From: TPA_inf: Saccharomyces
Lineage: Eukaryota
Assembly (NCBI GenBank): GCA_000146045.2
Contig: BK006942.2
Coordinates: 352,001-416,000, forward strand
Length of the DNA stretch: 64,000 nucleotides
Direction of reading: 5' to 3'
Made by a program: the position numbers and the translations under genes. Position 1 is the stretch's first letter. Each line of letters opens with the position of its first letter. The notes below the pieces were generated by a model. That model saw nothing but the letters and a program-made list of their open reading frames with translations, made no database searches and was not told where the DNA came from. Of this stretch, positions 1 to 64,000 are shown piece by piece.

Positions 1-1431
1 CGTTCGATCAAGCCAGTAATAGTTTTCTGACCATAGCTTATCATGTGCGTCCAAGAATGGGGAAGTCAATTCAAATACATCAATTTCATTTGTGGTTAAT
101 TCAAGTACCTCCTTGCTCACTAACCTTTCAACTGTGTTAGGTTTTTCAATTGAATCAAATGCGCTTATTCTTAATACCCCCGTTTGTTTTGCAAAGTAGA
201 TGCCCCTAGAGATATCATAGGCAAACGCTCCAAACTCGTAAATATCCTGTTTTAATAAATAAAGTAATTTGTGGGGAGACTTTGTCAGAACGCTTGAGCT
301 GTATTCTATATTTGTTATTTTTATTCCCTTTGATTCAGCACAATCCTTGTACGTCAGTGCTAACTTTTCTTGTGATTCGCTTTTAGGTTTTATGATATTA
401 ACGATACTCACAACACCATACTTTGAGGTTAAATTATCAAAATGCCTGTCAAAAGCTCCCTGAGCTTCAATAGAATCTTTTGTTACCTTAATTTTTTTTC
501 CATACAACAGTTGACTTTCTACAGATTCCCAAAAAAGAGGAATGCTTCCGTTCACTTGAGTATAAGAAAAAATAAACTTTTCTGTGGTTACTACAATTTC
601 TGTCTCAACAAATAGCGACACTCTCCCATCTTCACTAATACCCTCCAATTCTAGCGTATCCTGCTTGCTCTCAGTCGAAATTCTGGAAATAATGGTTATA
701 GAGGCTGTATTTGGGCCGTCTTCTATTAATGCTGTCTTGCAATAACCCCGAATTACAAATGTTAAGAACCCTGCGTTGGCAAAAAGTTGTTTCTCCTCAT
801 TTGAAATCTTGCTTCTCCAGTTGATTACCTCACTTGCTAAGTTAGCATTCCAAATAAATGATAAATCTTGATTATCTACGGTATATTCTAAGTTATGTGA
901 TAAACCATGGTTTTTCACGATATTAGAGATGTCGAAATCTCTAGAATAGTAGAATGTTCCATCACTAAACAGTTTTTTCAGGGGGCCGCAAGGATGCTCA
1001 TGAATCAATTTATCATAGTTTTGCTCTGATCTCTCGCAGAGGAGGTAGTCGAAAACATCATTTTCTAAGCTGTAAAAGTCAACATCCAATACTTTATAAA
1101 TGCTCTCCGAAGGCCTAACTTGATGATCTATCAGTTTCCATCGAGGAAACCCAACATTCTGAACACCAGATATGACGGCAACATATATATCACCATTAAG
1201 ACAAACGAGCCCTAATAATCCATTAAATATGCAACTTTTGACTTCGAGATAGTTACTATCACTTGAAAGATCTGTGTCAGGGTAGGACTTGATTGTTACG
1301 CTAGGAGTTTTACTTAATTGACGCTGCTGAGAACTGGCACCTGGTATGCTGCGCAAACGCTGGAAGGATAAACAGTAGTTGTTGGAAGATATTACAATCG
1401 ACCGTGATCTTCTACCGATGAAGAGTCTCAT
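1..1431 (-). CDS. INP51: Phosphatidylinositol 4,5-bisphosphate 5-phosphatase (synaptojanin-like, Sac1 domain). Only the N-terminal ~477 codons are in the window; the gene continues past coordinate 1.
   Basis: Minus-strand frame with ATG at 1429-1431 reads MRLFIGRRSRSIVISSNNYCLSFQRLRSIPGASSQQR. I checked the first ~37 codons by hand and found no stop. The ORF track omits it, presumably because it has no stop inside the window. The N-terminus is recognised as yeast Inp51, and the gene sits next to YIL001W as in the reference genome. Confidence 0.75.
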   Translation of the reverse strand, partial: MRLFIGRRSRSIVISSNNYCLSFQRLRSIPGASSQQRQLSKTPSVTIKSYPDTDLSSDSNYLEVKSCIFNGLLGLVCLNGDIYVAVISGVQNVGFPRWKLIDHQVRPSESIYKVLDVDFYSLENDVFDYLLCERSEQNYDKLIHEHPCGPLKKLFSDGTFYYSRDFDISNIVKNHGLSHNLEYTVDNQDLSFIWNANLASEVINWRSKISNEEKQLFANAGFLTFVIRGYCKTALIEDGPNTASITIISRISTESKQDTLELEGISEDGRVSLFVETEIVVTTEKFIFSYTQVNGSIPLFWESVESQLLYGKKIKVTKDSIEAQGAFDRHFDNLTSKYGVVSIVNIIKPKSESQEKLALTYKDCAESKGIKITNIEYSSSVLTKSPHKLLYLLKQDIYEFGAFAYDISRGIYFAKQTGVLRISAFDSIEKPNTVERLVSKEVLELTTNEIDVFELTSPFLDAHDKLWSENYYWLDRT

Positions 1432-1939
1432 TGTAGTGAAATGTGCTTCGAATTCATACGATTAACACAACTTTATCAATATTTGCTGACTTAATCCTAG
1501 AATGAAATAGAAAGGCTATTTGATTTGTGTAGATATTTGTTCCAACTTTCCGGTTTACAAATGTTTAACAAAGGGATTCGTTTAGCAATTAGGCAATGCT
1601 AAACAAGAAGGAAAACAGGAAACCCTGAAGGAGATAAAACGACGTCAAGAATAGAAGATAAAAAAAAAGGGACATTAACAGGTTATATTGAAACTCAATT
1701 CCTGCCTAACCTTCTAAATTGAGAATTTAGAAACGGTATCGCTTATTCTGAATTCCTAAAACACCCATCCCTTTTAAGTAAAATAATAATACGTGGACTA
1801 CGTAGATGTGGACACTCAATTTACTTACTATTCTCTATGGTCATATTGACAATAAACAAAAATACAAGAAAAAAAAAACTACAGGAAAGATTTGTCATAA
1901 ATTGTACACTACCACTTGAAAACGACCTTTGGCATATTT

Positions 1940-3481
1940 ATGGCAGATAAATTAATGGACAAAAATTTTGAAGAACTGTGCTATTCATGCCGCACTGGTG
2001 ATATGGACAATGTTGATAGATTGATTTCCACGGGAGTAAATGTGAATAGTGTTGACAAGTTTGACAATTCGCCACTTTTTCTGGCTAGCCTTTGCGGGCA
2101 TGAAGCAGTCGTGAAACTTCTTCTACAGAGAGGAGCCGTCTGTGATAGAGACAGATATGAAGGAGCTCGATGTATTTATGGAGCATTGACCGATACTATC
2201 AGAGATACCCTTTTAAGTTATGATATATCCAAGGCTGTAGATGTCAAGCAACCCTTTGCTACTCATATCTCATCGATGTATAATGACGAAGGCTTCCTTA
2301 AAAGAGATATCACATTCAGAGTTTCGAATGGAAAACTGTTCACAGCGCATAAGTTCTTATTATGTGCAAGGAGCGAAATTCTAGCAGAAAAAATGGTGAA
2401 TGAGTGGGCAAAGCATGAAATTGTTTCTCTTGAAGTGCGCCCAGATATATTTGACATATTTTTGAAATTTCTTTACTTAATTCCGATCCTGCACCAAATT
2501 GAACCGGGACAATATGAAGAACTTATAGAGCTATCTAGTAAATTTGATATTGAGTTATTGCCCGAATTTTTAGACAAAGCAAGGCATACCGCCGATCCTA
2601 CGGAAAAGTCGAGGTTAATGTCAGATTACCAATATAAGTTTACCGAGGTTGCAAGAAGTCAACTTTTAATATTTGTGAACAATTGTATCTTTAGATCTAC
2701 TGTTGATCTTGCTAATAGTGAACGACGAGTTTTTTCCTTGATGAACTGTCCAGCTTATCCGGATGTTCAACTTATGGTAAAAAACCGAAATGGAGCCATT
2801 CGAATATACCCTTGTCACCTGGCTGTTTTGAGCCGCGCAGAATATTTCAAGGTGATGTTCACAAACAACTTCAAGGAGAAAGTTACATATATCAAAGCCA
2901 AGCACGTTACAGGAAAGTATAATAGTATCATTCCACAGCTGACATTACCCAATTGTGAGTTTGAGGTTGCCGAAATTATTCTCCGCTACTTATATGCAGA
3001 TAATACAGACATTCCTTGGATGTATGCCGTCGATGTTTTGTTACTTGCCGATATACTTTTAGAAGACCGCTTAAAAACTATCGCTTCTACAATTATAACA
3101 CAATCAAAAGAGTTTATTCAGCAATACAATGTTTTTGACGTACTCTATTTATCATGGGAAATAGGAGTGGAACGCTTAGAACAATTTGCAGCTAAATTTA
3201 TAGCTATACATTTGCAAGAGTTATATAAAGATCCAGAGATTAAAAGGGCAATTATGTTGAGTTCACAACGAATTTCTCTCCGCCAGGAAACTGATACTAT
3301 TGAACTAGTGGATGACATTAGGTACTATTTGCTCCGAAAATATTCTTTTGAACCGGATGATGTGGAGCTGTTCGAAAACCAAGACGATTTAGAATACCTA
3401 AAACAAGTAGGGTATTTGGAGTACAGAAAAGATATGGGTATGTTAGATAATATCCTAGCTGATCTGGAACTTGATGTATAA
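1940..3481 (+). CDS. Uncharacterised BTB/POZ and ankyrin-repeat protein (YIL001W), 513 aa from the ATG at 1940. The track ORF starts 8 codons earlier at 1916.
   Basis: ORF 1916..3481. An ankyrin-like repeat (NSPLFLASLCGHEAVVKLLLQRGA) lies near the N-terminus. Position immediately left of CEN9 matches YIL001W. The start choice follows the reference annotation from memory. Confidence 0.8.
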   Translation: MADKLMDKNFEELCYSCRTGDMDNVDRLISTGVNVNSVDKFDNSPLFLASLCGHEAVVKLLLQRGAVCDRDRYEGARCIYGALTDTIRDTLLSYDISKAVDVKQPFATHISSMYNDEGFLKRDITFRVSNGKLFTAHKFLLCARSEILAEKMVNEWAKHEIVSLEVRPDIFDIFLKFLYLIPILHQIEPGQYEELIELSSKFDIELLPEFLDKARHTADPTEKSRLMSDYQYKFTEVARSQLLIFVNNCIFRSTVDLANSERRVFSLMNCPAYPDVQLMVKNRNGAIRIYPCHLAVLSRAEYFKVMFTNNFKEKVTYIKAKHVTGKYNSIIPQLTLPNCEFEVAEIILRYLYADNTDIPWMYAVDVLLLADILLEDRLKTIASTIITQSKEFIQQYNVFDVLYLSWEIGVERLEQFAAKFIAIHLQELYKDPEIKRAIMLSSQRISLRQETDTIELVDDIRYYLLRKYSFEPDDVELFENQDDLEYLKQVGYLEYRKDMGMLDNILADLELDV

Positions 3482-3628
3482 TTCCGCATTCAATAACCTT
3501 ATGTATTTTTACGCGTCACTGCGAACGGATGAATATTGCCAATGACTGCTGCGCACTCTTAAAAAATATAATGACAATTATAATAAGAAGTATGATACTT
3601 TTTCTGTAAAAAATATATATACATATGA

Positions 3629-3746
3629 TTCACGTGAAAATTTTTATATTTTTAATTAAATTTTTATAATATTATAAATTATTATAATATTGATATTTAA
3701 AATTAAAAACAAATTATTAATGGTTTTGTTTTCCGAAATGTTTTTT
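3629..3746. other. CEN9: Point centromere CEN9: CDEI (TTCACGTG, 3629-3636), CDEII (~85 bp, >90% A+T, 3637-3721), CDEIII (TGGTTTTGTTTTCCGAAATGTTTTTT containing the invariant CCGAA core, ~3721-3746).
   Basis: Seen directly. RTCACRTG box, then an ~85 bp almost pure A/T stretch, then the TGTTT-TTCCGAA-A-rich CDEIII consensus. The tripartite architecture and spacing are diagnostic of budding-yeast point centromeres. It lies between YIL001W and SGN1 as expected. Confidence 0.9.
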
Positions 3747-4142
3747 ATAATTATTACTTCAGAATAGTTATTTTCACGAATACGAGATACAGGGTAATGA
3801 AAACAGGTGTTATCCAAAAAAAAAAATTGATATATTTTAGATACTTTACATACAGAGGCAAGCTTCAGCTGTAGCCAGGTACATAATATTCCCTATAAAG
3901 TGATCAATATTTTTTAACGAAAAATTAAAAAAAAAAATCCTTGAATAAAGGAATGAAAATATTGTAACAAGCGATGACATTTCTTTTTTTGATTGTAGTT
4001 GTGGCATTTTATATTTGCTTTTGCATTTACCCTATTCTTGAAGGTTTGGATAGACAAGCGAGATAACACCAGTTGTCCTTCAACTTATTCAAAGCAGCAG
4101 CTCACTTAATTATTATTAAGTATACACATGAAAGCCTTGTGT

Positions 4143-4895
4143 TTATTTCGAATCTTTTTCTTGGGTAGAACTTTTAACGTTGTCAGACGGCATGACAACA
4201 GGTTTTTGGGAAGTAGATCTAATATTTTTTGTAGAGTCTTTGGCACTGTTGAAGTGTTTTTTTTGGAAGGTTCTATTCTTGTTATTGTAAGGACTCCTAT
4301 AATAATTGTTCTTATTATATCCGAAATTTTGATTTGGAGACTGATTTGGAGGGTACGGTGGGTAATAAGGGAAGGTATCGGGATTGGGGTAGGCCATTAA
4401 GGGATAATTCCATTGCCATTGTTGGAAATACTGGTTTTGCGAGTTGTAATGCCTATTAAATCCTGGAATGTTAGTTCTTTTTCTGGAGACAGCAATTTTT
4501 TTGCCTTTAAGTTCTCCTCCATTTAATTGCAGGGCTTTTTCTCTGTATGCCGGACTTTCAAATTCAATATAGCCGTAGCCTTTTGGTGTTCCCGTATTCC
4601 TATCATAAAGAAGTGTTATTCTTTTTATCTGGCCACAGTCTTTGAAATGATCTTCTATTTGCTCTGGGGTGACATCCGGAGTGATGTTACCGACAAAGAT
4701 AGAACGCGAGTCAGCTTCAAGTTGATGAGCGTGTTTTTCCTCCTTGCTTAGCTTTTGCGACACCTGTGGAGTGCCCTCGATAGATAGTTTACCCACAAGT
4801 TCATCCAGCTCGAGCTCTTGCTTGTCGTTCTTTTTATTGTTCGAAATTTCAGTCTTTAAGGTTGCCTTAGCATCCACTTTCTCTTCCTGGGACAT
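4143..4895 (-). CDS. SGN1: Cytoplasmic poly(A)-RNA-binding RRM protein Sgn1 (250 aa from the internal Met; the track ORF extends 8 codons further upstream to 4919).
   Basis: ORF 4143..4919 minus strand. Canonical RRM with RNP1/RNP2 (IFVGNI...KGYGYIEF). Position right of CEN9. Confidence 0.8.
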
Positions 4896-5414
4896 AACAG
4901 CAATTGCAAATGATGACACTATGTGACAGCAGATATATGTTTATGTTAATAGGCCTGGTTGGAGAGCGAAAGTTGAGATTACTTACTTAATCAAAATTAA
5001 ATTTGAAATTTGCTGCATTTTAAGGTTACTTTTCGGAGTGTAGGAAATTGTTGCGGTTTTTTTTCACCTAACGAATGATTGATAATCTTTTTCATATCCT
5101 CCAAGAAACAAGCTGTTTATTATGGTGATTGCCACAAATTGAAGCGCTATGCTTAGTGCTTCATGACAGAAAGGTTTTGCATTGGTAGGCGTGGAAGATT
5201 ACAGATTGTACTCGTCGTTGGCTCAATTTTTATATTTTGTTGCTTCAAAAACAGTGCCGTATCCTTAATGAATGAAAAATTCTAAAGAAAATAAGTTGAT
5301 ACTAAAAATATAATGTCCTTGAAGTATTTATGCGATATATAGAAAAATCTATAAATACTTAAATATTACAGCAGCGTTATTTTTGTATAGACGCCGACGT
5401 ATAAGAGTCTCCTA

Positions 5415-8396
5415 TCAAAAATCAGAATCTGAGCCCAGTATGTCATCTAATTCTGCGTTCGATAAGGTAAAAGATTGGGATGAATCATGGTTGACACTGT
5501 TGTTATCGACTTGACTTTTATCGTTAACTTTTACAAATTTTTTTTCGTCTCGTAACATGCCTCTCGCCAAACATTTAGTATAGTTCATATCAATTGTCCT
5601 CTTCTTATTATCATTACTCTCGTCGTTAAATAACGTAATGATTTTTGAAACTTTGTGACAATGCGGAACTTTTACCCCTTTGGTGTATTGTACAAAATTG
5701 GGCTCCACATCGAAGGAAACACCTTCTGGGATATAGCGGTTTCTGAAAAAATTCCAATCGTCCAAACTCAATACCATGTTATTCTTGTCAACAGTACAGC
5801 TCTTTTCTTTTTCAAGGTTGTGTTGATTTCCTCGGATGTCTTTCACATTTTTCTCGATTTTAGTTGGAAGACCACAATCATTCACAAATAAAGCCATATT
5901 AGGGCGTTCAAAATTATGAAGTGGCTTGAGTGTGGTAAGACTTTCGCCAGTGCGAATAATGGCAGTTTCCAAATCTTTTTGGCATCCATTCTGCCCTTCC
6001 GCAATGAAAACATTATTATCATCACTGACTTCTTCATCTTCAGTTTCTAATGAGGAGGAAGCTTCCTCGGTTGAATCATTCTCCAGATTATCCAAAGCTT
6101 TAAAAATCTTCCGCTTCTTACTTGGGTTTTCATTACTCGTTACTAGTTGTTTCCCGCCACTTTCATTCACCAAGAACTTATTAATTAAAGTGCTTGCACT
6201 AACAATACTGGTCTCAACATTATCAGGCATAAAGAACTTCTTCGGTTTTTTATTTTCCTGAACTCTCTTCTTCTTTGTTATGGCTTTTTTTGGCTTCACC
6301 TTTTTGCCCATCATACACTGAGTCGCATAACGAATAACTTCGTCAACATCTTCCATTTCATTAATTATTTCGTTTTCATCATTAATCGTGATCAATGTCT
6401 CGTGACATTCCGGAATAATGTCTTCAGGGATTATCCGATCTGATTTTTTATAGTCAATGCATTGCTTGGATATAAGCGCTTGCAGGGTTGAATAGTCTTC
6501 CATAGCACGCTCGAATTTGTATGATTCATTACTGCTAAACAGTAGTACTATCTTACCATCTCGTTTTCTGCCTGTTCTACCCATACGCTGAATATTTTTG
6601 ATTGGACTACTTGTAGTATCATAACAGATTATTAAATCAACTTCTCCGATATCCAAACCTTCTTCTCCAATTGATGTACAAACGAGAACATTATATTCAC
6701 CCTTTTTGAAATTATGGATAACCTCTTTTTGCATTTTTTGGTTCATTCCGCTAATCTGAGCCTCTTCAGAGCTCCCCGTTCGTCTGGCACTTCTTTCAAG
6801 TTTATCATTCGCCGCTCTCTTAGTTCGTTCAGCTTCCAAAAATTTCTCTTGCTCTTGCCTATGCAATCTCTCTACCTTCTTCCTTCCCTTTGGCGCATGT
6901 TTTCTTGTGTATTTGACCTCATCAAAACCTTCTTTTGCACGAGCTTGTCCAATAAAAATATGAGGCCTGATTTGATCGTCAGCTACCGAGTCTATGAACT
7001 TCACAATTTCAAGTGCGCTTTCTCTTAATTCTGTAAAAATAATAACCCTCGAGTCGGAACCCCTTTTCTGAAAAAAGTCCATTAGTTCATCTCTAACACA
7101 TTGTAACTTCCCATGACCGACAAACTTTGGATCACTTAAATAATTTTCGCATTGATTTTTGATGTTTTTCAAAATCGGATGGTAATAAAACTCAGCTGCA
7201 ATTTTATTAGTAGATTTTTTAAGATTATATTTCGTAGTGAATTCTGTACATTTATTCTGGAAGTAATTGAAAAATGTCCTTATTCCATAAATTTTTAATC
7301 TCTTTAGCATTTGACCCACATTGTTCAATAACTGTAAAATAAAGAAGTTCCTCCACTTAATTCCTTCAGGTATAGTAGGGTTAGCAATAATTTTTTGGCT
7401 TTGTTGCATGGCTTTGAAGGCGTTTATTTGTGAAGGGTCACATTCCTCATATATACCGAGTTCAATTGCCTGTTGAAGCACTGGTTTGACGGCCATACCT
7501 AATTGTTCGATTATGTCTTCAATTTCCAACAAAAGGGGCACTTCAATTTTTTCCTTTTTTCTTTTCTTCATATATTTCACGATATCCATGCTTTCTTCAG
7601 TCCTAATTTCAATCTTGGAAATATCTAAGTTATTAACCACTTCTTGGACACCTTCCAGGTCAGAGGCTGGTGTAGCGGTCAATGCTAATAATCTGTATGA
7701 TGAATTGAACCTATCTATGAATTTTACCACATTTGTATACGCAGAGGAGCCAGTAGCTCTGTGAGCTTCATCGATGACAAGACATACAATATCCTTAGGA
7801 TCCAATACACCCCTCTTCAAGTCATTCTCCACTACTTGCGGTGTGGCAAAGAAAACTCTCTTATTGGCCCAAATTTCTTCTCTATTTTTCCTGCTTTTAT
7901 CGAGTAATATAGCAGTTTGATCCGAAGGTATTCCTGTTATACCTAAGCATGCCTTAATTTGCTGGGCTACCAAAGGTCTTGTTGGAGCAGTAAAGATTAT
8001 TTTGGCTTTTTTGGTCCAACGAAAATAATTTAACATTACTGTACTGGCAATGAACGTTTTACCCATACCCGTTGGGATGGCGCATAACGTATTTTGAAAC
8101 AGTGATTTGTGAACAATTGTATACTGATAATCCCTTACCTCGTAATTTGTAGGGTACACGTAGAACGACAAAGCATCGTAATCAAGCTCATGATGAGTGG
8201 GTCCAAAACTGACATCTCTTTGAATTTCTTCGTACACAGTTTTCTGCCCAGGTAAAACGTTATCATGAAGGTCTTTTTGAACTGGTACAGCACGTCTCGT
8301 TATAGTTTCCTTCACAGATTTATTGATAGCCTTTTCATACAGTTTATCCAGCTCGTCATCTTCGAAATCACTAAAGTAATCATCTGCACTAGCCAT
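5415..8396 (-). CDS. MPH1: 3'-5' DNA helicase Mph1 (FANCM orthologue), 993 aa.
   Basis: ORF 5415..8396 minus strand. Helicase motifs: Walker A (PTGMGKT), DEAH box (VIDEAHRATG), C-terminal helicase domain. Length and position match MPH1. Confidence 0.9.
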   Translation of the reverse strand: MASADDYFSDFEDDELDKLYEKAINKSVKETITRRAVPVQKDLHDNVLPGQKTVYEEIQRDVSFGPTHHELDYDALSFYVYPTNYEVRDYQYTIVHKSLFQNTLCAIPTGMGKTFIASTVMLNYFRWTKKAKIIFTAPTRPLVAQQIKACLGITGIPSDQTAILLDKSRKNREEIWANKRVFFATPQVVENDLKRGVLDPKDIVCLVIDEAHRATGSSAYTNVVKFIDRFNSSYRLLALTATPASDLEGVQEVVNNLDISKIEIRTEESMDIVKYMKKRKKEKIEVPLLLEIEDIIEQLGMAVKPVLQQAIELGIYEECDPSQINAFKAMQQSQKIIANPTIPEGIKWRNFFILQLLNNVGQMLKRLKIYGIRTFFNYFQNKCTEFTTKYNLKKSTNKIAAEFYYHPILKNIKNQCENYLSDPKFVGHGKLQCVRDELMDFFQKRGSDSRVIIFTELRESALEIVKFIDSVADDQIRPHIFIGQARAKEGFDEVKYTRKHAPKGRKKVERLHRQEQEKFLEAERTKRAANDKLERSARRTGSSEEAQISGMNQKMQKEVIHNFKKGEYNVLVCTSIGEEGLDIGEVDLIICYDTTSSPIKNIQRMGRTGRKRDGKIVLLFSSNESYKFERAMEDYSTLQALISKQCIDYKKSDRIIPEDIIPECHETLITINDENEIINEMEDVDEVIRYATQCMMGKKVKPKKAITKKKRVQENKKPKKFFMPDNVETSIVSASTLINKFLVNESGGKQLVTSNENPSKKRKIFKALDNLENDSTEEASSSLETEDEEVSDDNNVFIAEGQNGCQKDLETAIIRTGESLTTLKPLHNFERPNMALFVNDCGLPTKIEKNVKDIRGNQHNLEKEKSCTVDKNNMVLSLDDWNFFRNRYIPEGVSFDVEPNFVQYTKGVKVPHCHKVSKIITLFNDESNDNKKRTIDMNYTKCLARGMLRDEKKFVKVNDKSQVDNNSVNHDSSQSFTLSNAELDDILGSDSDF

Positions 8397-8884
8397 CAGA
8401 GAGAAAAAAGGACACTAAAATAAAACAGAACCGGAATGTGTTGAATAAAACTGAAGTGAGCTACTATATCTTGAATCACAATATCTTAGCTCCGTGATAG
8501 AGCATAGGGCACCTCTATTGATCTCTTCGTGATGCCCGGTTATATACACACGTAACCCCGTAAAAGCCGTTACCCGGTTTATGTCTTTCTGTGAGCACAG
8601 TAAGCTAGGAAGGTCGATGGAGAAGAAGACTCCTGTCTCATATGGAACAACCTTGCAAATTGAGTGCAATTATCCCCTTTGGAGTTTGAATTTTGTGTTA
8701 GTACATTCTCCTTTTTTAACTTGTCTTTTCTACCACATGCACAATGAAAGCAATCTTGTTTTACCAGGCGCGAAGCAAAAGAAAAGGAGAAATATTGAGT
8801 ATATTTTAATTTAAGCTTTCTGATTTAGAAAGTATCATGTTTTGTTGGTGATCTAACAGGAAATCTATTTTGACCGATTATACA

Positions 8885-10924
8885 ATGCCATCGGAAGTTA
8901 CGCCAAAAGTACCTGAGAGGCCCTCAAGGAGGAAGACATCTGAGCTGTTTCCGTTATCCGGCTCTGAATCAGGAGATATTAAAGCTAATAGCGAGCCACC
9001 AACACCAGCAGGAACGCCCAATGTACCAACACGTAGACCCATACTTAAAGCAAAGACGATGACTTCGTTTGAGAGTGGTATGGATCAAGAGAGTTTGCCC
9101 AAGGTACCATTGCAGAGGCCAGTTAGACGCTCCACTACTGAAGAACTAAATAATGTAATGAATAACACCAGTAAGGAGTTAGAGGAGATTGAAAGTTTGA
9201 TTTCAAAGCACAATATACACAATGTTTCCAGGAAAAAAAGTCCAACTTCTGTGGAAGAGGGAAAGGTGGCCGCCATTCATCAAAACGGGCAAAGAAGTGC
9301 ATCAGATAACAAAACTTCTACAAATCCCTCCCCACTCGAAAAAAATGAGCACGAGGGTGCTGAGGGCAATGAGTCTGCTATTTCACCTTCTAATTTAGTT
9401 AACAAGTCTAATAATGAAGTGACAGAGCATAGTGACTCCGAAGACCTTACTGAAAAGCAAAAGGTACATGCTGCCCTAGATAATGAGGCAGGGGATAGAA
9501 GCCATTTTGAAGAAAAGCTCATTCCTGGAGATATGAAAGTACAGGTAGATGTTAGTAAGGACGTAGAAGAAGGCAGCCTCAATGCTCTGCCTCCATCTGG
9601 AATCACAGAATCAGACGACAAAGCTGAAAAGTTCACTAAACATCCTGAATCTAGTTTAGAAGAGCTACAGAAGCATCAAGAACAACAGGAAGAAAAAATT
9701 TTCCAAAATCCAACCGATGAAGAAAGTACTACCTCTTTGAATGAGAAACAAGAAGGCAAGGACAACATGGAAGTGAATTCTCAGCCGCAAGGACCTTCTG
9801 ATACTGAAACAGTTATAGCAGCAACTAGCTCAAACGTTCCTTCACAAATTGCAAGTGAAGAGGAAAATGACGTTCCAGTGATTCCAAGGAGTAGGCCTAA
9901 GAAGGATTTTGAAGCACACGTACAAAAAGAGGAGTTGCCTAACACACAAGAGAAGCGAGTATCAGAAGAGTGTGATTCGACCCTAATTAGTACCGAAGAG
10001 GAAAGTAAAATCCCAAAAATTCCCTCTGAAAGACCAAAGAGACGTGCCCCACCTCCGGTTCCCAAAAAACCTTCTTCAAGAATTGCGGCCTTTCAAGAAA
10101 TGTTACAAAAACAACAGCAACAAGATCTGCATAATAATGGTAATTCTTCAGCTACTACCGCTTCAGCAGATATTGCTAAAAAACACACAGATTCTTCTAT
10201 TACTAGCGATACCACGAAGGCAGATTTTACGAGCAAATTGAATGGACTGTTTGCGCTACCTGGTATGGTGAACCCTGGACAGCTTCCACCTTCCTTGGAG
10301 AAGAAGTTGTCCTCCCCGGATACTGAATCTAAGCTAGGACCCCAGGACCAATCACAGGCAAAAACGGGACCTCTGGGCGGAACTAGAAGAGGTAGAGGAC
10401 CTCGTGGGCGTAAATTACCTTCTAAAGTAGCTAGCGTAGAGAAGATTGAAGAAGATGACAACACTAATAAAATAGAAATATTTAACAATTGGAATGTTTC
10501 CTCTTCCTTCTCTAAGGAAAAAGTCTTAATAGATACTACTCCTGGTGAGCAAGCAGAAAGGGCCTTGGATGAAAAGTCAAAGAGCATTCCCGAGGAACAA
10601 CGAGAACAATCTCCAAATAAGATGGAGGCTGCTCTTTGTCCTTTTGAGCTGGACGAAAAGGAAAAGTTACCTGCTAATGCTGAGTCGGATCCTCTTTCTC
10701 AGTTGCCACAGACGAACGCCGTAGGTAATAGAAAAGCCATAAGTGAGGAATCTCTGTCCCCATCGGAGGCCATCGCCAACAGAGATCAAAACGATACGAC
10801 AGAAATACAGGAACAGCAGATGGAGGACCAAATGGAGGTTGATATGGAAAGAGAACTCTCAGGTGGCTACGAAGACGTTGATTCTGCCTTACATTCAGAA
10901 GAAGCGTCTTTTCACTCCCTTTAG
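8885..10924 (+). CDS. AIM21: Actin-patch and mitochondria-associated protein Aim21: proline-rich, low-complexity, acidic; 679 aa from Met at 8885 (track ORF begins at 8870).
   Basis: ORF 8870..10924. Low-complexity S/E/P-rich sequence with PPPVPKKP polyproline motifs. Position between MPH1 and DJP1. Confidence 0.75.
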   Translation: MPSEVTPKVPERPSRRKTSELFPLSGSESGDIKANSEPPTPAGTPNVPTRRPILKAKTMTSFESGMDQESLPKVPLQRPVRRSTTEELNNVMNNTSKELEEIESLISKHNIHNVSRKKSPTSVEEGKVAAIHQNGQRSASDNKTSTNPSPLEKNEHEGAEGNESAISPSNLVNKSNNEVTEHSDSEDLTEKQKVHAALDNEAGDRSHFEEKLIPGDMKVQVDVSKDVEEGSLNALPPSGITESDDKAEKFTKHPESSLEELQKHQEQQEEKIFQNPTDEESTTSLNEKQEGKDNMEVNSQPQGPSDTETVIAATSSNVPSQIASEEENDVPVIPRSRPKKDFEAHVQKEELPNTQEKRVSEECDSTLISTEEESKIPKIPSERPKRRAPPPVPKKPSSRIAAFQEMLQKQQQQDLHNNGNSSATTASADIAKKHTDSSITSDTTKADFTSKLNGLFALPGMVNPGQLPPSLEKKLSSPDTESKLGPQDQSQAKTGPLGGTRRGRGPRGRKLPSKVASVEKIEEDDNTNKIEIFNNWNVSSSFSKEKVLIDTTPGEQAERALDEKSKSIPEEQREQSPNKMEAALCPFELDEKEKLPANAESDPLSQLPQTNAVGNRKAISEESLSPSEAIANRDQNDTTEIQEQQMEDQMEVDMERELSGGYEDVDSALHSEEASFHSL

Positions 10925-11220
10925 AATCTTATAAATAATATGTATGAATAAACTCTATAGTATGTATCAAGAGAGAAATATGTGAATGACGAGCAAACTA
11001 GAGGTGTTATTAATAATAATGGCATAAAAACTAGATTTTATTCTATATATATATATATATATTTCTTCGACTTTTTTTTTTTTTACCCGCACACCCTGAA
11101 TTTTGTGCTATTTTGAAGCAGAGCGTACTGAACAAATTGGCAGATTTACAAGAGGAATAACAGAGTTATGCTAAATCATTAAGTGTTTCTTGCGGCCAGA
11201 AGGGGCATTATACAAAAGAT

Positions 11221-12519
11221 ATGGTTGTTGATACTGAGTATTACGATTTGTTAGGTGTGTCTACCACTGCATCTTCCATTGAAATAAAAAAGGCCTATAG
11301 AAAGAAATCTATTCAAGAGCATCCTGATAAGAATCCCAATGACCCCACGGCTACCGAAAGGTTTCAAGCAATATCCGAAGCTTATCAAGTTTTAGGTGAC
11401 GATGATCTTCGCGCAAAGTATGATAAGTATGGAAGAAAAGAAGCTATTCCTCAGGGCGGCTTTGAAGATGCAGCTGAACAGTTCTCTGTCATCTTTGGTG
11501 GAGATGCGTTTGCCTCATATATTGGCGAACTGATGCTATTAAAGAACCTACAGAAAACTGAGGAGCTAAATGCTGAAGACGAAGCTGAAAAGGAGAAGGA
11601 GAATGTGGAAACAATGGAAGAATCACCTGCAGACGGTAAGACGAATGGCACCACTAACGCTGTTGATGCAGCATTGGGCAATACTAACGAAAAAGATGAC
11701 AAAAATAAGGCGAGGACAACTTCTGGTAATTTAACTGTACACGATGGAAACAAGAAAAATGAGCAGGTAGGAGCAGAAGCTAAGAAGAAGAAGACAAAAT
11801 TAGAGCAGTTTGAGGAAGAACAAGAGGTAGAAAAGCAAAAAAGAGTAGACCAATTAAGCAAAACATTGATTGAAAGATTATCGATATTAACAGAAAGTGT
11901 CTATGATGATGCATGTAAAGATTCCTTTAAAAAAAAGTTCGAAGAGGAAGCCAATCTTTTAAAGATGGAATCATTTGGTCTGGACATATTACACACAATA
12001 GGCGACGTTTACTACGAAAAAGCTGAAATTTTTCTTGCATCCCAGAACCTGTTCGGAATGGGTGGTATATTTCATTCTATGAAGGCTAAAGGGGGAGTAT
12101 TTATGGATACACTAAGAACTGTTTCGGCAGCCATAGACGCTCAGAATACTATGAAGGAGCTTGAAAAAATGAAAGAAGCTAGCACGAATAATGAGCCTTT
12201 GTTTGACAAAGACGGAAATGAGCAAATTAAGCCAACCACTGAGGAACTGGCGCAGCAAGAGCAGCTATTGATGGGCAAAGTATTGTCGGCTGCTTGGCAT
12301 GGTTCTAAATATGAAATAACATCCACTTTACGTGGCGTTTGTAAAAAAGTACTAGAAGATGACTCGGTAAGTAAGAAAACGCTTATCAGAAGAGCTGAAG
12401 CAATGAAACTATTGGGTGAAGTCTTTAAGAAAACTTTCAGAACCAAAGTCGAACAAGAAGAGGCACAGATCTTTGAAGAACTTGTAGCAGAAGCTACAAA
12501 AAAGAAGAGACATACATGA
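11221..12519 (+). CDS. DJP1: Cytosolic J-domain co-chaperone Djp1 (peroxisomal and mitochondrial protein import), 432 aa.
   Basis: ORF 11221..12519. N-terminal J-domain with HPD motif (YYDLLGV...[15 protein letters not shown]). Confidence 0.85.
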
Positions 12520-12888
12520 AGTTAGCAATCATCTCTTGTATATTAAAAATTCAAAAATTCACTTTTTTTTATTATCTGTATTCAATATAATATAATGTAT
12601 ATAAGATCACACTAATACTGATAATTCTATTCTTGAAAGAAAGACAATAGAACAATAAAGAAGTGATTGAACTCAGTGACAATGATAATTTATGTGATAA
12701 GGAAGTGGTTATGGCTGGAGAATTATGCCACACTTAAATGATAAGCTCTTTTACCTTTCTGGGTTTAGGAATTTTTTGAGATTAATACAGATAAAAAAAA
12801 ATAGGCCGAACATTAATTACTCATACAACTCAAAAAGTGCAGCGTGCAATTCTAGATCAAGAACATAGATAATATAAACAAAATAACA

Positions 12889-13335
12889 ATGAACAAAATT
12901 CAGCAAATCAACGATAAAGAACTACAAAGTGGAATTCTTAGCCCGCATCAATCATGGCATAATGAATATAAGGATAATGCTTATATATATATCGGAAATC
13001 TCAACCGAGAATTAACAGAAGGTGACATATTGACAGTCTTTTCTGAATATGGAGTCCCTGTAGATGTAATTCTTAGCAGGGATGAAAACACAGGAGAATC
13101 GCAAGGTTTTGCATATTTGAAATATGAGGATCAACGGTCAACGATTCTAGCAGTCGATAATTTAAATGGATTTAAAATTGGCGGTAGAGCCCTCAAAATT
13201 GATCATACTTTTTATAGGCCAAAAAGGAGTTTACAAAAATACTATGAAGCTGTAAAGGAAGAATTGGATCGAGATATAGTTTCGAAGAACAATGCTGAGA
13301 AACTCATTTTGGCTAAAAAGGACCAACCAAATTAA
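12889..13335 (+). CDS. IST3: U2 snRNP / RES-complex RRM protein Ist3 (Snu17), 148 aa.
   Basis: ORF 12889..13335. Single RRM (IYIGNL...QGFAYLKYED). Size and position match. Confidence 0.85.
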   Translation: MNKIQQINDKELQSGILSPHQSWHNEYKDNAYIYIGNLNRELTEGDILTVFSEYGVPVDVILSRDENTGESQGFAYLKYEDQRSTILAVDNLNGFKIGGRALKIDHTFYRPKRSLQKYYEAVKEELDRDIVSKNNAEKLILAKKDQPN

Positions 13336-13465
13336 ATAATTTTTTCTTTCATCGCATATCTTATATTCATATAGCCTAGAAAAAAATAATCAATATCATA
13401 TTTGTAATTCTACATCCTTTCAGAAATTAGTATACATACGTATCTATAGAAAGCAAATTAAATCT

Positions 13466-16400
13466 TCATGGAAGGGGTGGGGGTGGAGGAATACCTGCAG
13501 GTGGAATTGATGGGATACCTGCAGTAGAAACTGGTTGTGCCCCTTCTTCCTCTTCATCTGTACCAACTGATTCAGGAATCGATAAAACGTCATCATCAGA
13601 ATCGGATCCATATGCGCCCGTGCCTTTTTCAGCACCATTGTAGTTATCAACGTGAGCGATAATAGGTTCTGAAGTGGAAGCTTGTTGAGTTGGTAAAGGT
13701 GGGGGTGGAGGCAAAACGCCTCCAGCTAAAGCTGGGGTGGAAGAACCCGATTTTTGCACGGCAGTAGCTATTGCAGGTGCTGAGGGAATTGGAGGTTCTT
13801 GAAAGCCATCAACAGCAGGCAAAGGGGGAGCCAACGGGACGGGTGGCTCCTGAGTAACAGAAGGTGGTATCGGAGCTATTGGAATAGGACTACTCTTTTC
13901 ATTAGAGGTATTCGCCTGAGGGACAGGGACAGCAGGTGGAACAGGGGTAACAGACGGCAAGGGAGCAGCAGTAACAGGTGGAGCACGTGCATGATCAGGA
14001 TGACCAATCTTTGCTTCTTCAACCTTATTATCTACAGCTACGCGGTTATTACTCTCGTCTTCATCAGACCATCCATCATCCTCGTCCTCATCCAATCCTC
14101 TTTGGATTCTTCTTTGCATTTCTGCAGCGCGAGCATCGAAAGTAGATGTAGAGCTAGCTGATGCATCCTTGAAGTATGGATTATGGCCCATTGTCGTGGA
14201 AGGCAGACCAGTACTGTTCTTACCTGCGGCAGGGGTAACAGCAGCGTGTACCGAGCGAGGAGCATTAGTAGAATTTTGCGAAAAAGCTGCAGATGGTGCC
14301 ACTGGAGCGGCCTGAGGAACGTTCACATGGCCGCCAAAGTTGTCTTTTCCGTTTGTCTCCTCTTCGTCACTTTCATTTTGAGCATCCTCAATTTGCTTAC
14401 GTAAAGCTGCAAGTCTTTTTTCTTTATCAGCCTTTTTTTTAAGTTTCAATCGTTTTAGCTCCTCTTGTAAACGCTTTTCTTCATCATCTTCATCTTCATC
14501 ATCGGATTCTTGCTTTGCATTATATACATTCTGAACAGGTTGAGTTGGTTGAACAGGTTGAGTTGGCTGAACAGGTTGAGTTGGCTGAACAGGTTGAGTT
14601 GGCTGAACAGGTTGAGTTGGTTGAACAGGTTGTGTTGATTGAACAGGTTGAGTTGGTTGAGCGACTTCCACATATTTTTCTTCTTGGAATGGAGTTGCTC
14701 TAGGTTCAACTAAATTGGAAGAACCAGCAATCTGTTGTGGCTGTTCTCGAGAGTTTTCACTGCTAATCGATCTGGAACTTTGAGTAACATTTCGCCTATT
14801 CTTATCAAATTTAGCTAATTTTTCCTTCATTCTCTTTTTTGCCTGTTCTTTCAGATAAGCTGCTCTTTCTTCAGCAGTTTTGAACTGAGAATAAGAAGGC
14901 GACGAGGAACGGTCATCTACAGGGGTTGGTGTTGAGGAAGGCACAAAGGGAGATGACTCAGTCACTGATTTATTTGAATTTGACTTCAGATCATCCAAAA
15001 ATTCACGAACACCATCTTCTAACCCTATGCCAAATTCCCATCTTTCAAATTCTTGATTGGATATCATATTCGATCCTGTCATAGTAGACTTCAAGGATGC
15101 AGAAATATCTGATATAGATGACCTTATGTCTTTAATGATTTCTTGGTTCTTACCATTTTCCTGCTGGATTCTCTTGATTTCAGCACTTTGCTGTTCATCT
15201 TCCATGGAAAGTGAATCCTCCGATTCCGTTGATTTTCCTGTTAGAGCAGACATCCTTGCTCTCAACAAAGCCCTACTCTTAGCTTTCTTCCTATCATTTT
15301 CAGTTATTTCACCATTTGGACCAGATCCAATTATCGAAGAAGGATTTTTTTTTCTATACAACTGAATTTTTGCATTGGTAATCTCATTATCAATTGTAGA
15401 AATTTCATTGAATAGGTTTGGAAGTTTGGCGATGATGGCATCAAAGCGGCTTGTCAAATCTGATGGAATAGAACTGTCATAACAGTTTTCAGGATTGCTG
15501 ATATTTTTGATCTCATTTTCCAGTGAAGCAATATTTTTCAGATTTATTTCTCTTGAAAACCCAGCATATTTTGGTTTCGCTGTCTTCTTTTCAACAGTCT
15601 TATCTACCGAAATGTCATCGGTTTGAAGGGTGCTGCTAGAATGATTAACAGATTTAGCAGATGGTGAAGAAAAAGAAGATTGCTCTTCATTTTTCGCAGA
15701 GTAAACCTTCCTACGATTTCTATAGTTCGGCAAAACATCATCATCATTATTTTTGTAGCTCAAGGCATCGATTTTACCAAACGAAGGTTTTTCTTTTGTG
15801 GTCGTTGGCTCTGTCTTTAATTGGTTCTTTAAGTTGTCTAAAAGTTTTGTGCTGGAGGGAATTAAACTTGAAGGTAGGACATTGGGGATTGGCTTCCCGT
15901 TTAATTTACCGTAAACCAAGTGCATACCTAGTGCAAATTCTTGTTTATTCAATTGGCCGGTGTTGTTTATATCACAAAGGTTCCAAATTTGCTCCAAATC
16001 TGCACGATTTAAGCCAGATTTTCTAAAAATCTCCACAGCAGTGGGGGAATCTAACAAACCTTTGTTTTGAGTATCAAAAGTTTCAAAAATTTTATAAAAC
16101 AAAGATTTTTCCTCCGTGGAAATTTTGTCTTGACTTGAGTTATCAATTAAGTTATTATTAAAGTTGGATTTGGTATAAATTTCGTTATTACCAAATCCTG
16201 TCTTTTGGGCAGTCAACGGCATGGTAGCACTAAAGTTAGATGGTGGTAGAAAACCCGTTGGTTGGGGTTGCAACCCGGTTAACTGAGATTGTAATCCTTG
16301 TTGATTAAAGGACAAATTGGGCATACTTGCAGGACCGCTTTGCTGGGGCATAACGGAACCATATCCTCCGGTATACTGAGATTGCAAAGCACCGCCGGTC

Positions 16401-17908
16401 AACTGAGGTCCTAAATTAACGCCAAATGAAGTCTGTGGCATCATACCAGTTGTCTGTGGCATCATACCAGTTGTCTGTGGCATCATACCAGTTGTCTGAG
16501 GTTGCAAAGCATTGCCAGTAATGTTGGGTTGCATAGAGGCAGGTGCTCCTCCAGTAATTTGGGGGTTCAATCCGGGAGTTCCGGTATTCATTGACATGTT
16601 GAAAGTGGTTGGTGCCATAAATCCTGTGGATTGAGGATTCAACGCCGAGGCAACACCGCCTCCAGTAATTTGAGACTGTAATGGGATACCAAAACTAGTT
16701 TGAGGCATATATCCTGTTGGTTGAGGTTGCAAATTTTGTACGCCCGCTGTAATGAATTCATCAAAGGGAGTTTTTGGGGCATCGTTTGCGGAAGAATCCT
16801 GGTTTGCAATGCTTAAATTAATGGCGTCAATAAAACTTGAAACTTCGTTTTTTGTCTTAGAATCCAATTCGTAAGGGATAGTGTCACCTTGTAAGACATC
16901 ATTGATCAAATGCATTGCTAATGCAAATTCAGGAAACAGTAACTCACCTGCTTTTGATGTATCACAAAGCGTCCAAATTCTTGCGAGTTGAGAAGGTGGC
17001 AAACCGGATCTCATCAAAATTTTCCTACAATTAGCACCGGAAACAGTATTCGAACCATTGGTAACAATTGATCTGAATAGAGTCTCAAATTTTGCCTGAT
17101 CTTGGGCAGTAATAAACGACAATCTAATGGCAGGGATTTTGATATCATTGTTTAGACCGTTGTTGGCAAATGAGTTGACAAAGCCAGTTGCGGTGGGCTT
17201 TAATGGTTCTAAGGGAGCTTGGTTTTGCGGTTGAAGGTAAAATCCTGTTTGCTGCGGCTTCAAAGGTTGCAAGGACTGTGCTTGCTGAGGAGGTGGCACC
17301 TGTTGAGGTTGAGATTGATAATAACCAGTGCCCTGGGCCTGAAGGGGCTGCTGGGTTTGATTAGAAGAGATCAAATTGGGTGTAGACACATAATATCCTG
17401 TCCCTTGAGATTGCAAAGGTTGTACTGAGTGTACATTTGCAGTATTAGCAGCTTGGTAATAGCCTGTTCCTTGGGGTTGTATGGATTGTAGCTGAGGCTG
17501 TTGAGCCGGATTAGGTGGAGGCATGGTGCCAGTAGTATTCATCATAGGCATACTGGAATTTGGTACGTATCCCGTATGCTGCGGTTTCGCCTGCTGTTGT
17601 TGCTGCTGGGGTTGTTGGCCAAAATTACCATTACCATATACACTACCATTATTTCCATTATTATTGTAACCCGTTTGGGGCTGCTGTGGCATACTTGAGA
17701 AAGAATTACCAAAACTTTGAGGCATCCCACCAATTCCGGTAGCCTGAGGCTGGTTAAACGCCATTTGCTGTTGTGGTTGAGGCTGGCCTTGGGGCTGGTT
17801 TGAAGACTGACCTTGCTGCTGCTGCGGGTAGAATCCATTTGGTTGTTGCTGCTGTTGCTGCTGTTGCTGCTGGTAACCCATGCCCTGTTGCTGGTACGGG
17901 TTATACAT
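13466..17908 (-). CDS. PAN1: Endocytic scaffold Pan1 (Eps15-like): two EH domains inside long repeats, Q-rich N-terminus, proline-rich C-terminus. 1480 aa.
   Basis: ORF 13466..17908 minus strand. N-terminus [22 protein letters not shown]. Two EH-domain regions, a (QPTQPV)n repeat, and a C-terminal polyproline tail (PPPPPLP). Confidence 0.92.
14533..14655. repeat. 18-nt coding tandem repeat (gaacaggttgagttggct)~7 in PAN1, encoding (QPTQPV)n.
   Basis: Direct reading; near-perfect copies. Confidence 0.9.
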
Positions 17909-18416
17909 ATTCAGTTGTACAGATTAGCAATTTCGCGTCGCTGATAGATTCTTCCTCTTCCTGCTTCTCGACGTGTGTTTCGCCAATAGATCTATATGGC
18001 TTTCTAATGCTTTTTTTCTTCCAATACCAACTTTTGCCCCTAACAAGAAAAAAATATCGTCGACGTGTCATGTGATCAAGCCAATTTATAATAACAAGCG
18101 ATTGATAAACAGAGTATACATAGCTACTATGCGACTGAGAGATCAATCGGTTATCGTGAGCACCTACCTTTAAGGTTTAACAGATCTGGACGTGATTTTT
18201 TTTTTTTTTTTTTGACGAACCAGATTGTCAAATAAACATTGTTAATTGATGAATTTTTAATATCTGCCCAATTGAAGCATAAAAAGCGTCTTAGGAAAGC
18301 ATTCGTTAAATATCTCTACTGTTGGTAAGCAGGTACTTCAGTAAAAAACCATATTAAACCCAAAATTATCAAATTAGTAGTACATAAGATCGAAGTAGAA
18401 AAAATATAGATTATAA

Positions 18417-18488
18417 TCCGATATAGTGTAACGGCTATCACATCACGCTTTCACCGTGGAGACCGGGGTTCGACTCCCCGTATCGGAG
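18417..18488 (+). tRNA. tE(UUC): tRNA-Glu, anticodon UUC, 72 nt, intronless.
   Basis: Sequence TCCGATATAGTGTAACGGCTATCACATCACGCTTTCACCGTGGAGACCGGGGTTCGACTCCCCGTATCGGAG matches yeast tRNA-Glu. It has a GTTCGACTCC T-arm (B box), an A-box-like GTGTAACGG, and a CTTTCAC anticodon loop. A T7 run at ~18503-18509 serves as the Pol III terminator. Confidence 0.93.
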
Positions 18489-18703
18489 TATGTTTATTTT
18501 ATTTTTTTCATATCCGCTCGAATATTGCCTTCGTTTAAGGTTTCTATATCTCTGGTAAACCTTAACAATGGAATTAATATTAATTCTATATTTCGCAATA
18601 ATTCTACTGACAGTTATTTTCTTAACCTTTCTTCTCTTTTTTTATTTATTTATTTCTTTTTCTTTCGTACCTAAATTGTTTGAATTTAATAAGAACAGAT
18701 CAT

Positions 18704-20998
18704 ATGCCTGCCAAAATACACATTTCTGCAGACGGTCAGTTTTGCGATAAAGATGGCAACGAGATCCAATTGCGTGGTGTCAATTTGGATCCGTCAGTTA
18801 AAATCCCTGCAAAGCCATTCCTATCCACCCACGCTCCCATAGAAAATGACACGTTTTTCGAGGATGCTGATAAAGTCAGTTTCATCAATCACCCCTTAGT
18901 TCTTGATGATATCGAACAGCATATCATCAGATTGAAATCACTGGGTTACAATACCATTCGTTTACCCTTCACCTGGGAATCTCTTGAACATGCTGGTCCA
19001 GGACAGTACGATTTTGACTATATGGATTATATCGTCGAGGTACTAACCAGGATTAACAGCGTACAACAAGGTATGTACATTTATTTGGACCCTCACCAAG
19101 ACGTCTGGTCTAGGTTTAGCGGTGGATCTGGAGCACCGCTATGGACCTTATACTGTGCAGGGTTTCAACCTGCAAACTTCCTGGCCACCGATGCTGCAAT
19201 CTTACATAATTATTATATTGACCCCAAAACGGGCAGGGAAGTTGGCAAAGATGAAGAGTCCTACCCTAAGATGGTTTGGCCTACAAACTACTTCAAACTG
19301 GCGTGTCAAACAATGTTTACGTTATTCTTTGGTGGGAAACAATATGCTCCTAAGTGCACAATTAATGGAGAAAACATACAGGATTACTTGCAAGGAAGGT
19401 TTAATGATGCAATCATGACACTGTGCGCAAGAATTAAAGAAAAGGCTCCTGAGTTGTTTGAGAGCAACTGCATTATTGGATTAGAGTCTATGAACGAGCC
19501 AAACTGTGGTTACATTGGTGAAACAAATCTCGATGTGATTCCGAAAGAGAGAAATTTGAAATTGGGCAAAACGCCAACGGCATTTCAAAGCTTTATGCTG
19601 GGTGAAGGTATTGAGTGCACAATAGATCAATATAAAAGGACATTTTTTGGATTTTCTAAGGGAAAACCGTGCACAATCAATCCCAAAGGCAAAAAAGCTT
19701 GGCTGAGTGCAGAGGAAAGAGATGCGATAGATGCGAAGTATAATTGGGAAAGGAACCCTGAATGGAAACCAGACACTTGCATTTGGAAACTCCATGGTGT
19801 TTGGGAGATTCAGAATGGTAAACGCCCTGTTTTACTCAAACCAAATTACTTTAGCCAACCTGATGCAACGGTATTTATAAACAATCATTTTGTTGACTAT
19901 TACACTGGAATTTATAACAAGTTTAGGGAATTCGATCAAGAATTGTTTATTATAATCCAACCGCCGGTAATGAAGCCACCACCCAATTTACAAAATTCTA
20001 AAATATTGGACAATAGGACGATTTGTGCATGTCATTTTTATGATGGTATGACACTAATGTATAAGACATGGAATAAACGAATTGGCATAGACACCTATGG
20101 ACTAGTAAACAAAAAATACTCAAATCCTGCCTTTGCTGTAGTGCTTGGCGAAAACAATATACGGAAATGCATTAGGAAGCAATTATCAGAAATGCAAAAG
20201 GACGCTAAATCCATGCTTGGAAAAAAAGTACCTGTATTCTTCACCGAAATTGGTATTCCATTTGACATGGACGACAAGAAAGCATATATTACAAATGACT
20301 ATTCTTCACAGACCGCTGCATTGGATGCTCTTGGATTTGCATTAGAAGGAAGTAATCTTTCGTACACCTTATGGTGTTATTGCAGTATTAATTCACATAT
20401 ATGGGGTGACAATTGGAACAATGAAGATTTTTCGATTTGGTCCCCGGATGACAAACCACTCTATCACGATACCCGAGCAAAAACTCCTACTCCTGAGCCA
20501 TCTCCAGCCTCTACTGTGGCTTCGGTATCCACTTCTACATCTAAATCGGGTTCTTCACAACCACCAAGTTTCATAAAACCAGATAATCATTTAGATTTGG
20601 ATAGTCCCTCGTGCACTTTAAAGAGCGACTTGTCAGGGTTCAGAGCTCTTGATGCTATAATGAGACCATTCCCCATACAAATTCACGGAAGATTTGAGTT
20701 TGCTGAGTTTAACTTATGTAATAAATCCTACCTTTTGAAATTAGTTGGTAAAACGACACCTGAACAGATAACTGTCCCTACATATATTTTTATACCACGG
20801 CACCATTTTACACCAAGCCGGTTGTCAATTCGTTCATCATCAGGTCATTATACCTATAACACTGACTACCAGGTTCTTGAATGGTTTCACGAGCCTGGCC
20901 ATCAGTTCATTGAAATTTGCGCAAAATCGAAGTCAAGGCCCAACACCCCTGGAAGTGACACTTCGAATGACTTACCAGCGGAATGCGTTATCAGCTAA
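18704..20998 (+). CDS. EGH1: Glycoside hydrolase family 5 enzyme (steryl/ergosteryl-beta-glucosidase, YIR007W/EGH1), 764 aa from Met at 18704 (track ORF begins at 18680).
   Basis: ORF 18680..20998. GH5-like core (RLPFTWESLEH...NEPN catalytic acid motif around LESMNEPNCG). Position after tE(UUC) and before PRI1. Confidence 0.8.
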   Translation: MPAKIHISADGQFCDKDGNEIQLRGVNLDPSVKIPAKPFLSTHAPIENDTFFEDADKVSFINHPLVLDDIEQHIIRLKSLGYNTIRLPFTWESLEHAGPGQYDFDYMDYIVEVLTRINSVQQGMYIYLDPHQDVWSRFSGGSGAPLWTLYCAGFQPANFLATDAAILHNYYIDPKTGREVGKDEESYPKMVWPTNYFKLACQTMFTLFFGGKQYAPKCTINGENIQDYLQGRFNDAIMTLCARIKEKAPELFESNCIIGLESMNEPNCGYIGETNLDVIPKERNLKLGKTPTAFQSFMLGEGIECTIDQYKRTFFGFSKGKPCTINPKGKKAWLSAEERDAIDAKYNWERNPEWKPDTCIWKLHGVWEIQNGKRPVLLKPNYFSQPDATVFINNHFVDYYTGIYNKFREFDQELFIIIQPPVMKPPPNLQNSKILDNRTICACHFYDGMTLMYKTWNKRIGIDTYGLVNKKYSNPAFAVVLGENNIRKCIRKQLSEMQKDAKSMLGKKVPVFFTEIGIPFDMDDKKAYITNDYSSQTAALDALGFALEGSNLSYTLWCYCSINSHIWGDNWNNEDFSIWSPDDKPLYHDTRAKTPTPEPSPASTVASVSTSTSKSGSSQPPSFIKPDNHLDLDSPSCTLKSDLSGFRALDAIMRPFPIQIHGRFEFAEFNLCNKSYLLKLVGKTTPEQITVPTYIFIPRHHFTPSRLSIRSSSGHYTYNTDYQVLEWFHEPGHQFIEICAKSKSRPNTPGSDTSNDLPAECVIS

Positions 20999-21076
20999 AC
21001 AAAAATTGAACCAAAAGCTATAGTAGTCATATATATATATATACACCCTTTTTATTGTTACAAAAAGATTTCACCA

Positions 21077-22306
21077 TCAGAAATCTAAAGAAGCCGGTTC
21101 ATCATCATCTTCACGTTCTCTTTTCACTGAACCCAGTTCATTTTTCAAAAGAGAACTCACATATGCTTGGAACTGATTGATAAAAGGTTGTAAAGCTGTT
21201 AATGAAACATCATTATTTTTCTCCATTTCTGTTTGAAGATCAATTAGCTTAGGTGCTTTTTCAGGTGCAAAGGATTCATCAATAGGCACACAGACATTCC
21301 CCGTAGCAGGATGAATACAAAAAGGGGCCTTTAACAAATGAATTGTTTGCTTTGTAACTTCCACATCCAGCTTCGGATAAAGAGTCATCAATACGAGATC
21401 TTCCTTACATTCACGTAACTTAATTATGTGAGAGTCTTGCTTGGGGCCTTTGAAGAGCGATGTAGCTATCTGATCTATATCATTCCACTTCTCTTTGCTT
21501 GACCTCCTTGGATTGTCCAGCCAATACTTCTTTAATGAATCAATCAATTGTTTATCATATAATGCAGGCAATAAAGTTTGGATAGCATGTTGGTCATCTT
21601 CCCAAGGATTTTGCTCTTCGAGCATAATGCTGACAAAGAAAGGTTTCAATTGCTCCAAAGAACGAGCAAGATGAGGGTGATAAGGCCTCTTCAAAGCCAA
21701 TCGCTTGTCAGTATTTCTGTCTCTAATCACGTTGACATAATCTAAAACGTTTCTTCGTTGTACATCCGTCAAAGCCCGTGCCCGTTTGTCGCTTACCCAA
21801 CAATGAGCACCACGTCTACCTGAAAATACCCAGATGAAGTCCTTATAACCAAAATCCTCTCTTAGGGCCGTGTTCGTAATTTTCATTGCCAAAGATATAA
21901 ATTTCCAGCACTTAGAGCAAACTTGGGCTCCGGAGCAACACGTTCTGAAGGCATCGTAATCATCCATATCAATATCAAACACCAACTCCTTCTCTAAAGC
22001 TTTCAATTCGCTTTTTAATAGAGTATCACGTTCTCTTGGCGGTTTGTTATATATGGCACCGATTTCAAATCTGTCTGGGTTGGCTTTTTCTATTTGTGCT
22101 TTGAAATCTTGCACAGAGTTAAAAGAATTATACCTTTTGTAAGCACCTGACCTGAACGCCATAGCGAATTCTCTGTTAATCATATCCCTAGAAGGTTTGG
22201 GCGAATGATTCAGCCAGTTGAAAATGTGTTTGAATGGATAGAGCGACTTATAGTAGTACTCCATGTCTGAGGAGCTTGGCCCATTAGTCTTTACTGAATT
22301 GGTCAT
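21077..22306 (-). CDS. PRI1: DNA primase small (catalytic, p48) subunit, 409 aa.
   Basis: ORF 21077..22306 minus strand. Primase small-subunit motifs (ELVFDIDMDDYD metal-binding aspartates; CCSGAQVCSKCW zinc knuckle). Confidence 0.92.
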   Translation of the reverse strand: MTNSVKTNGPSSSDMEYYYKSLYPFKHIFNWLNHSPKPSRDMINREFAMAFRSGAYKRYNSFNSVQDFKAQIEKANPDRFEIGAIYNKPPRERDTLLKSELKALEKELVFDIDMDDYDAFRTCCSGAQVCSKCWKFISLAMKITNTALREDFGYKDFIWVFSGRRGAHCWVSDKRARALTDVQRRNVLDYVNVIRDRNTDKRLALKRPYHPHLARSLEQLKPFFVSIMLEEQNPWEDDQHAIQTLLPALYDKQLIDSLKKYWLDNPRRSSKEKWNDIDQIATSLFKGPKQDSHIIKLRECKEDLVLMTLYPKLDVEVTKQTIHLLKAPFCIHPATGNVCVPIDESFAPEKAPKLIDLQTEMEKNNDVSLTALQPFINQFQAYVSSLLKNELGSVKREREDDDEPASLDF

Positions 22307-22524
22307 GATGTTTATAAAACAGTTTTTTGAGTTGCTAAAACTAATTTTTGCTAGTATTATGGCACGCTTTTCTCTTCAGCTTCAAAGTATTTTTGATTAA
22401 TTTTTTATCTTTTTGGCGTTATGAAACTTTTCAACTGAAAGAAAACAATAGGTAAAAGTGGCAAAGGGCACTGACCGAGCAACTGTTTCGAAACTCACGC
22501 ATCATTCACACGTAGGATATAGTA

Positions 22525-22860
22525 ATGGTTGAACCAGCAAGGAAAAAGCAGAGGATTGATCGCGATACTCATCACACTGTGGCTGAACCAGTAACGGAAG
22601 CTAAAAATACGCTGTACGTGAGCCAGCTTAATGAAAAAATTAATATGCAACGACTGCGAGTAAACCTTTTTTTGCTCTTTGCTACGTTTGGAGAGGTACT
22701 GAAGGTTAGCATGAATTTCAAGAAACAGCGGGGCCAAGCCTTTATCACCATGAGAACCATCGACCAGGCCAGTCTGGCCCAGATTTCATTAAACGGCGAG
22801 CGATTCTTTGGTAAGCCTTTGAAAGTTGAGTTCAGCAAGAGTGAAACTAAAACACTATGA
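22525..22860 (+). CDS. MSL1: U2 snRNP B'' protein Msl1 (U2B'' homologue), 111 aa.
   Basis: ORF 22525..22860. Single RRM ([10 protein letters not shown]...RGQAFITM). Size and position match. Confidence 0.85.
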
Positions 22861-23430
22861 CTGGCTTAACGCTCTATTCATAGCAGCACGTATATACCGA
22901 GAAGAGCTGCCATAGGGGCACATCAAAGTCAAGAGCGCAGAACCAAACCAAAATGTTTATATCCAAACAACCCGGCGTTATAGATGGTCGTCAACGGACA
23001 AATAATATCAAGGCATGTATCAATATGGAGTAGATATAGAATCTACAAAAATCTGTAGCAGAAAGAGTCTCCCGAAAAGACATACTGCAGAACGGCCGCT
23101 TATTCCTCACTTCAATTGCTTAAATAATACAAAGGGCAAACCACAGAGTACCCCATTGCCAAAAGACGTTTATTACATTTTGGAAGTGATAATTTAGTAT
23201 ATAAGACAGCTTACTATATGATGAATTACAGTGTAGTTCAGCGTTTATATGTGGCTTCGTTTAAAATGATATATATTTCTAGTAAAAGCAAAAATTCACA
23301 AATGATAAACAAATCAAAATAAACATCAAAAGAACCGCCAATTGATAAAAGCACAAAGTACCAGGCAGAGTTGTGAAACCGGGCCTCTTCTATTGTACCA
23401 CACACAAATTTTTCTTTATTTAGGTAGAGG

Positions 23431-25161
23431 ATGAGTCTGGAACCCACACAAACGGTCTCCGGTACGCCGCCGATGCTGCATCAAAGAACACACAAACAAG
23501 TATACCCATTGCGGATGGAAACTATCCCAATATTGGAATCCGACTCCAAGGCTACTCTACAAAGCAACGAGCCCACCCAGAAAGATGAGGAGGAGACCGA
23601 ATATTTTGAGAATAAACAATCCGTGTCGAATTTGAGCCCCGATTTGAAATTCAAACGACACAAGAATAAACATATCCAGGGGTTCCCTACTCTGGGCGAA
23701 AGGCTGGATAACCTGCAAGATATAAAAAAGGCCAAGAGAGTGGAGAATTTCAATTCTTCTGCGCCAATTGCTGACGACAATCATAGTGGAGATGCGACTG
23801 CAAATGCGACTGCAAATGCGACTGCAAATGCGACTGCGAATGTTAATGCAAGTGCAATGCCCGCTCCATATATGCCTTATTACTATTACTACCATCCGAT
23901 GAATGCACCAACTCCTGCAATGATACCATATCCTGGATCACCAATGCATTCGATTATGCCCAACTCCTCATTACAGCCCTTTTATTCGCAACCCACTGCT
24001 GCAGGCGGTCCCGATATGACTACTCCCCAAAATATATCTTCATCACAACAATTGCTGCCAGCTCCGCAATTGTTTCCGTACGGATCATTCCATCAACAAC
24101 AACTTCAGCAACCACACTACATTCAACGAACAAGGGAAAGGAAAAAATCAATCGGAAGTCAGAGAGGTAGAAGATTGTCTATGTTAGCATCTCAAGCTAA
24201 TGGGGGAAGCACTATTATATCTCCGCACAAGGATATTCCTGAAGAGGATTTTTACACCGTGGTTGGAAATGCGTCTTTTGGTAAAAATTTACAAATACGA
24301 CAGCTTTTCAACTGGTGTTTAATGAGATCTCTGCATAAATTGGAGTTGAAGGCTAAAAACCAAGAGGAAGAAGGGGAACTTGAACATCTGACCAAAAAAT
24401 CCAAGCTCGAATCAACAAAGGCAGAAACTGATTATGTGGATCCCAAACGTCTGGCTATGGTGATAATAAAAGAGTTTGTCGATGATCTTAAAAAAGATCA
24501 TATTGCGATAGATTGGGAAGATGAGGAAAAATATGAGGATGAAGATGAGGAGAAGATTCTGGATAATACTGAAAACTACGATGACACGGAACTGCGACAA
24601 CTGTTTCAGGAAAACGACGACGACGACGACGACGACGATGAGGTGGACTACTCGGAAATACAGAGGTCTAGACGTAAATTTAGTGAAAGGAGAAAAGCCC
24701 TACCGAAAGAACCAAAAAAACTATTACCTAATAGCAAAAACGTGGAAAACACAAAGAATCTTAGCATTTTAACGAGCAAGGTGAACGCGATCAAAAATGA
24801 AGTGAAAGAATGGGCAGTCACTTTAGACACTTCGAGACCAGATCTTGAATGGCAAGAATTGACTTCATTCTCATCACAACCACTGGAACCGTTGTCGGAT
24901 ACAGAAGAGCCAGACCTTGCGATTGCAGATGTTGAGACAAAGTTAGAAACAAAAGTCGATGAGCTAAGGTACCAGTCGCATATATTAAACTCGCACTCAC
25001 TAGCCTTAAACGAAATAACAAATTCAAAAGTGAATAAATTGAACATAGAAACAATGAGAAAGATCTCAAGCGAAACGGACGATGACCACTCACAAGTGAT
25101 TAATCCTCAACAGCTGTTGAAGGGATTAAGTTTATCTTTCAGTAAAAAACTGGATTTATGA
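23431..25161 (+). CDS. DSN1: Kinetochore MIND (Mis12) complex subunit Dsn1, 576 aa.
   Basis: ORF 23431..25161. N-terminal disordered region with an (ATAN)4 repeat, a poly-Asp tract, and a C-terminal coiled-coil region. Position between MSL1 and STS1. Confidence 0.8.
   Translation: MSLEPTQTVSGTPPMLHQRTHKQVYPLRMETIPILESDSKATLQSNEPTQKDEEETEYFENKQSVSNLSPDLKFKRHKNKHIQGFPTLGERLDNLQDIKKAKRVENFNSSAPIADDNHSGDATANATANATANATANVNASAMPAPYMPYYYYYHPMNAPTPAMIPYPGSPMHSIMPNSSLQPFYSQPTAAGGPDMTTPQNISSSQQLLPAPQLFPYGSFHQQQLQQPHYIQRTRERKKSIGSQRGRRLSMLASQANGGSTIISPHKDIPEEDFYTVVGNASFGKNLQIRQLFNWCLMRSLHKLELKAKNQEEEGELEHLTKKSKLESTKAETDYVDPKRLAMVIIKEFVDDLKKDHIAIDWEDEEKYEDEDEEKILDNTENYDDTELRQLFQENDDDDDDDDEVDYSEIQRSRRKFSERRKALPKEPKKLLPNSKNVENTKNLSILTSKVNAIKNEVKEWAVTLDTSRPDLEWQELTSFSSQPLEPLSDTEEPDLAIADVETKLETKVDELRYQSHILNSHSLALNEITNSKVNKLNIETMRKISSETDDDHSQVINPQQLLKGLSLSFSKKLDL
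23794..23841. repeat. 12-nt tandem repeat (gcgactgcaaat)x4 in DSN1, encoding ATANATANATANATAN.
   Basis: Direct reading; three perfect copies plus one with a single mismatch. Confidence 0.9.
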
Positions 25162-25286
25162 AATAAAAGAAAAAATCAAAAAAAAATCGGATACTTCTGC
25201 ATATGTAACATTACACAGTCATACATTTATATATACATATATATACATATTAATGTATTTGAAAAAGCAAAAGAACCATTCTATCC

Positions 25287-26246
25287 TTAGTTAAAGGGCG
25301 AATCAGTAGCAGCGCTACCACTATTGTTATTGTTTTCGTTTGCTGTCATGGTATCGTGGTGGTAAATAATACTTTCTTGAAGTGATAATGTTGATGACGA
25401 TGCTGCTGAAGGGCTACCCATATCTAAAGATTTGAACAGCTGGAGTGGGCGTTCCAATAACCCATTTGAATGTTCATTGTATACCTGTAATCTTGTCATA
25501 TGACTTTTCCAGACGGAGCTATTATCTGCTAATAAAATTATCCTGTCACGGGCAACATGTTCAATAAGCGTACACCATACGTGAGACAATTGTTCAATGC
25601 ATTTATCGTAGTAGTAATTATTACTAGCTAATTCAAATCTGGGCAATTTGATAACTAATTCCGTGCAAATGTCTAAGAATTTTAATGATGCGTGCAAATT
25701 TTCCAAACGTGGTGGAATGTTATCCAGTATGAAATCCACCAAACAGTTTAAGAACTCCAGAATTTGAGGTTTCATTCTCACGAAAGCATAGTCATCTAAT
25801 TTATTACTCTCATAAGACCTATTGTAAGGTATGCTCTGGTAAACGGCTTCTGATTTTTGTTTCAACATGTCCAGACACTTTTGTATACTGAAGTCTAATC
25901 CGATGACTCTCGTATGTACGCTTTGTTGTATTTCTGGATGTTTTGTCATCAAATCCACCAACAACTGCTGTAATTGGTTCTTGTTCATTAGTTCCATGCC
26001 TCGTTGCAAGGGCAGAGGCTGCCCTCTGATGAGCGATCCTGGCTGAGGCCTCCTCTTGGAGACGCCCCCATATTTCATCACATTCTTGTTACGAGGTAGT
26101 TCTTCCTCTTCTTGCTCCTCGTTGGCATACCGCCTTTTTTGTTTCACTCCAGCAGTTGGAATCATTACATTGCCTGTGCCTTGTGAACTGACTGTACTCT
26201 GTGTTATTTTACTGCTGGGTTTAAAACCCCATTCAAACCCCATCAT
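25287..26246 (-). CDS. STS1: Proteasome nuclear-import adaptor Sts1 (Cut8 homologue), 319 aa.
   Basis: ORF 25287..26246 minus strand. Size and position match; basic NLS-like stretch near the N-terminus ([11 protein letters not shown]). Confidence 0.75.
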
Positions 26247-26485
26247 AATGCTATACTGTCCTGTGTTTGTTGCTTTTGCCAGGTACCTTCGAACACACTA
26301 AGTGAGAATACTTGGTTAAGTATATTTTTAAGTAAGAAATTCCCACTCGCCGCATTATCACCCGCCCGCCGTTTCTTTTTCTGGCAAAATTTTCACTATG
26401 AATAACTAAAGAGATACATTCGATGGGCTTTAGATGAGGCCTTTTGAAGACCAAAACAGCACCAAATAGCGACACATTAAGCGTA

Positions 26486-27781
26486 ATGGAACCTCAAGAA
26501 GAGTTTATAACTACCGAAGAAGTTGAGCAGGAGATTGTGCCCACTGTGGAGGTCGAACAAGACGTTCCCGTTGATATTGAAGGAGAGAATGACGACGATG
26601 ATGAAATGATGAATGATGATGAGGAAGCTTTGGAGGTCGACATGTCCAACAACTCGCTTACCTATTTCGATAAGCACACAGACTCCGTGTTTGCCATTGG
26701 CCATCATCCTAACCTGCCGCTAGTATGTACCGGTGGGGGTGATAACTTGGCACATCTTTGGACATCACATTCACAGCCACCCAAGTTTGCTGGCACTCTA
26801 ACCGGTTATGGCGAATCTGTGATTTCATGTTCTTTCACTTCTGAAGGGGGCTTCTTGGTCACTGCCGATATGTCGGGGAAGGTTCTTGTACACATGGGTC
26901 AAAAAGGTGGCGCTCAGTGGAAGTTGGCATCGCAAATGCAAGAAGTCGAAGAGATTGTTTGGCTGAAAACTCATCCCACTATAGCAAGGACGTTTGCGTT
27001 TGGTGCAACTGATGGATCTGTTTGGTGCTACCAGATTAATGAGCAGGATGGTTCTTTGGAACAGTTAATGTCTGGTTTTGTACACCAGCAAGATTGCTCT
27101 ATGGGTGAATTCATTAACACCGACAAGGGTGAAAATACGCTGGAATTAGTCACTTGTTCTTTGGATAGCACTATTGTGGCATGGAATTGCTTCACTGGCC
27201 AACAATTATTTAAGATCACACAGGCAGAAATCAAGGGATTAGAAGCTCCATGGATTTCCCTATCATTAGCTCCGGAAACTTTGACCAAGGGTAACTCGGG
27301 TGTCGTGGCATGTGGGTCCAACAATGGTCTTCTGGCAGTAATTAATTGTAACAATGGCGGTGCGATTTTACATTTATCTACAGTGATTGAACTAAAGCCA
27401 GAACAAGACGAATTAGATGCCTCCATTGAATCCATTTCTTGGTCATCCAAATTCTCCCTTATGGCCATTGGCCTTGTCTGCGGTGAAATACTCTTATATG
27501 ATACAAGTGCATGGAGAGTAAGACACAAGTTTGTTCTCGAAGATTCTGTTACAAAACTTATGTTTGATAATGATGACTTATTCGCATCGTGTATCAATGG
27601 TAAGGTTTACCAGTTTAATGCAAGAACTGGCCAAGAGAAGTTTGTTTGTGTGGGCCATAATATGGGGGTTCTTGATTTTATATTACTGCATCCTGTGGCA
27701 AATACCGGCACCGAGCAGAAGAGAAAAGTAATAACTGCAGGTGATGAAGGTGTATCTCTGGTGTTCGAGGTACCAAACTGA
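26486..27781 (+). CDS. SQT1: WD40-repeat chaperone of ribosomal protein uL16/Rpl10 (Sqt1), 431 aa from Met at 26486 (track ORF begins at 26444).
   Basis: ORF 26444..27781. Acidic N-terminal segment followed by WD40 repeats (multiple GH...WD-like units, e.g. LAHLWTS, IVAWNCF). Confidence 0.8.
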   Translation: MEPQEEFITTEEVEQEIVPTVEVEQDVPVDIEGENDDDDEMMNDDEEALEVDMSNNSLTYFDKHTDSVFAIGHHPNLPLVCTGGGDNLAHLWTSHSQPPKFAGTLTGYGESVISCSFTSEGGFLVTADMSGKVLVHMGQKGGAQWKLASQMQEVEEIVWLKTHPTIARTFAFGATDGSVWCYQINEQDGSLEQLMSGFVHQQDCSMGEFINTDKGENTLELVTCSLDSTIVAWNCFTGQQLFKITQAEIKGLEAPWISLSLAPETLTKGNSGVVACGSNNGLLAVINCNNGGAILHLSTVIELKPEQDELDASIESISWSSKFSLMAIGLVCGEILLYDTSAWRVRHKFVLEDSVTKLMFDNDDLFASCINGKVYQFNARTGQEKFVCVGHNMGVLDFILLHPVANTGTEQKRKVITAGDEGVSLVFEVPN

Positions 27782-28018
27782 TAGATAGTCGCGTATACAT
27801 AAATAACAAAAAAACAAATTCAATAACATAAAATAAAAATACTTTTACATACAGAAGAAGAAACTTTATATATTCGACAAAGGAAAATGTAAAAAAAAAA
27901 AACACATTATTTTAAAAGAACTGCGCTCATTATCGTCGTTAACGATTTTATTATTACATGTTGAACGTTACATTGTCTTTTTGTCCCGATAGGTTGAAAG
28001 CTGAAAAAGTATAATGGG

Positions 28019-28384
28019 TCAGAATCTGACAGTTCCGGTAAGTTCTTTGGGGATCCTTCTCTTAGTCCCGGTACCTTTAATTTGCTCCATGTATCTTTTA
28101 GCAGCTGCTCTACCGAAGCGCAGAATCAATTTTCTAAAAAACAACCCACAAGCATTACACAGGCAAGCAGCACCGTTAGGGCCCTCCCTCCATTGTAATG
28201 AAGTCTTAATCTCTCCACATTGCCCACATGTCCTAGTAATGCCCGTTCTTGGTCGAGCAGGCTGAGAGTCAGCGTTCCTAGGGAGGCCATGTTGTGCCTC
28301 TGATCCGCTATTCAACAGCAATTGAACGGGGACTTTTTTGAAGGCTGTTCCGTTTGAAATCACAATAGGCAACTTAGTGGACAT
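28019..28384 (-). CDS. GAT4: Small GATA-type zinc-finger transcription factor Gat4, 121 aa.
   Basis: ORF 28019..28384 minus strand. Type IV C-x2-C-x17-C-x2-C GATA finger ([29 protein letters not shown]). Confidence 0.85.
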
Positions 28385-29085
28385 AGCGACCCTGTAATGT
28401 TATGTTTCTAGCTAGGAACAGAAAGTGCCAGCTTTTTGAGCAGTTAAAGAGTAAAATGTTTATGTGGTTTCACGGACTTACATGTGAAAGACTAGCCTGG
28501 CGCTATCTAAATTCATGATGAAACTCGATGGCCCTTTCCATGGCACAAAAATCTTGACACATGGATGTGCGCGGCGGCGGTAACCGCACCAAGGAAAAAA
28601 GGGTCCAATGCCAAGAAATAATAAAACGGACCCTTTTTTCTTTTTTTTTGAAATAAAATTGAAAGAGAAATGCAAACACTTTTCAGGTTTGAAAAGAAAA
28701 GAAAACGTCAAGAATCTTACGCCAAAAGTGCCTAAGATTCAAGTATCTCTGAAAGGCGTACCATTTTCAACAAGGGGCATAGGTGGCCGCAAACTAGGAT
28801 AATTGACAACTTAGTTTCATATTGACAATGTCATCGCAATTGAGGAGATAGCCATAATTCGGGAGGGTACAAAACCTGACCTGCTAGTGTTCAACTAATG
28901 CATCATGGGTACTATAGAGAGCATTCTAGTGGTAGAAAAAAAAAAAAAAACAAACTTTAAACCGGGTAATATAAACTTCTCATATGGCTTTTCTCCAGGG
29001 AAAGAAAGGGAAGGGATACTTCAATGACGAAGGCTTAGATGACAAGCTAATACAGAAAGGGAAAGGAGCAGGGCATCGGAAGGAA

Positions 29086-29814
29086 ATGTTGCATTTGGAA
29101 GATGACAATGGACGACAAAGGTCAGTGATAGCGAATTTGCAGAAATTCGTTTATTGCTGCCTGTACTTGAGGTTTATCAAAGATGGATCATTATTCTTGA
29201 TCCTCCTGGGGTGGATAATTTCATCGCTCTGTGATTTCATTCAGGAATTGACACTCAGGTACCTGAAGAAGAACTATTTAGAGGTGGGCCGCGACAATGA
29301 TCAGGAAGATGATGAAAGTCTTGCCATCAGAGGGTTAGAAACACCTATTGTAAGAATGATAATAAACAAAGCCATACGATATTACCAAGGCCTAATACTT
29401 CTAGAAACAGCGTACTGTATAGTATACCACATTAGGCTAGACGTATCGAGAGACATATGTTCCAAACCGTACGGATTTGTGATAATGCTTTTGATAAGGG
29501 AATTTACTTGTCCGGTACCCACAGCGTTTCCTAGCAAGCTACTTCTGGTACTACTCGATATTTTATTACTTTTCTGCCAGATTGTAATAATAAACGGCTC
29601 ACTGAGCTCGAGTCTTCAGAACGTGAAACTTATTGTCAAGGAGTTGAATGCAGAAGAAGAGGGCGCACTCAACATTCTCAAACTTAATACCTGGCACATG
29701 GATGCAACCGGACCGGAACTCATAGTACTCAAGAATCATGACAAGTCGATTCCTCAACAGGCAGACGGGGATGACGCTACAGAGATCACTCCTCTACTGA
29801 ATATCGCCGAATAA
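29086..29814 (+). CDS. Uncharacterised vacuolar membrane protein (YIR014W), ~242 aa from an internal Met (track ORF 28984..29814 is 276 aa).
   Basis: ORF with several hydrophobic predicted TM segments (LFLILLGWIISSL; LLVLLDILLLFCQIVII). Start position follows the reference annotation from memory and is uncertain. Confidence 0.6.
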   Translation: MLHLEDDNGRQRSVIANLQKFVYCCLYLRFIKDGSLFLILLGWIISSLCDFIQELTLRYLKKNYLEVGRDNDQEDDESLAIRGLETPIVRMIINKAIRYYQGLILLETAYCIVYHIRLDVSRDICSKPYGFVIMLLIREFTCPVPTAFPSKLLLVLLDILLLFCQIVIINGSLSSSLQNVKLIVKELNAEEEGALNILKLNTWHMDATGPELIVLKNHDKSIPQQADGDDATEITPLLNIAE

Positions 29815-29947
29815 ATTCAAGAAAGGAAAAGAAAAAAAATTACCAAAATGAAAAGAACGGAAAAAAAAGATGAACAGAAAATAAAACAATACGTGGTTCT
29901 TCTACTGTCCTTCCCACATCGCCGACAGAGAAAAGACAAGCAAAAAG

Positions 29948-30382
29948 ATGGGCAAGAAAGCACACGGAGGAAAGATGAAACCTGAGATCGACGAAAATGG
30001 TACTCTGCTAGTACCGCCACCAAGGACGATTGCGAACCAGGACCATTTCCATAGATTAAACTACCTCTACCAAATATCCGCTTACCAAACAAGAGCAAGA
30101 CAGAAAGCAAGAACAGACGCACATACGCCTTTGGCACGCAATTATATCAAATCAATGGACCTAATTAGTAAGAAAACCAAGACATCACTGCTTCCTACGA
30201 TAAAGAGAACAATTTGTAAAAAATGCCATCGGTTGTTATGGACCCCAAAAAAACTGGAAATCACATCCGACGGAGCGCTTTCGGTAATGTGTGGGTGCGG
30301 TACCGTTAAACGTTTTAATATTGGCGCCGATCCTAATTACAGGACCTACTCGGAGCGGGAGGGTAATCTACTAAATTCTTAG
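29948..30382 (+). CDS. RPR2: RNase P protein subunit Rpr2 (Rpp21 family, zinc ribbon), 144 aa.
   Basis: ORF 29948..30382. Conserved Rpr2 N-terminal helix (NYLYQISAY) and C-terminal C4 zinc ribbon (CKKCHRLL...CGCG). Confidence 0.85.
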   Translation: MGKKAHGGKMKPEIDENGTLLVPPPRTIANQDHFHRLNYLYQISAYQTRARQKARTDAHTPLARNYIKSMDLISKKTKTSLLPTIKRTICKKCHRLLWTPKKLEITSDGALSVMCGCGTVKRFNIGADPNYRTYSEREGNLLNS

Positions 30383-30627
30383 GGTTATTGGTAGGGTTTT
30401 GGACCAATGTTTTGAGCAGGACAAAAATGCGGAGTTTCCAGATTTTCTTTAAGAGCCGACCCCCCACCCCCTTGCCCCTATACATGGGGTACGTGCCTGT
30501 ATTTTGAGGGAAAACTACGACATAAAACACAGGGAAAAAAACGAGACGCCCGTTTGAAGAAGGTAATGTAGGATTCCGTCTTGCCAGCATAGCGGATAAA
30601 CACCGCAAGGAGGTGTTGTGGTCGGTA

Positions 30628-31425
30628 ATGAGTGGCACGAGGTGTTTGCTAGGCGTCGGACTACCAGTTGATGTGACTGCTACGGAAACTTTGACTCATG
30701 ATGAACAAGGACCAGGTGTAGAGCCAGGACCGTGTTCGCGAGGAAGTTCTATAGATGGTCTGCTGCCCTCGTTGCTCGGTCCACATGATGATGTGGATGA
30801 CGATTCGGCGGCTTTTCACAAGTACATGACACTATCGCGAGATGGCGCAGGCGCCATCCATGCTCCGTCATTAGTCGAAGACGCCTCAAGGAACGACGAC
30901 GACGACGATGATGAAGACGACGACGACAGTTCCATGTCGCGAGACCTATCCAAGGCTCTAGATATGTCATCGTCATCATCGTCCAGCCCGCGCGTTCAAA
31001 GTCGGCGGCACCGTAGTTCTGTGAGCGCAATATCTGCAATCTTACACCAAGGAAAATCTGGCCGCGAAGACATAACTGGAAGCCTTAGCGTTCCGGCAGA
31101 ACAAGAAAAACTCAGTTTTCTTGCCAAAGCCTCGAGTATTTTCTTTCGAAGGAACAGTATGCCCAGAGACAAACATACGCATTCAGTATGTCCCGCTAGC
31201 CGCCCAGATTCCGAGAGATTTATCGTCACATCTGCAGCCGCGCAGTCTTTACGCCGCCAACAACAACTGGAAGACGCTCAGTACGCTCGAGTTATTACAA
31301 ACTTTCGTACTATAGGATGGTGCTCTCCCAGCGAGATAGAGTCTGTGGAATATAAACGGTCCTTGATCAATGCGGAGTGGGACGAAAAGATCTCGCTTTT
31401 GTCTCACGCGCAATGCTATAAATAA
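30628..31425 (+). CDS. Uncharacterised protein YIR016W (acidic, Ser/Asp-rich, low complexity), ~265 aa.
   Basis: ORF 30613..31425. No recognisable domain; poly-Asp/Glu tract. Position between RPR2 and MET28. Confidence 0.6.
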   Translation: MSGTRCLLGVGLPVDVTATETLTHDEQGPGVEPGPCSRGSSIDGLLPSLLGPHDDVDDDSAAFHKYMTLSRDGAGAIHAPSLVEDASRNDDDDDDEDDDDSSMSRDLSKALDMSSSSSSSPRVQSRRHRSSVSAISAILHQGKSGREDITGSLSVPAEQEKLSFLAKASSIFFRRNSMPRDKHTHSVCPASRPDSERFIVTSAAAQSLRRQQQLEDAQYARVITNFRTIGWCSPSEIESVEYKRSLINAEWDEKISLLSHAQCYK

Positions 31426-31555
31426 TAAATATACATATATATATATTTATATGTAGATAGATGTGTGTATATATATGCTAGGTAAAGAAACGGAAAAATC
31501 GAAAAATCGAAGTTGGAGAGGAAAAACAAGACATCAGGCCCGCACGTTTCGCGGG

Positions 31556-32119
31556 CTACCTGCCCATGTTCCGTCTCTTAATGTCATTCAACAATTTCAA
31601 AGACTTAATCTCGTTAATGTCATTGAGCTTTGCTTTCCAAAACTCATTTTCCTTGTTCAATTGCTCTATACGATCGCGAAGTTTGTTGATTTGCGTGTTT
31701 AAGTTCTGCAGCTTATTCATGTTCTCAAAATTCTTTTGTTTCTTGCGAATGCGGAACCGCTGCGACGCCTCTGTGTTCTTTCTTCTCCGCTCTTGCTTAA
31801 TCTTATCCAGTTCGTTAGAAGTGCTCACGGGAGCTTCCTCTTCTTTTACAACAACTGCTGTTGTTGCGGCAACCTTCCCCTTTCTCGGCTCGCGGAGCTT
31901 CTTAAACTGCGAGACATCCTGGCCATTATTTATCATGCTAATGAGCTCCTCCGCGTTGCCACTGCTAACCAGCAGCAATGATAGCAAGCGCGAGCCCAGC
32001 TCTGAATCGCTTGATATCAGGTTCTGTAGATGTTCCGAAAGATTGTTCACGTTCATACCCTTCCTGCTTGCAATGTCAATGTTTGTTGATTTCTTTTCCC
32101 ACCCTTGTTTCGCACTCAT
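31556..32119 (-). CDS. MET28: bZIP transcriptional co-activator of sulfur metabolism Met28, 187 aa from the internal Met (track ORF extends to 32131).
   Basis: ORF 31556..32131 minus strand. Basic region plus leucine zipper (KQERRRKNTEASQRFRIRKKQ followed by heptad leucines). Confidence 0.85.
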   Translation of the reverse strand: MSAKQGWEKKSTNIDIASRKGMNVNNLSEHLQNLISSDSELGSRLLSLLLVSSGNAEELISMINNGQDVSQFKKLREPRKGKVAATTAVVVKEEEAPVSTSNELDKIKQERRRKNTEASQRFRIRKKQKNFENMNKLQNLNTQINKLRDRIEQLNKENEFWKAKLNDINEIKSLKLLNDIKRRNMGR

Positions 32120-32608
32120 ATTGACGAACAAAACAATTTGTCTTCGTAACTACCACTGGTTATAAATAGTTAAATTCAAGTTACCTCGTGTTCTTAGTCA
32201 TTGGCTGCCCGGCCTTGACTCACGCCAGTGACCTACAACTATGGCGTTTCCGCTTCCCGCCCAAAACTGTGGTGTTAGAAAGTAGAAAAAGGTGAAAAAA
32301 GCGAAACCTAAAACCAAAAAAAAAAAATAAGTCACGTGCACTCAGTACCCCTTCTATTGTATTTTAGTTTACCTATTGGGCCGGGCGGGCCCCACAACTG
32401 TGGCATCTTTCAGATCATTTTTTTCCAGAATGCATGGAACTGACGAGTGAACTTTTATTCCACGGAAAAGGACAAAAAGGTGCAGTAATGGAATGGTCTT
32501 TTTGCACGGCAGTGATGTCGCTATCATATCAATCACTGAAAGTGAAGTTAACCATATTACAACAAGTTCACACAACATAAACAGTGTAACTAGCATATTA
32601 TCACAGTC

Positions 32609-33346
32609 ATGGCTCTACCTCTGATAAAACCTAAGGAGTCTGAGGAAAGCCACCTCGCTCTTTTGTCCAAGATCCACGTGTCCAAAAATTGGAAACTGCC
32701 TCCAAGGTTGCCCCATAGAGCAGCTCAGCGGAGGAAAAGAGTTCATCGACTTCACGAAGATTACGAAACTGAAGAAAATGATGAGGAGCTACAGAAGAAA
32801 AAACGGCAGAATAGAGACGCCCAAAGGGCCTACAGAGAACGCAAAAACAACAAGTTGCAAGTGCTGGAGGAAACCATAGAGTCACTGAGTAAGGTCGTTA
32901 AAAACTACGAAACGAAACTAAACCGCCTCCAAAATGAACTTCAAGCGAAAGAATCGGAAAATCATGCCCTTAAACAGAAATTGGAGACCCTTACTCTGAA
33001 ACAAGCCTCTGTGCCTGCTCAGGACCCTATCCTGCAGAATTTGATCGAGAATTTCAAACCAATGAAGGCGATACCTATTAAGTACAATACCGCTATCAAG
33101 CGCCACCAGCACTCGACAGAACTGCCTAGCTCTGTCAAATGCGGCTTTTGTAACGACAACACTACTTGCGTTTGTAAAGAACTGGAAACAGATCACCGTA
33201 AAAGTGACGACGGTGTGGCCACAGAACAGAAGGATATGTCGATGCCACATGCAGAGTGCAATAATAAAGATAACCCCAATGGGCTCTGTAGTAATTGTAC
33301 TAATATCGACAAATCATGTATCGACATCCGGTCCATCATCCACTGA
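32609..33346 (+). CDS. YAP5: bZIP (YAP-family) iron-responsive transcription factor Yap5, 245 aa.
   Basis: ORF 32609..33346. YAP-type basic region (RQNRDAQRAYRERKNNKLQ), leucine zipper, and a C-terminal Cys-rich domain (CGFCNDNTTCVC...CSNC) consistent with Fe-S sensing. Confidence 0.88.
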   Translation: MALPLIKPKESEESHLALLSKIHVSKNWKLPPRLPHRAAQRRKRVHRLHEDYETEENDEELQKKKRQNRDAQRAYRERKNNKLQVLEETIESLSKVVKNYETKLNRLQNELQAKESENHALKQKLETLTLKQASVPAQDPILQNLIENFKPMKAIPIKYNTAIKRHQHSTELPSSVKCGFCNDNTTCVCKELETDHRKSDDGVATEQKDMSMPHAECNNKDNPNGLCSNCTNIDKSCIDIRSIIH

Positions 33347-35143
33347 AGAGAGAGAACTTCTTAATACTTATAAATACGTCATTGAACAGCTCAACTTTTG
33401 TAACGTCAAAAGAACGCACATGAAAGGAGTGACATTGCTTTTTTCTTTGCAAGTTTATTACTGTGGTTATGTGTAAAGAATTAGTTCATGGACATTGGCC
33501 GCAGAGTGCAAAAGCGTTTTGGACACCCCGCCTTTGGTGTTCTCGCCGCCATATTTTGAGACGTTAGTTTCCGACGAATTGAGCTGAAGCGGTGGACATT
33601 ATCTCAAGGTACCGCTTACTATGCCTATACATTCCTGCAATTTTTTTTTTTTTTTTTTTGATAAGTATTACTGGGTAATGGGAAGTATAATCACTAGGCA
33701 TATTATTTTTGACGCAGAGGAGTGGCAGCCTGTCTACTATGTAAATGTAATGGTAGAACCGTTATTATAACGTAAAATAGATCGTACATAAGAAAAACTG
33801 GACGCAAACCATTTAAATCTAAATGCGAATATGCGTACTGATTATTAACATGATACCATAATTTAGATCTTTCCTTTTGAAAGTCGTGTCAAATTCTAGT
33901 ATTGGCGGATGAGATCCTAATGTGCTAAACAATAGAGATAATGGGATCCCCGCAAATTTCATTTTTAAATTGCTTTCCTCTTCTGAGTTGAACACGAATT
34001 TTTGAGAATCTAGCTGTAGTTAGACGTTACGCAAAAGAAGCTTTGGCGCAAGCAAATCTCCTTCCATACTGGTCTCCTTTACGGCTGTACGAACACTACC
34101 GTAGTGACAAACTGAAAAACGAGGATTTGGTGAGCAGTCTGGAACAGGTAGATGAATCATAAAGCGCAGCAACCATCCTCGAACTGATGACAGTACGACT
34201 TTTCTCCAAAATAGATATAAAGAAAGGCTGGTTATTCGTGGAGAGTTCAGTCCTCCGTATCTAACCTTGATGAATTAAAACTCAGGCCAGAACAATCTCT
34301 TTAACAGACCTCCATACATACTCTCGGAGCTATATTTTAGTGCGATCAAACTGCGAATAGAATAAAGCAGACGCAAGAGGCAAATTACAAACTCTTGCGC
34401 TTCCTTTTTAGCGAGCTTGTTAAAGTAGGGTCTGAACGAGAGGCTGTCACAATTGCGTTGCGTTATGCAAAGGATATAACACGGTGCTGAAGTTAAACTG
34501 TGAAACTATACAAGTGGAGGACCCTTTGAGTTTTCTGTAGATAAAAAGGAGAATGTTTCAGAAGAGCGTCAGAGATCTCGAATGACAGATCGGTGGCTAC
34601 CACGAAATCTTATAGGCGTTTCTCTGGGCTCCCTAGTTACGTATAGCGCTGACGTAGTTTAGAAGGGCGCGCGCATTTTTTCTATTGTTGCCTCTTTTCT
34701 CGCTAGCTGGCTTTTAGCATCATGTTCTGCGGATATTATTCTCCGCCCGGAAGGTTCGTGGAAGGCCTAGAATGAGATCTATCAATAACGCTACGCAGAT
34801 TTCTAATGTTACATGTCACGTCGATCTGACATATATCTCCGTCAGGTTCGATCCAGACTCTCTGCGCGCGTACCAAGAGCTTTTTGTTTCAATAGGAACG
34901 GAATTTCCTTTATTGAATGTGGCAACGAACTGCGGAGGGTTATTAGCTTCTTGACACTTTCTTCGTCCATTACGTAGACCTAACGTTGAAAAGGAGACCT
35001 CGAAGAAATTTTAACTCTTGGCACCTCAGAATAAACAAGGTCATCTAGTGCGATGGCAATGCTTCAAAGTAAATGGAGAATTTCGAAGGCTAGCGTCTCT
35101 AGATAAATCTCAGCCTAACCCTTTTACACGAAGTTTTCCCAAC

Positions 35144-35144
<1 letters not shown>

Positions 35145-35172
<28 letters not shown>
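35145..35172. repeat. Homopolymer A28 tract in the ORF-free region between YAP5 and FLO11. A (GAAAA)5 microsatellite follows at ~35286-35310.
   Basis: Direct reading. Confidence 0.9.
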
Positions 35173-35174
<2 letters not shown>

Positions 35175-37571
35175 AGGGCGGTTGTCTTTGGCATATCGCG
35201 AAAATAATAGATCTTATCAAGGGGTTTTTAAGTCATCCTCTGATTATTGGAAGTCATAATCACGTTCAATGGTGGGAGGCCTTCGGAAAAGAAAAGAAAA
35301 GAAAAGAAAATTTTCTCAATCTGAAACAGTCTCTTGTTTACGTTACACTGGCAATTTTAACGGCGAGACTCATCTGAAAAAAGCTATTCGACTTAGTCCT
35401 GTGTTTTTCATTACAGATAATCCTGATCAACGGGTGTACGTTTTTCCATTTTAGGTCAGTATCCTCCCTCTGTGTTTCAAACTAAGTATAAGCGCCCACC
35501 CTAATTCGCTCGTATCCTTGTGTCAACTTCTTTGCTGCTCTGCAGCTGTAAACAGTTTTTGCGATAAGCCTCACATATGTCAGTGCTGTAAATACCGGAA
35601 ATAGAAAGTCACTGTGGTCTGTACCCTCATTTGATTTACGCGGTTAGAAAAGTGGAAACTCTTTCTTAACCGTGTAAATCAAGTATGTCATTTCAGGAAA
35701 CTTCCTCAATTCTTGGCGTACTATATTGAGTTGCCAATGTATGAGAGTGGTCGATTTCAATCGGCAACATTCTATCTCGCAATTACGCAATAAAAATTGA
35801 CATGGTATGTTATTTTCATCCTTCGGATTTTTCAAACCATTCTGTTATAAGAGATATGTACCATCAATCGCCGACAGCGATACCCTCTTTAACCTCTAGT
35901 AAGAAGGACCCGGCACTTATTGTAATACGTTTAGGGGAAGTAGGTAAATCTGGACCGGTAATACGGCATAACGATCCATTTCGGACATCGGGGACATTTC
36001 TTTTTTTTCCTTTATTATTTTTTTTTTCTAATGTCCTTACGAATTTCAGGCTCTAACCTTATTTCTTATTAGGACGTGTACTCATTGCCATCGCAACAAT
36101 AAAAATAAAACATTAATAAAAAATTAATTAGAGCCTGTAACATAGAGATCAACGCTACTGTAGCGTTAGAAGGACAGTGAGAGAGTGGCATGACAATTAA
36201 AGTTTCTTCCGATTACTTCATGTCATCTGCATTACAAAGGAAGGAAAGATGTTTCGAATTATTTCCCCTTTAAGGTATTTTTGATGTGAAATTTGACCCC
36301 ATACTGTGAAAATCAACTGCTAAGAACTCTGTGATCTTCTAAGATAAAAAGGCGGGCCCCTTTTTTCTTCTATATCTATTTATTATCTAAATATGCTTAC
36401 ATAAGCAAAATATACCGGGGTAGTTAGTGCACGCGGGGAACTACCTCTTTCTTACCGGATCTTGCCGCATCCTTTTTTCTGTTCATTCTCAGAAAAAAGA
36501 GGCTTTTTTTCGTGAATACAGTCCGAAGAGCACTAGAATTTCGGACCGAAATTAGTAATATCTTCTGTACGAAAAAGGAAGACCCCTTTTCGTACAGAAG
36601 CCTTGGTCAATCAGAACAGGCAACGTTGTTTTTTCTACTCCGGAATTTTCTGAGCGAAGACAATCGGCCCTGAAGAGAGGATCAATCGTGGAAATCTACA
36701 TCGTCCTCAAGAATTTCTAACGAGACTTCATGTCAAAATTTAACTTTTTTAGCTTTTTTTTAAGGTTGGCCCGCCAAAATCGTAAGTCTCGGTGCTCTGT
36801 TTAGGAAATAAAGAAGAGAAACGTCACCTAAAAAGTTTAAATTGAAGATGTCGTTCTATCTCGCGAATCTTAAATGAAAGACAGAGTGGGTTGATGACAC
36901 TAGCGGACTTGTCATTAAATAACCCATGATATCTAGGCACATTAAGGTTAGCGTGGGGGGACGCGAATAATATAAGCATTACTCCAGTAAACTCACATAG
37001 AAAGAAGGAAATATTCTTTGTTCAAAGAGCAAAGGTGCCTGTAAAGATCCTCTTATTCATCAAAGCCTGGTCGAAGATTATTAGTTGTGCCAAGGCAATA
37101 TCAGGTTTATTAATCTTTTAGGAAAAATGTAAGGTTGTTACGTCTCTTTCCGTCTCGCGGAAAAACATTTTTACTCAAGCCGTCCGTGGGATGATTTTTG
37201 GTGGTTATCATTTTCCAAGACTCCAGACAAAAGAACGTGCAGGCGCTTGGCAAAAAGAAAAAAAAAAAAAGCGAGAGGGAAAAGTGGCGCGGTGCCAATA
37301 CTACCGGTACTTGTTCTTGAATAAGCTATCAGATGGTCAAAATAGGGCTAGAAGAAAAATGGTAAAATAAAGTAAAAAAAGGTAAAAGATAATTTTTGAA
37401 GAACTAAAAAATATGTAAATGAATATGTATTCTACGGGTAGTTTTCTGCCTTACAAAATTATGGCAGCGAAAACAGAATGGTGGAAGAAAGTAAAGAGGG
37501 TATCGAAATAATATCTTAATTTAAGAATGAAAACATCGTAATGAAGAAACGAACATGTTGGAATTGTATCA

Positions 37572-40500
37572 TTAGAATACAACTGGAAGAGCGAGTAGCA
37601 ACCACATAAAGTTTCCAAGAACCTTGATATTAGCAGCACCTTGGTAAGTACTCGAGATAGAAGGAACAGAGTATGTAGCGACTGCAGAACCAGAAGCAGA
37701 TTGTAGTGGACCAGTTAGAGATGGAGATGTGACAACGGGAGCCACGCTAGAAGCAGAAGCTGTTGTAGCTAGTTGGGATGTAGTCTTGATTGAAATAGGG
37801 TTGGTTGCTGTGGCCACAGTTTCGTAATTCTTGGCACCATTTGAACCTGGAATCAAAGTGGTTATGTAAGTGGTTGGGATGGACTTGGTTGTGTAACCAG
37901 TTGTTGTTTCGCCAGCGGAGTTAGTACCAACAGATGACTCAGTGGTAATAACTGTGGTTGGAATAGCCGTCGTGACAGGGGTGGTAGCCGAAGGTGCAGT
38001 GTTTTCGCCTGCGCTTGCAGAACTTACGATAGTCTTAGCAGAGCATACAGATGTAGTTTCACCGGCAGCGTTTGTAGCAGCAGAACATTCAGTAGTGGTT
38101 ATTGTAGTTGGTACGGCATTAGTGGCAGGAGTTACTGGTGCACTTGGAGCCAAAGTGGTTACATAGGTGGTTGGTACAGACTTTGTTGTGTAACCAGTTG
38201 TCGTCTTACCAGCGGAGTTAGTACCCGTAGAGGATTCAGTGGTAACAACGGTGGTTGTGACAGCTGTTGTAACAAGGGTGGTAGCTTCAGTAGTGTATTC
38301 GCCAGTACCAGTTGAACAAGGAACAGTGGTTGTGACAGTCTTTGGAGAGCATCCAGAGGTAGTTTCACCGGCAGAGTTTGTACCTGTAGAGCAAACCGTA
38401 GTAGTAATAGTGGTTGGGGTGAAATTGGTAACCGTAGTGACTGATGGAGTTGGAGCAATTGTGGTTAGGTAAGTGGTTGGAATGTTTTTGGTGACAAATG
38501 TAGTTGTAATTTCACCACCTGGTTTTGTACTAGTAGAATACTCAGTAGTAACGACGGTGGTTGAGACAACTGTAGTTACAGGTGTGGTAGGTGAAGTGGT
38601 TGTTGATTCCGAGGCGGTTTCGCTTGGACTGGTTGAACATGGAACAGTAGTTGTAATGGTCTTTGGAGAGCATCCAGAGGTAGTTTCACCGGCAGAGTTT
38701 GTTCCTGTAGAGCAAACTGTAGTAGTAATAGTGGTTGTTGATGATGTAGTGACAGAAGTCGTAGTTGTAGTTGGAACAGTAGTTGTAACGGTCTTTGGAG
38801 AGCATCCAGAGGTAGTTTCACCGGCAGAGTTTGTTCCTGTAGAGCAAACCGTAGTGGTAATAGTGGTTGTTGATGGTGTAGTGACAGAAGTCGTAGTTTT
38901 AGTTGGAACAATGGTAGTTTCGGTTGTAGAAGAAACAGAGGTTTCTGTTTGACTGCCAGGGTATTTGGATGATGATGGAGTGACAGTAGTGCCAGTAGAA
39001 AAGCTTTCAGTAGTAGAGCTGAATGGAATTGAAGATGGAGCGGAGGAAGTGATGTTGCTAGAGGAAGATGGGGTTGGTACTGGTGCTACAGAGCTTTCAG
39101 TGGTGGAGCTGGATACTGGAGCAGAAGAGCTTTCAGTAGTAGAGCTTGATGGGGTTGGTACTGGAACAGAAGAGCTTTCAGTGCTAGAGCTGAATGGGGT
39201 TGAAGATGGAGCGGAGGAAGTGATGTTGCTAGAGGAAGATGGGGTTGGTACTGGTGCTACAGAGCTTTCAGTAGTAGAGCTTGATGGGGTTGGTACTGGA
39301 GCAGAAGAGCTTTCGGTAGTAGAGCTGGATGGAGTTGGCACTGGAGCAGAAGAGCTTTCAGTAGTAGAGCTGGATGGAGTTGGTACTGGAGCAGAAGAGC
39401 TTTCAGTGGTAGAGCTGGTTACTGGAGCAGAAGAGCTTTCAGTAGTAGAGCTGGATGGAGTTGGTACTGGAGCAGAAGAGCTTTCAGTAGTAGAGCTGGA
39501 TGGAGTTGGTACTGGAGCAGAAGAGCTTTCAGTAGTAGAGCTGGATGGAGTTGGTACTGGAGCAGAAGAGCTTTCAGTGGTAGAGCTGGTTACTGGAGCA
39601 GAAGAGCTTTCAGTGGTAGAGCTGGTTACTGGAGCAGAAGAGCTTTCAGTAGTAGAGCTGGATGGAGTTGGTACTGGAGCAGAAGAGCTTTCAGTAGTAG
39701 AGCTGGATGGGGTTGGTACTGGAGCAGAAGAGCTTTCAGTAGTAGAGCTGGATGGAGTTGGTACTGGAGCAGAAGAGCTTTCAGTGGTAGAGCTGGTTAC
39801 TGGAGCAGAAGAGCTTTCAGTAGTAGAGCTTGATGGGGTTGGAGCTGGAGCAGAAGAGCTTTCAGTAGTAGAGCTTGATGGAGTTGGTACTGGAGCAGAA
39901 GAGCTTTCAGTAGTAGAGCTTGATGGAGTTGGCACTGGAGCAGAAGAGCTTTCAGTGGTGGAGCTGGTTACTGGAGTAGAAGAGCTTTCAGTAGTAGAGC
40001 TGGATGGAGTTGGTACTGGAGCAGAAGAGCTTTCAGTGGTAGAGCTGGTTACTGGAGCAGAAGAGCTTTCAGTGGTGGAGCTTGATGGGGTTGGAGCTGG
40101 AGCAGAAGAGCTTTCAGTAGTAGAGCTGGATGGAGTTGGTACTGGAGCAGAAGAGCTTTCAGTGGTAGAGCTGGTTACTGGAGCAGAAGAGCTTTCAGTA
40201 GTAGAGCTGGATGGAGTTGGTACTGGAGCAGAAGAGCTTTCAGTGGTAGAGCTGGTTACTGGAGCAGAAGAGCTTTCAGTAGTAGAGCTGGATGGAGTTG
40301 GTACTGGAGCAGAAGAGCTTTCAGTGGTAGAGCTGGTTACTGGAGCAGAAGAGCTTTCAGTGGTAGAGCTGGTTACTGGAGCAGAAGAGCTTTCAGTGGT
40401 AGAGCTGGTTACTGGAGCAGAAGAGCTTTCAGTGGTAGAGCTGGTTACTGGAGCAGAAGAGCTTTCAGTAGTAGAGCTGGATGGAGTTGGTACTGGAGCA

Positions 40501-41675
40501 GAAGAGCTTTCAGTGGTAGAGCTGGTTACTGGAGCAGAAGAGCTTTCAGTGGTAGAGCTGGTTACTGGAGCAGAAGAGCTTTCAGTAGTAGAGCTTGATG
40601 GGGTTGGTACTGGAGCAGAAGAGCTTTCAGTGGTAGAGCTGGTTACTGGAGCAGAAGAGCTTTCAGTAGTAGAGCTGGATGGAGTTGGTACTGGAGCAGA
40701 AGAACTTTCAGTAGTAGAGCTTGATGGGGTTGGTACTGGAGTAGTAGTCTTCTTAGTGCATGTCTTAGATGTGGTAGTTTTCTTCTTTGTACATGGAGTG
40801 GTGTCGTGATGAGGAGGTGTAGGCTTTTCCTTTGTGCATGAGGTAGTGGTTGGGGGTGTAGGCTTTTCCTTAGTGCATGAGGTAGTGGTTGGTGTAGCAG
40901 GAGCGGTGGTTGATGATGATGTAGATGACTCGGAAGTGCTAGATGTAGTGGTAGATGACTCGGAAGTGCTAGATGTAGTGGTAGATGACTCGGAAGTGCT
41001 AGATGTAGTGGTAGATGACTCGGAAGTGCTAGATGTAGTGGTAGATGACTTCGTACCGCCACAATTATTGTCACAATCTATGTTCCAATAGAAGCCTGGG
41101 AAATCCGTTTGAGAGTGGCCTTGATTGTCATAGTTGTTACAACCAGTAGACAAATCAAAAGATGTAGTTCCCCATTGCCAGGAGCTTGCATATTGAGCGG
41201 CACTACCTTGCAAATACTCGAATTGAATTTGGAAGTTAGGCATCCACACCTGACAGCTGTTGACATCTTGTGTGGCATAAACTTCAAAAGTGGCTGTGAA
41301 ATCAGTTGGGTTGTCAATCAAATAGGTATTTTCGTTGTAACCGTATAGTTGGACGGTACCTTTTGGACCAGTGACACCAATGATTTTCAAAGACCATAGA
41401 TACTTCAGGTCAATATTTTCTTTACCTTTGACATGAATAGTGATTTGGTATGTGTTGTCTTGAACCCAAGAAACGGAAGTCACATCCAAAGTATACTGCA
41501 TGATATTTTGCTGGTCCATGTGCCAATTGAAGTCTAAGTTGGGACAGCCATTAACGATAGAATTACAGCTAGTTCCTTCGGAGGATCCTCTTGGAACTAG
41601 TGCAGTTGGAAAACCCAAAGCCGAGTTAAATAGAAGCGAAAGGACCAAATAAGCGAGTAGAAATGGTCTTTGCAT
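37572..41675 (-). CDS. FLO11: GPI-anchored cell-surface flocculin/adhesin Flo11 (Muc1), 1367 aa: signal peptide, N-terminal Flo11 adhesion domain, very long Ser/Thr-rich tandem-repeat stalk, C-terminal GPI signal.
   Basis: ORF 37572..41675 minus strand. N-terminus MQRPFLLAYLVLSLLFNSALG. Central ~1.8 kb of near-perfect tandem repeats encodes SSTTESSSAPVPTPS-type units. Hydrophobic C-terminus (NFMWLLLALPVVF) preceded by small residues, consistent with a GPI omega site. Confidence 0.95.
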   Translation of the reverse strand: MQRPFLLAYLVLSLLFNSALGFPTALVPRGSSEGTSCNSIVNGCPNLDFNWHMDQQNIMQYTLDVTSVSWVQDNTYQITIHVKGKENIDLKYLWSLKIIGVTGPKGTVQLYGYNENTYLIDNPTDFTATFEVYATQDVNSCQVWMPNFQIQFEYLQGSAAQYASSWQWGTTSFDLSTGCNNYDNQGHSQTDFPGFYWNIDCDNNCGGTKSSTTTSSTSESSTTTSSTSESSTTTSSTSESSTTTSSTSESSTSSSTTAPATPTTTSCTKEKPTPPTTTSCTKEKPTPPHHDTTPCTKKKTTTSKTCTKKTTTPVPTPSSSTTESSSAPVPTPSSSTTESSSAPVTSSTTESSSAPVPTPSSSTTESSSAPVTSSTTESSSAPVTSSTTESSSAPVPTPSSSTTESSSAPVTSSTTESSSAPVTSSTTESSSAPVTSSTTESSSAPVTSSTTESSSAPVPTPSSSTTESSSAPVTSSTTESSSAPVPTPSSSTTESSSAPVTSSTTESSSAPVPTPSSSTTESSSAPAPTPSSSTTESSSAPVTSSTTESSSAPVPTPSSSTTESSSTPVTSSTTESSSAPVPTPSSSTTESSSAPVPTPSSSTTESSSAPAPTPSSSTTESSSAPVTSSTTESSSAPVPTPSSSTTESSSAPVPTPSSSTTESSSAPVPTPSSSTTESSSAPVTSSTTESSSAPVTSSTTESSSAPVPTPSSSTTESSSAPVPTPSSSTTESSSAPVPTPSSSTTESSSAPVTSSTTESSSAPVPTPSSSTTESSSAPVPTPSSSTTESSSAPVPTPSSSTTESSVAPVPTPSSSSNITSSAPSSTPFSSSTESSSVPVPTPSSSTTESSSAPVSSSTTESSVAPVPTPSSSSNITSSAPSSIPFSSTTESFSTGTTVTPSSSKYPGSQTETSVSSTTETTIVPTKTTTSVTTPSTTTITTTVCSTGTNSAGETTSGCSPKTVTTTVPTTTTTSVTTSSTTTITTTVCSTGTNSAGETTSGCSPKTITTTVPCSTSPSETASESTTTSPTTPVTTVVSTTVVTTEYSTSTKPGGEITTTFVTKNIPTTYLTTIAPTPSVTTVTNFTPTTITTTVCSTGTNSAGETTSGCSPKTVTTTVPCSTGTGEYTTEATTLVTTAVTTTVVTTESSTGTNSAGKTTTGYTTKSVPTTYVTTLAPSAPVTPATNAVPTTITTTECSAATNAAGETTSVCSAKTIVSSASAGENTAPSATTPVTTAIPTTVITTESSVGTNSAGETTTGYTTKSIPTTYITTLIPGSNGAKNYETVATATNPISIKTTSQLATTASASSVAPVVTSPSLTGPLQSASGSAVATYSVPSISSTYQGAANIKVLGNFMWLLLALPVVF
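38950..40760. repeat. Coding minisatellite inside FLO11: dozens of head-to-tail copies of ~30- and ~45-nt units (…gcagaagagctttcagtagtagagctggatggagttggtactgga… on the + strand). Flanking shorter arrays sit at 40895-41050 (30 nt x4, coding SSTSESSTTT) and 38630-38900.
   Basis: Direct reading. The same 30-45 nt motif recurs almost perfectly across ~1.8 kb. This generates the long artefactual antisense ORF 38965..40809 in the track. Confidence 0.95.
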
Positions 41676-41883
41676 AGTGTGCGTATATGGATTTTTGAGG
41701 CCTACAAAAGTATATTTTAATTAGAACCACAACATGACGAGGGATAATAACTGATGAATAGGGTGCTTTTTATACGTTTATTTTAGGAAGCAAGAGATCC
41801 TTTTTATCAATTGGGAACCCTTCAACAATTTGTACTGGTAAGTCTATGAGTTATCCGTTCTTGAACTAGAAGAGAGCGCAGTA

Positions 41884-44800
41884 ACGTAAATGCTTGAACA
41901 TATTTGTTAAGGTAAATAAAACTGCCCTAATTTTTTATTTAATTCGAACACGGACATTCCTCAGATAAGACAAGTCTAACAGTTAATTCAAAGTAGAAAG
42001 AGCTTAATTTCTCCGTAAAAGAACGAAGTATATTGCGATGATGCCTTGAATCCCAATTGGTAACTCTATGACATTTTTGTAAAGGTTACCTCATCAGAAG
42101 AGAACGGACCTAAAAAGATGACCCACATTTCTCTAGAAACAATCGTACCCTAATAGTTGCTTTAAATTGCTCAGCGGTCAAGAAAACGTATCATAATGTT
42201 ATTCTATTCTTGAGCAGGCACTTTTAGGGTTGGGCAATGTCCTCAAAGTAAATATTAGTAAACAAACGAATACCTCCAAATCCATTGAATTGAAAATCCA
42301 TTCCAAGCTCTGCGCTTCCAATTGTTAATCACACCACCGATAGGCAATAGAAGTTCTGTCCGTGAAGATACCGCAGAATGAGTTGTGCCCGTATTGTTGC
42401 ACCTAATTACGGAATCCCAAGGTATGCGATGTCCCAGTACGACCGTTAAAAAGACAACATGAATGACTGATCTGTTTAAGAGTATAGGCAGAAATAAAAA
42501 AGTTTGTGCAATGCCTGACAAAAAAAAGCTAATTTTTCTTTTAAGAAAGAATGTCATTCTTTTACCGCAAAGTTAATTTCTGCCTACAATCACCTTCTAA
42601 ACGCTCGGACTGATTGCCTTGAGCAATCAGCAGTTCTTTGAAGCCACTGTCGCAACAAAGAAAAAGAAAAGGGAAGTCCATTCTTAGCCCCAAAGAAAAG
42701 GATGACAAAAAAAAGAAAAAAAGTTAACTCGTACCAGTAAAGCCTAATTTTGCAGTGATCGCTAGCCCCAGAGAAGGACTAAAGACAAAAAGGACCCACT
42801 CGATAGGAAAATAACGGCCGAAACTCTTTGGGCGACATTTTCTTGTTAAGAAAACAGAAGAAAAAAACCTTAATTTGAACTTTCCAGGCACACCCAAAAA
42901 GGATTATGCTTATGTAATGCCACATTCCGAGAAACTGAAAGGCAAAAAAGAAAAAGCCTTTTTTTTCCTGCCGCGAAAGTTTAATTTGCCTACCGGCGTT
43001 CCTATTGGAGTCAGGAAAAGATCACTAGGAATTACAGCTGTGAGAACATACTCTGGGGCTGGCGTAGGCACACAATCCGGTATTCCTAAAGTTTTGTGGT
43101 ACAAAACTCCATACCTAAAACATAAAACAAATCTCACCCGTGGATCCTTTTATTCATAATACCCCGTCCTGCACGCCGTGGAACTGAGTCTAAGTTGACA
43201 AGGCTACGAATGAATTTTGGGAAATGCATACGAAGAGGACTGAAAAAGTAGCAGGTTTCATGTGGTGGAAATACCGATTAGCGCATTCACATTCGTGTTA
43301 GGGTCCGTTTTCCCGCACAGCTTTCGAAATATGAAACAATGTCCGTCTGCGTCAGCAGCTCAGATAAGGAAAAAAGAGATGGTAAAAAACATTCGAGAAA
43401 AACAAGTACTGCAGGTGCATGTCCTCAATGCATGCAAGTGACCGTTTTGGGGTGGTGAGAACCATCACTAATTAAACTTTTCCTATTTTTTGTCTTTACA
43501 ATATTCATTAGTCTTCATTCGCATTGGGTGTTCTACAGAAATGCTGGGCAAATCTGGAGATGGGTTGATACGCTAGCGTTCCTACTTGTAAGGGAGCAAA
43601 GATGTTAGATTTTTCTGTTTTGGAATTTTAGCTTTCTGTCCACCTTAGGTGTATGGCTCGGCTCTCGATGAGAATAGGAAAGTATTCCGCACTAACCGAT
43701 GGGGGGTTGTTCTTACCGTAAAACCACACTTGAAAGCTATACGTAGTTGGAACCCCAAAACGACGGTATGAAATGAGGGATACATTAGGGGACAAAAAGG
43801 ACTAGTAATTTCTTTGAAATTTGTAATAATAATTCGAAAAGTTGAGCATCCTTAATCTGACATGGCACACAGATGAAAAGGTGTTGAAAGCACTGTAAAA
43901 GAGGTTAAGAAATATCCTCTTTTCAACGAGCTTCATTTTGAGTATAATATGTTTATATTTGTCGCTGGCCCTGAGATGCTCAACTGTAAGTAAAACATCG
44001 GATGTGTGGATAAAAAGAACATGGAAAACGAGTGCAGCAACGACTATATTTAAAATAGTATCATTCATAATTCGATAGATGGACTTTTCAGCTACTTGTA
44101 AACGGCGAAATTGTGTCTAAGTTGTGAATGAGCTTTTCATTTTCATTTGCGTACCGAAGTGGTAAAACTGACGACCTAAAGTACGATATACGGAATAAAG
44201 CAAGTTCTAATACTCTCTGCAGTTTGACCAGTGCTACTTGGCGCTGTTCATTCCAATTAGCCGTAAATTTGTGAAATAGATCCCAAGATAATCTCCGTTT
44301 TATTTGCTTCCAAAGAGGTTATCTTTTTAATAGTTGGCATTTTCTAGCTTCTTGGTTGCTATAAGGCATAGTTGAAGTGCAGTGAGAGGAAGAGGGGAAC
44401 TCACGGAAAGAGACTCCTTATACTTTTGTCAACCGGTGTGTTCCAAAATTCGCTAGTTAAACGTTTTATTAGCAGCGGTCCCATTGAGCCAAAACCCCGC
44501 TGAGCGTTGCGACACAATCTGATCATACCACATAATCATTGCAGCGCCTACTTTTTAACTTCTAGCAGCCAAATTGTTATTCAGATTTAGTTGGCGGTAC
44601 GACTCCTTACAGCAGTAAATTATTCGAATTAGTAACAAACGAGTGATTGGTATGTGGAGATAGGAAACGAAGACTGAGCAGAAGCACCCACGCTAAGTAA
44701 TTGTATTCTTGAATTGGGAGCCTGAAGAATTATGATCAAGCTCAGCATCTTTCCGTAGCGTCTTCGAGAATTTGTCCTGTGAGCGGAAGGTTGAAAGTTA

Positions 44801-45082
44801 TAAATGATGTCTTATTTTTTTGCATGATCTCCCCAGACCCAGATGTCATCTGTAAAGAATTTAGTAGGACAATTGAAGACGCTGTCTTCCAATTGATTCA
44901 GCGAAACCTTTTCTTAAGATCATTCATATTCTTGTCAAAACACAGATCAGCGTCATATTATTCTTGTCTCGACATTAGGCCGTAATTTCGTCGAAGAAAA
45001 ATGATCTATGTCATTGTAAATATCTACAATTCCAGCTATTTACGATAATCACGTTAGAATCTTTTGAATGAATGTCTTTCGA
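41884..45082 (-). ncRNA. ICR1: Approximate position of the ~3.2 kb regulatory lncRNA ICR1, transcribed through the FLO11 promoter towards FLO11. Coordinates are from memory of the reference annotation, not derived from sequence.
   Basis: Established knowledge only: ICR1 starts ~3.4 kb upstream of the FLO11 ATG and represses FLO11 in cis. Nothing in the raw sequence lets me confirm the transcript boundaries. Confidence 0.35.
43900..45000 (+). ncRNA. PWR1: Approximate position of lncRNA PWR1, antisense to the 5' part of ICR1. It promotes FLO11 expression by interfering with ICR1. Boundaries uncertain.
   Basis: Established knowledge only (the Sfl1/Flo8-controlled ncRNA toggle). Cannot be verified from sequence alone. 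Confidence 0.25.
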
Positions 45083-45293
45083 TACTTTTCCACGCTTGAA
45101 AGTTCGCATTCTTTTGGCGTTTTGTATCCTTATTATTCCAAACTTTGATCCGTTTCAACAACGGAAAAGGGAAAAATGAAAAAGTGCTGGTAAGTGAAAA
45201 ATTATGAAAACTCGCTAAACGGCGAAGTTTAGATGTGAGACAAGCAGCAATGGAAGTATAGGTTGGTATTGAATATCTGTGGTTACTCTAAAG

Positions 45294-46385
45294 ATGTCTC
45301 CGAAGAATATAACAAGGTCGGTGATCCCGGCTATAGATTTGTATTGCCGCAAAGCAAATTTTAAAACTCTAAAATCATTGTCGATGATCCTAGGTAGTAA
45401 AAAAGAATGGTATGACACTAAAAAGGCGCCATTGAGAACCTTTTTGGTCTCTCGATGTGGCATTTTCGAGCAGTTGAGGGGTCGTCTCGTTGAAGATGGC
45501 AAAGTCAACTTGTTTAGTGTTTTCCTGACAAACGACTCATTTTCTTTTTGCAAGATGACCGTTGATGATAAGTTCAACACTAGCTTGGTCGATTGGCAAA
45601 AAATACCCTTTGACAGTACATTTGCAACTGACAGAAGACAGAATATCAGTTTACTACCTGTTGATACACTGTTTGCAACTGAAAAGATCATATCGATTCT
45701 TGGTGTATCTCCTAATATGACGAATCTTGTTTCTATAGAAAGAGAGCGATCAGACCTGGTGGATTTTAATTGTAAACTGCAATCAAACATCCTAGAACAC
45801 CTACTATACGCGAAATGCCAAGGAGTGTACGTAACTTCTACCAATGAAAAAGCTCGTTTGCTTGCAGCTGTCTGCAATCCTGAATTCATTGACACCTTCT
45901 GGTGCGAATTGACTCCCATAAGAGTCTCATTAAAGGAAAACCCTTCCATTTCTGTACCTCGAGAATATCAGATGTACGATCCGGTGGTACGTGCCACTAT
46001 AAAGGAGGTTGTCACCAAGCGATTACTGCGATCCGCCTTCGATAATGACATCGACCCGCTAATGTGTCTTCATTTGGATAAAGGCTGGAAACTTAAATTC
46101 CCCATACTATCCTCGACAACGGGCCTAAACTTCTCCCTGAAGGATTGTCTTTCCCTGGACACAGGAAAAGATGCATCTGATATGACAGAGGTGTTTCTCG
46201 CTACTATGGAGTCGAGTAAAGTTCTTCGTACGTATAGCAACCTCGTTGACATTGTGATGAAGGACAATGGTAGGTTGGACTCAGGCGTCCTAAAGCAATT
46301 CAACGACTACGTTAAGCAAGAAAAGCTCAATCTACAACATTTTCAGGCCGGTTCCTCAAAGTTTCTCAAAGGCGCAAAGATATAA
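45294..46385 (+). CDS. MRS1: Mitochondrial group I intron splicing factor Mrs1 (RNase H-fold / Cce1-related), ~363 aa from Met at 45294 (track ORF begins at 45279).
   Basis: ORF 45279..46385. Size and position between FLO11 and SEC11. The long antisense ORF 45215..45949(-) overlaps it and corresponds to a dubious ORF (YIR020C-B). Confidence 0.75.
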   Translation: MSPKNITRSVIPAIDLYCRKANFKTLKSLSMILGSKKEWYDTKKAPLRTFLVSRCGIFEQLRGRLVEDGKVNLFSVFLTNDSFSFCKMTVDDKFNTSLVDWQKIPFDSTFATDRRQNISLLPVDTLFATEKIISILGVSPNMTNLVSIERERSDLVDFNCKLQSNILEHLLYAKCQGVYVTSTNEKARLLAAVCNPEFIDTFWCELTPIRVSLKENPSISVPREYQMYDPVVRATIKEVVTKRLLRSAFDNDIDPLMCLHLDKGWKLKFPILSSTTGLNFSLKDCLSLDTGKDASDMTEVFLATMESSKVLRTYSNLVDIVMKDNGRLDSGVLKQFNDYVKQEKLNLQHFQAGSSKFLKGAKI

Positions 46386-46732
46386 TCCTCTTATATAGCA
46401 TGTAAATAGAAAGTACGTAAAAAAAAGCTACTATTGACTTTATTCTCCGTGAGGGCGGTTCTTTCTGTAGCTGTTGGTTTTTTCCAGATCTTATGTGACA
46501 CACCTGCACAACAATGTCATTCTCTGTCAGCTGCAAGACTCCCAAGACCACGAAGCTGCTGGTATCTTCTATTTCAGAGAGCGCTGTTGCTCTTATTATT
46601 ATTACCATACGTATACTTTTTTCCATTGGCAAAAGCGATTTCAAAAAAATAATCTCCAAGGAAATAAATGGTGCAGAAACAATATACTACAGAAATATAC
46701 CGGAAAGTAAACCCCAAGGGAGTTAGCACAAG

Positions 46733-47236
46733 ATGAATCTAAGATTTGAATTGCAGAAACTATTGAACGTTTGCTTTTTGTTTGCATCTGCTTACATGTT
46801 CTGGCAAGGCTTAGCCATTGCTACTAATAGCGCTTCTCCGATCGTGGTGGTGCTTTCAGGCTCCATGGAACCAGCTTTCCAAAGGGGTGATATCCTTTTC
46901 CTATGGAATAGAAATACTTTCAACCAAGTAGGTGATGTCGTGGTGTATGAGGTCGAAGGGAAACAAATCCCCATTGTGCATAGAGTTTTGAGGCAACATA
47001 ACAATCACGCGGACAAGCAATTCCTCCTGACCAAAGGTGACAATAACGCCGGCAATGATATCTCACTATATGCTAATAAGAAAATTTACTTGAACAAGTC
47101 AAAGGAGATTGTAGGGACCGTCAAGGGCTACTTTCCACAACTAGGGTACATTACGATTTGGATTAGCGAGAACAAATATGCCAAGTTTGCATTGTTAGGT
47201 ATGTTGGGGTTGAGTGCTCTGCTGGGGGGCGAGTAG
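46733..47236 (+). CDS. SEC11: Signal peptidase complex catalytic subunit Sec11 (S26 family), 167 aa.
   Basis: ORF 46733..47236. N-terminal TM anchor, catalytic serine box ([11 protein letters not shown]), and histidine box (IVHRV) typical of ER signal peptidase SPC18/Sec11. Confidence 0.92.
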
Positions 47237-47776
47237 TTCGCCAAGTTTTTTTGGAACGATGTTTACGTACTTTGTATTTGTGCTTATGGTCTTTAACTTG
47301 TTTAATTATATAACCATAACCATTCGGTCCACGCTGAAAACAAAATATTGTCTTAGGACACGCTTTGAGAATTATTGAAAAAGGAGCTCCCACAGTGATG
47401 TAGGCAATTCAACAGAGATGATTTGTGTCATTTTTTATAAGGTGATACCGTCGCTCATTAACTCGATATCTTGAAAAGGCATATGTGTCGGTAATTGAGA
47501 CCGCTAGGTTTAACTTCTCGAATAAAAAATGGTCTAAGCTGCATAAGCATATAGAATTGTACAATCAGTGTATAGGTAGAGCAGAAGCAGTCCAAGATTC
47601 GAGCTAATAATACTCATATAATATCCATCGCGATGGGTATTATATGAAACATAACAATCGTACATGGTGATTGAAAATAATAGATGATAAGAATCATTTT
47701 CAAATAATAGTGTAGATCTTAAAAACTCTTGGCCTGTTTAGACGAGCGGCAGAACGACAGGCAGCCATACTATCAA

Positions 47777-50689
47777 ATGGACCCTCACCAATCACCAGCT
47801 GATAATGCCGCATCGCCTACGAAGAGCGTGAAGGCAACCACTAAAAATTCGTCCACGAATAATAATGTCAATAGCAACAACAGCAATAATAACAGTAACC
47901 ATGATATACTGAATTTTAATGATAACTATACTACCATTCTGCAACATTTGGCAAACGACCATCCTAATATACTGAGGGAGAAAGGAGGATCACAACAACA
48001 ACAGCATCAGCAGCAGCAACAACAGCAACAACAGCAGCAACAACAGCAGCAACAACAGAGCCTGGATACCCTTTTGCACCATTATCAAAGTTTACTCTCC
48101 AAGAGTGATAATGCAATAGCCTTTGATGACAATGTTAGTAACAGCGCAGATCATAATGGCAGTAATAGCAACAATAATAACAACAATAATGACATATCTA
48201 GTCCCGGTAATCTGATGGGATCTTGCAATCAATGTAGATTAAAGAAAACAAAGTGCAACTATTTTCCCGACCTAGGCAACTGTCTCGAATGTGAAACGTC
48301 AAGAACTAAATGCACCTTCAGTATTGCTCCAAATTATTTGAAAAGAACGTCCTCTGGGGCAAACAATAACATGCCAACCTCTTCAAACTCCAAACGAATG
48401 AAAAATTTTGAAGACTATTCGAATCGCTTACCCAGTAGCATGCTCTATAGACATCAACAGCAGCAGCAACAGCAACAGCAGCAACAGCGTATACAATACC
48501 CCAGATCCTCTTTTTTCGTCGGTCCGGCCTCAGTTTTCGATTTGAACTTGACCAAGCATGTAAGACTAGATAATGTTGACCAAATACAGCTATCAAAAAC
48601 TTTATCATTAAGAAAGGTGTCTCCTACCGCACAGTTTATTCTTCAGGACGATTTTGACACGACCCTTCATAGTAAGCAAGAATACGAAGTTGATTTGGTC
48701 GAAAATCTGGTACATCCGCACGGTCACCTTTTAGTAGAGATTTTCTTCAAATTGATTCATCCTTTTCTTCCAATTTTACACGAACGTGTATTTTTGGAAA
48801 AGTATTCTAGATCTTATAGAGAACTCACTGCGCCTTTACTGGCATCCATTTACTCACTGGCATTACAATATTGGGATTTTCATCCTGCACTTTTGGGGTT
48901 CCCTAAACCCGATGTAACTGCTCAACTAAACAATATCGCATTGGAAACATTTTATGCTCGAGTTGGAAGGCCAAAATTGAGCATTATACAAACAGGCCTT
49001 TTGATTTTGCAATGCCGTAGTGAATGTCATAACAACTGGGTCCTCTGCTCCAGCGTAGTGGCCCTTGCAGAGGAATTGGGGCTCGGGGTTGAATGTAATG
49101 ATTGGAAACTTCCCAAATGGGAAAAAGATTTGAGAAAGAGATTAGCGTGGGCAGTTTGGTTGATGGATAAATGGTGTGCATTAAACGAAGGTAGACAATC
49201 CCATTTAATTTTAGGTAGGAACTGGATGATCAAGCTATTAAACTTTGATGATTTTCCTCTGAATTCGCCCACTATTTTAAATTCCTTGCAAAATGACCAG
49301 TCGGGGTCTTCACCCTCGTCATCAAATGATGTGAAAAACCATCAGATAGCATTTGGTAACTTGCCCATATTTAACATAAACCCCACTTTAGAAGATTTCA
49401 AGAATGGAACGCTTATGTTTCAACAAATGGTTTCCTTGAGTATAATTCTTGGGGAAATCATGGACACATTTTACACTCAGGGATCCATGACAATAAACAA
49501 AAGCATTGAACAGGTATTGAAACTGGCAAAGCCGTTGCAACTGAAATTAAGAGAATGGTACCATTCCCTACCCAAGAATTTGTCAATGAGTTATGCCACG
49601 CCACAAAAATTGAACTCAAATTCAACTTTAACTCTAGCTTATTTTGCCACGGAAATTACGTTACATAGGAAAATTATCTGTGCCTTGAATCCTCAAACTC
49701 CAAAGGAACTGGTTCAAGTATGCAGGACTGCTGCAAGAACCAGGCTTGTAGCAGCAATTGAATTTATAAGAGATCTAAAAAACGAACATATTAATGCTTT
49801 TTGGTATAACTGCTCAACTGGAAATCTGATGCTAATTGGAACATTTGCTGCCCTGCTGTATGTGACTTCAGCTACGAAGGAAGAGGCTATGATTTTCAGA
49901 GATTATGTTAGAAATTATACCTGGGTATTGAAGATAGGTTCCAAATACTTTGATAAACTATCGAATGCTTTGAATAATATGCATTTACTATTTGCACAAA
50001 TTCCTGGTCTTCTGACCGATGAACCGGTGGTCGTGAGCCCTAACTCTAACATCAATTCCGTTAACCCACAAAGGTCAGGTGTACAATCGCAAATCCCAAT
50101 ACAATTTAACGTGGGATCACCTGCCATGACCGAGCAAGGATCTCCTTTAAACCAGTGGAAGAATTTGCCCCAGGAAATCTTGCAACAACTAAACTCCTTT
50201 CCCAACGGTACGACCAGTACAACAACGCCAGTAAACCCCACTTCCAGACAAACACAACTAGAATCGCAGGGAAGTCCAGCCATAAATAGTGCTAATAATA
50301 ATAGCAACAACACGCCTTTACCATTTGCGCCAAATAAGTCTTCTAAAAAAACTTCACAATCTTCACCAAATGTTACGCCCTCTCATATGAGCAGACACCC
50401 CCCCTCTAATACATCTTCACCAAGAGTCAATTCCAGCACAAATGTCAACTCTAATACACAAATGAATGCTTCTCCCTTGACCTCAATTAACGAAACCAGA
50501 CAAGAGTCAGGTGACGCTGCAGATGAAAAAACAGCAGGAAGAGAAAGAACCGCCAACGAGGAATCATCAACGGAACTCAAGGACGATAATCCAAACTCGA
50601 ACCAGGAAACAAGCGCAACTGGTAACCAAACTATAAAAATGAATGATGATAAAAATGTAACAATTAACACAAGGGAAACCCCTCTGTAA
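47777..50689 (+). CDS. DAL81: Zn(II)2Cys6 transcription factor Dal81/Uga35 (general co-inducer for allantoin, GABA, urea and amino-acid (SPS) responsive genes), ~970 aa from Met at 47777 (track ORF begins at 47729).
   Basis: ORF 47729..50689. Gal4-type zinc cluster (CNQCRLKKTKCNYFPDLGNCLECETSRTKC), two poly-Gln tracts, and a fungal transcription-factor middle homology region. Confidence 0.9.
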   Translation: MDPHQSPADNAASPTKSVKATTKNSSTNNNVNSNNSNNNSNHDILNFNDNYTTILQHLANDHPNILREKGGSQQQQHQQQQQQQQQQQQQQQQQSLDTLLHHYQSLLSKSDNAIAFDDNVSNSADHNGSNSNNNNNNNDISSPGNLMGSCNQCRLKKTKCNYFPDLGNCLECETSRTKCTFSIAPNYLKRTSSGANNNMPTSSNSKRMKNFEDYSNRLPSSMLYRHQQQQQQQQQQQRIQYPRSSFFVGPASVFDLNLTKHVRLDNVDQIQLSKTLSLRKVSPTAQFILQDDFDTTLHSKQEYEVDLVENLVHPHGHLLVEIFFKLIHPFLPILHERVFLEKYSRSYRELTAPLLASIYSLALQYWDFHPALLGFPKPDVTAQLNNIALETFYARVGRPKLSIIQTGLLILQCRSECHNNWVLCSSVVALAEELGLGVECNDWKLPKWEKDLRKRLAWAVWLMDKWCALNEGRQSHLILGRNWMIKLLNFDDFPLNSPTILNSLQNDQSGSSPSSSNDVKNHQIAFGNLPIFNINPTLEDFKNGTLMFQQMVSLSIILGEIMDTFYTQGSMTINKSIEQVLKLAKPLQLKLREWYHSLPKNLSMSYATPQKLNSNSTLTLAYFATEITLHRKIICALNPQTPKELVQVCRTAARTRLVAAIEFIRDLKNEHINAFWYNCSTGNLMLIGTFAALLYVTSATKEEAMIFRDYVRNYTWVLKIGSKYFDKLSNALNNMHLLFAQIPGLLTDEPVVVSPNSNINSVNPQRSGVQSQIPIQFNVGSPAMTEQGSPLNQWKNLPQEILQQLNSFPNGTTSTTTPVNPTSRQTQLESQGSPAINSANNNSNNTPLPFAPNKSSKKTSQSSPNVTPSHMSRHPPSNTSSPRVNSSTNVNSNTQMNASPLTSINETRQESGDAADEKTAGRERTANEESSTELKDDNPNSNQETSATGNQTIKMNDDKNVTINTRETPL

Positions 50690-50840
50690 TATAAATAATA
50701 GCACATAAGTAAAAATGGAATACGGTAATAACTATATAGAAATATCTTCTGCAGGACCAAGGTTACTGAGTGGTGAATGTAAAATTATTTATTCGCTTGC
50801 GTTATATTTACATGTGGTATATCCGGATGCATAGAGCCTA

Positions 50841-51491
50841 CTATAGAAATTTTGGGATTTTATCATGTTCTTTGGCGATTTCATTCAAATCACCTGGTTG
50901 GTTCATCATCATATGGACATCACCACTTAGGTAAACCTTTTCATCTTCTTTTTTCGACTTTTCTAAATCTTTTAGAACATTCAAATCAGTGACAATCCCT
51001 TCTTTGTTCTTAACGCCAGCATCTGGAGTTTTTTCGATTACTTCTTTTTTTGCCTCGTCTATTATACTTTGCCAGATCTCTTCCAATGACTCTTCCTTAG
51101 GAACCACAATATCAGTCTCATCTTCCTTCATCCCAGTTGCGTTCTTGCCGACGATTCCTAAACGCAAATTCACAAGTTTCAATTCATCATCTGCGTCGAA
51201 GTCTACCTTTCCATTATTATCATGAACCCTCCGTATCAGCTCTTTCAATTTATCAAGTTTTAGCTTATATTTCCTTTCCATATCAATAATGTTCCTTTTC
51301 TCGGCTATTACTGCGTTTAATATCGACCCAAATATCATTACCAAAAGTAAAGGTTTGATCATTGTTTTATCAAATCTTGACTTTCTCTTAATGCCCGCAT
51401 TTGCTGATGCAACAGTTCTAGCGGTTATCTTTATGGGAGCAAGGCTCCTTAAAAATAGACCATTTCTTAACACTTGTCTTGCCATAAACAT
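50841..51491 (-). CDS. INA22: Mitochondrial inner-membrane assembly complex subunit Ina22 (F1Fo ATP synthase assembly), 216 aa.
   Basis: ORF 50841..51491 minus strand. N-terminal presequence-like basic region, one TM segment (LLLVMIFGSILNAVI), and a C-terminal coiled-coil/acidic domain. Position between DAL81 and MND2. Confidence 0.7.
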   Translation of the reverse strand: MFMARQVLRNGLFLRSLAPIKITARTVASANAGIKRKSRFDKTMIKPLLLVMIFGSILNAVIAEKRNIIDMERKYKLKLDKLKELIRRVHDNNGKVDFDADDELKLVNLRLGIVGKNATGMKEDETDIVVPKEESLEEIWQSIIDEAKKEVIEKTPDAGVKNKEGIVTDLNVLKDLEKSKKEDEKVYLSGDVHMMMNQPGDLNEIAKEHDKIPKFL

Positions 51492-51658
51492 TTTTCCTTA
51501 CACCTTTTACGTATGACTTGTCTTTCCTTGTTGTTACTTTTTCCCTGCTCATTATATCACATAAGATGTAAATTAGAGGATGCGTAAAATAGTTCAACTG
51601 TGCTACGCCACATCAGAATACCGACAACCATAAACAGCGGCGAAGAGAAGACAAAGCA

Positions 51659-52765
51659 ATGGCAAGAGCGTTGAGGGATATATCATTATTCAATGATATA
51701 AGAAAGGATCAAAATTCGGCAGGAGCCAAGCATGAGAGATATAACATGAGAGATCTCCGAAGTAAGAAGAACCAGCATGTAAATGGCATAGATGATTATG
51801 AAGATGATTCGCTTGACAGATTTATAAGAAGGAAGAAATCCAGAGTTGTGAAATACATTCCATCATTGTCAGCGTATAATGTGTTCAATGAATTTCCTTA
51901 CTATCCTACGTCAGCCAGTCAGTTACTAGACGGCAAATTAGACGAATTTCTAATGCTGTCAGAACAATACAAAAGTAGATTACCCAAAATACGCAAGCTA
52001 GGATGGAATAGATTCAAACCAATAGGCATTAATAAAACTATGTACGAATTAGAAATGCTAAGGTCTCGAGCACGAGCTCAAAACGCGGAAGGGAACAATG
52101 AGGAAGACTTCAGGCAGCACGATTCTAGAGAAGAGGATCCAAGAAACAATGGCTCTATAGGACGCGTGATACTGCCTCATATTCTACAGGAAAATGAAGA
52201 ATATGATACTGGTGAGGGTGTTACAGGATTGCATAGCATGCCAAATGACAGTATGGCCATACTTGCGAATAACAGTGCTAATAATTCGCAAAATGAGGAA
52301 GTATCAGAGGAGGATGAAATATCATACGATTATGATGCAGAGTTCGATCATGTTGTAGATGAGGATGATAATGAGGAGGGAGAAGTGCCGGGGGAAGGTG
52401 TGGAAGGTATAGAAGTTCAGAGAGAGAGAATTGTGCCGGATGACTTATTAATGAGACCCACTTCACTGTCACGCTCCCTACAACAGTTTGTGGAAGAGGC
52501 TCATCATTTAGATAGAAACCCATATGATATTGACAGTGATAACGACGGAGAAGATTCAAAGGTAGAACTGGACATGAATCCGGATTTTGAAGATGACGTG
52601 GGAAGAGAGCATGATTATAATAGCGAATACAGCCAAGAGCCGACTTCTTATGGTGGGATTACACCTGATCTAGCGAGTAATTGGAGGAATTGGACTAGGG
52701 AGAGGATAACTAGTTTAGATGAATTAATGGAGAGACGAGCCAGGCAGCAACGAGGTCAAGATTAG
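51659..52765 (+). CDS. MND2: Meiosis-specific APC/C subunit Mnd2 (inhibits APC-Ama1), 368 aa.
   Basis: ORF 51659..52765. Acidic, low-complexity protein. Size and position match. Confidence 0.7.
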   Translation: MARALRDISLFNDIRKDQNSAGAKHERYNMRDLRSKKNQHVNGIDDYEDDSLDRFIRRKKSRVVKYIPSLSAYNVFNEFPYYPTSASQLLDGKLDEFLMLSEQYKSRLPKIRKLGWNRFKPIGINKTMYELEMLRSRARAQNAEGNNEEDFRQHDSREEDPRNNGSIGRVILPHILQENEEYDTGEGVTGLHSMPNDSMAILANNSANNSQNEEVSEEDEISYDYDAEFDHVVDEDDNEEGEVPGEGVEGIEVQRERIVPDDLLMRPTSLSRSLQQFVEEAHHLDRNPYDIDSDNDGEDSKVELDMNPDFEDDVGREHDYNSEYSQEPTSYGGITPDLASNWRNWTRERITSLDELMERRARQQRGQD

Positions 52766-52872
52766 AAAAATGCTCTCCTCAGCACCAAAATTCATCTATC
52801 TATTAAGATGTATACATACACAAGTGCACCAAAAGTGCTTAGTGGTAGTTATATTTGCTGATTATATCTAAG

Positions 52873-53967
52873 TTATCTATTTACTTTCTCGGATTCAAAA
52901 TTAACCATGTTGGGCAAAGCAGTGGATTGTAAGGGAAATTGATCCACTTTACTAGTTTGCAGGTGGATAGCGGGGATGACCCACTTACCACAACTGCACC
53001 TAGATCCTTTCCAGTTGTAACCGCCAACTTTACTTGAACAGCCTGGACATGAAAACTTCCCTTCTAACTCTTGCTTGCCTTGTAGTTCAGGTTGCATCCA
53101 TTTTAAAGGTTCGATGAAAAAATGAGAGCAATTTGCTTGTGACTCTTGAATATCAATAATACGATGGGAGTTGGCGGCCCTCTTGATGAAGTGTCCCTCT
53201 GATGATTCCTTACTTGGTGGGTCATGCGCGATGAAAGATGTAGATAACGCCAATTTGGTTCTGCACTTCTTACATCTCACTGCGGTGACCTTGCTCTTCT
53301 CAGCTTCAGTTAATTTATCCAAGTCTTGCGACGACTCCGAATCTTTAAACATTCCAGAATTGGAGACCAATTCGCTGCCCGATGGATCTAACTTGATAGA
53401 TTGCTTCAGCTTCCACTGCTTATAGGCTGGGTTGTCGAAATCGACAAAATCTCCACCCATTTTCTCAAAGAGATGTAATTGTTCCATGAAATTCTCGTTT
53501 GGCTCAACACTCGGTTTCTTCCTCTTGACAGCGTGCATAGCCATTGATAGTGACAATCCATAACGATACATTAGGTAGGCTACTATGAAGGTTACAGATC
53601 TCGAGAGTCCTGCTTGACAATGAGCAAAAACAGCACCACGTTGTGGTTTCTTCTTGAAATCTACTAATCTGGGCGAATACTCAACTTCATTGGGGAACAA
53701 GCATTGATCAATGAATCGGTTCGTTTCATCGAAGTATTGCAGCACATCAGTCACATCATCATCATCGATGGGTATGTTTTTTAGCGTGTAACCTTTCCTT
53801 ATTAGATACTCTGGAATGACCTGGAATTTGATAACAGAAAGAATATGAGTAATGTTAAATTCTGCACCCAATGGTCTGTGGTCAATAATTGGACGGATTC
53901 CGCCAAGATATATGCCTCCTAATATCCTGGTAACTTCCTCGTCTACTGAGTTTGCATTTCCAGCCAT
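52873..53967 (-). CDS. YVH1: Dual-specificity protein phosphatase Yvh1 (ribosome 60S maturation, Mrt4 release), 364 aa.
   Basis: ORF 52873..53967 minus strand. DSP active site (HCQAGLSRS) in the N-terminal half, and a C-terminal Cys/His-rich zinc-binding domain (CKKCRTKL...CPGCSSK...CSCGKW). Confidence 0.9.
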   Translation of the reverse strand: MAGNANSVDEEVTRILGGIYLGGIRPIIDHRPLGAEFNITHILSVIKFQVIPEYLIRKGYTLKNIPIDDDDVTDVLQYFDETNRFIDQCLFPNEVEYSPRLVDFKKKPQRGAVFAHCQAGLSRSVTFIVAYLMYRYGLSLSMAMHAVKRKKPSVEPNENFMEQLHLFEKMGGDFVDFDNPAYKQWKLKQSIKLDPSGSELVSNSGMFKDSESSQDLDKLTEAEKSKVTAVRCKKCRTKLALSTSFIAHDPPSKESSEGHFIKRAANSHRIIDIQESQANCSHFFIEPLKWMQPELQGKQELEGKFSCPGCSSKVGGYNWKGSRCSCGKWVIPAIHLQTSKVDQFPLQSTALPNMVNFESEKVNR

Positions 53968-54259
53968 CTTCCCTGTAATTTCTTGCTGCTTTTACTGCTT
54001 TCTCTGCGTTATACCTGTATTAGATGCATTCGATGAGCTGAGGTATAATTTTTTTTTTCAGTTAGATTTCTTTTTTTTAGCGCTAAGAAAATTTCAAAAT
54101 TGCAGCCGTGGAGACCCAGATGGATATATTGTAGATCATTAAAAGTTGTGTCATCTCAAACTAAGAGTGGTTAATATATGTATGTGTGTAAATAACTTTT
54201 TATAAATTTGTTTCTTTTATTTCTATAGAATTTCTTTAATAAAAATTTGCAACTTTAGT

Positions 54260-55642
54260 TTAACGTCTAGAATCAAGCAAAGTTTGACCCAATGGTGTTT
54301 TCGAGACTCCGTTGGCATTCGTATATACCACCTGGCCTCTTAATATGGTTTTCAAAACTGTGCCCTTGACCGTCATCCCGTTGTAGGCAGTCAATTTGTT
54401 TTTGAAGTAGACACTTGAATTACTTATTTTATGTTTACTTGCAGTATCAAATACCACCAAATCAGCATCGTACCCGGGAGCTATAGTGCCTTTTTGGTGA
54501 GATAGTCCTACCTGATGGGATGTATTTTTACAGCACCATGTAACGATATCGACCAAAGAGCAGCCTTGGGTAAACATCAATGGCAAACCTAGTCCGACGG
54601 AAGCGATTCCTCCCCAAGAATCGAAAAAGTCACCTTTTTGCAAGTTCTTCAACTCAGGGGTGCATGGCGAATGGTCGCTCACTACTGAGCCTATAACACC
54701 TTCACGCAAAGCGTCCCATAGGCCTTGGCGATTAGACTCAGAGCGGATGGGTGGACAACATTTAAAGTAGGTGGCTCCGTCTGGGATCTGCTCTGCAGCA
54801 ATACACAAATAGTGGAAACAAGTCTCTGTTGTGACTGGTAGCCCTGACGCACGTGCCTTTCTGATCAAGGGAATTGCTTTCATTGATGCCAGATGAACTA
54901 TATGTACAGGAGGAACTGGTCCATTTCTGGCTCTCAAGCATTCGAGAATCAAATTGATGGCGTCTATTTCGAAAGAATCCGGCCTCGAGGACAAAAACGA
55001 AGAATATTCACGATGGCTTTGCTCGGGTTGCTGTTGGTCCTCATGTGCCTTGGGCAACTCAGCATGAAACATCATCATGGTATCCTCCTCGGCTAAGACC
55101 TTCAAGGCTTCTTCTATATATTCTTTGCCAATTGGAGGGAATTCTTCCACACCAGAATCAAGCAAGAATCCTTTGAACCCGCGAACGCCAGCTTTGACAA
55201 GCGGAATTAAGTCTGGCAAGTTGTGTGGTACCAGTCCACCCCAAAACCCAACATCGCACCACATTTGGCCCTCAGCAGCTTCCAATTTAATTCGGAAATT
55301 CTCCACATTTGTTGTGGGAGGAATAGCATTTAGCGGCATATCAACCACCGTTGTGACCCCGCCACTAATAGCAGCTTGAGTTCCAGTTTCGAATCCTTCC
55401 CAGCTAGTCCTACCGGGCTCGTTCAAGTGAACATGAGAGTCCACAAGTCCAGGCAGAATTGTACATGGAGATACGTTCTCCAGCGTATGTATTTCATATT
55501 TGGTTATCTCAGTTTTCTCCATAACCACGGAGCCTTCTAAAACATCCAGAATCGTGCCTGATTCGGTCGAATACACAATAGTCGCAGGTTTATTTGCACC
55601 ATTGATAATGACATGGTCGGAAGTGATGGCATTGATAGGCAT
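54260..55642 (-). CDS. DAL1: Allantoinase (cyclic amidohydrolase superfamily), 460 aa.
   Basis: ORF 54260..55642 minus strand. Metal-binding H-x-H (VDSHVHLNEPGRTSWEG), carbamylated-Lys region, and the rest of the amidohydrolase fold. Part of the DAL cluster. Confidence 0.92.
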   Translation of the reverse strand: MPINAITSDHVIINGANKPATIVYSTESGTILDVLEGSVVMEKTEITKYEIHTLENVSPCTILPGLVDSHVHLNEPGRTSWEGFETGTQAAISGGVTTVVDMPLNAIPPTTNVENFRIKLEAAEGQMWCDVGFWGGLVPHNLPDLIPLVKAGVRGFKGFLLDSGVEEFPPIGKEYIEEALKVLAEEDTMMMFHAELPKAHEDQQQPEQSHREYSSFLSSRPDSFEIDAINLILECLRARNGPVPPVHIVHLASMKAIPLIRKARASGLPVTTETCFHYLCIAAEQIPDGATYFKCCPPIRSESNRQGLWDALREGVIGSVVSDHSPCTPELKNLQKGDFFDSWGGIASVGLGLPLMFTQGCSLVDIVTWCCKNTSHQVGLSHQKGTIAPGYDADLVVFDTASKHKISNSSVYFKNKLTAYNGMTVKGTVLKTILRGQVVYTNANGVSKTPLGQTLLDSRR

Positions 55643-55843
55643 CTTTGTTCTTCGCAGTATTTCACTTTTTTTTTGCCTATACGTTTTTGCGAAATATACA
55701 CTTTTCTAACCTAATTAAAGATAGCTAAAAGAAAAAGGGGTACCTTCAATTACAAGATACCAGTAGAAACTCATCACTTTTGCGTTACCTCATCATTGTC
55801 CCCTTCGATGAGATATGCCTCCTCTATATAGATAATTAAGCAC

Positions 55844-56221
55844 CGCAATTTTGAACCACTTCTCCTGATAAAGTTCCATCAGTCCACCATCAACACATTT
55901 GCGCCTATTCGATGATCCGCAGTAAGGGACAATAGAATCGAAACATGCAGTTCCTTTCTTTCCTGCAATTCTCGGGTCTAATGTGGCTCGAGGGTATCTC
56001 TTATCGGTATTACTTTCTTATCAATGAAAAATTTCTGCCAGGGAAAATGCGCCCGCTTTTTTTCCGGCCATCCTTACTCGCTGTCGCATACAAAATAGCG
56101 CCTCTAATCTAGTTGCGATAAGGAATGTGTATGTGTAATTGAAGATCCAGGATGTTTTCCTTTTCAGGGAGATGAGAAGGAATAATAGGATGGATTGACC
56201 GCTTTGCTGTCACGTCGATAA
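55844..56221. promoter_or_regulatory. DAL1-DAL4 divergent promoter: GATAAG motifs (CTTATC 56000-56005 and 56017-56022; GATAAG ~56116-56121 and ~56216-56221) and a UIS(ALL)-like AAAATTGCGG element (reverse-complement around 55844-55853).
   Basis: Direct motif reading in the 825-bp region shared by the two divergent genes. Confidence 0.6.
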
Positions 56222-56467
56222 GGTTCCTTTAAAAATTGTGTCCAATGATTAGCATAGAGAGGTAGAGTATCAGAGAAACAAGTTTGTAATCGAGAAACTT
56301 GATCTGCTAGTGTTGAGCATAGAAGGCTAGGAAAACATGGGGAAGAAAAAAAAAGTATAAATAATTAGCTTGATGAGTAGTTTGAATATATATGTTACTT
56401 TAGTTTCCCTTTTTGACCTTTTATATTCATCTACATCTTGTGATATAAAACATCAACAAAGACGAGA

Positions 56468-58375
56468 ATGGCTAACGACGCTCTAAGTGCTATTTTCAGT
56501 AATCCTTCGAGGAAAGGTGTCCAACCCTCCACATCTATTGTGTCATATACAAACAATGAAGATGATATTATAGATGTGGAAAATGGGAAGTTCAACAAGA
56601 ACAAGAATATCAACACTAATGTGTATGTGGACAACTCCTCAATAGAGGAGAGCGAAGTCGTGCCCTTGCCCGAAACAAAGTCCATCTGGAGTAAAATATA
56701 CTACGATTTCATTGTGTTAGACAAGACAACTTTGAATGTTTCGTTGAAAGAGTCGTTCTTGTATAACAGAGACTTGAAACCGGTTGAAGAAGAAAGAAGG
56801 TGTTGGTCCTGGTTCAATTACTTATATTTCTGGCTGGCAGACTGTTTCAATATTAACACATGGCAAATAGCTGGTACAGGTCTACAACTAGGTCTGAATT
56901 GGTGGCAATGTTGGCTTACAGTTTGGATCGGCTACACTTTTGCAGGTATCTTCGTAGTATTGAACTCGAGATTTGGTTCCGCATATCACTTATCTTTCCC
57001 TATTACTGTTAGGGCCTCATTTGGTATATTCTTTTCTATGTGGCCGATTATAAATCGTGTCGTGATGGCTATAGTATGGTATGCCGTGCAAGCCTGGTTA
57101 GGTGCAACGCCCGTGGCACTGATGCTAAAATCTATTTTTGGCAAGAATCTGGAAGATAGAATCCCAAACCATTTTGGTTCTCCAAATAGCACTACTTTTG
57201 AATTCATGTGTTTCTTTATATTTTGGGTGGTCAGTATACCATTTGTCCTAGTGGCTCCTCATAAAATCAGGCATTTATTCACAGTAAAAGCAGCTTTGAT
57301 CCCCTTCGCAGCCTTTGGATTTTTAATCTGGGCTTTGAAGAAATCGCACGGTAAAATTGAGTTGGGGACGCTGAATGATTATTCACCTCATGGTTCCGAA
57401 TTTTCATGGATATTCGTTAGATCCCTAATGGCCTGTGTTGCTAACTTTGCCGCTTTGATTATCAACGCCCCTGACTTCGGTAGATTTGCCAAAAATCCTC
57501 AAGCGTCTTTGTGGCCACAATTGGTTGCCATCCCATTGTTCTTCGCCATAACATGTTTGATCGGTATCATTGTTACTGCGGCCGGTTATCACTTATATGG
57601 GGTTAACTATTGGTCACCACTGGATGTACTTGGTCAATTTTTGGAGACCACTTACACCAGAGGTACTAGGGCTGGTGTGTTCTTGATTTCTTTTGTATTT
57701 GCCTTAGCTCAACTGGGTACAAACATTTCTGCCAACTCTCTGGCATGTGGTGCTGATATGACGGCTTTGTTTCCAAGATATATTAATATTAGAAGAGGTT
57801 CTTTATTCTGTGTGGCAATGGCTCTATGTATCTGTCCATGGAACTTAATGGCCAGTTCAAGTAAGTTCACCAGCGCTTTGGGTGCTTATGCAATTTTCCT
57901 TTCCAGTATTGCTGGTGTCATTTGCGCGGATTATTTCGTAGTAAGAAGAGGATATGTGAAATTAACACATTTATTCCTGGCACAGAAGGGTTCCTTTTAC
58001 ATGTTTGGAAACAAATTTGGTGCCAATTGGAGGGCCTTTGTTGCGTATATTTGCGGTATCGCTCCAAATTTACCAGGTTTTATAGGTGATGTTGGAGCTC
58101 CAAAAATTACGGTTTCAGAGGGTGCAATGAGGTTATACTATTTAGGTTATCCGGTAGGTTTCTTTATTAGTGCGGTGATATACCTCATATTATGTTACTT
58201 TTTTCCTGTCCCTGGTACTCCCGTAACCAATTTTCTGACAGAGAAAGGATGGTTCCAAAGATGGGCTTATGTTGAGGACTTCGAGCAAGATTGGAAGAAT
58301 GAGTTACGTAGGGATGACCTCTGCGATGACACAGTCAGTATCTATGATGGCACCGAGGAAAAGATAGTTTACTAA
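56468..58375 (+). CDS. DAL4: Allantoin permease (NCS1 nucleobase:cation symporter family), 635 aa, ~12 TM helices.
   Basis: ORF 56468..58375. Multiple hydrophobic helices. Strong similarity to the Fur4/Dal4 NCS1 signature (e.g. NRDLKPVEEERRCWSWFNY). Diverges from DAL1. Confidence 0.92.
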   Translation: MANDALSAIFSNPSRKGVQPSTSIVSYTNNEDDIIDVENGKFNKNKNINTNVYVDNSSIEESEVVPLPETKSIWSKIYYDFIVLDKTTLNVSLKESFLYNRDLKPVEEERRCWSWFNYLYFWLADCFNINTWQIAGTGLQLGLNWWQCWLTVWIGYTFAGIFVVLNSRFGSAYHLSFPITVRASFGIFFSMWPIINRVVMAIVWYAVQAWLGATPVALMLKSIFGKNLEDRIPNHFGSPNSTTFEFMCFFIFWVVSIPFVLVAPHKIRHLFTVKAALIPFAAFGFLIWALKKSHGKIELGTLNDYSPHGSEFSWIFVRSLMACVANFAALIINAPDFGRFAKNPQASLWPQLVAIPLFFAITCLIGIIVTAAGYHLYGVNYWSPLDVLGQFLETTYTRGTRAGVFLISFVFALAQLGTNISANSLACGADMTALFPRYINIRRGSLFCVAMALCICPWNLMASSSKFTSALGAYAIFLSSIAGVICADYFVVRRGYVKLTHLFLAQKGSFYMFGNKFGANWRAFVAYICGIAPNLPGFIGDVGAPKITVSEGAMRLYYLGYPVGFFISAVIYLILCYFFPVPGTPVTNFLTEKGWFQRWAYVEDFEQDWKNELRRDDLCDDTVSIYDGTEEKIVY

Positions 58376-58591
58376 ATAAAAATCCCAATTTATTCTCTTA
58401 CCAGTAGTGATCAGGAGAATTGATAATTTCTTCAAAACACCTTAATATTCGTTCTGTGTATTTTTATGTACCTTTCTTAATCAAATTTATCAGCTTCATA
58501 CATGCATTCCCGTCTGAATAATGTACTGATGATTAGCTAAACCGTCATCAACCTACCAAACTTGCGCTTGTTTGAGCCTATCAGAACTCCG

Positions 58592-58633
58592 GATAATTCC
58601 GACATCTTATCTTTGACTCGAATTAGCGATAAG
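58592..58633. promoter_or_regulatory. DAL2 promoter GATA elements (GATAA 58592-58596, CTTATC 58606-58611, GATAAG 58628-58633).
   Basis: Direct motif reading ~180-215 bp upstream of the DAL2 ATG. Confidence 0.55.
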
Positions 58634-58806
58634 ATAAAAACACAGGAACCACAATGAAATTCAGCTGGAAGAAAAGTCTAAATTATAGACACATTTTCTG
58701 AGATCAAATGCTATAAAGGAATGGAAGTGCATTTTGCTATGATATGGGGAAATTATGAAGCCGATCAAACAATTAATTGTATCTAATCGGTCTCTTCTTT
58801 AGAAAA

Positions 58807-59838
58807 ATGAAGTTTTTTAGTTTGGCAGATGAGGCAGAATTTAAGTCAATAATCATTTCAAAAAACAAAGCAGTAGATGTTATAGGATCTAAGTTAGGTG
58901 GTCAAGTGGTTTCTTTTTCAGATGAATGGTTTGCTTCTGCTGAAAATTTAATTCAGCCAACTGCTCCTATAAGGGATCCTACCAGATTTGTTCATTCAGG
59001 CGCATGGTACGACGGCTGGGAAACACGAAGACATAATGAGATGGAATACGATTGGGTTATCATCAAGATGGGAGTCGCTGCTGCCCATATTATTGGTGGT
59101 GAAATTGACACTGCGTTTTTCAATGGTAATCATGCACCATTTGTATCAATAGAGGCGCTCTATGACGAGGGCGAAGAAGGTAATATAGTGGAAGATGACT
59201 CGCGTTGGGTTGAGATTGTTGAGAAATTTGAGTGTGGTCCTTCGCAAAGGCATCTTTTCGTTAGAGGCAACGGCCTTACTAAAGAAAGGTTTACTCACAT
59301 CAAGCTGAAGATGTACCCCGATGGAGGAATCGCCAGATTTAGATTATACGGAAGAGTTGTTCCTCCAGAACTCAAAACGAAGGATCATATAATTGACTTG
59401 GCTTATGTTTGCAATGGTGCTGTCGCTTTAAAGTATTCTGACCAACACTTCGGTTCAGTTGATAATTTGCTACTGCCAGGTCGAGGTCATGATATGTCGG
59501 ACGGCTGGGAAACCAAAAGATCGAGACAACCAGGTCATACTGATTGGGCGGTAATTCAACTGGGCAGGGAGTCTTCTTTCATTGAGAAGATTATTGTTGA
59601 TACGGCACACTTCAGGGGGAACTTCCCTCAGTTCATTACCGTGGAAGGTTGCTTGAAGGAGTCAGAATCAAGTGAGAACACTGGTGAAGGAACATGGGTA
59701 GAGCTAGTTGGTAAGTCAAAGACGGGGCCTGACAAAGAACATGTGTATGAAATACGTAAGAGTATAAGAGTCTCCCATGTCAAATTAACGATTATTCCAG
59801 ATGGAGGAGTGAAAAGAATAAGAGTTTGGGGGTACTGA
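58807..59838 (+). CDS. DAL2: Allantoicase (two tandem allantoicase repeats), ~343 aa from Met at 58807 (track ORF begins at 58777).
   Basis: ORF 58777..59838. Internal duplication visible (SDEWFASAENL...GWETRR and MSDGWETKR...). Allantoicase family. Confidence 0.88.
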   Translation: MKFFSLADEAEFKSIIISKNKAVDVIGSKLGGQVVSFSDEWFASAENLIQPTAPIRDPTRFVHSGAWYDGWETRRHNEMEYDWVIIKMGVAAAHIIGGEIDTAFFNGNHAPFVSIEALYDEGEEGNIVEDDSRWVEIVEKFECGPSQRHLFVRGNGLTKERFTHIKLKMYPDGGIARFRLYGRVVPPELKTKDHIIDLAYVCNGAVALKYSDQHFGSVDNLLLPGRGHDMSDGWETKRSRQPGHTDWAVIQLGRESSFIEKIIVDTAHFRGNFPQFITVEGCLKESESSENTGEGTWVELVGKSKTGPDKEHVYEIRKSIRVSHVKLTIIPDGGVKRIRVWGY

Positions 59839-60035
59839 TAAATACTTAACTACTGTATATTTTAAACCAATGCACTCTTGGCACTTTAAAAGTAAAGGTA
59901 TAAATGTAGTTAAAAGTTTTTGTTTTGATAATTGAATGTTTTCATTTCGCTATCCCCACGCTACTTTATTTACTTCTTCTTCTTCACGACAAAACATTAA
60001 AATTTACACTCTATAAAAAACAATCATATTTCTAT

Positions 60036-60770
60036 TTATTTTTGTGAGTTGACAAATCTTATCATAGTGATTAGAATCTGTAAACCGATCTCAATCGTGT
60101 CCAGAAACAGCGTGCCATCCCTTTGGAATGTTTTCGCCAGTTTATTTTGCAAACCCGAGAATCCTGCACAACCTAATATTACAATGTCTGAATCAAGCTT
60201 TTTAATATTTTCGCGATATATAATTTCTGCTATCTGCTGGAAATTTTCTGGACTATGTAGGTCGAGGACCTGTAAATCAGTAGATACCGTACCTTTCCAT
60301 AAATTTTTGTTAACTGTATTCCCTGTCAAGAATTTCGATTCCACAGAGTTATTCAATATTGGAATCCATTCTTTATTTGAAGTAATAATAGAGAACTTCT
60401 TTCCAACCAAATTGCAATAATTAATACTACTATCTAATAACCCAACAATAGAAACATCTGCTTTTTCTTTAGCAGCTCTATCCTTTATCTTTGCTACCAA
60501 AGGATGATCTGAAAAACAGGCAATTAATATCCCGTTGAATTTCTGAAAGTAATATACCGACTCCTGGTCATCAATTAAGAGGGGAAGACAGGCCTCCATA
60601 CTTTTAATACTTGTTTCCTGCCCATCAATTTGTGGTGGCGACGTGTCTGGCCCTGTGAAATAACTGATTTTACATGATTCCATTGAAAAAGTCTTTTCAA
60701 TGGTTTCCCGCAAGGACACCGTCATTGACTTCGAACTATTAGGATTCACAACAAGTATTCTTGTTTCCAT
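60036..60770 (-). CDS. DCG1: Dal80-controlled gene 1: Asp/Glu/hydantoin-racemase-like protein, 244 aa, substrate unknown.
   Basis: ORF 60036..60770 minus strand, sitting inside the DAL cluster. Two putative racemase catalytic Cys regions (ILIACFSDHP and ILGCAGFSG). Confidence 0.85.
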   Translation of the reverse strand: METRILVVNPNSSKSMTVSLRETIEKTFSMESCKISYFTGPDTSPPQIDGQETSIKSMEACLPLLIDDQESVYYFQKFNGILIACFSDHPLVAKIKDRAAKEKADVSIVGLLDSSINYCNLVGKKFSIITSNKEWIPILNNSVESKFLTGNTVNKNLWKGTVSTDLQVLDLHSPENFQQIAEIIYRENIKKLDSDIVILGCAGFSGLQNKLAKTFQRDGTLFLDTIEIGLQILITMIRFVNSQK

Positions 60771-60918
60771 CGTTCGATAATTTGCTTAGCTAGTTTTTCT
60801 TTGTTCTTTTGATTTTCCTGAGGTAAGAATTAGTAATTCAGTTTCCTTACATATTCTCGCTTCAAAGGCTTAAATATGATCTGGCATGGAGAAAAAATAT
60901 GAGTTCAATTTGTCATAC

Positions 60919-60934
60919 CTTATCAGGCCTTATC
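60919..60934. promoter_or_regulatory. DCG1 promoter: two tandem CTTATC (GATAAG) sites 10 bp apart (60919-60924 and 60929-60934), ~150 bp upstream of the DCG1 ATG.
   Basis: Direct motif reading. DCG1 was named for its control by the GATA repressor Dal80. Confidence 0.6.
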
Positions 60935-61014
60935 AGCTCAAATTTGATTGGATTATGCGTTAAAACAGCGCCTAAAATTCTTCGAATATTCGTCAGGTTA
61001 TGTACGTATACATT

Positions 61015-62679
61015 CTATAATTTACTTAAGTCAACTGGTTTGGCACTTGGCTTAATAATTTCATCATACAATAAAGTGGTCAAGAAGTCGCTAAAGATTT
61101 TACCAGTGACTTCAGGCAAAAAATACTTGGCTGCCAAGGCAAACTTGTTCTTTTCACCCAGCGGACTTGCTGAAGCCAATTTTGCAGTCTCTTCATTTAA
61201 TATCTTAGCGGTCAATTCTGGAGTTACTTTGTCACCGGTATCACTTAAGACAACACCATGTTTAACCCACTGGTACAATTGACAACGTGATACTTCCGCA
61301 GTAGCGGCATCTTCCATCAAATGATTAATTGGGACACAACCAGATCCCCTTAACCAAGCCTCCATATATTGTAGGCCAATATCCAAGTTTACTCTGATTC
61401 CCTCAGTAGTGACTTGAGCATCTTGAATCTTCGTATTCAATAAATCAGATGATGTAACATGTACATCCGGGACAAAATATATTTGATTTGCTGTACCCAT
61501 GTTACTGAAAACTTCATTACAAATCGGTGCCAATGCTGGGTGTGCTACCCATGACCCATCATGCCCATTCTTCATTTCTCTAATTTTGTCATTACGAACT
61601 TTGTTCATTGCAGCTTCATTAGCCTTTGGATCATCTTTTATGGGGATTTGGGCAGCCATACCACCCATCGCATGGACCCCTCTACGGTGACATGTATTGA
61701 TCAATCTTTTCACATAAGCATCCATAAAAGGTGAAGTCATAGTCACTAGATCCCTATTTGGCAAAACGTGTTCAGGCAAGTTTCTCAGTTTTTTAATGGT
61801 CGAAAATATGTAGTCCCAACGACCACAGTTCAAACCGCTTGAATGTTCTCTTATTTGATAGATAATCTCCTCCATTTGGAAGGCCGCTGGCAAAGTTTCA
61901 ATCAGAACAGTGGCCCTAATGGTACCGCGGGGCATTCCAATAAAATCTTGTGCAACACAGAATATGTCATTCCATAGTTTTACCTCCATATGGTGCTCCA
62001 TCTTTGGTAAGTAAAAATAAGGTCCTTTACCAATTTTAACTAACTCTTTAGCGTTATGGTAAAAATATAAACCAAAATCGAAGATGGAAGCACTAATCGG
62101 TTCATCATCTATGTAAAGGTGCTTCTCCACCATGTGCCAGCCACGAGGTCTGACAATTAAAGTGGGCAGTCTTGAAATGTCATCCTTCAACCTGTACTCC
62201 TTTCTTGGTGTCTTGAAATCGATTTGATTTCTAATGGCATCATAAAGATTAACTTGTCCGTAAATCATGTTCTCCCAAGTTGGAGATGAAGAGTCCTCGA
62301 AATCAGTCATATATGTCGTTACTTCAGCATTCAAAGCGTTGACTAACATATTTCTCAATGGTGGCCCAGTAATCTCGCTGGATCTGTTGATCAAACCAGG
62401 GGCTGGGATAGCACCTTGCCATGTAGGATCGTTCCTGATTTGTTCGGTTTCCGGCAAGAAATCAAATCGGTATTCACCAGAGTCTAACTTTGATTGTAAA
62501 TTGCTTCTGTTGGCTAAAAGCTGTTTCCGTGTTGAATTGAAAGTTCTATGCAGCAAAACAATGAACTCTAAGGCATCTTTTGTTAAAATATCAGCTACAG
62601 TAGTTTTGGAAGGTTCAAATTGAGGAGTCGTGTCGATGTCTGCGTATAGAGCAGTGTTGTCCAAGCTTATCTTCACCAT
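61015..62679 (-). CDS. DAL7: Malate synthase (glyoxylate-consuming; allantoin-pathway isozyme), 554 aa.
   Basis: ORF 61015..62679 minus strand. Malate synthase family signatures throughout. Carries a C-terminal SKL peroxisomal targeting signal. Confidence 0.93.
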
Positions 62680-62840
62680 TGTTCAGTGCTCTTTACCGTG
62701 CCTATGACACATACTCTAAGTGATATCAACTGCACAGAAAGTGAAGAATTAAGACTACATGCGTAAATGTCCCCATTTTATACTTATTGCTTCACCAATT
62801 GACGAAACTATCCAATCTTTGTGATACTTTCACGATGTAC

Positions 62841-62907
62841 CTTATCCAAGATAAGCCAAAACTTATGAAATTCAATTTATGTGATAAGAAAAGCAAACGC
62901 AATTTTC
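62841..62907. promoter_or_regulatory. DAL7 upstream control region: inverted pair of GATAAG sites (CTTATC 62841-62846, GATAAG 62850-62855), a further GATAAG at ~62884-62889, and the allantoin-pathway upstream induction sequence UIS(ALL) GAAAATTGCGTT (reverse-complement at 62896-62907).
   Basis: Motifs read directly. GATAAG is the UAS-NTR bound by Gln3/Gat1/Dal80/Gzf3. The dodecanucleotide GAAAATTGCGTT is the published Dal82-dependent UIS of DAL7. Confidence 0.75.
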
Positions 62908-63029
62908 CAAAATCCGCGGTATTCTATCGCACCGCAACTTTCAGCGGAGATTTTATGTCGATAATCGTAAACCTATGAAATTACTAATACATGAACATTT
63001 ACATATTTACTTCGCCCACAGTCGCAGAA

Positions 63030-63617
63030 TTAGATGATAATACAAACGTCGCCATCGCTGTAGTGTTCTTCCACACAGTCCTTCTCGGGCCTGTCAGGGT
63101 CCAGACTTTCGTAGATTAAGACTGAAAAATCCAAATGTTCTTCCTTGCCAAGTACTATCATGGGCGCATGCCAGGTACCTAAGCCATAGGTAACGGCCTG
63201 ATTACCCAAACATGTAAAAGCCCTCAACGTAGACAAGTCTGGCTTATTTCCAATTTCTTTAGCGACTACTACCAAGTATGCTACTTCCGCTGACGTTCTC
63301 CCCATAGGCACAAACGTCTGCGTACTACACGGATGCTTTTCGAGGACTTTGATAGAATGAGAAATCGCCTGATTGGAGCCTTGAGTGAATACTCTATTCA
63401 GGTGCGGCTGTGGAAAGCAACGGAATAGGTTCCAATTGGGAACTTTACTGGTAGATTTATTCTCTACCTGGCTTACTTGAAGCAATTTGATCGCTGTTCC
63501 CTGGTTTGCACCTTTTTCAAGGTTTTGCATCCTTGAAATCTCTTCATCTGGCGAAATTATCGTCCCATACTCCTCGAAGGACTCTTTCGTCAATGTCTCC
63601 GCCACCACGGTCACCAT
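63030..63617 (-). CDS. DAL3: Ureidoglycolate lyase (ureidoglycolate hydrolase family, cupin fold), 195 aa.
   Basis: ORF 63030..63617 minus strand. Size and position at the distal end of the DAL cluster. A cluster of GATAAG motifs lies upstream. Confidence 0.88.
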   Translation of the reverse strand: MVTVVAETLTKESFEEYGTIISPDEEISRMQNLEKGANQGTAIKLLQVSQVENKSTSKVPNWNLFRCFPQPHLNRVFTQGSNQAISHSIKVLEKHPCSTQTFVPMGRTSAEVAYLVVVAKEIGNKPDLSTLRAFTCLGNQAVTYGLGTWHAPMIVLGKEEHLDFSVLIYESLDPDRPEKDCVEEHYSDGDVCIII

Positions 63618-63648
63618 ATCTTTGCTTCAAAGATTTTTTGCCCTACAA

Positions 63649-63784
63649 GATAAGCATCAAGAGCGATTGGATGACAGTTACTGACTTATATATGCGAATG
63701 CACATGAATAGACCGCATATGCTTCTTATCAGTCTTACCTCGCTTATCTTTCCCCATTTATTTGCCAATCCATCTTATCTTATC
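63649..63784. promoter_or_regulatory. DAL3 promoter: at least five GATAAG motifs (GATAAG 63649-63654; CTTATC 63725-63730, 63743-63748, 63774-63779 and 63779-63784 overlapping).
   Basis: Direct motif count. Far denser than expected by chance in 140 bp. Consistent with nitrogen-catabolite-repression control. Confidence 0.7.
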
Positions 63785-64000
63785 TGGCACTTTGTCTCAG
63801 GGTTAGTGTTACAAAAAGGCTAGGACTTATTTCCAAAATTCTACTTTTGAAAATAACCCTAACAATAAAAGCAAGGGCATTCTGATGTTACCCTAGAAAT
63901 GTCGTATTTCTTTTTATATCGTGGATCATGACAAAAAACTCAACATTTTCAAATGGGTGAGCTCTAAACCAGAAAATACAGCCGCCGAAAGCCTTTTAAA

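Follow-up and report, generated by a model that had tools for sequence, protein, structure and literature searches.

The DAL gene cluster of Saccharomyces cerevisiae chromosome IX: six allantoin-pathway genes whose promoter regions carry GATAAG and, in part, Dal82-type elements

Our analysis of a 64,000-nucleotide stretch of Saccharomyces DNA (referred to below as the window) centred on six neighbouring open reading frames (ORFs) at positions 54260 to 63617, a span of 9,358 bp. All six ORFs are intact and uninterrupted, and their translations are identical, residue for residue, to the Dal1, Dal4, Dal2, Dcg1, Dal7 and Dal3 proteins of S. cerevisiae S288C (Table 1). This exact protein match bore out the original prediction, which staked its reading of the locus on these ORFs being the DAL enzymes and had placed them, at the correct positions, within about 9.4 kb. 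In addition, Pfam assigned the expected families to all six products, and four of the proteins passed NCBIfam cut-offs, namely those of the allantoinase equivalog TIGR03178 (Dal1, 481.7 bits, cut-off 357.85), the allantoicase equivalog TIGR02961 (Dal2, 434.7 bits, cut-off 277.9), the malate synthase A equivalog TIGR01344 (Dal7, 877 bits, cut-off 594.5) and the NCS1 subfamily model TIGR00800 (Dal4, 629 bits, cut-off 353). Dal2 also matched the solved yeast allantoicase chains 1sg3 and 1o59 over its full length (E = 1e-239); its gene was taken from position 58807, the mechanical ORF list beginning at an upstream TTG at 58777. Dal3 matched the bacterial NCBIfam ureidoglycolate lyase models below the cut-offs of those models.

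The genes are arranged in the order DAL1(-), DAL4(+), DAL2(+), DCG1(-), DAL7(-), DAL3(-), and no unrelated gene lies inside the cluster, the remaining ORFs of at least 100 amino acids in the span being opposite-strand overlaps of the six. They had been described as sitting head-to-head and tail-to-tail, which holds for one pair each: DAL1/DAL4 is the sole head-to-head junction and DAL2/DCG1 the sole tail-to-tail one, while the other three (DAL4>DAL2, DCG1<DAL7 and DAL7<DAL3) are tandem. On one side the cluster is flanked by YVH1 (DSPc domain, 52873-53967). On the other side the window ends within the DAL3 promoter, as had been stated, 383 bp past the DAL3 ATG. The accompanying suggestion that DAL-related neighbours could lie just outside was not upheld, as an S. 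cerevisiae assembly with an identical Dal3 carries an MGA2-type gene beyond DAL3 and no further DAL gene within 10 kb. The same locus is known from the literature as YIR027C-YIR032C (Wong and Wolfe 2005, summarised in PMC4629796, PMC2776167 and PMC3419248), and we found no difference from it in order, orientation or the flanks YVH1 and MGA2. Collectively, these data identify the feature almost certainly as the DAL metabolic gene cluster of S. cerevisiae chromosome IX, six contiguous genes with promoters of their own that make allantoin available as a nitrogen source; no result spoke against this identification.

Table 1. Genes, promoter regions and putative regulatory sites of the DAL locus (window positions).
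Feature	Positions	Strand	Description
DAL81	47777-50689	(+)	Zn(2)Cys(6) co-activator; Pfam Zn_clus, Fungal_trans; orthologues named DAL81 by sources
DAL1	54260-55642	(-)	Allantoinase, 460 aa; exact S288C match; Pfam Amidohydro_1, E = 6e-47
DAL1/DAL4 divergent promoter region	55643-56467		825 bp; GATAAG 56000(-), 56017(-), 56117(+), 56217(+); 4 vs 0.61 expected
Dal82-type site AAAATTGCG	55844	(-)	DAL1/DAL4 spacer
Dal82-type site AAAATTGTG	56232	(+)	DAL1/DAL4 spacer
DAL4	56468-58375	(+)	Allantoin permease, 635 aa, NCS1 family; exact S288C match; Pfam Transp_cyt_pur, E = 3e-178
DAL2 promoter	58376-58806	(+)	431 bp; GATAAG 58606(-), 58628(+)
Dal82-type site AAACTTGCG	58558	(+)	DAL2 promoter
DAL2	58807-59838	(+)	Allantoicase, 343 aa; exact S288C match; two Pfam Allantoicase repeats
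DCG1	60036-60770	(-)	Asp/Glu/hydantoin-racemase-family protein, 244 aa; exact S288C match; Pfam Asp_Glu_race
DCG1 promoter	60771-61014	(-)	244 bp; GATAAG 60919(-), 60929(-); 2 vs 0.19 expected
DAL7	61015-62679	(-)	Malate synthase, 554 aa; exact S288C match; Pfam MS_N, MS_TIM-barrel, MS_C
DAL7 promoter	62680-63029	(-)	350 bp; GATAAG 62841(-), 62850(+), 62883(+); 3 vs 0.18 expected
UIS(ALL)-type dodecamer GAAAATTGCGTT	62896-62907	(-)	Putative, Dal82 binding-site type; exact; 217-228 bp upstream of DAL7 ATG
Second UIS-like element GAAAGTTGCGGT	62931-62942	(-)	DAL7 promoter; two mismatches to dodecamer; matches AAANWTGYG
DAL3	63030-63617	(-)	Ureidoglycolate lyase, 195 aa; exact S288C match; Pfam Ureidogly_lyase, 154 bits, cut-off 23
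DAL3 promoter	63618-64000	(-)	383 bp, ends at window edge; GATAAG 63649(+), 63725(-), 63743(-), 63774(-), 63779(-); 5 vs 0.25 expected

The product of DCG1 scored 105.6 bits against Pfam Asp_Glu_race (PF01177; cut-off 31) and had no match in the NCBIfam scan. Its likeness to solved bacterial allantoin racemases is weak (3qvj, E = 6e-6; 5lfd, E = 1.5e-5), and within the weak match to 3qvj the two putative catalytic cysteine motifs of Dcg1, ACFSDHP and LGCAGFS, align with IACFGDPGL and LGCGGMA. Dcg1 has been termed 'a probable allantoin racemase' (PMC11869459). As others have already proposed, the protein is probably such a racemase; in its presumed pathway role, the predicted enzyme would supply the isomer that allantoinase uses.

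The five promoter-bearing spacers of the cluster (2,233 bp) together contain 16 GATAAG (UAS-NTR) sites, whereas 1.55 were expected from Markov shuffles, so that the recommended comparison with a shuffled null came out clearly in favour of enrichment. The density of 7.2 sites per kb compares with 0.47 per kb in the remaining non-coding DNA of the window (approximately 15-fold; Poisson P ~4e-14), and the count for the whole window was not significant (42 observed vs 35 expected); it is the DAL promoters alone that are enriched. Each of the five spacers holds two to five sites, which places GATAAG upstream of every gene. The original claim of GATAAG motifs in every intergenic region therefore stands for all five promoter-bearing spacers and fails for the convergent DAL2-DCG1 spacer (59839-60035, 197 bp), which is without a promoter and contains none. 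Nine of the 16 sites are invariant among S. cerevisiae, S. uvarum and S. arboricola, against a background of 34-49% invariant columns. These comprise all four sites of the DAL1/DAL4 spacer, the sites at 58628 in the DAL2 promoter, 60919 in the DCG1 promoter and 62883 in the DAL7 promoter, and those at 63649 and 63779 in the DAL3 promoter; the sites at 62841 and 62850 upstream of DAL7 retain five of six columns.

A textbook UIS(ALL) element had been predicted upstream of DAL7, and the dodecamer GAAAATTGCGTT, taken here as the literal UIS(ALL) sequence, is present there as the single exact match in the whole window. It agrees with the specificity AAaNwTgyG reported for Dal82 (PMC1435934), and its core, CGCAATTTTC, is retained in S. 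uvarum and carries one change in S. arboricola. The second UIS-like element of the same promoter, GAAAGTTGCGGT, is invariant in the three Saccharomyces species and lies within an invariant block of about 20 columns. The Dal82-type motif AAANWTGYG occurred five times against 0.58 expected, with further sites in the DAL1/DAL4 spacer (AAAATTGCG and AAAATTGTG) and in the DAL2 promoter (AAACTTGCG). Neither the DCG1 promoter nor that of DAL3 contained the motif; either inducer control is not uniform over the six genes or diverged sites are used in these two promoters.

Other non-coding elements were searched for in two of the spacers. An autonomously replicating sequence (ARS) has been located in the DAL2-DCG1 spacer (PMC3419248); a simple scan of this spacer gave no 11/11 match to the ARS consensus and 10/11 matches at 59991 and 60028. 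Sum1 binding has been reported in the DAL1-DAL4 spacer (PMC2776167), where the Sum1/MSE consensus DSYGWCAYWDW had no match and the Ndt80-type motif GNCRCAAAW was found once (55897), with seven occurrences in the whole window. A centromere was recognised in the window by reading the sequence, and a strict CDEI-CDEIII regular expression gave no match to it.

Clusters of these six genes, with an internal order that varies, also occur in S. uvarum, S. arboricola, Naumovozyma castellii (N. castellii) and Kazachstania (Huiozyma) naganishii. In the first two species, gene order and flanks are the same as in S. cerevisiae. The N. castellii cluster consists of the same six families, contiguous over approximately 10 kb, but DAL2(+), DAL4(-), DAL1(+) replaces DAL1(-), DAL4(+), DAL2(+), and the cluster lies less than 1 kb from a chromosome end among other neighbours. 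The MFS genes that flank it are probably not DAL5 orthologues, as they share 24-27% identity with the MFS gene of the K. naganishii cluster. The latter cluster, again with the six families contiguous in approximately 10 kb, differs in having a seventh gene, an MFS-family member that PMC4629796 names DAL5, between DAL2 and DAL3 and occupies an internal site that is not orthologous to the site in S. cerevisiae.

The co-activator gene DAL81 had been placed about 3.5 kb from the cluster, and we measured 3,570 bp from its end to DAL1, with three unrelated genes between. Such nearness, together with the conservation of the arrangement in S. uvarum and S. arboricola, could indicate that selection brought DAL81 next to its targets or kept it there, as in effect a regulatory seventh gene of the cluster. 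We regard this as very improbable, since it was not DAL81 that moved. In Torulaspora globosa (T. globosa), DAL81 and YVH1 share a chromosome at a distance of 14.7 kb and eight genes, and locus tags put a distance of 4-9 genes between the two in Eremothecium, K. africana, V. polyspora, T. phaffii and K. naganishii and place them near each other on one chromosome in Lachancea. Three of these species (K. africana, V. polyspora, T. phaffii) lack DAL genes altogether (PMC4629796). Conversely, cluster and DAL81 are unlinked in N. castellii (records HE576755 and HE576754, respectively) and in K. naganishii (chromosomes D and M). Furthermore, DAL81 is not specific to the pathway and has roles in GABA, urea, leucine and amino-acid (SPS) sensor pathways as well (PMC4589623). 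In T. globosa and E. cymbalariae, a Zn-cluster gene lies some 6 kb from YVH1; it resembles DAL81 at the domain level only and was rejected as its orthologue. In T. globosa, the true DAL81 lies farther along the same chromosome. DAL81 is thus functionally linked to the cluster without being a member of it, and its nearness is inherited synteny compacted in Saccharomyces. There is a slim chance that the site of the Saccharomyces lineage is not neutral and has been kept for linkage to, or a shared chromatin domain with, the ancestrally resident DAL81, two or three genes away, as a lineage-specific benefit.

Clusters in several genera, taken alone, could suggest an old origin, with the adjacency reflecting ancestral synteny or chance: the six genes would always have been neighbours and would have been dispersed in other yeasts. 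The comparison with yeasts that predate the whole-genome duplication (WGD), which had been proposed as a check, makes this extremely unlikely and largely refutes it. In the non-WGD species T. globosa and Z. rouxii, DAL2 stands alone, the 10 kb to each side of it being free of DAL genes, in an unrelated synteny block common to both (a methyltransferase, a zinc-finger gene, Dus, Cupin_5 and peptidase M28). Moreover, T. globosa, Z. rouxii and E. cymbalariae, which represent three non-WGD genera, have no DAL gene at the MGA2-YVH1 site; all three carry MGA2, one PPTA-repeat gene, YVH1 and MND2 there, whereas the interval of S. cerevisiae holds six DAL genes. Dispersal was examined directly for DAL2 and for the vacant site; for the other five genes it follows the literature, in which the DAL genes are scattered in all non-WGD species surveyed (PMC4629796). 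After the whole-genome duplication, the ancestrally dispersed genes were gathered between YVH1 and MGA2. The original prediction held that the cluster was assembled by relocation after the switch from urate oxidase-dependent purine degradation. Relocation was reproduced here, but the reviews have the cluster forming at the same time as import changed from urate to allantoin, and do not say that its formation demonstrably followed that switch (PMC4629796, PMC2776167, PMC3419248).

That the block is a bacterial allantoin-utilisation operon gained by horizontal transfer, as might be suggested by the enzymes passing or hitting bacterial NCBIfam models (allantoinase, allantoicase, malate synthase A, ureidoglycolate lyase), has next to no chance of being correct, given that the closest relatives in the match list of Dal2, the one used for this comparison, are yeast proteins (56-86% identity, Saccharomycetaceae and beyond), that the genes are spread over both strands and have individual spacers carrying yeast GATA-factor sites, that their G+C content (0.35-0.47) does not depart from that of the flanks, and that DAL4 and DAL7 derive from the yeast genes FUR4 and MLS1, respectively (PMC4629796, PMC2776167).

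In the pathway served by the relocated cluster, Dal4 imports allantoin, the allantoinase Dal1 opens its ring to yield allantoate, the allantoicase Dal2 releases urea and ureidoglycolate, and the ureidoglycolate lyase Dal3 forms a second urea and glyoxylate, which is toxic and is condensed with acetyl-CoA by the malate synthase Dal7; urea is handled elsewhere by Dur1,2, whose intermediate allophanate is the pathway inducer (PMC3419248, PMC2776167). Co-expression of all six genes, on allantoin or when nitrogen is limiting, is described in the literature (PMC3419248, PMC11869459). Co-regulation would be achieved by common cis-elements and not by an operon. According to the binding data in the literature, the activators Gln3 and Gat1 would occupy the GATAAG sites when nitrogen is limiting, and the repressors Dal80 and Gzf3 would bind these sites too, while the Dal82-type UIS(ALL) elements of the DAL1/DAL4, DAL2 and DAL7 promoters would, by way of Dal82 and Dal81, confer the induction by allophanate or oxalurate described there. 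Factor binding, induction, chromatin effects and the origins from FUR4 and MLS1 are taken from the literature.

A parallel is the GAL1-GAL10-GAL7 cluster of yeasts, likewise a eukaryotic cluster of non-homologous genes of one pathway that have their own promoters and are co-regulated by common upstream elements (PMC3419248, PMC4629796). It differs in comprising three genes and in its pathway and regulators, and its site is syntenic across the Saccharomycetaceae, whereas the DAL cluster was assembled post-WGD (PMC4629796). Bacterial allantoin-utilisation operons share with the yeast cluster an allantoinase, an allantoicase, a ureidoglycolate lyase, an NCS1 allantoin permease and a protein of the Asp/Glu/hydantoin-racemase family, the bacterial allantoin racemases being those that Dcg1 weakly resembles (E ~1e-5). 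However, the yeast cluster is made up of monocistronic genes on both strands, controlled by GATA factors and Dal82/Dal81.

The DAL cluster has been described in full before, in its genes, its regulation and its evolution, and the present analysis adds no new biology. It refines the original account of the locus in the orientation of the genes, the GATAAG-free convergent spacer, the lack of a DAL gene within 10 kb beyond DAL3 and the reading of DAL81 nearness as inherited synteny. Collectively, our results show that both the cluster and its regulatory motifs are recoverable from raw sequence, at a locus that is the standard example of a eukaryotic metabolic gene cluster built by relocating dispersed genes.

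All six ORFs of the proposed DAL cluster, whose positions are collected in the table below, encode the expected enzymes. An exact-sequence look-up revealed that the six translations are identical to S. cerevisiae S288C proteins, named in their source as allantoinase, allantoin permease, allantoicase, Dcg1p, malate synthase DAL7 and ureidoglycolate lyase, and the possibility that the ORFs are not the DAL enzymes was therefore dismissed. The Pfam scores of all six products were far above the curated cut-offs. Furthermore, Dal1, Dal2 and Dal7 passed the NCBIfam equivalog models for allantoinase (481.7 bits versus 357.85), allantoicase (434.7 bits versus 277.9) and malate synthase A (877 bits versus 594.5), respectively, while Dal4 passed the NCBIfam NCS1 transporter model (subfamily) and Dal2 matched the solved yeast allantoicase chains 1sg3 and 1o59 full-length. 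The DAL2 start was taken at the ATG; the mechanical ORF list has an upstream TTG at 58777. Dcg1 passed the Pfam racemase model, had no match among the NCBIfam models and matched two solved allantoin racemases weakly (3qvj, E = 6e-6; 5lfd, E = 1.5e-5), with both of its cysteine-containing motifs aligned to 3qvj. Dcg1 has been termed "a probable allantoin racemase" (PMC11869459); its part in allantoin catabolism is one that we infer from family and location rather than an established function.

The cluster measures 9,358 bp, in line with the approximately 9.4 kb originally predicted. The head-to-head and tail-to-tail arrangement described in the same prediction holds for the divergent DAL1/DAL4 and the convergent DAL2/DCG1 pairs, but the other three junctions are tandem. 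As anticipated, the window ends inside the DAL3 promoter; the suggestion that more DAL genes lie just outside was not borne out, as none was found in the next 10 kb of an S. cerevisiae assembly with an identical Dal3. This region carries genes for an MGA2-type factor, an alanine-dehydrogenase-family protein (LYS1), two short-chain dehydrogenases, a glutathione peroxidase and a glutathione transferase. Two short ORFs of 100-127 aa, both on the plus strand and probably spurious, lie opposite DAL7 and the DCG1 promoter (60899-61282) and opposite DAL1 (55077-55379). Antisense transcripts have been reported for DAL1, DAL4 and DCG1 (PMC3419248).

Genes and promoter spacers of the DAL region (window positions unless a locus is named)
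Feature	Position	Strand	Length	Description
DAL81	47777-50689	+		Zn-cluster, fungal-transcription-factor gene
DAL1	54260-55642	-	460 aa	Pfam amidohydrolase
DAL4	56468-58375	+	635 aa	Pfam cytosine/purine/allantoin permease
DAL2	58807-59838	+	343 aa	Pfam, two allantoicase repeats
DCG1	60036-60770	-	244 aa	Pfam Asp/Glu/hydantoin racemase
DAL7	61015-62679	-	554 aa	Pfam malate synthase, three domains
DAL3	63030-63617	-	195 aa	Pfam ureidoglycolate lyase
DAL1/DAL4 spacer			825 bp	4 GATAAG
DAL2 promoter			431 bp	2 GATAAG
DCG1 promoter	60771-61014		244 bp	2 GATAAG
DAL7 promoter			350 bp	3 GATAAG
DAL3 promoter (truncated by window end)	63618-64000		383 bp	5 GATAAG
K. naganishii MFS transporter gene	L002 (fetched locus) 11417-13051	-	544 aa	

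UAS-NTR elements mediate activation by Gln3 and Gat1, and Dal80 represses through GATA sites (PMC3419248, PMC4589623, PMC2776167); the DAL1-DAL4 spacer is also bound by Sum1 (PMC2776167). GATAAG shows no enrichment over the window as a whole (42 sites versus 35.3 expected). The five DAL promoter spacers (2,233 bp) carry 16 sites versus 1.55 ± 1.23 expected from 5,000 first-order Markov shuffles of those sequences, whose maximum count was 9, and the proposed comparison with a shuffled null thus came out clearly in favor of enrichment. The density of 7.2 sites per kb compares with 0.47 in the other 19 kb of non-coding DNA in the window (Poisson P ~4e-14), and the DAL coding sequence has only three sites in 7.3 kb. 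No GATAAG occurs in the convergent DAL2-DCG1 spacer (197 bp), and the statement that every intergenic region carries the motif is therefore true only of the promoter-containing spacers, all of which do. Alignment of the DAL spacers with those of S. uvarum and S. arboricola showed 9 of the 16 sites to be invariant across the three Saccharomyces species, all four of the DAL1/DAL4 sites among them, against a background of just 34-49% invariant positions among all aligned spacer columns.

The predicted UIS(ALL)-type element upstream of DAL7 was also found: GAAAATTGCGTT, taken here as the UIS(ALL) dodecamer of the Cooper laboratory's work, matches the window exactly at a single place, 62896-62907 (minus strand), 217-228 bp before the DAL7 ATG. 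This element fits the reported Dal82 specificity AAaNwTgyG (PMC1435934). Dal82 binds the UIS(ALL) dodecanucleotide (PMC4589623, PMC3419248) and, together with Dal81, which induction requires, mediates the response to allophanate or oxalurate (PMC3419248, PMC4589623, PMC2776167). A second UIS-like element of the DAL7 promoter, GAAAGTTGCGGT (62931-62942, minus strand), lies upstream of the canonical dodecamer at a distance of 35 bp. Its sequence does not vary between S. cerevisiae, S. uvarum and S. arboricola, where it falls in a block of ~20 invariant columns, and it is better conserved among these species than the canonical copy. In the DAL promoters, AAANWTGYG occurs five times versus 0.58 expected (two copies in the DAL1/DAL4 spacer, one in the DAL2 and two in the DAL7 promoter). 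Its absence from the DCG1 and DAL3 promoters, both of which contain GATAAG, suggests that inducer control may not be uniform across the cluster.

Collectively, six monocistronic genes of one pathway lie adjacent to one another, with GATA and Dal82-type motifs that are both enriched and conserved in common among their promoters. The cluster is real, far beyond chance, and was correctly interpreted; its content is textbook knowledge. It also lies within an Htz1-activated domain (PMC3419248, PMC4589623, PMC2776167).

Elsewhere in the window, a point-centromere-like element lies between two ORFs at 3629-3745, with a CDEI-type TCACGTG at ~3631, followed by ~75 bp of almost pure A+T and closed by a CDEIII-type TGTTTTCCGAAA ending at ~3739, as would be expected if the window includes the centromere of the chromosome. 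ARAGORN identified a sole tRNA gene, tRNA-Glu with anticodon UUC (18417-18488, plus strand). A 1,367-aa ORF at 37572-41675 on the minus strand, ~12.6 kb from DAL1, is a FLO11-type adhesin gene; its product has a Flo11 domain at the N terminus (240 bits), and degenerate tandem repeats form an array of 1.6 kb within the ORF (39104-40741; periods 45, 81 and 126).

Genomic contexts fetched via Dal2 homologues showed the same six ORFs, order, orientation and flanks in S. uvarum and S. arboricola as in S. cerevisiae. In N. castellii, the order is DAL2(+), DAL4(-), DAL1(+), DCG1(-), DAL7(-), DAL3(-), which fits the published inversions (PMC3419248); the neighbors differ from those in S. cerevisiae, and the fetched locus (L001) stops less than 1 kb from the end of the 959-kb chromosome record. 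A small Flo11-domain gene (L001 7734-8399) lies 1.6 kb from this cluster. K. naganishii carries all six genes at an internal site, with an MFS transporter gene between DAL2 and DAL3, published as DAL5/KNAG0D03140 of a seven-gene cluster (PMC4629796); the MFS genes that neighbor the cluster in N. castellii share just 24-27% identity with it. The proposed comparison with pre-WGD (whole-genome duplication) yeasts found DAL2 alone in T. globosa and Z. rouxii, within a block of unrelated genes common to both and with no DAL gene within 10 kb on either side. Inspection of the insertion site via Yvh1 homologues revealed that T. globosa, Z. rouxii and E. cymbalariae share the order MGA2-type gene, one PPTA-repeat gene, YVH1, MND2, while the S. 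cerevisiae MGA2-YVH1 interval comprises exactly the six DAL genes. The DAL2 contexts and the site comparison reproduce the published assembly of the cluster after the WGD (PMC4629796, PMC2776167). Loss of urate oxidase coincided with cluster formation, and DAL4 and DAL7 derive from FUR4 and MLS1 by duplication (PMC3419248, PMC4589623, PMC2776167).

DAL81 ends 3,570 bp from DAL1, close to the ~3.5 kb of the original prediction, and the gap holds three unrelated genes (a 216-aa ORF, an Apc15p-domain gene and a dual-specificity phosphatase). In T. globosa and E. cymbalariae, the Zn-cluster gene that lies ~6 kb from YVH1 was rejected as DAL81. T. globosa has its true DAL81 14.7 kb and eight genes away from YVH1 on one chromosome, next to a Pfam-less 229-aa gene whose position resembles that of the 216-aa ORF beside DAL81 in S. 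cerevisiae. Genes that separate DAL81 from YVH1 in the non-WGD order are missing from this S. cerevisiae chromosome, presumably through post-duplication gene loss. The YVH1/DAL81 surroundings in the non-WGD loci L008, L009, L010 and L011 include genes absent from this stretch, such as those for ATP synthase subunit d, an Npa1/URB1-type protein, an HCS1-type helicase and ARPC4. These genes lie on S. cerevisiae chromosome XI, and the resulting interleaving is the pattern expected of a WGD sister region.

Locus tags put DAL81 and YVH1 at a distance of 4-9 genes in K. naganishii, Eremothecium, K. africana, V. polyspora and T. phaffii, and near each other on one chromosome in Lachancea; according to PMC4629796, DAL genes are entirely absent from K. 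africana, V. polyspora and T. phaffii. The cluster and DAL81 lie on different records in N. castellii (HE576755 and HE576754, respectively) and on different chromosomes in K. naganishii (D and M, respectively). On this gene-order evidence, DAL81 itself did not relocate, and its proximity to the cluster is best read as inherited synteny, not as a conserved property of DAL clusters.

Follow-up and report, generated by a model that had tools for sequence, protein, structure and literature searches.

DCG1, a member of the allantoin (DAL) gene cluster of budding yeast, probably encodes an allantoin racemase whose main function would be the conversion of (R)- to (S)-allantoin; we infer the substrate and the physiological role from the fold and putative active site of the protein and from the genes that surround it. 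The gene lies in a 64,000-nucleotide stretch of Saccharomyces DNA (contig BK006942.2, positions 352,001 to 416,000 of the forward strand; here, the window), and the translation of its open reading frame (ORF) exactly matches S. cerevisiae S288C Dcg1p (UniProt DCG1_YEAST). The ORF that the earlier note had placed between DAL2 and DAL7 is the known baker's-yeast gene DCG1, in agreement with its limits, its identity to the S288C protein and its Pfam-scanned neighbors (Table 1). Two ORFs on the forward strand (60049-60420 and 60899-61282) were considered as genes and rejected; they are antisense or overlapping and lack supporting evidence.

The proposed role would be as follows. Dal4 would import environmental allantoin, which would be partly racemic because allantoin racemizes spontaneously (PMC5270733), and the Dal1 allantoinase would open (S)-allantoin only. 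In Dcg1, Cys85 and Cys201 would face C5 of the hydantoin ring from opposite sides, one cysteine taking the C5 proton and the other donating a proton from the opposite face. In this way (R)-allantoin would be turned into (S)-allantoin, so that the whole allantoin pool would become usable as nitrogen. Poor nitrogen would induce DCG1 together with the other DAL genes via GATA sites, apparently without the help of an allantoin-specific inducer element.

Table 1. Features discussed in the text; positions are counted from the first nucleotide of the window.
Feature	Position	Strand	Remarks
DAL1, allantoinase	54260..55642	-	Pfam Amidohydro_1; TIGR03178, 481.7 bits vs. cutoff 357.85
DAL4, NCS1-family allantoin permease	56468..58375	+	PF02133, E 2.6e-178
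DAL2, allantoicase	58807..59838	+	Pfam
DCG1 (YIR030C), coding sequence	60036..60770	-	ATG-to-stop ORF, 244 aa + stop
Cys201 codon	60168..60170	-	ILGCAGFSG (from residue 198), aligned with HpxA catalytic Cys184
Cys85 codon	60516..60518	-	IACFSDHP (from residue 83), aligned with HpxA catalytic Cys79
DCG1 promoter (DAL7 3' intergenic region)	60771..61014	-	244 bp
Two head-to-tail GATAAG	60919..60934	-	candidate Gln3/Gat1/Dal80 sites, 10 bp start to start
DAL7, malate synthase	61015..62679	-	Pfam
DAL3, ureidoglycolate lyase	63030..63617	-	Pfam

Fold and putative active site of Dcg1

Dcg1 matched the Pfam family PF01177 (Asp_Glu_race) with an E value of 4.2e-30 (105.6 bits vs. a cutoff of 31), and the match ran from end to end, residues 5-231 of Dcg1 corresponding to profile positions 1-209 of 211. 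In a scan of NCBIfam, the best match was TIGR00067 (glutamate racemase), which was sub-threshold (E 0.029, 13.8 bits vs. a cutoff of 146.65); since this was all that the scan yielded, there is no equivalog model for the Dcg1 branch. The AlphaFold2 model, computed with 24 fungal homologs, was confident and compact (pLDDT 94.3, pTM 0.90), with a two-lobed alpha/beta fold and strand/helix alternation in both halves. The SGD text, as given in PMC4401569, states that Dcg1 'contains transmembrane domain', a remark that does not fit the globular protein predicted by the model.

When the model was compared with the PDB by Foldseek, KpHpxA (3qvj) ranked first (TM 0.78, E 1.6e-13), followed by PfAllR (5lg5/5lfd, TM about 0.75). 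Below these allantoin racemases came the Pyrococcus horikoshii 'hydantoin racemase' (2eq5) and then fungal OpaE (9qbx), and the Glu/Asp racemases, maleate isomerase and arylmalonate decarboxylase came last, with E values of about 1e-5 and TM scores of 0.5-0.65. A Dcg1-family profile run against solved structures gave E values of 1.3e-19 for 3qvj, 7.7e-16 for 5lfd and 1.5e-5 for 2eq5, with weaker matches to OpaE (1.7e-5) and glutamate racemase (2.5e-3). Profile E values and Foldseek agreed in placing Dcg1 nearer to the HYD (HyuE/HpxA) subfamily than to Glu/Asp racemases, maleate isomerase or arylmalonate decarboxylase. The assignment of Dcg1 as a protein of the Asp/Glu/hydantoin-racemase fold, predicted from its sequence and its model, is solid. 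The racemase fold and two-cysteine dyad that the earlier note had read from the sequence were recovered with PF01177, the AlphaFold2 model, Foldseek and the HpxA alignment, and the check that it proposed, fold prediction with comparison to HpxA, returned KpHpxA as the top Foldseek match with both cysteines retained.

Cys85 and Cys201 were invariant in the 24 fungal homologs, and in the model each of the two pseudo-symmetric alpha/beta domains is predicted to contribute one catalytic-type cysteine. The contact residues were compared by using the published HpxA numbering, which we deduced from the alignments to be the chain index plus two. Asn12, Thr118 and Thr119 of KpHpxA are reported to hydrogen-bond allantoin (PMC12661438, section 8). 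In the alignment, Asn12 maps to N11 of Dcg1, Met17 to M16, Thr118 to T130, Thr119 to S131, Cys79 to C85 and Cys184 to C201. Five of these six residues were invariant or nearly so in the Dcg1 family (N11 and T130 invariant, S131 at least 90% conserved among the 24 homologs), and M16 was merely the majority residue. Of the S. cerevisiae alleles listed, 14 were full-length, and in these the two cysteines and the contact residues were unchanged, one M16V aside. In the HYD subfamily, Kp position 12 is Asn/Asp, position 118 is Thr/Ser and position 119 is Thr (PMC12661438). Dcg1 carries the corresponding polar contacts (N11, T130 and S131) and has the NPN(S/T)S and T-T/S contact motifs of the hydantoin branch. 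In an alignment of 47 sequences, no motif was found that separates allantoin-acting from hydantoin-acting members. The hydrophobic C-terminal helix of Dcg1 (residues 225-242) aligned with the final helix of HpxA.

Constraint, gene order and nitrogen control of DCG1

Pairwise dN/dS values for DCG1 among four Saccharomyces species were 0.08-0.12 (about 0.1), similar to those of DAL3 and somewhat higher than those of DAL2 and DAL7. Natural alleles of S. cerevisiae include at least one that is cut to 196 aa and ends before Cys201. DCG1 is clearly under purifying selection, yet it can be lost on occasion.

Membership of DCG1 in the DAL cluster, as had been claimed from the sequence, held up, with DAL1, DAL4, DAL2, DAL7 and DAL3 all confirmed by Pfam (Table 1). 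By the NCBIfam equivalog, Dal1 is a true allantoinase. Allantoinases prefer (S)-allantoin, and the stereospecificity of Dal1 is taken from the literature (PMC5270733). Among the Pfam-scanned ORFs of positions 50000-64000, Dal1 was the sole cyclic amidohydrolase, and no linkage of DCG1 to D-hydantoinase/dihydropyrimidinase and carbamoylase genes was found. An ARS between DAL2 and DCG1 is mentioned in PMC3419248; a search for the 11-bp ACS gave no exact match.

In S. uvarum, S. arboricola and a third Saccharomyces species, DCG1 was flanked by DAL7 and DAL2. In Kazachstania naganishii, whose cluster has been rearranged with the gain of DAL5, DCG1 was still located between DAL7 and DAL4. Five species, S. 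cerevisiae included, thus have DCG1 in the DAL cluster in spite of rearranged gene order, and in all five it is linked to allantoinase and allantoin transport genes, the context criterion for EC 5.1.99.3. In Komagataella and Lachancea thermotolerans, which did not undergo the whole-genome duplication (WGD), the DCG1 ortholog did not adjoin DAL genes. In post-WGD yeasts, the DAL genes, DCG1 among them, either occur as a cluster or are missing altogether (PMC4629796), and the cluster arose after the WGD through the relocation of genes, with DCG1 moving in (PMC2776167, PMC4629796). The positions of DCG1 in the non-WGD yeasts agree with this published assembly by relocation.

The pair of GATAAG sites that the earlier note had seen in the DCG1 promoter is present on the strand of the gene at 60919-60924 and 60929-60934, 149-164 nt upstream of the ATG. 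With about 0.13 such hexamers expected in the 244-bp region, two or more would occur with a Poisson probability of about 0.008. The hexamer was not enriched over the whole window (42 observed vs. 35 expected), but the DAL intergenic DNA, 2.43 kb in all, held 16 of the 42 sites (p about 1e-12). All four Saccharomyces species had the proximal site unchanged, and two of the four had kept the distal site. For the inducer element of the allantoin pathway, we took GAAAATTGCGTT to be the consensus. The DCG1 promoter (60771-61014) contained no match to it within 2 mismatches, and a perfect copy was found in the DAL7 promoter only (62896-62907). DCG1 is listed as an experimentally verified NCR gene (PMC7307137), nitrogen limitation raises its expression 4-fold (PMC7307137, PMC4401569), and in the SGD text it is said to be 'regulated by Dal80p' (PMC4401569).

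Relatives outside the yeasts and the choice of substrate

In a neighbor-joining tree (225 columns, 100 bootstraps; a rough method), budding-yeast Dcg1 formed a clade with 98% support, and a split with 97% support set the fungal side apart from every prokaryotic and algal sequence. KpHpxA and PfAllR fell in a proteobacterial/actinobacterial clade (99% support). Because the fungal proteins and HpxA/AllR occupy separate clades, Dcg1 is, in this tree, neither an ortholog of a proven allantoin racemase nor nested within their clade. The proven enzymes are only about 21% identical to Dcg1. With the Dcg1-family profile, a large group of uncharacterized bacterial homologs scored 130-145 bits, when compared with 61-74 bits for the proven allantoin racemases. 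Many of the homologs carry an 'allantoin racemase' label in JGI.

Gene neighborhoods were analyzed at the best 80 prokaryotic loci. In 26 of them, mostly in high-GC genomes, the racemase gene escaped the simple ORF caller, so that the neighbor frequencies are rough. Dal1-like amidohydrolases were present at 16 of 80 loci, and yeast queries detected Dal2 or Dal3 homologs at none. Such queries are blind to the bacterial AllC, AllE and PuuE routes, and allantoin could therefore still be used at these loci. The NCBIfam test of the amidohydrolases is stronger evidence: all ten bacterial enzymes tested (encoded within about 6.5 kb of the closest relatives of Dcg1) passed TIGR02033 (D-hydantoinase/dihydropyrimidinase) and failed the allantoinase equivalog. 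Several loci had genes for an NCS1 permease, the racemase and a D-hydantoinase on one strand, e.g., one Fusobacterium and one Peptococcia locus in which they were contiguous, and in a metagenomic homolog the racemase gene started 3 nt after that of an NCS1 permease. Most alphaproteobacterial loci had Liv-type ABC transporters and a GntR regulator instead.

Among the fungi, the order in Kwoniella was CN_hydrolase, racemase, transcription factor, D-amino-acid oxidase (DAO), dihydropyrimidinase-type amidohydrolase and MFS transporter. The racemase formed a divergent pair with the CN_hydrolase and lay about 4.7 kb from the amidohydrolase, the DAO-family gene and the transcription factor being in between. 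The lichen fungus Pycnora had the order racemase, CN_hydrolase, dihydropyrimidinase-type amidohydrolase. The amidohydrolases of both fungi shared 34-48% identity with bacterial dihydropyrimidinases and only about 26% with yeast allantoinases. The homologs of Sporisorium, Recurvomyces and Rhodocollybia had no informative neighbors. Outside the Saccharomycetaceae, relatives of Dcg1 are linked to genes of D-hydantoinase/dihydropyrimidinase and carbamoylase type and not to allantoinase.

Since the neighbors of the relatives are of the hydantoinase type, the family alone would indicate a hydantoin-type racemase, and homology, as read from the sequences, does not by itself specify allantoin as the substrate of Dcg1. 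It is the yeast context alone that points to allantoin: DCG1 is a cluster member in five species, it is under GATA control, and Dal1 is the sole cyclic amidohydrolase of the cluster. Allantoin is favored as the substrate because (i) Dal1 is an allantoinase, Dal4 is an allantoin permease, and DCG1 moved into the cluster and was kept there; and (ii) allantoin is the sole pathway intermediate that would reach yeast as a mixture of enantiomers. The closest solved relatives are two proven allantoin racemases, and allantoin is, on this comparison, a reasonable choice and the most sensible candidate substrate. The proposal of the earlier note thus stands in part: fold, contacts and cluster favor allantoin, but membership of the family is not specific for it, and the idea had already been published.

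Alternatively, Dcg1 might be a general, HyuE-like racemase of 5-monosubstituted hydantoins or dihydropyrimidines, with a main substrate other than allantoin; its location in the DAL cluster would then reflect shared regulation when nitrogen is limiting and not a role in allantoin breakdown. The D-hydantoinase/dihydropyrimidinase and NCS1 permease genes near the nearest prokaryotic relatives would fit such an enzyme, as would the CN_hydrolase and dihydropyrimidinase-type genes of Kwoniella and Pycnora and the lack of an inducer-element match in the DCG1 promoter. To our knowledge, S. cerevisiae has neither a dihydropyrimidinase nor a beta-ureidopropionase, so that a racemized hydantoin other than allantoin would have no obvious onward route, which counts against such a role. 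We consider a general hydantoin racemase unlikely, given also that the only cyclic amidohydrolase of the S. cerevisiae cluster is an allantoinase, that DCG1 was relocated into the cluster and kept across five species (PMC2776167), and that the closest solved enzymes are allantoin racemases. A quite improbable reading is that Dcg1 is catalytically inert or dispensable, as a relic of the cluster or as a binding or regulatory protein. The natural allele that stops before Cys201 and the lack of any phenotype or activity in the searchable literature would be in line with it, and spontaneous racemization of allantoin could make an enzyme nearly dispensable (PMC5270733). It is opposed by a dN/dS comparable to that of DAL3, by cysteines and contact residues that are invariant across yeasts and in the 14 full-length alleles listed, by the confident compact fold predicted by the model, and by regulated expression (PMC4401569, PMC7307137).

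Action on another chiral intermediate or small molecule, e.g., ureidoglycolate or an acidic amino acid, is very improbable. PF01177 does include Asp/Glu racemases, maleate isomerase and arylmalonate decarboxylase, and the sub-threshold TIGR00067 match is to a glutamate racemase; against this, the Foldseek matches to those enzymes were far weaker than the matches to allantoin racemases, the glutamate racemase profile match reached an E value of 0.0025 only, and Dcg1 has the NPN(S/T)S and T-T/S motifs of the hydantoin branch. Ureidoglycolate, which the earlier note had offered as a second substrate, found no support, as the closest enzymes act on hydantoin rings; from the known pathway it would be made and consumed as one enantiomer, so that no racemase would be needed. 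Racemization of allantoin is our preferred function for Dcg1.

Dcg1 could derive from a fungal hydantoin/dihydropyrimidine racemase that was paired with a dihydropyrimidinase and a carbamoylase; in budding yeasts it would either have been re-tooled for allantoin upon its move into the DAL cluster or still act on a hydantoin other than allantoin, salvaged as a source of nitrogen. We hold this to be doubtful. If it were true, 'allantoin racemase' labels would be partly wrong, including those of bacterial homologs beside D-hydantoinases. The Kwoniella and Pycnora clusters are present-day examples of the supposed ancestral arrangement. The default context of the Dcg1 family elsewhere is a hydantoinase/dihydropyrimidinase, and the substrate is not to be assumed; the evidence for the label across the family is thin, and skepticism is due where bacterial homologs have been named 'allantoin racemase' automatically.

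Descriptions of the DAL cluster that carry the racemase label for DCG1 reportedly trace to Wong and Wolfe in 2005. Since the prediction was published about 20 years ago, an allantoin racemase would come as no surprise. [quoted passage not shown] In the searchable literature, we found no enzymatic assay, genetic test or allantoin-specific phenotype of Dcg1. The remark of the earlier note that no function had been demonstrated matches this result and the SGD description of Dcg1 as a 'protein of unknown function' (PMC4401569, 2015). DCG1 is the sole textbook DAL-cluster gene without a demonstrated activity. Confirmation of the racemase would complete the pathway and would explain how yeast uses both enantiomers of environmental allantoin.

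Comparison with known racemase systems

Fungal OpaE and actinomycete NozR belong to the HYD subfamily and use a Cys/Cys mechanism, as Dcg1 is predicted to do (PMC12661438, PMC10156859). In contrast to the role proposed for Dcg1, they are epimerases that act on large peptide-derived substrates, and the window contained no secondary-metabolite context. OpaE was a much weaker match to Dcg1 (TM 0.68, profile E value 1.7e-5), and OpaE-like proteins have hydrophobic residues where Dcg1 has polar Asn and Thr/Ser (PMC12661438, section 8).

Bacterial HyuE-type modules, which consist of an NCS1 permease, a hydantoin racemase, a D-hydantoinase and a carbamoylase, follow the same logic of import, racemization and ring opening as would DAL4, DCG1 and DAL1. 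The ring opener is a D-hydantoinase/dihydropyrimidinase in the bacterial modules (TIGR02033 above cutoff) and an allantoinase in yeast (TIGR03178 above cutoff). With the Dcg1-family profile, the racemases of these modules outscored the proven allantoin racemases.

AllR of Pseudomonas fluorescens (PDB 5LFD/5LG5) has the same fold as that predicted for Dcg1 and was its second-best match (TM about 0.75, profile E value 7.7e-16). The motif around the second cysteine, LGCGGMAG in AllR, is common to both proteins. In AllR, Gly replaces the first catalytic Cys (IQAGYGEH vs. IACFSDHP), whereas Dcg1 and HpxA retain it.

KpHpxA (PDB 3QVJ/3QVK/3QVL; EC 5.1.99.3) was the best match among solved proteins in both structure and sequence. 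It resembles Dcg1 in its canonical Cys/Cys dyad, in the Asn12, Thr118 and Thr119 contacts, in Met17 and in length (245 aa vs. 244 aa), at an overall identity of about 21%. The corresponding motifs of HpxA and Dcg1 are CFGDPG and CFSDHP, VTTLPR and ITSNKEW, and GCGGMA and GCAGFS, respectively. HpxA belongs to a proteobacterial clade and Dcg1 to a separate fungal one. Allantoin racemase activity is demonstrated for KpHpxA, and racemase activity is predicted for Dcg1.

Fungal and bacterial loci with Dcg1-like racemases

A Dcg1-like racemase, a CN_hydrolase and a dihydropyrimidinase-type amidohydrolase are common to the clusters of Kwoniella bestiolae and Pycnora praestabilis, which are distant fungi, and a DAO-family oxidase, a fungal transcription factor and an MFS transporter are extra members in Kwoniella. 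In both clusters the CN_hydrolase belongs to the carbamoylase/beta-ureidopropionase superfamily. A possible role of these clusters is hydantoin or dihydropyrimidine utilisation.

Some bacterial Dcg1 homologs, either named 'allantoin racemase' or carrying no name, are encoded in operons together with an NCS1 permease and a D-hydantoinase (L020, L022); the metagenomic locus L004 differs in having two Amidohydro_2 genes beside the permease and racemase genes. The hydantoinases adjoining the bacterial racemases passed the dihydropyrimidinase equivalog and failed the allantoinase equivalog, so that the automatic 'allantoin racemase' label on such homologs is probably an over-annotation.

Coordinates of Dcg1-related loci, the Dcg1 C-terminal helix and overlapping reading frames
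Feature	Position	Strand	Content
Kwoniella bestiolae cluster	L090:8197-17343		Dcg1-like racemase, CN_hydrolase, dihydropyrimidinase-type amidohydrolase, DAO-family oxidase, fungal transcription factor, MFS transporter
Pycnora praestabilis cluster	L092:10001-15086		Dcg1-like racemase, CN_hydrolase, dihydropyrimidinase-type amidohydrolase
Fusobacterium operon	L020:5034-10119		NCS1 permease, racemase, D-hydantoinase
Peptococcia operon	L022:5058-10180		NCS1 permease, racemase, D-hydantoinase
Metagenomic locus	L004:6840-10783		two Amidohydro_2 genes, NCS1 permease, racemase
Dcg1 C-terminal helix region	window 60039-60110		residues 221-244, including the hydrophobic helix
Mechanical ORF	window 60049-60420	+	123 aa
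Mechanical ORF	window 60899-61282	+	127 aa

Regulatory sites around DCG1

GATAAG sites are strongly enriched between the DAL genes: of the 42 in the window, 16 fall in the 2.43 kb of DAL intergenic DNA within 55643-64000 (p about 1e-12), where they are often closely paired (e.g., 56000/56017, 62841/62850 and 63774/63779). The DAL7 promoter contains one perfect and one 2-mismatch copy (62896-62907 and 62931-62942) of GAAAATTGCGTT, the consensus of the allantoin inducer element. Another 2-mismatch copy lies in the DAL1-DAL4 interval (55842-55853), and none was found in the DCG1 promoter.

Directly upstream of the GATAAG pair of DCG1, the block TGATTGGATTAT (60945-60956) is unchanged across four Saccharomyces species. 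Read on the DCG1 strand, ATAATCCAATCA, it looks like a CCAAT box. Alternatively, the block could be a DAL7 3'-end signal, because it lies ∼60 nt beyond the DAL7 stop codon.

Dcg1 alleles, overlapping frames and C-terminal region

The natural S. cerevisiae strain allele P0270 encodes 196 aa, diverges beyond about residue 190 and lacks Cys201; it is therefore likely a loss-of-function variant. The other 14 alleles among those listed differ from one another by up to about 10 substitutions, mostly conservative.

Two mechanical ORFs, one antisense to DCG1 and the other extending over both the promoter of DCG1 and the 3' end of DAL7, have no support as genes, although PMC3419248 mentions an antisense transcript across DCG1.

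A database remark states that Dcg1 contains a transmembrane domain. This is probably a false positive: in the confident globular model, the hydrophobic helix at the C terminus forms the final helix of the racemase fold.

Beyond the fungi, the algal homologs P0048 and P0083 and the Chloroflexota-type bacterial homologs P0081-P0113 share an extension at the C terminus that bears a TSK(R/N)xLY motif; this extension is absent from the fungal Dcg1 proteins. The neighbor-joining tree placed P0048 and P0083 among prokaryotic sequences, not with fungi. In contrast to these algal and Chloroflexota-type homologs, the proven allantoin racemases HpxA (K. pneumoniae) and AllR (P. fluorescens) lack the extension in their aligned parts.
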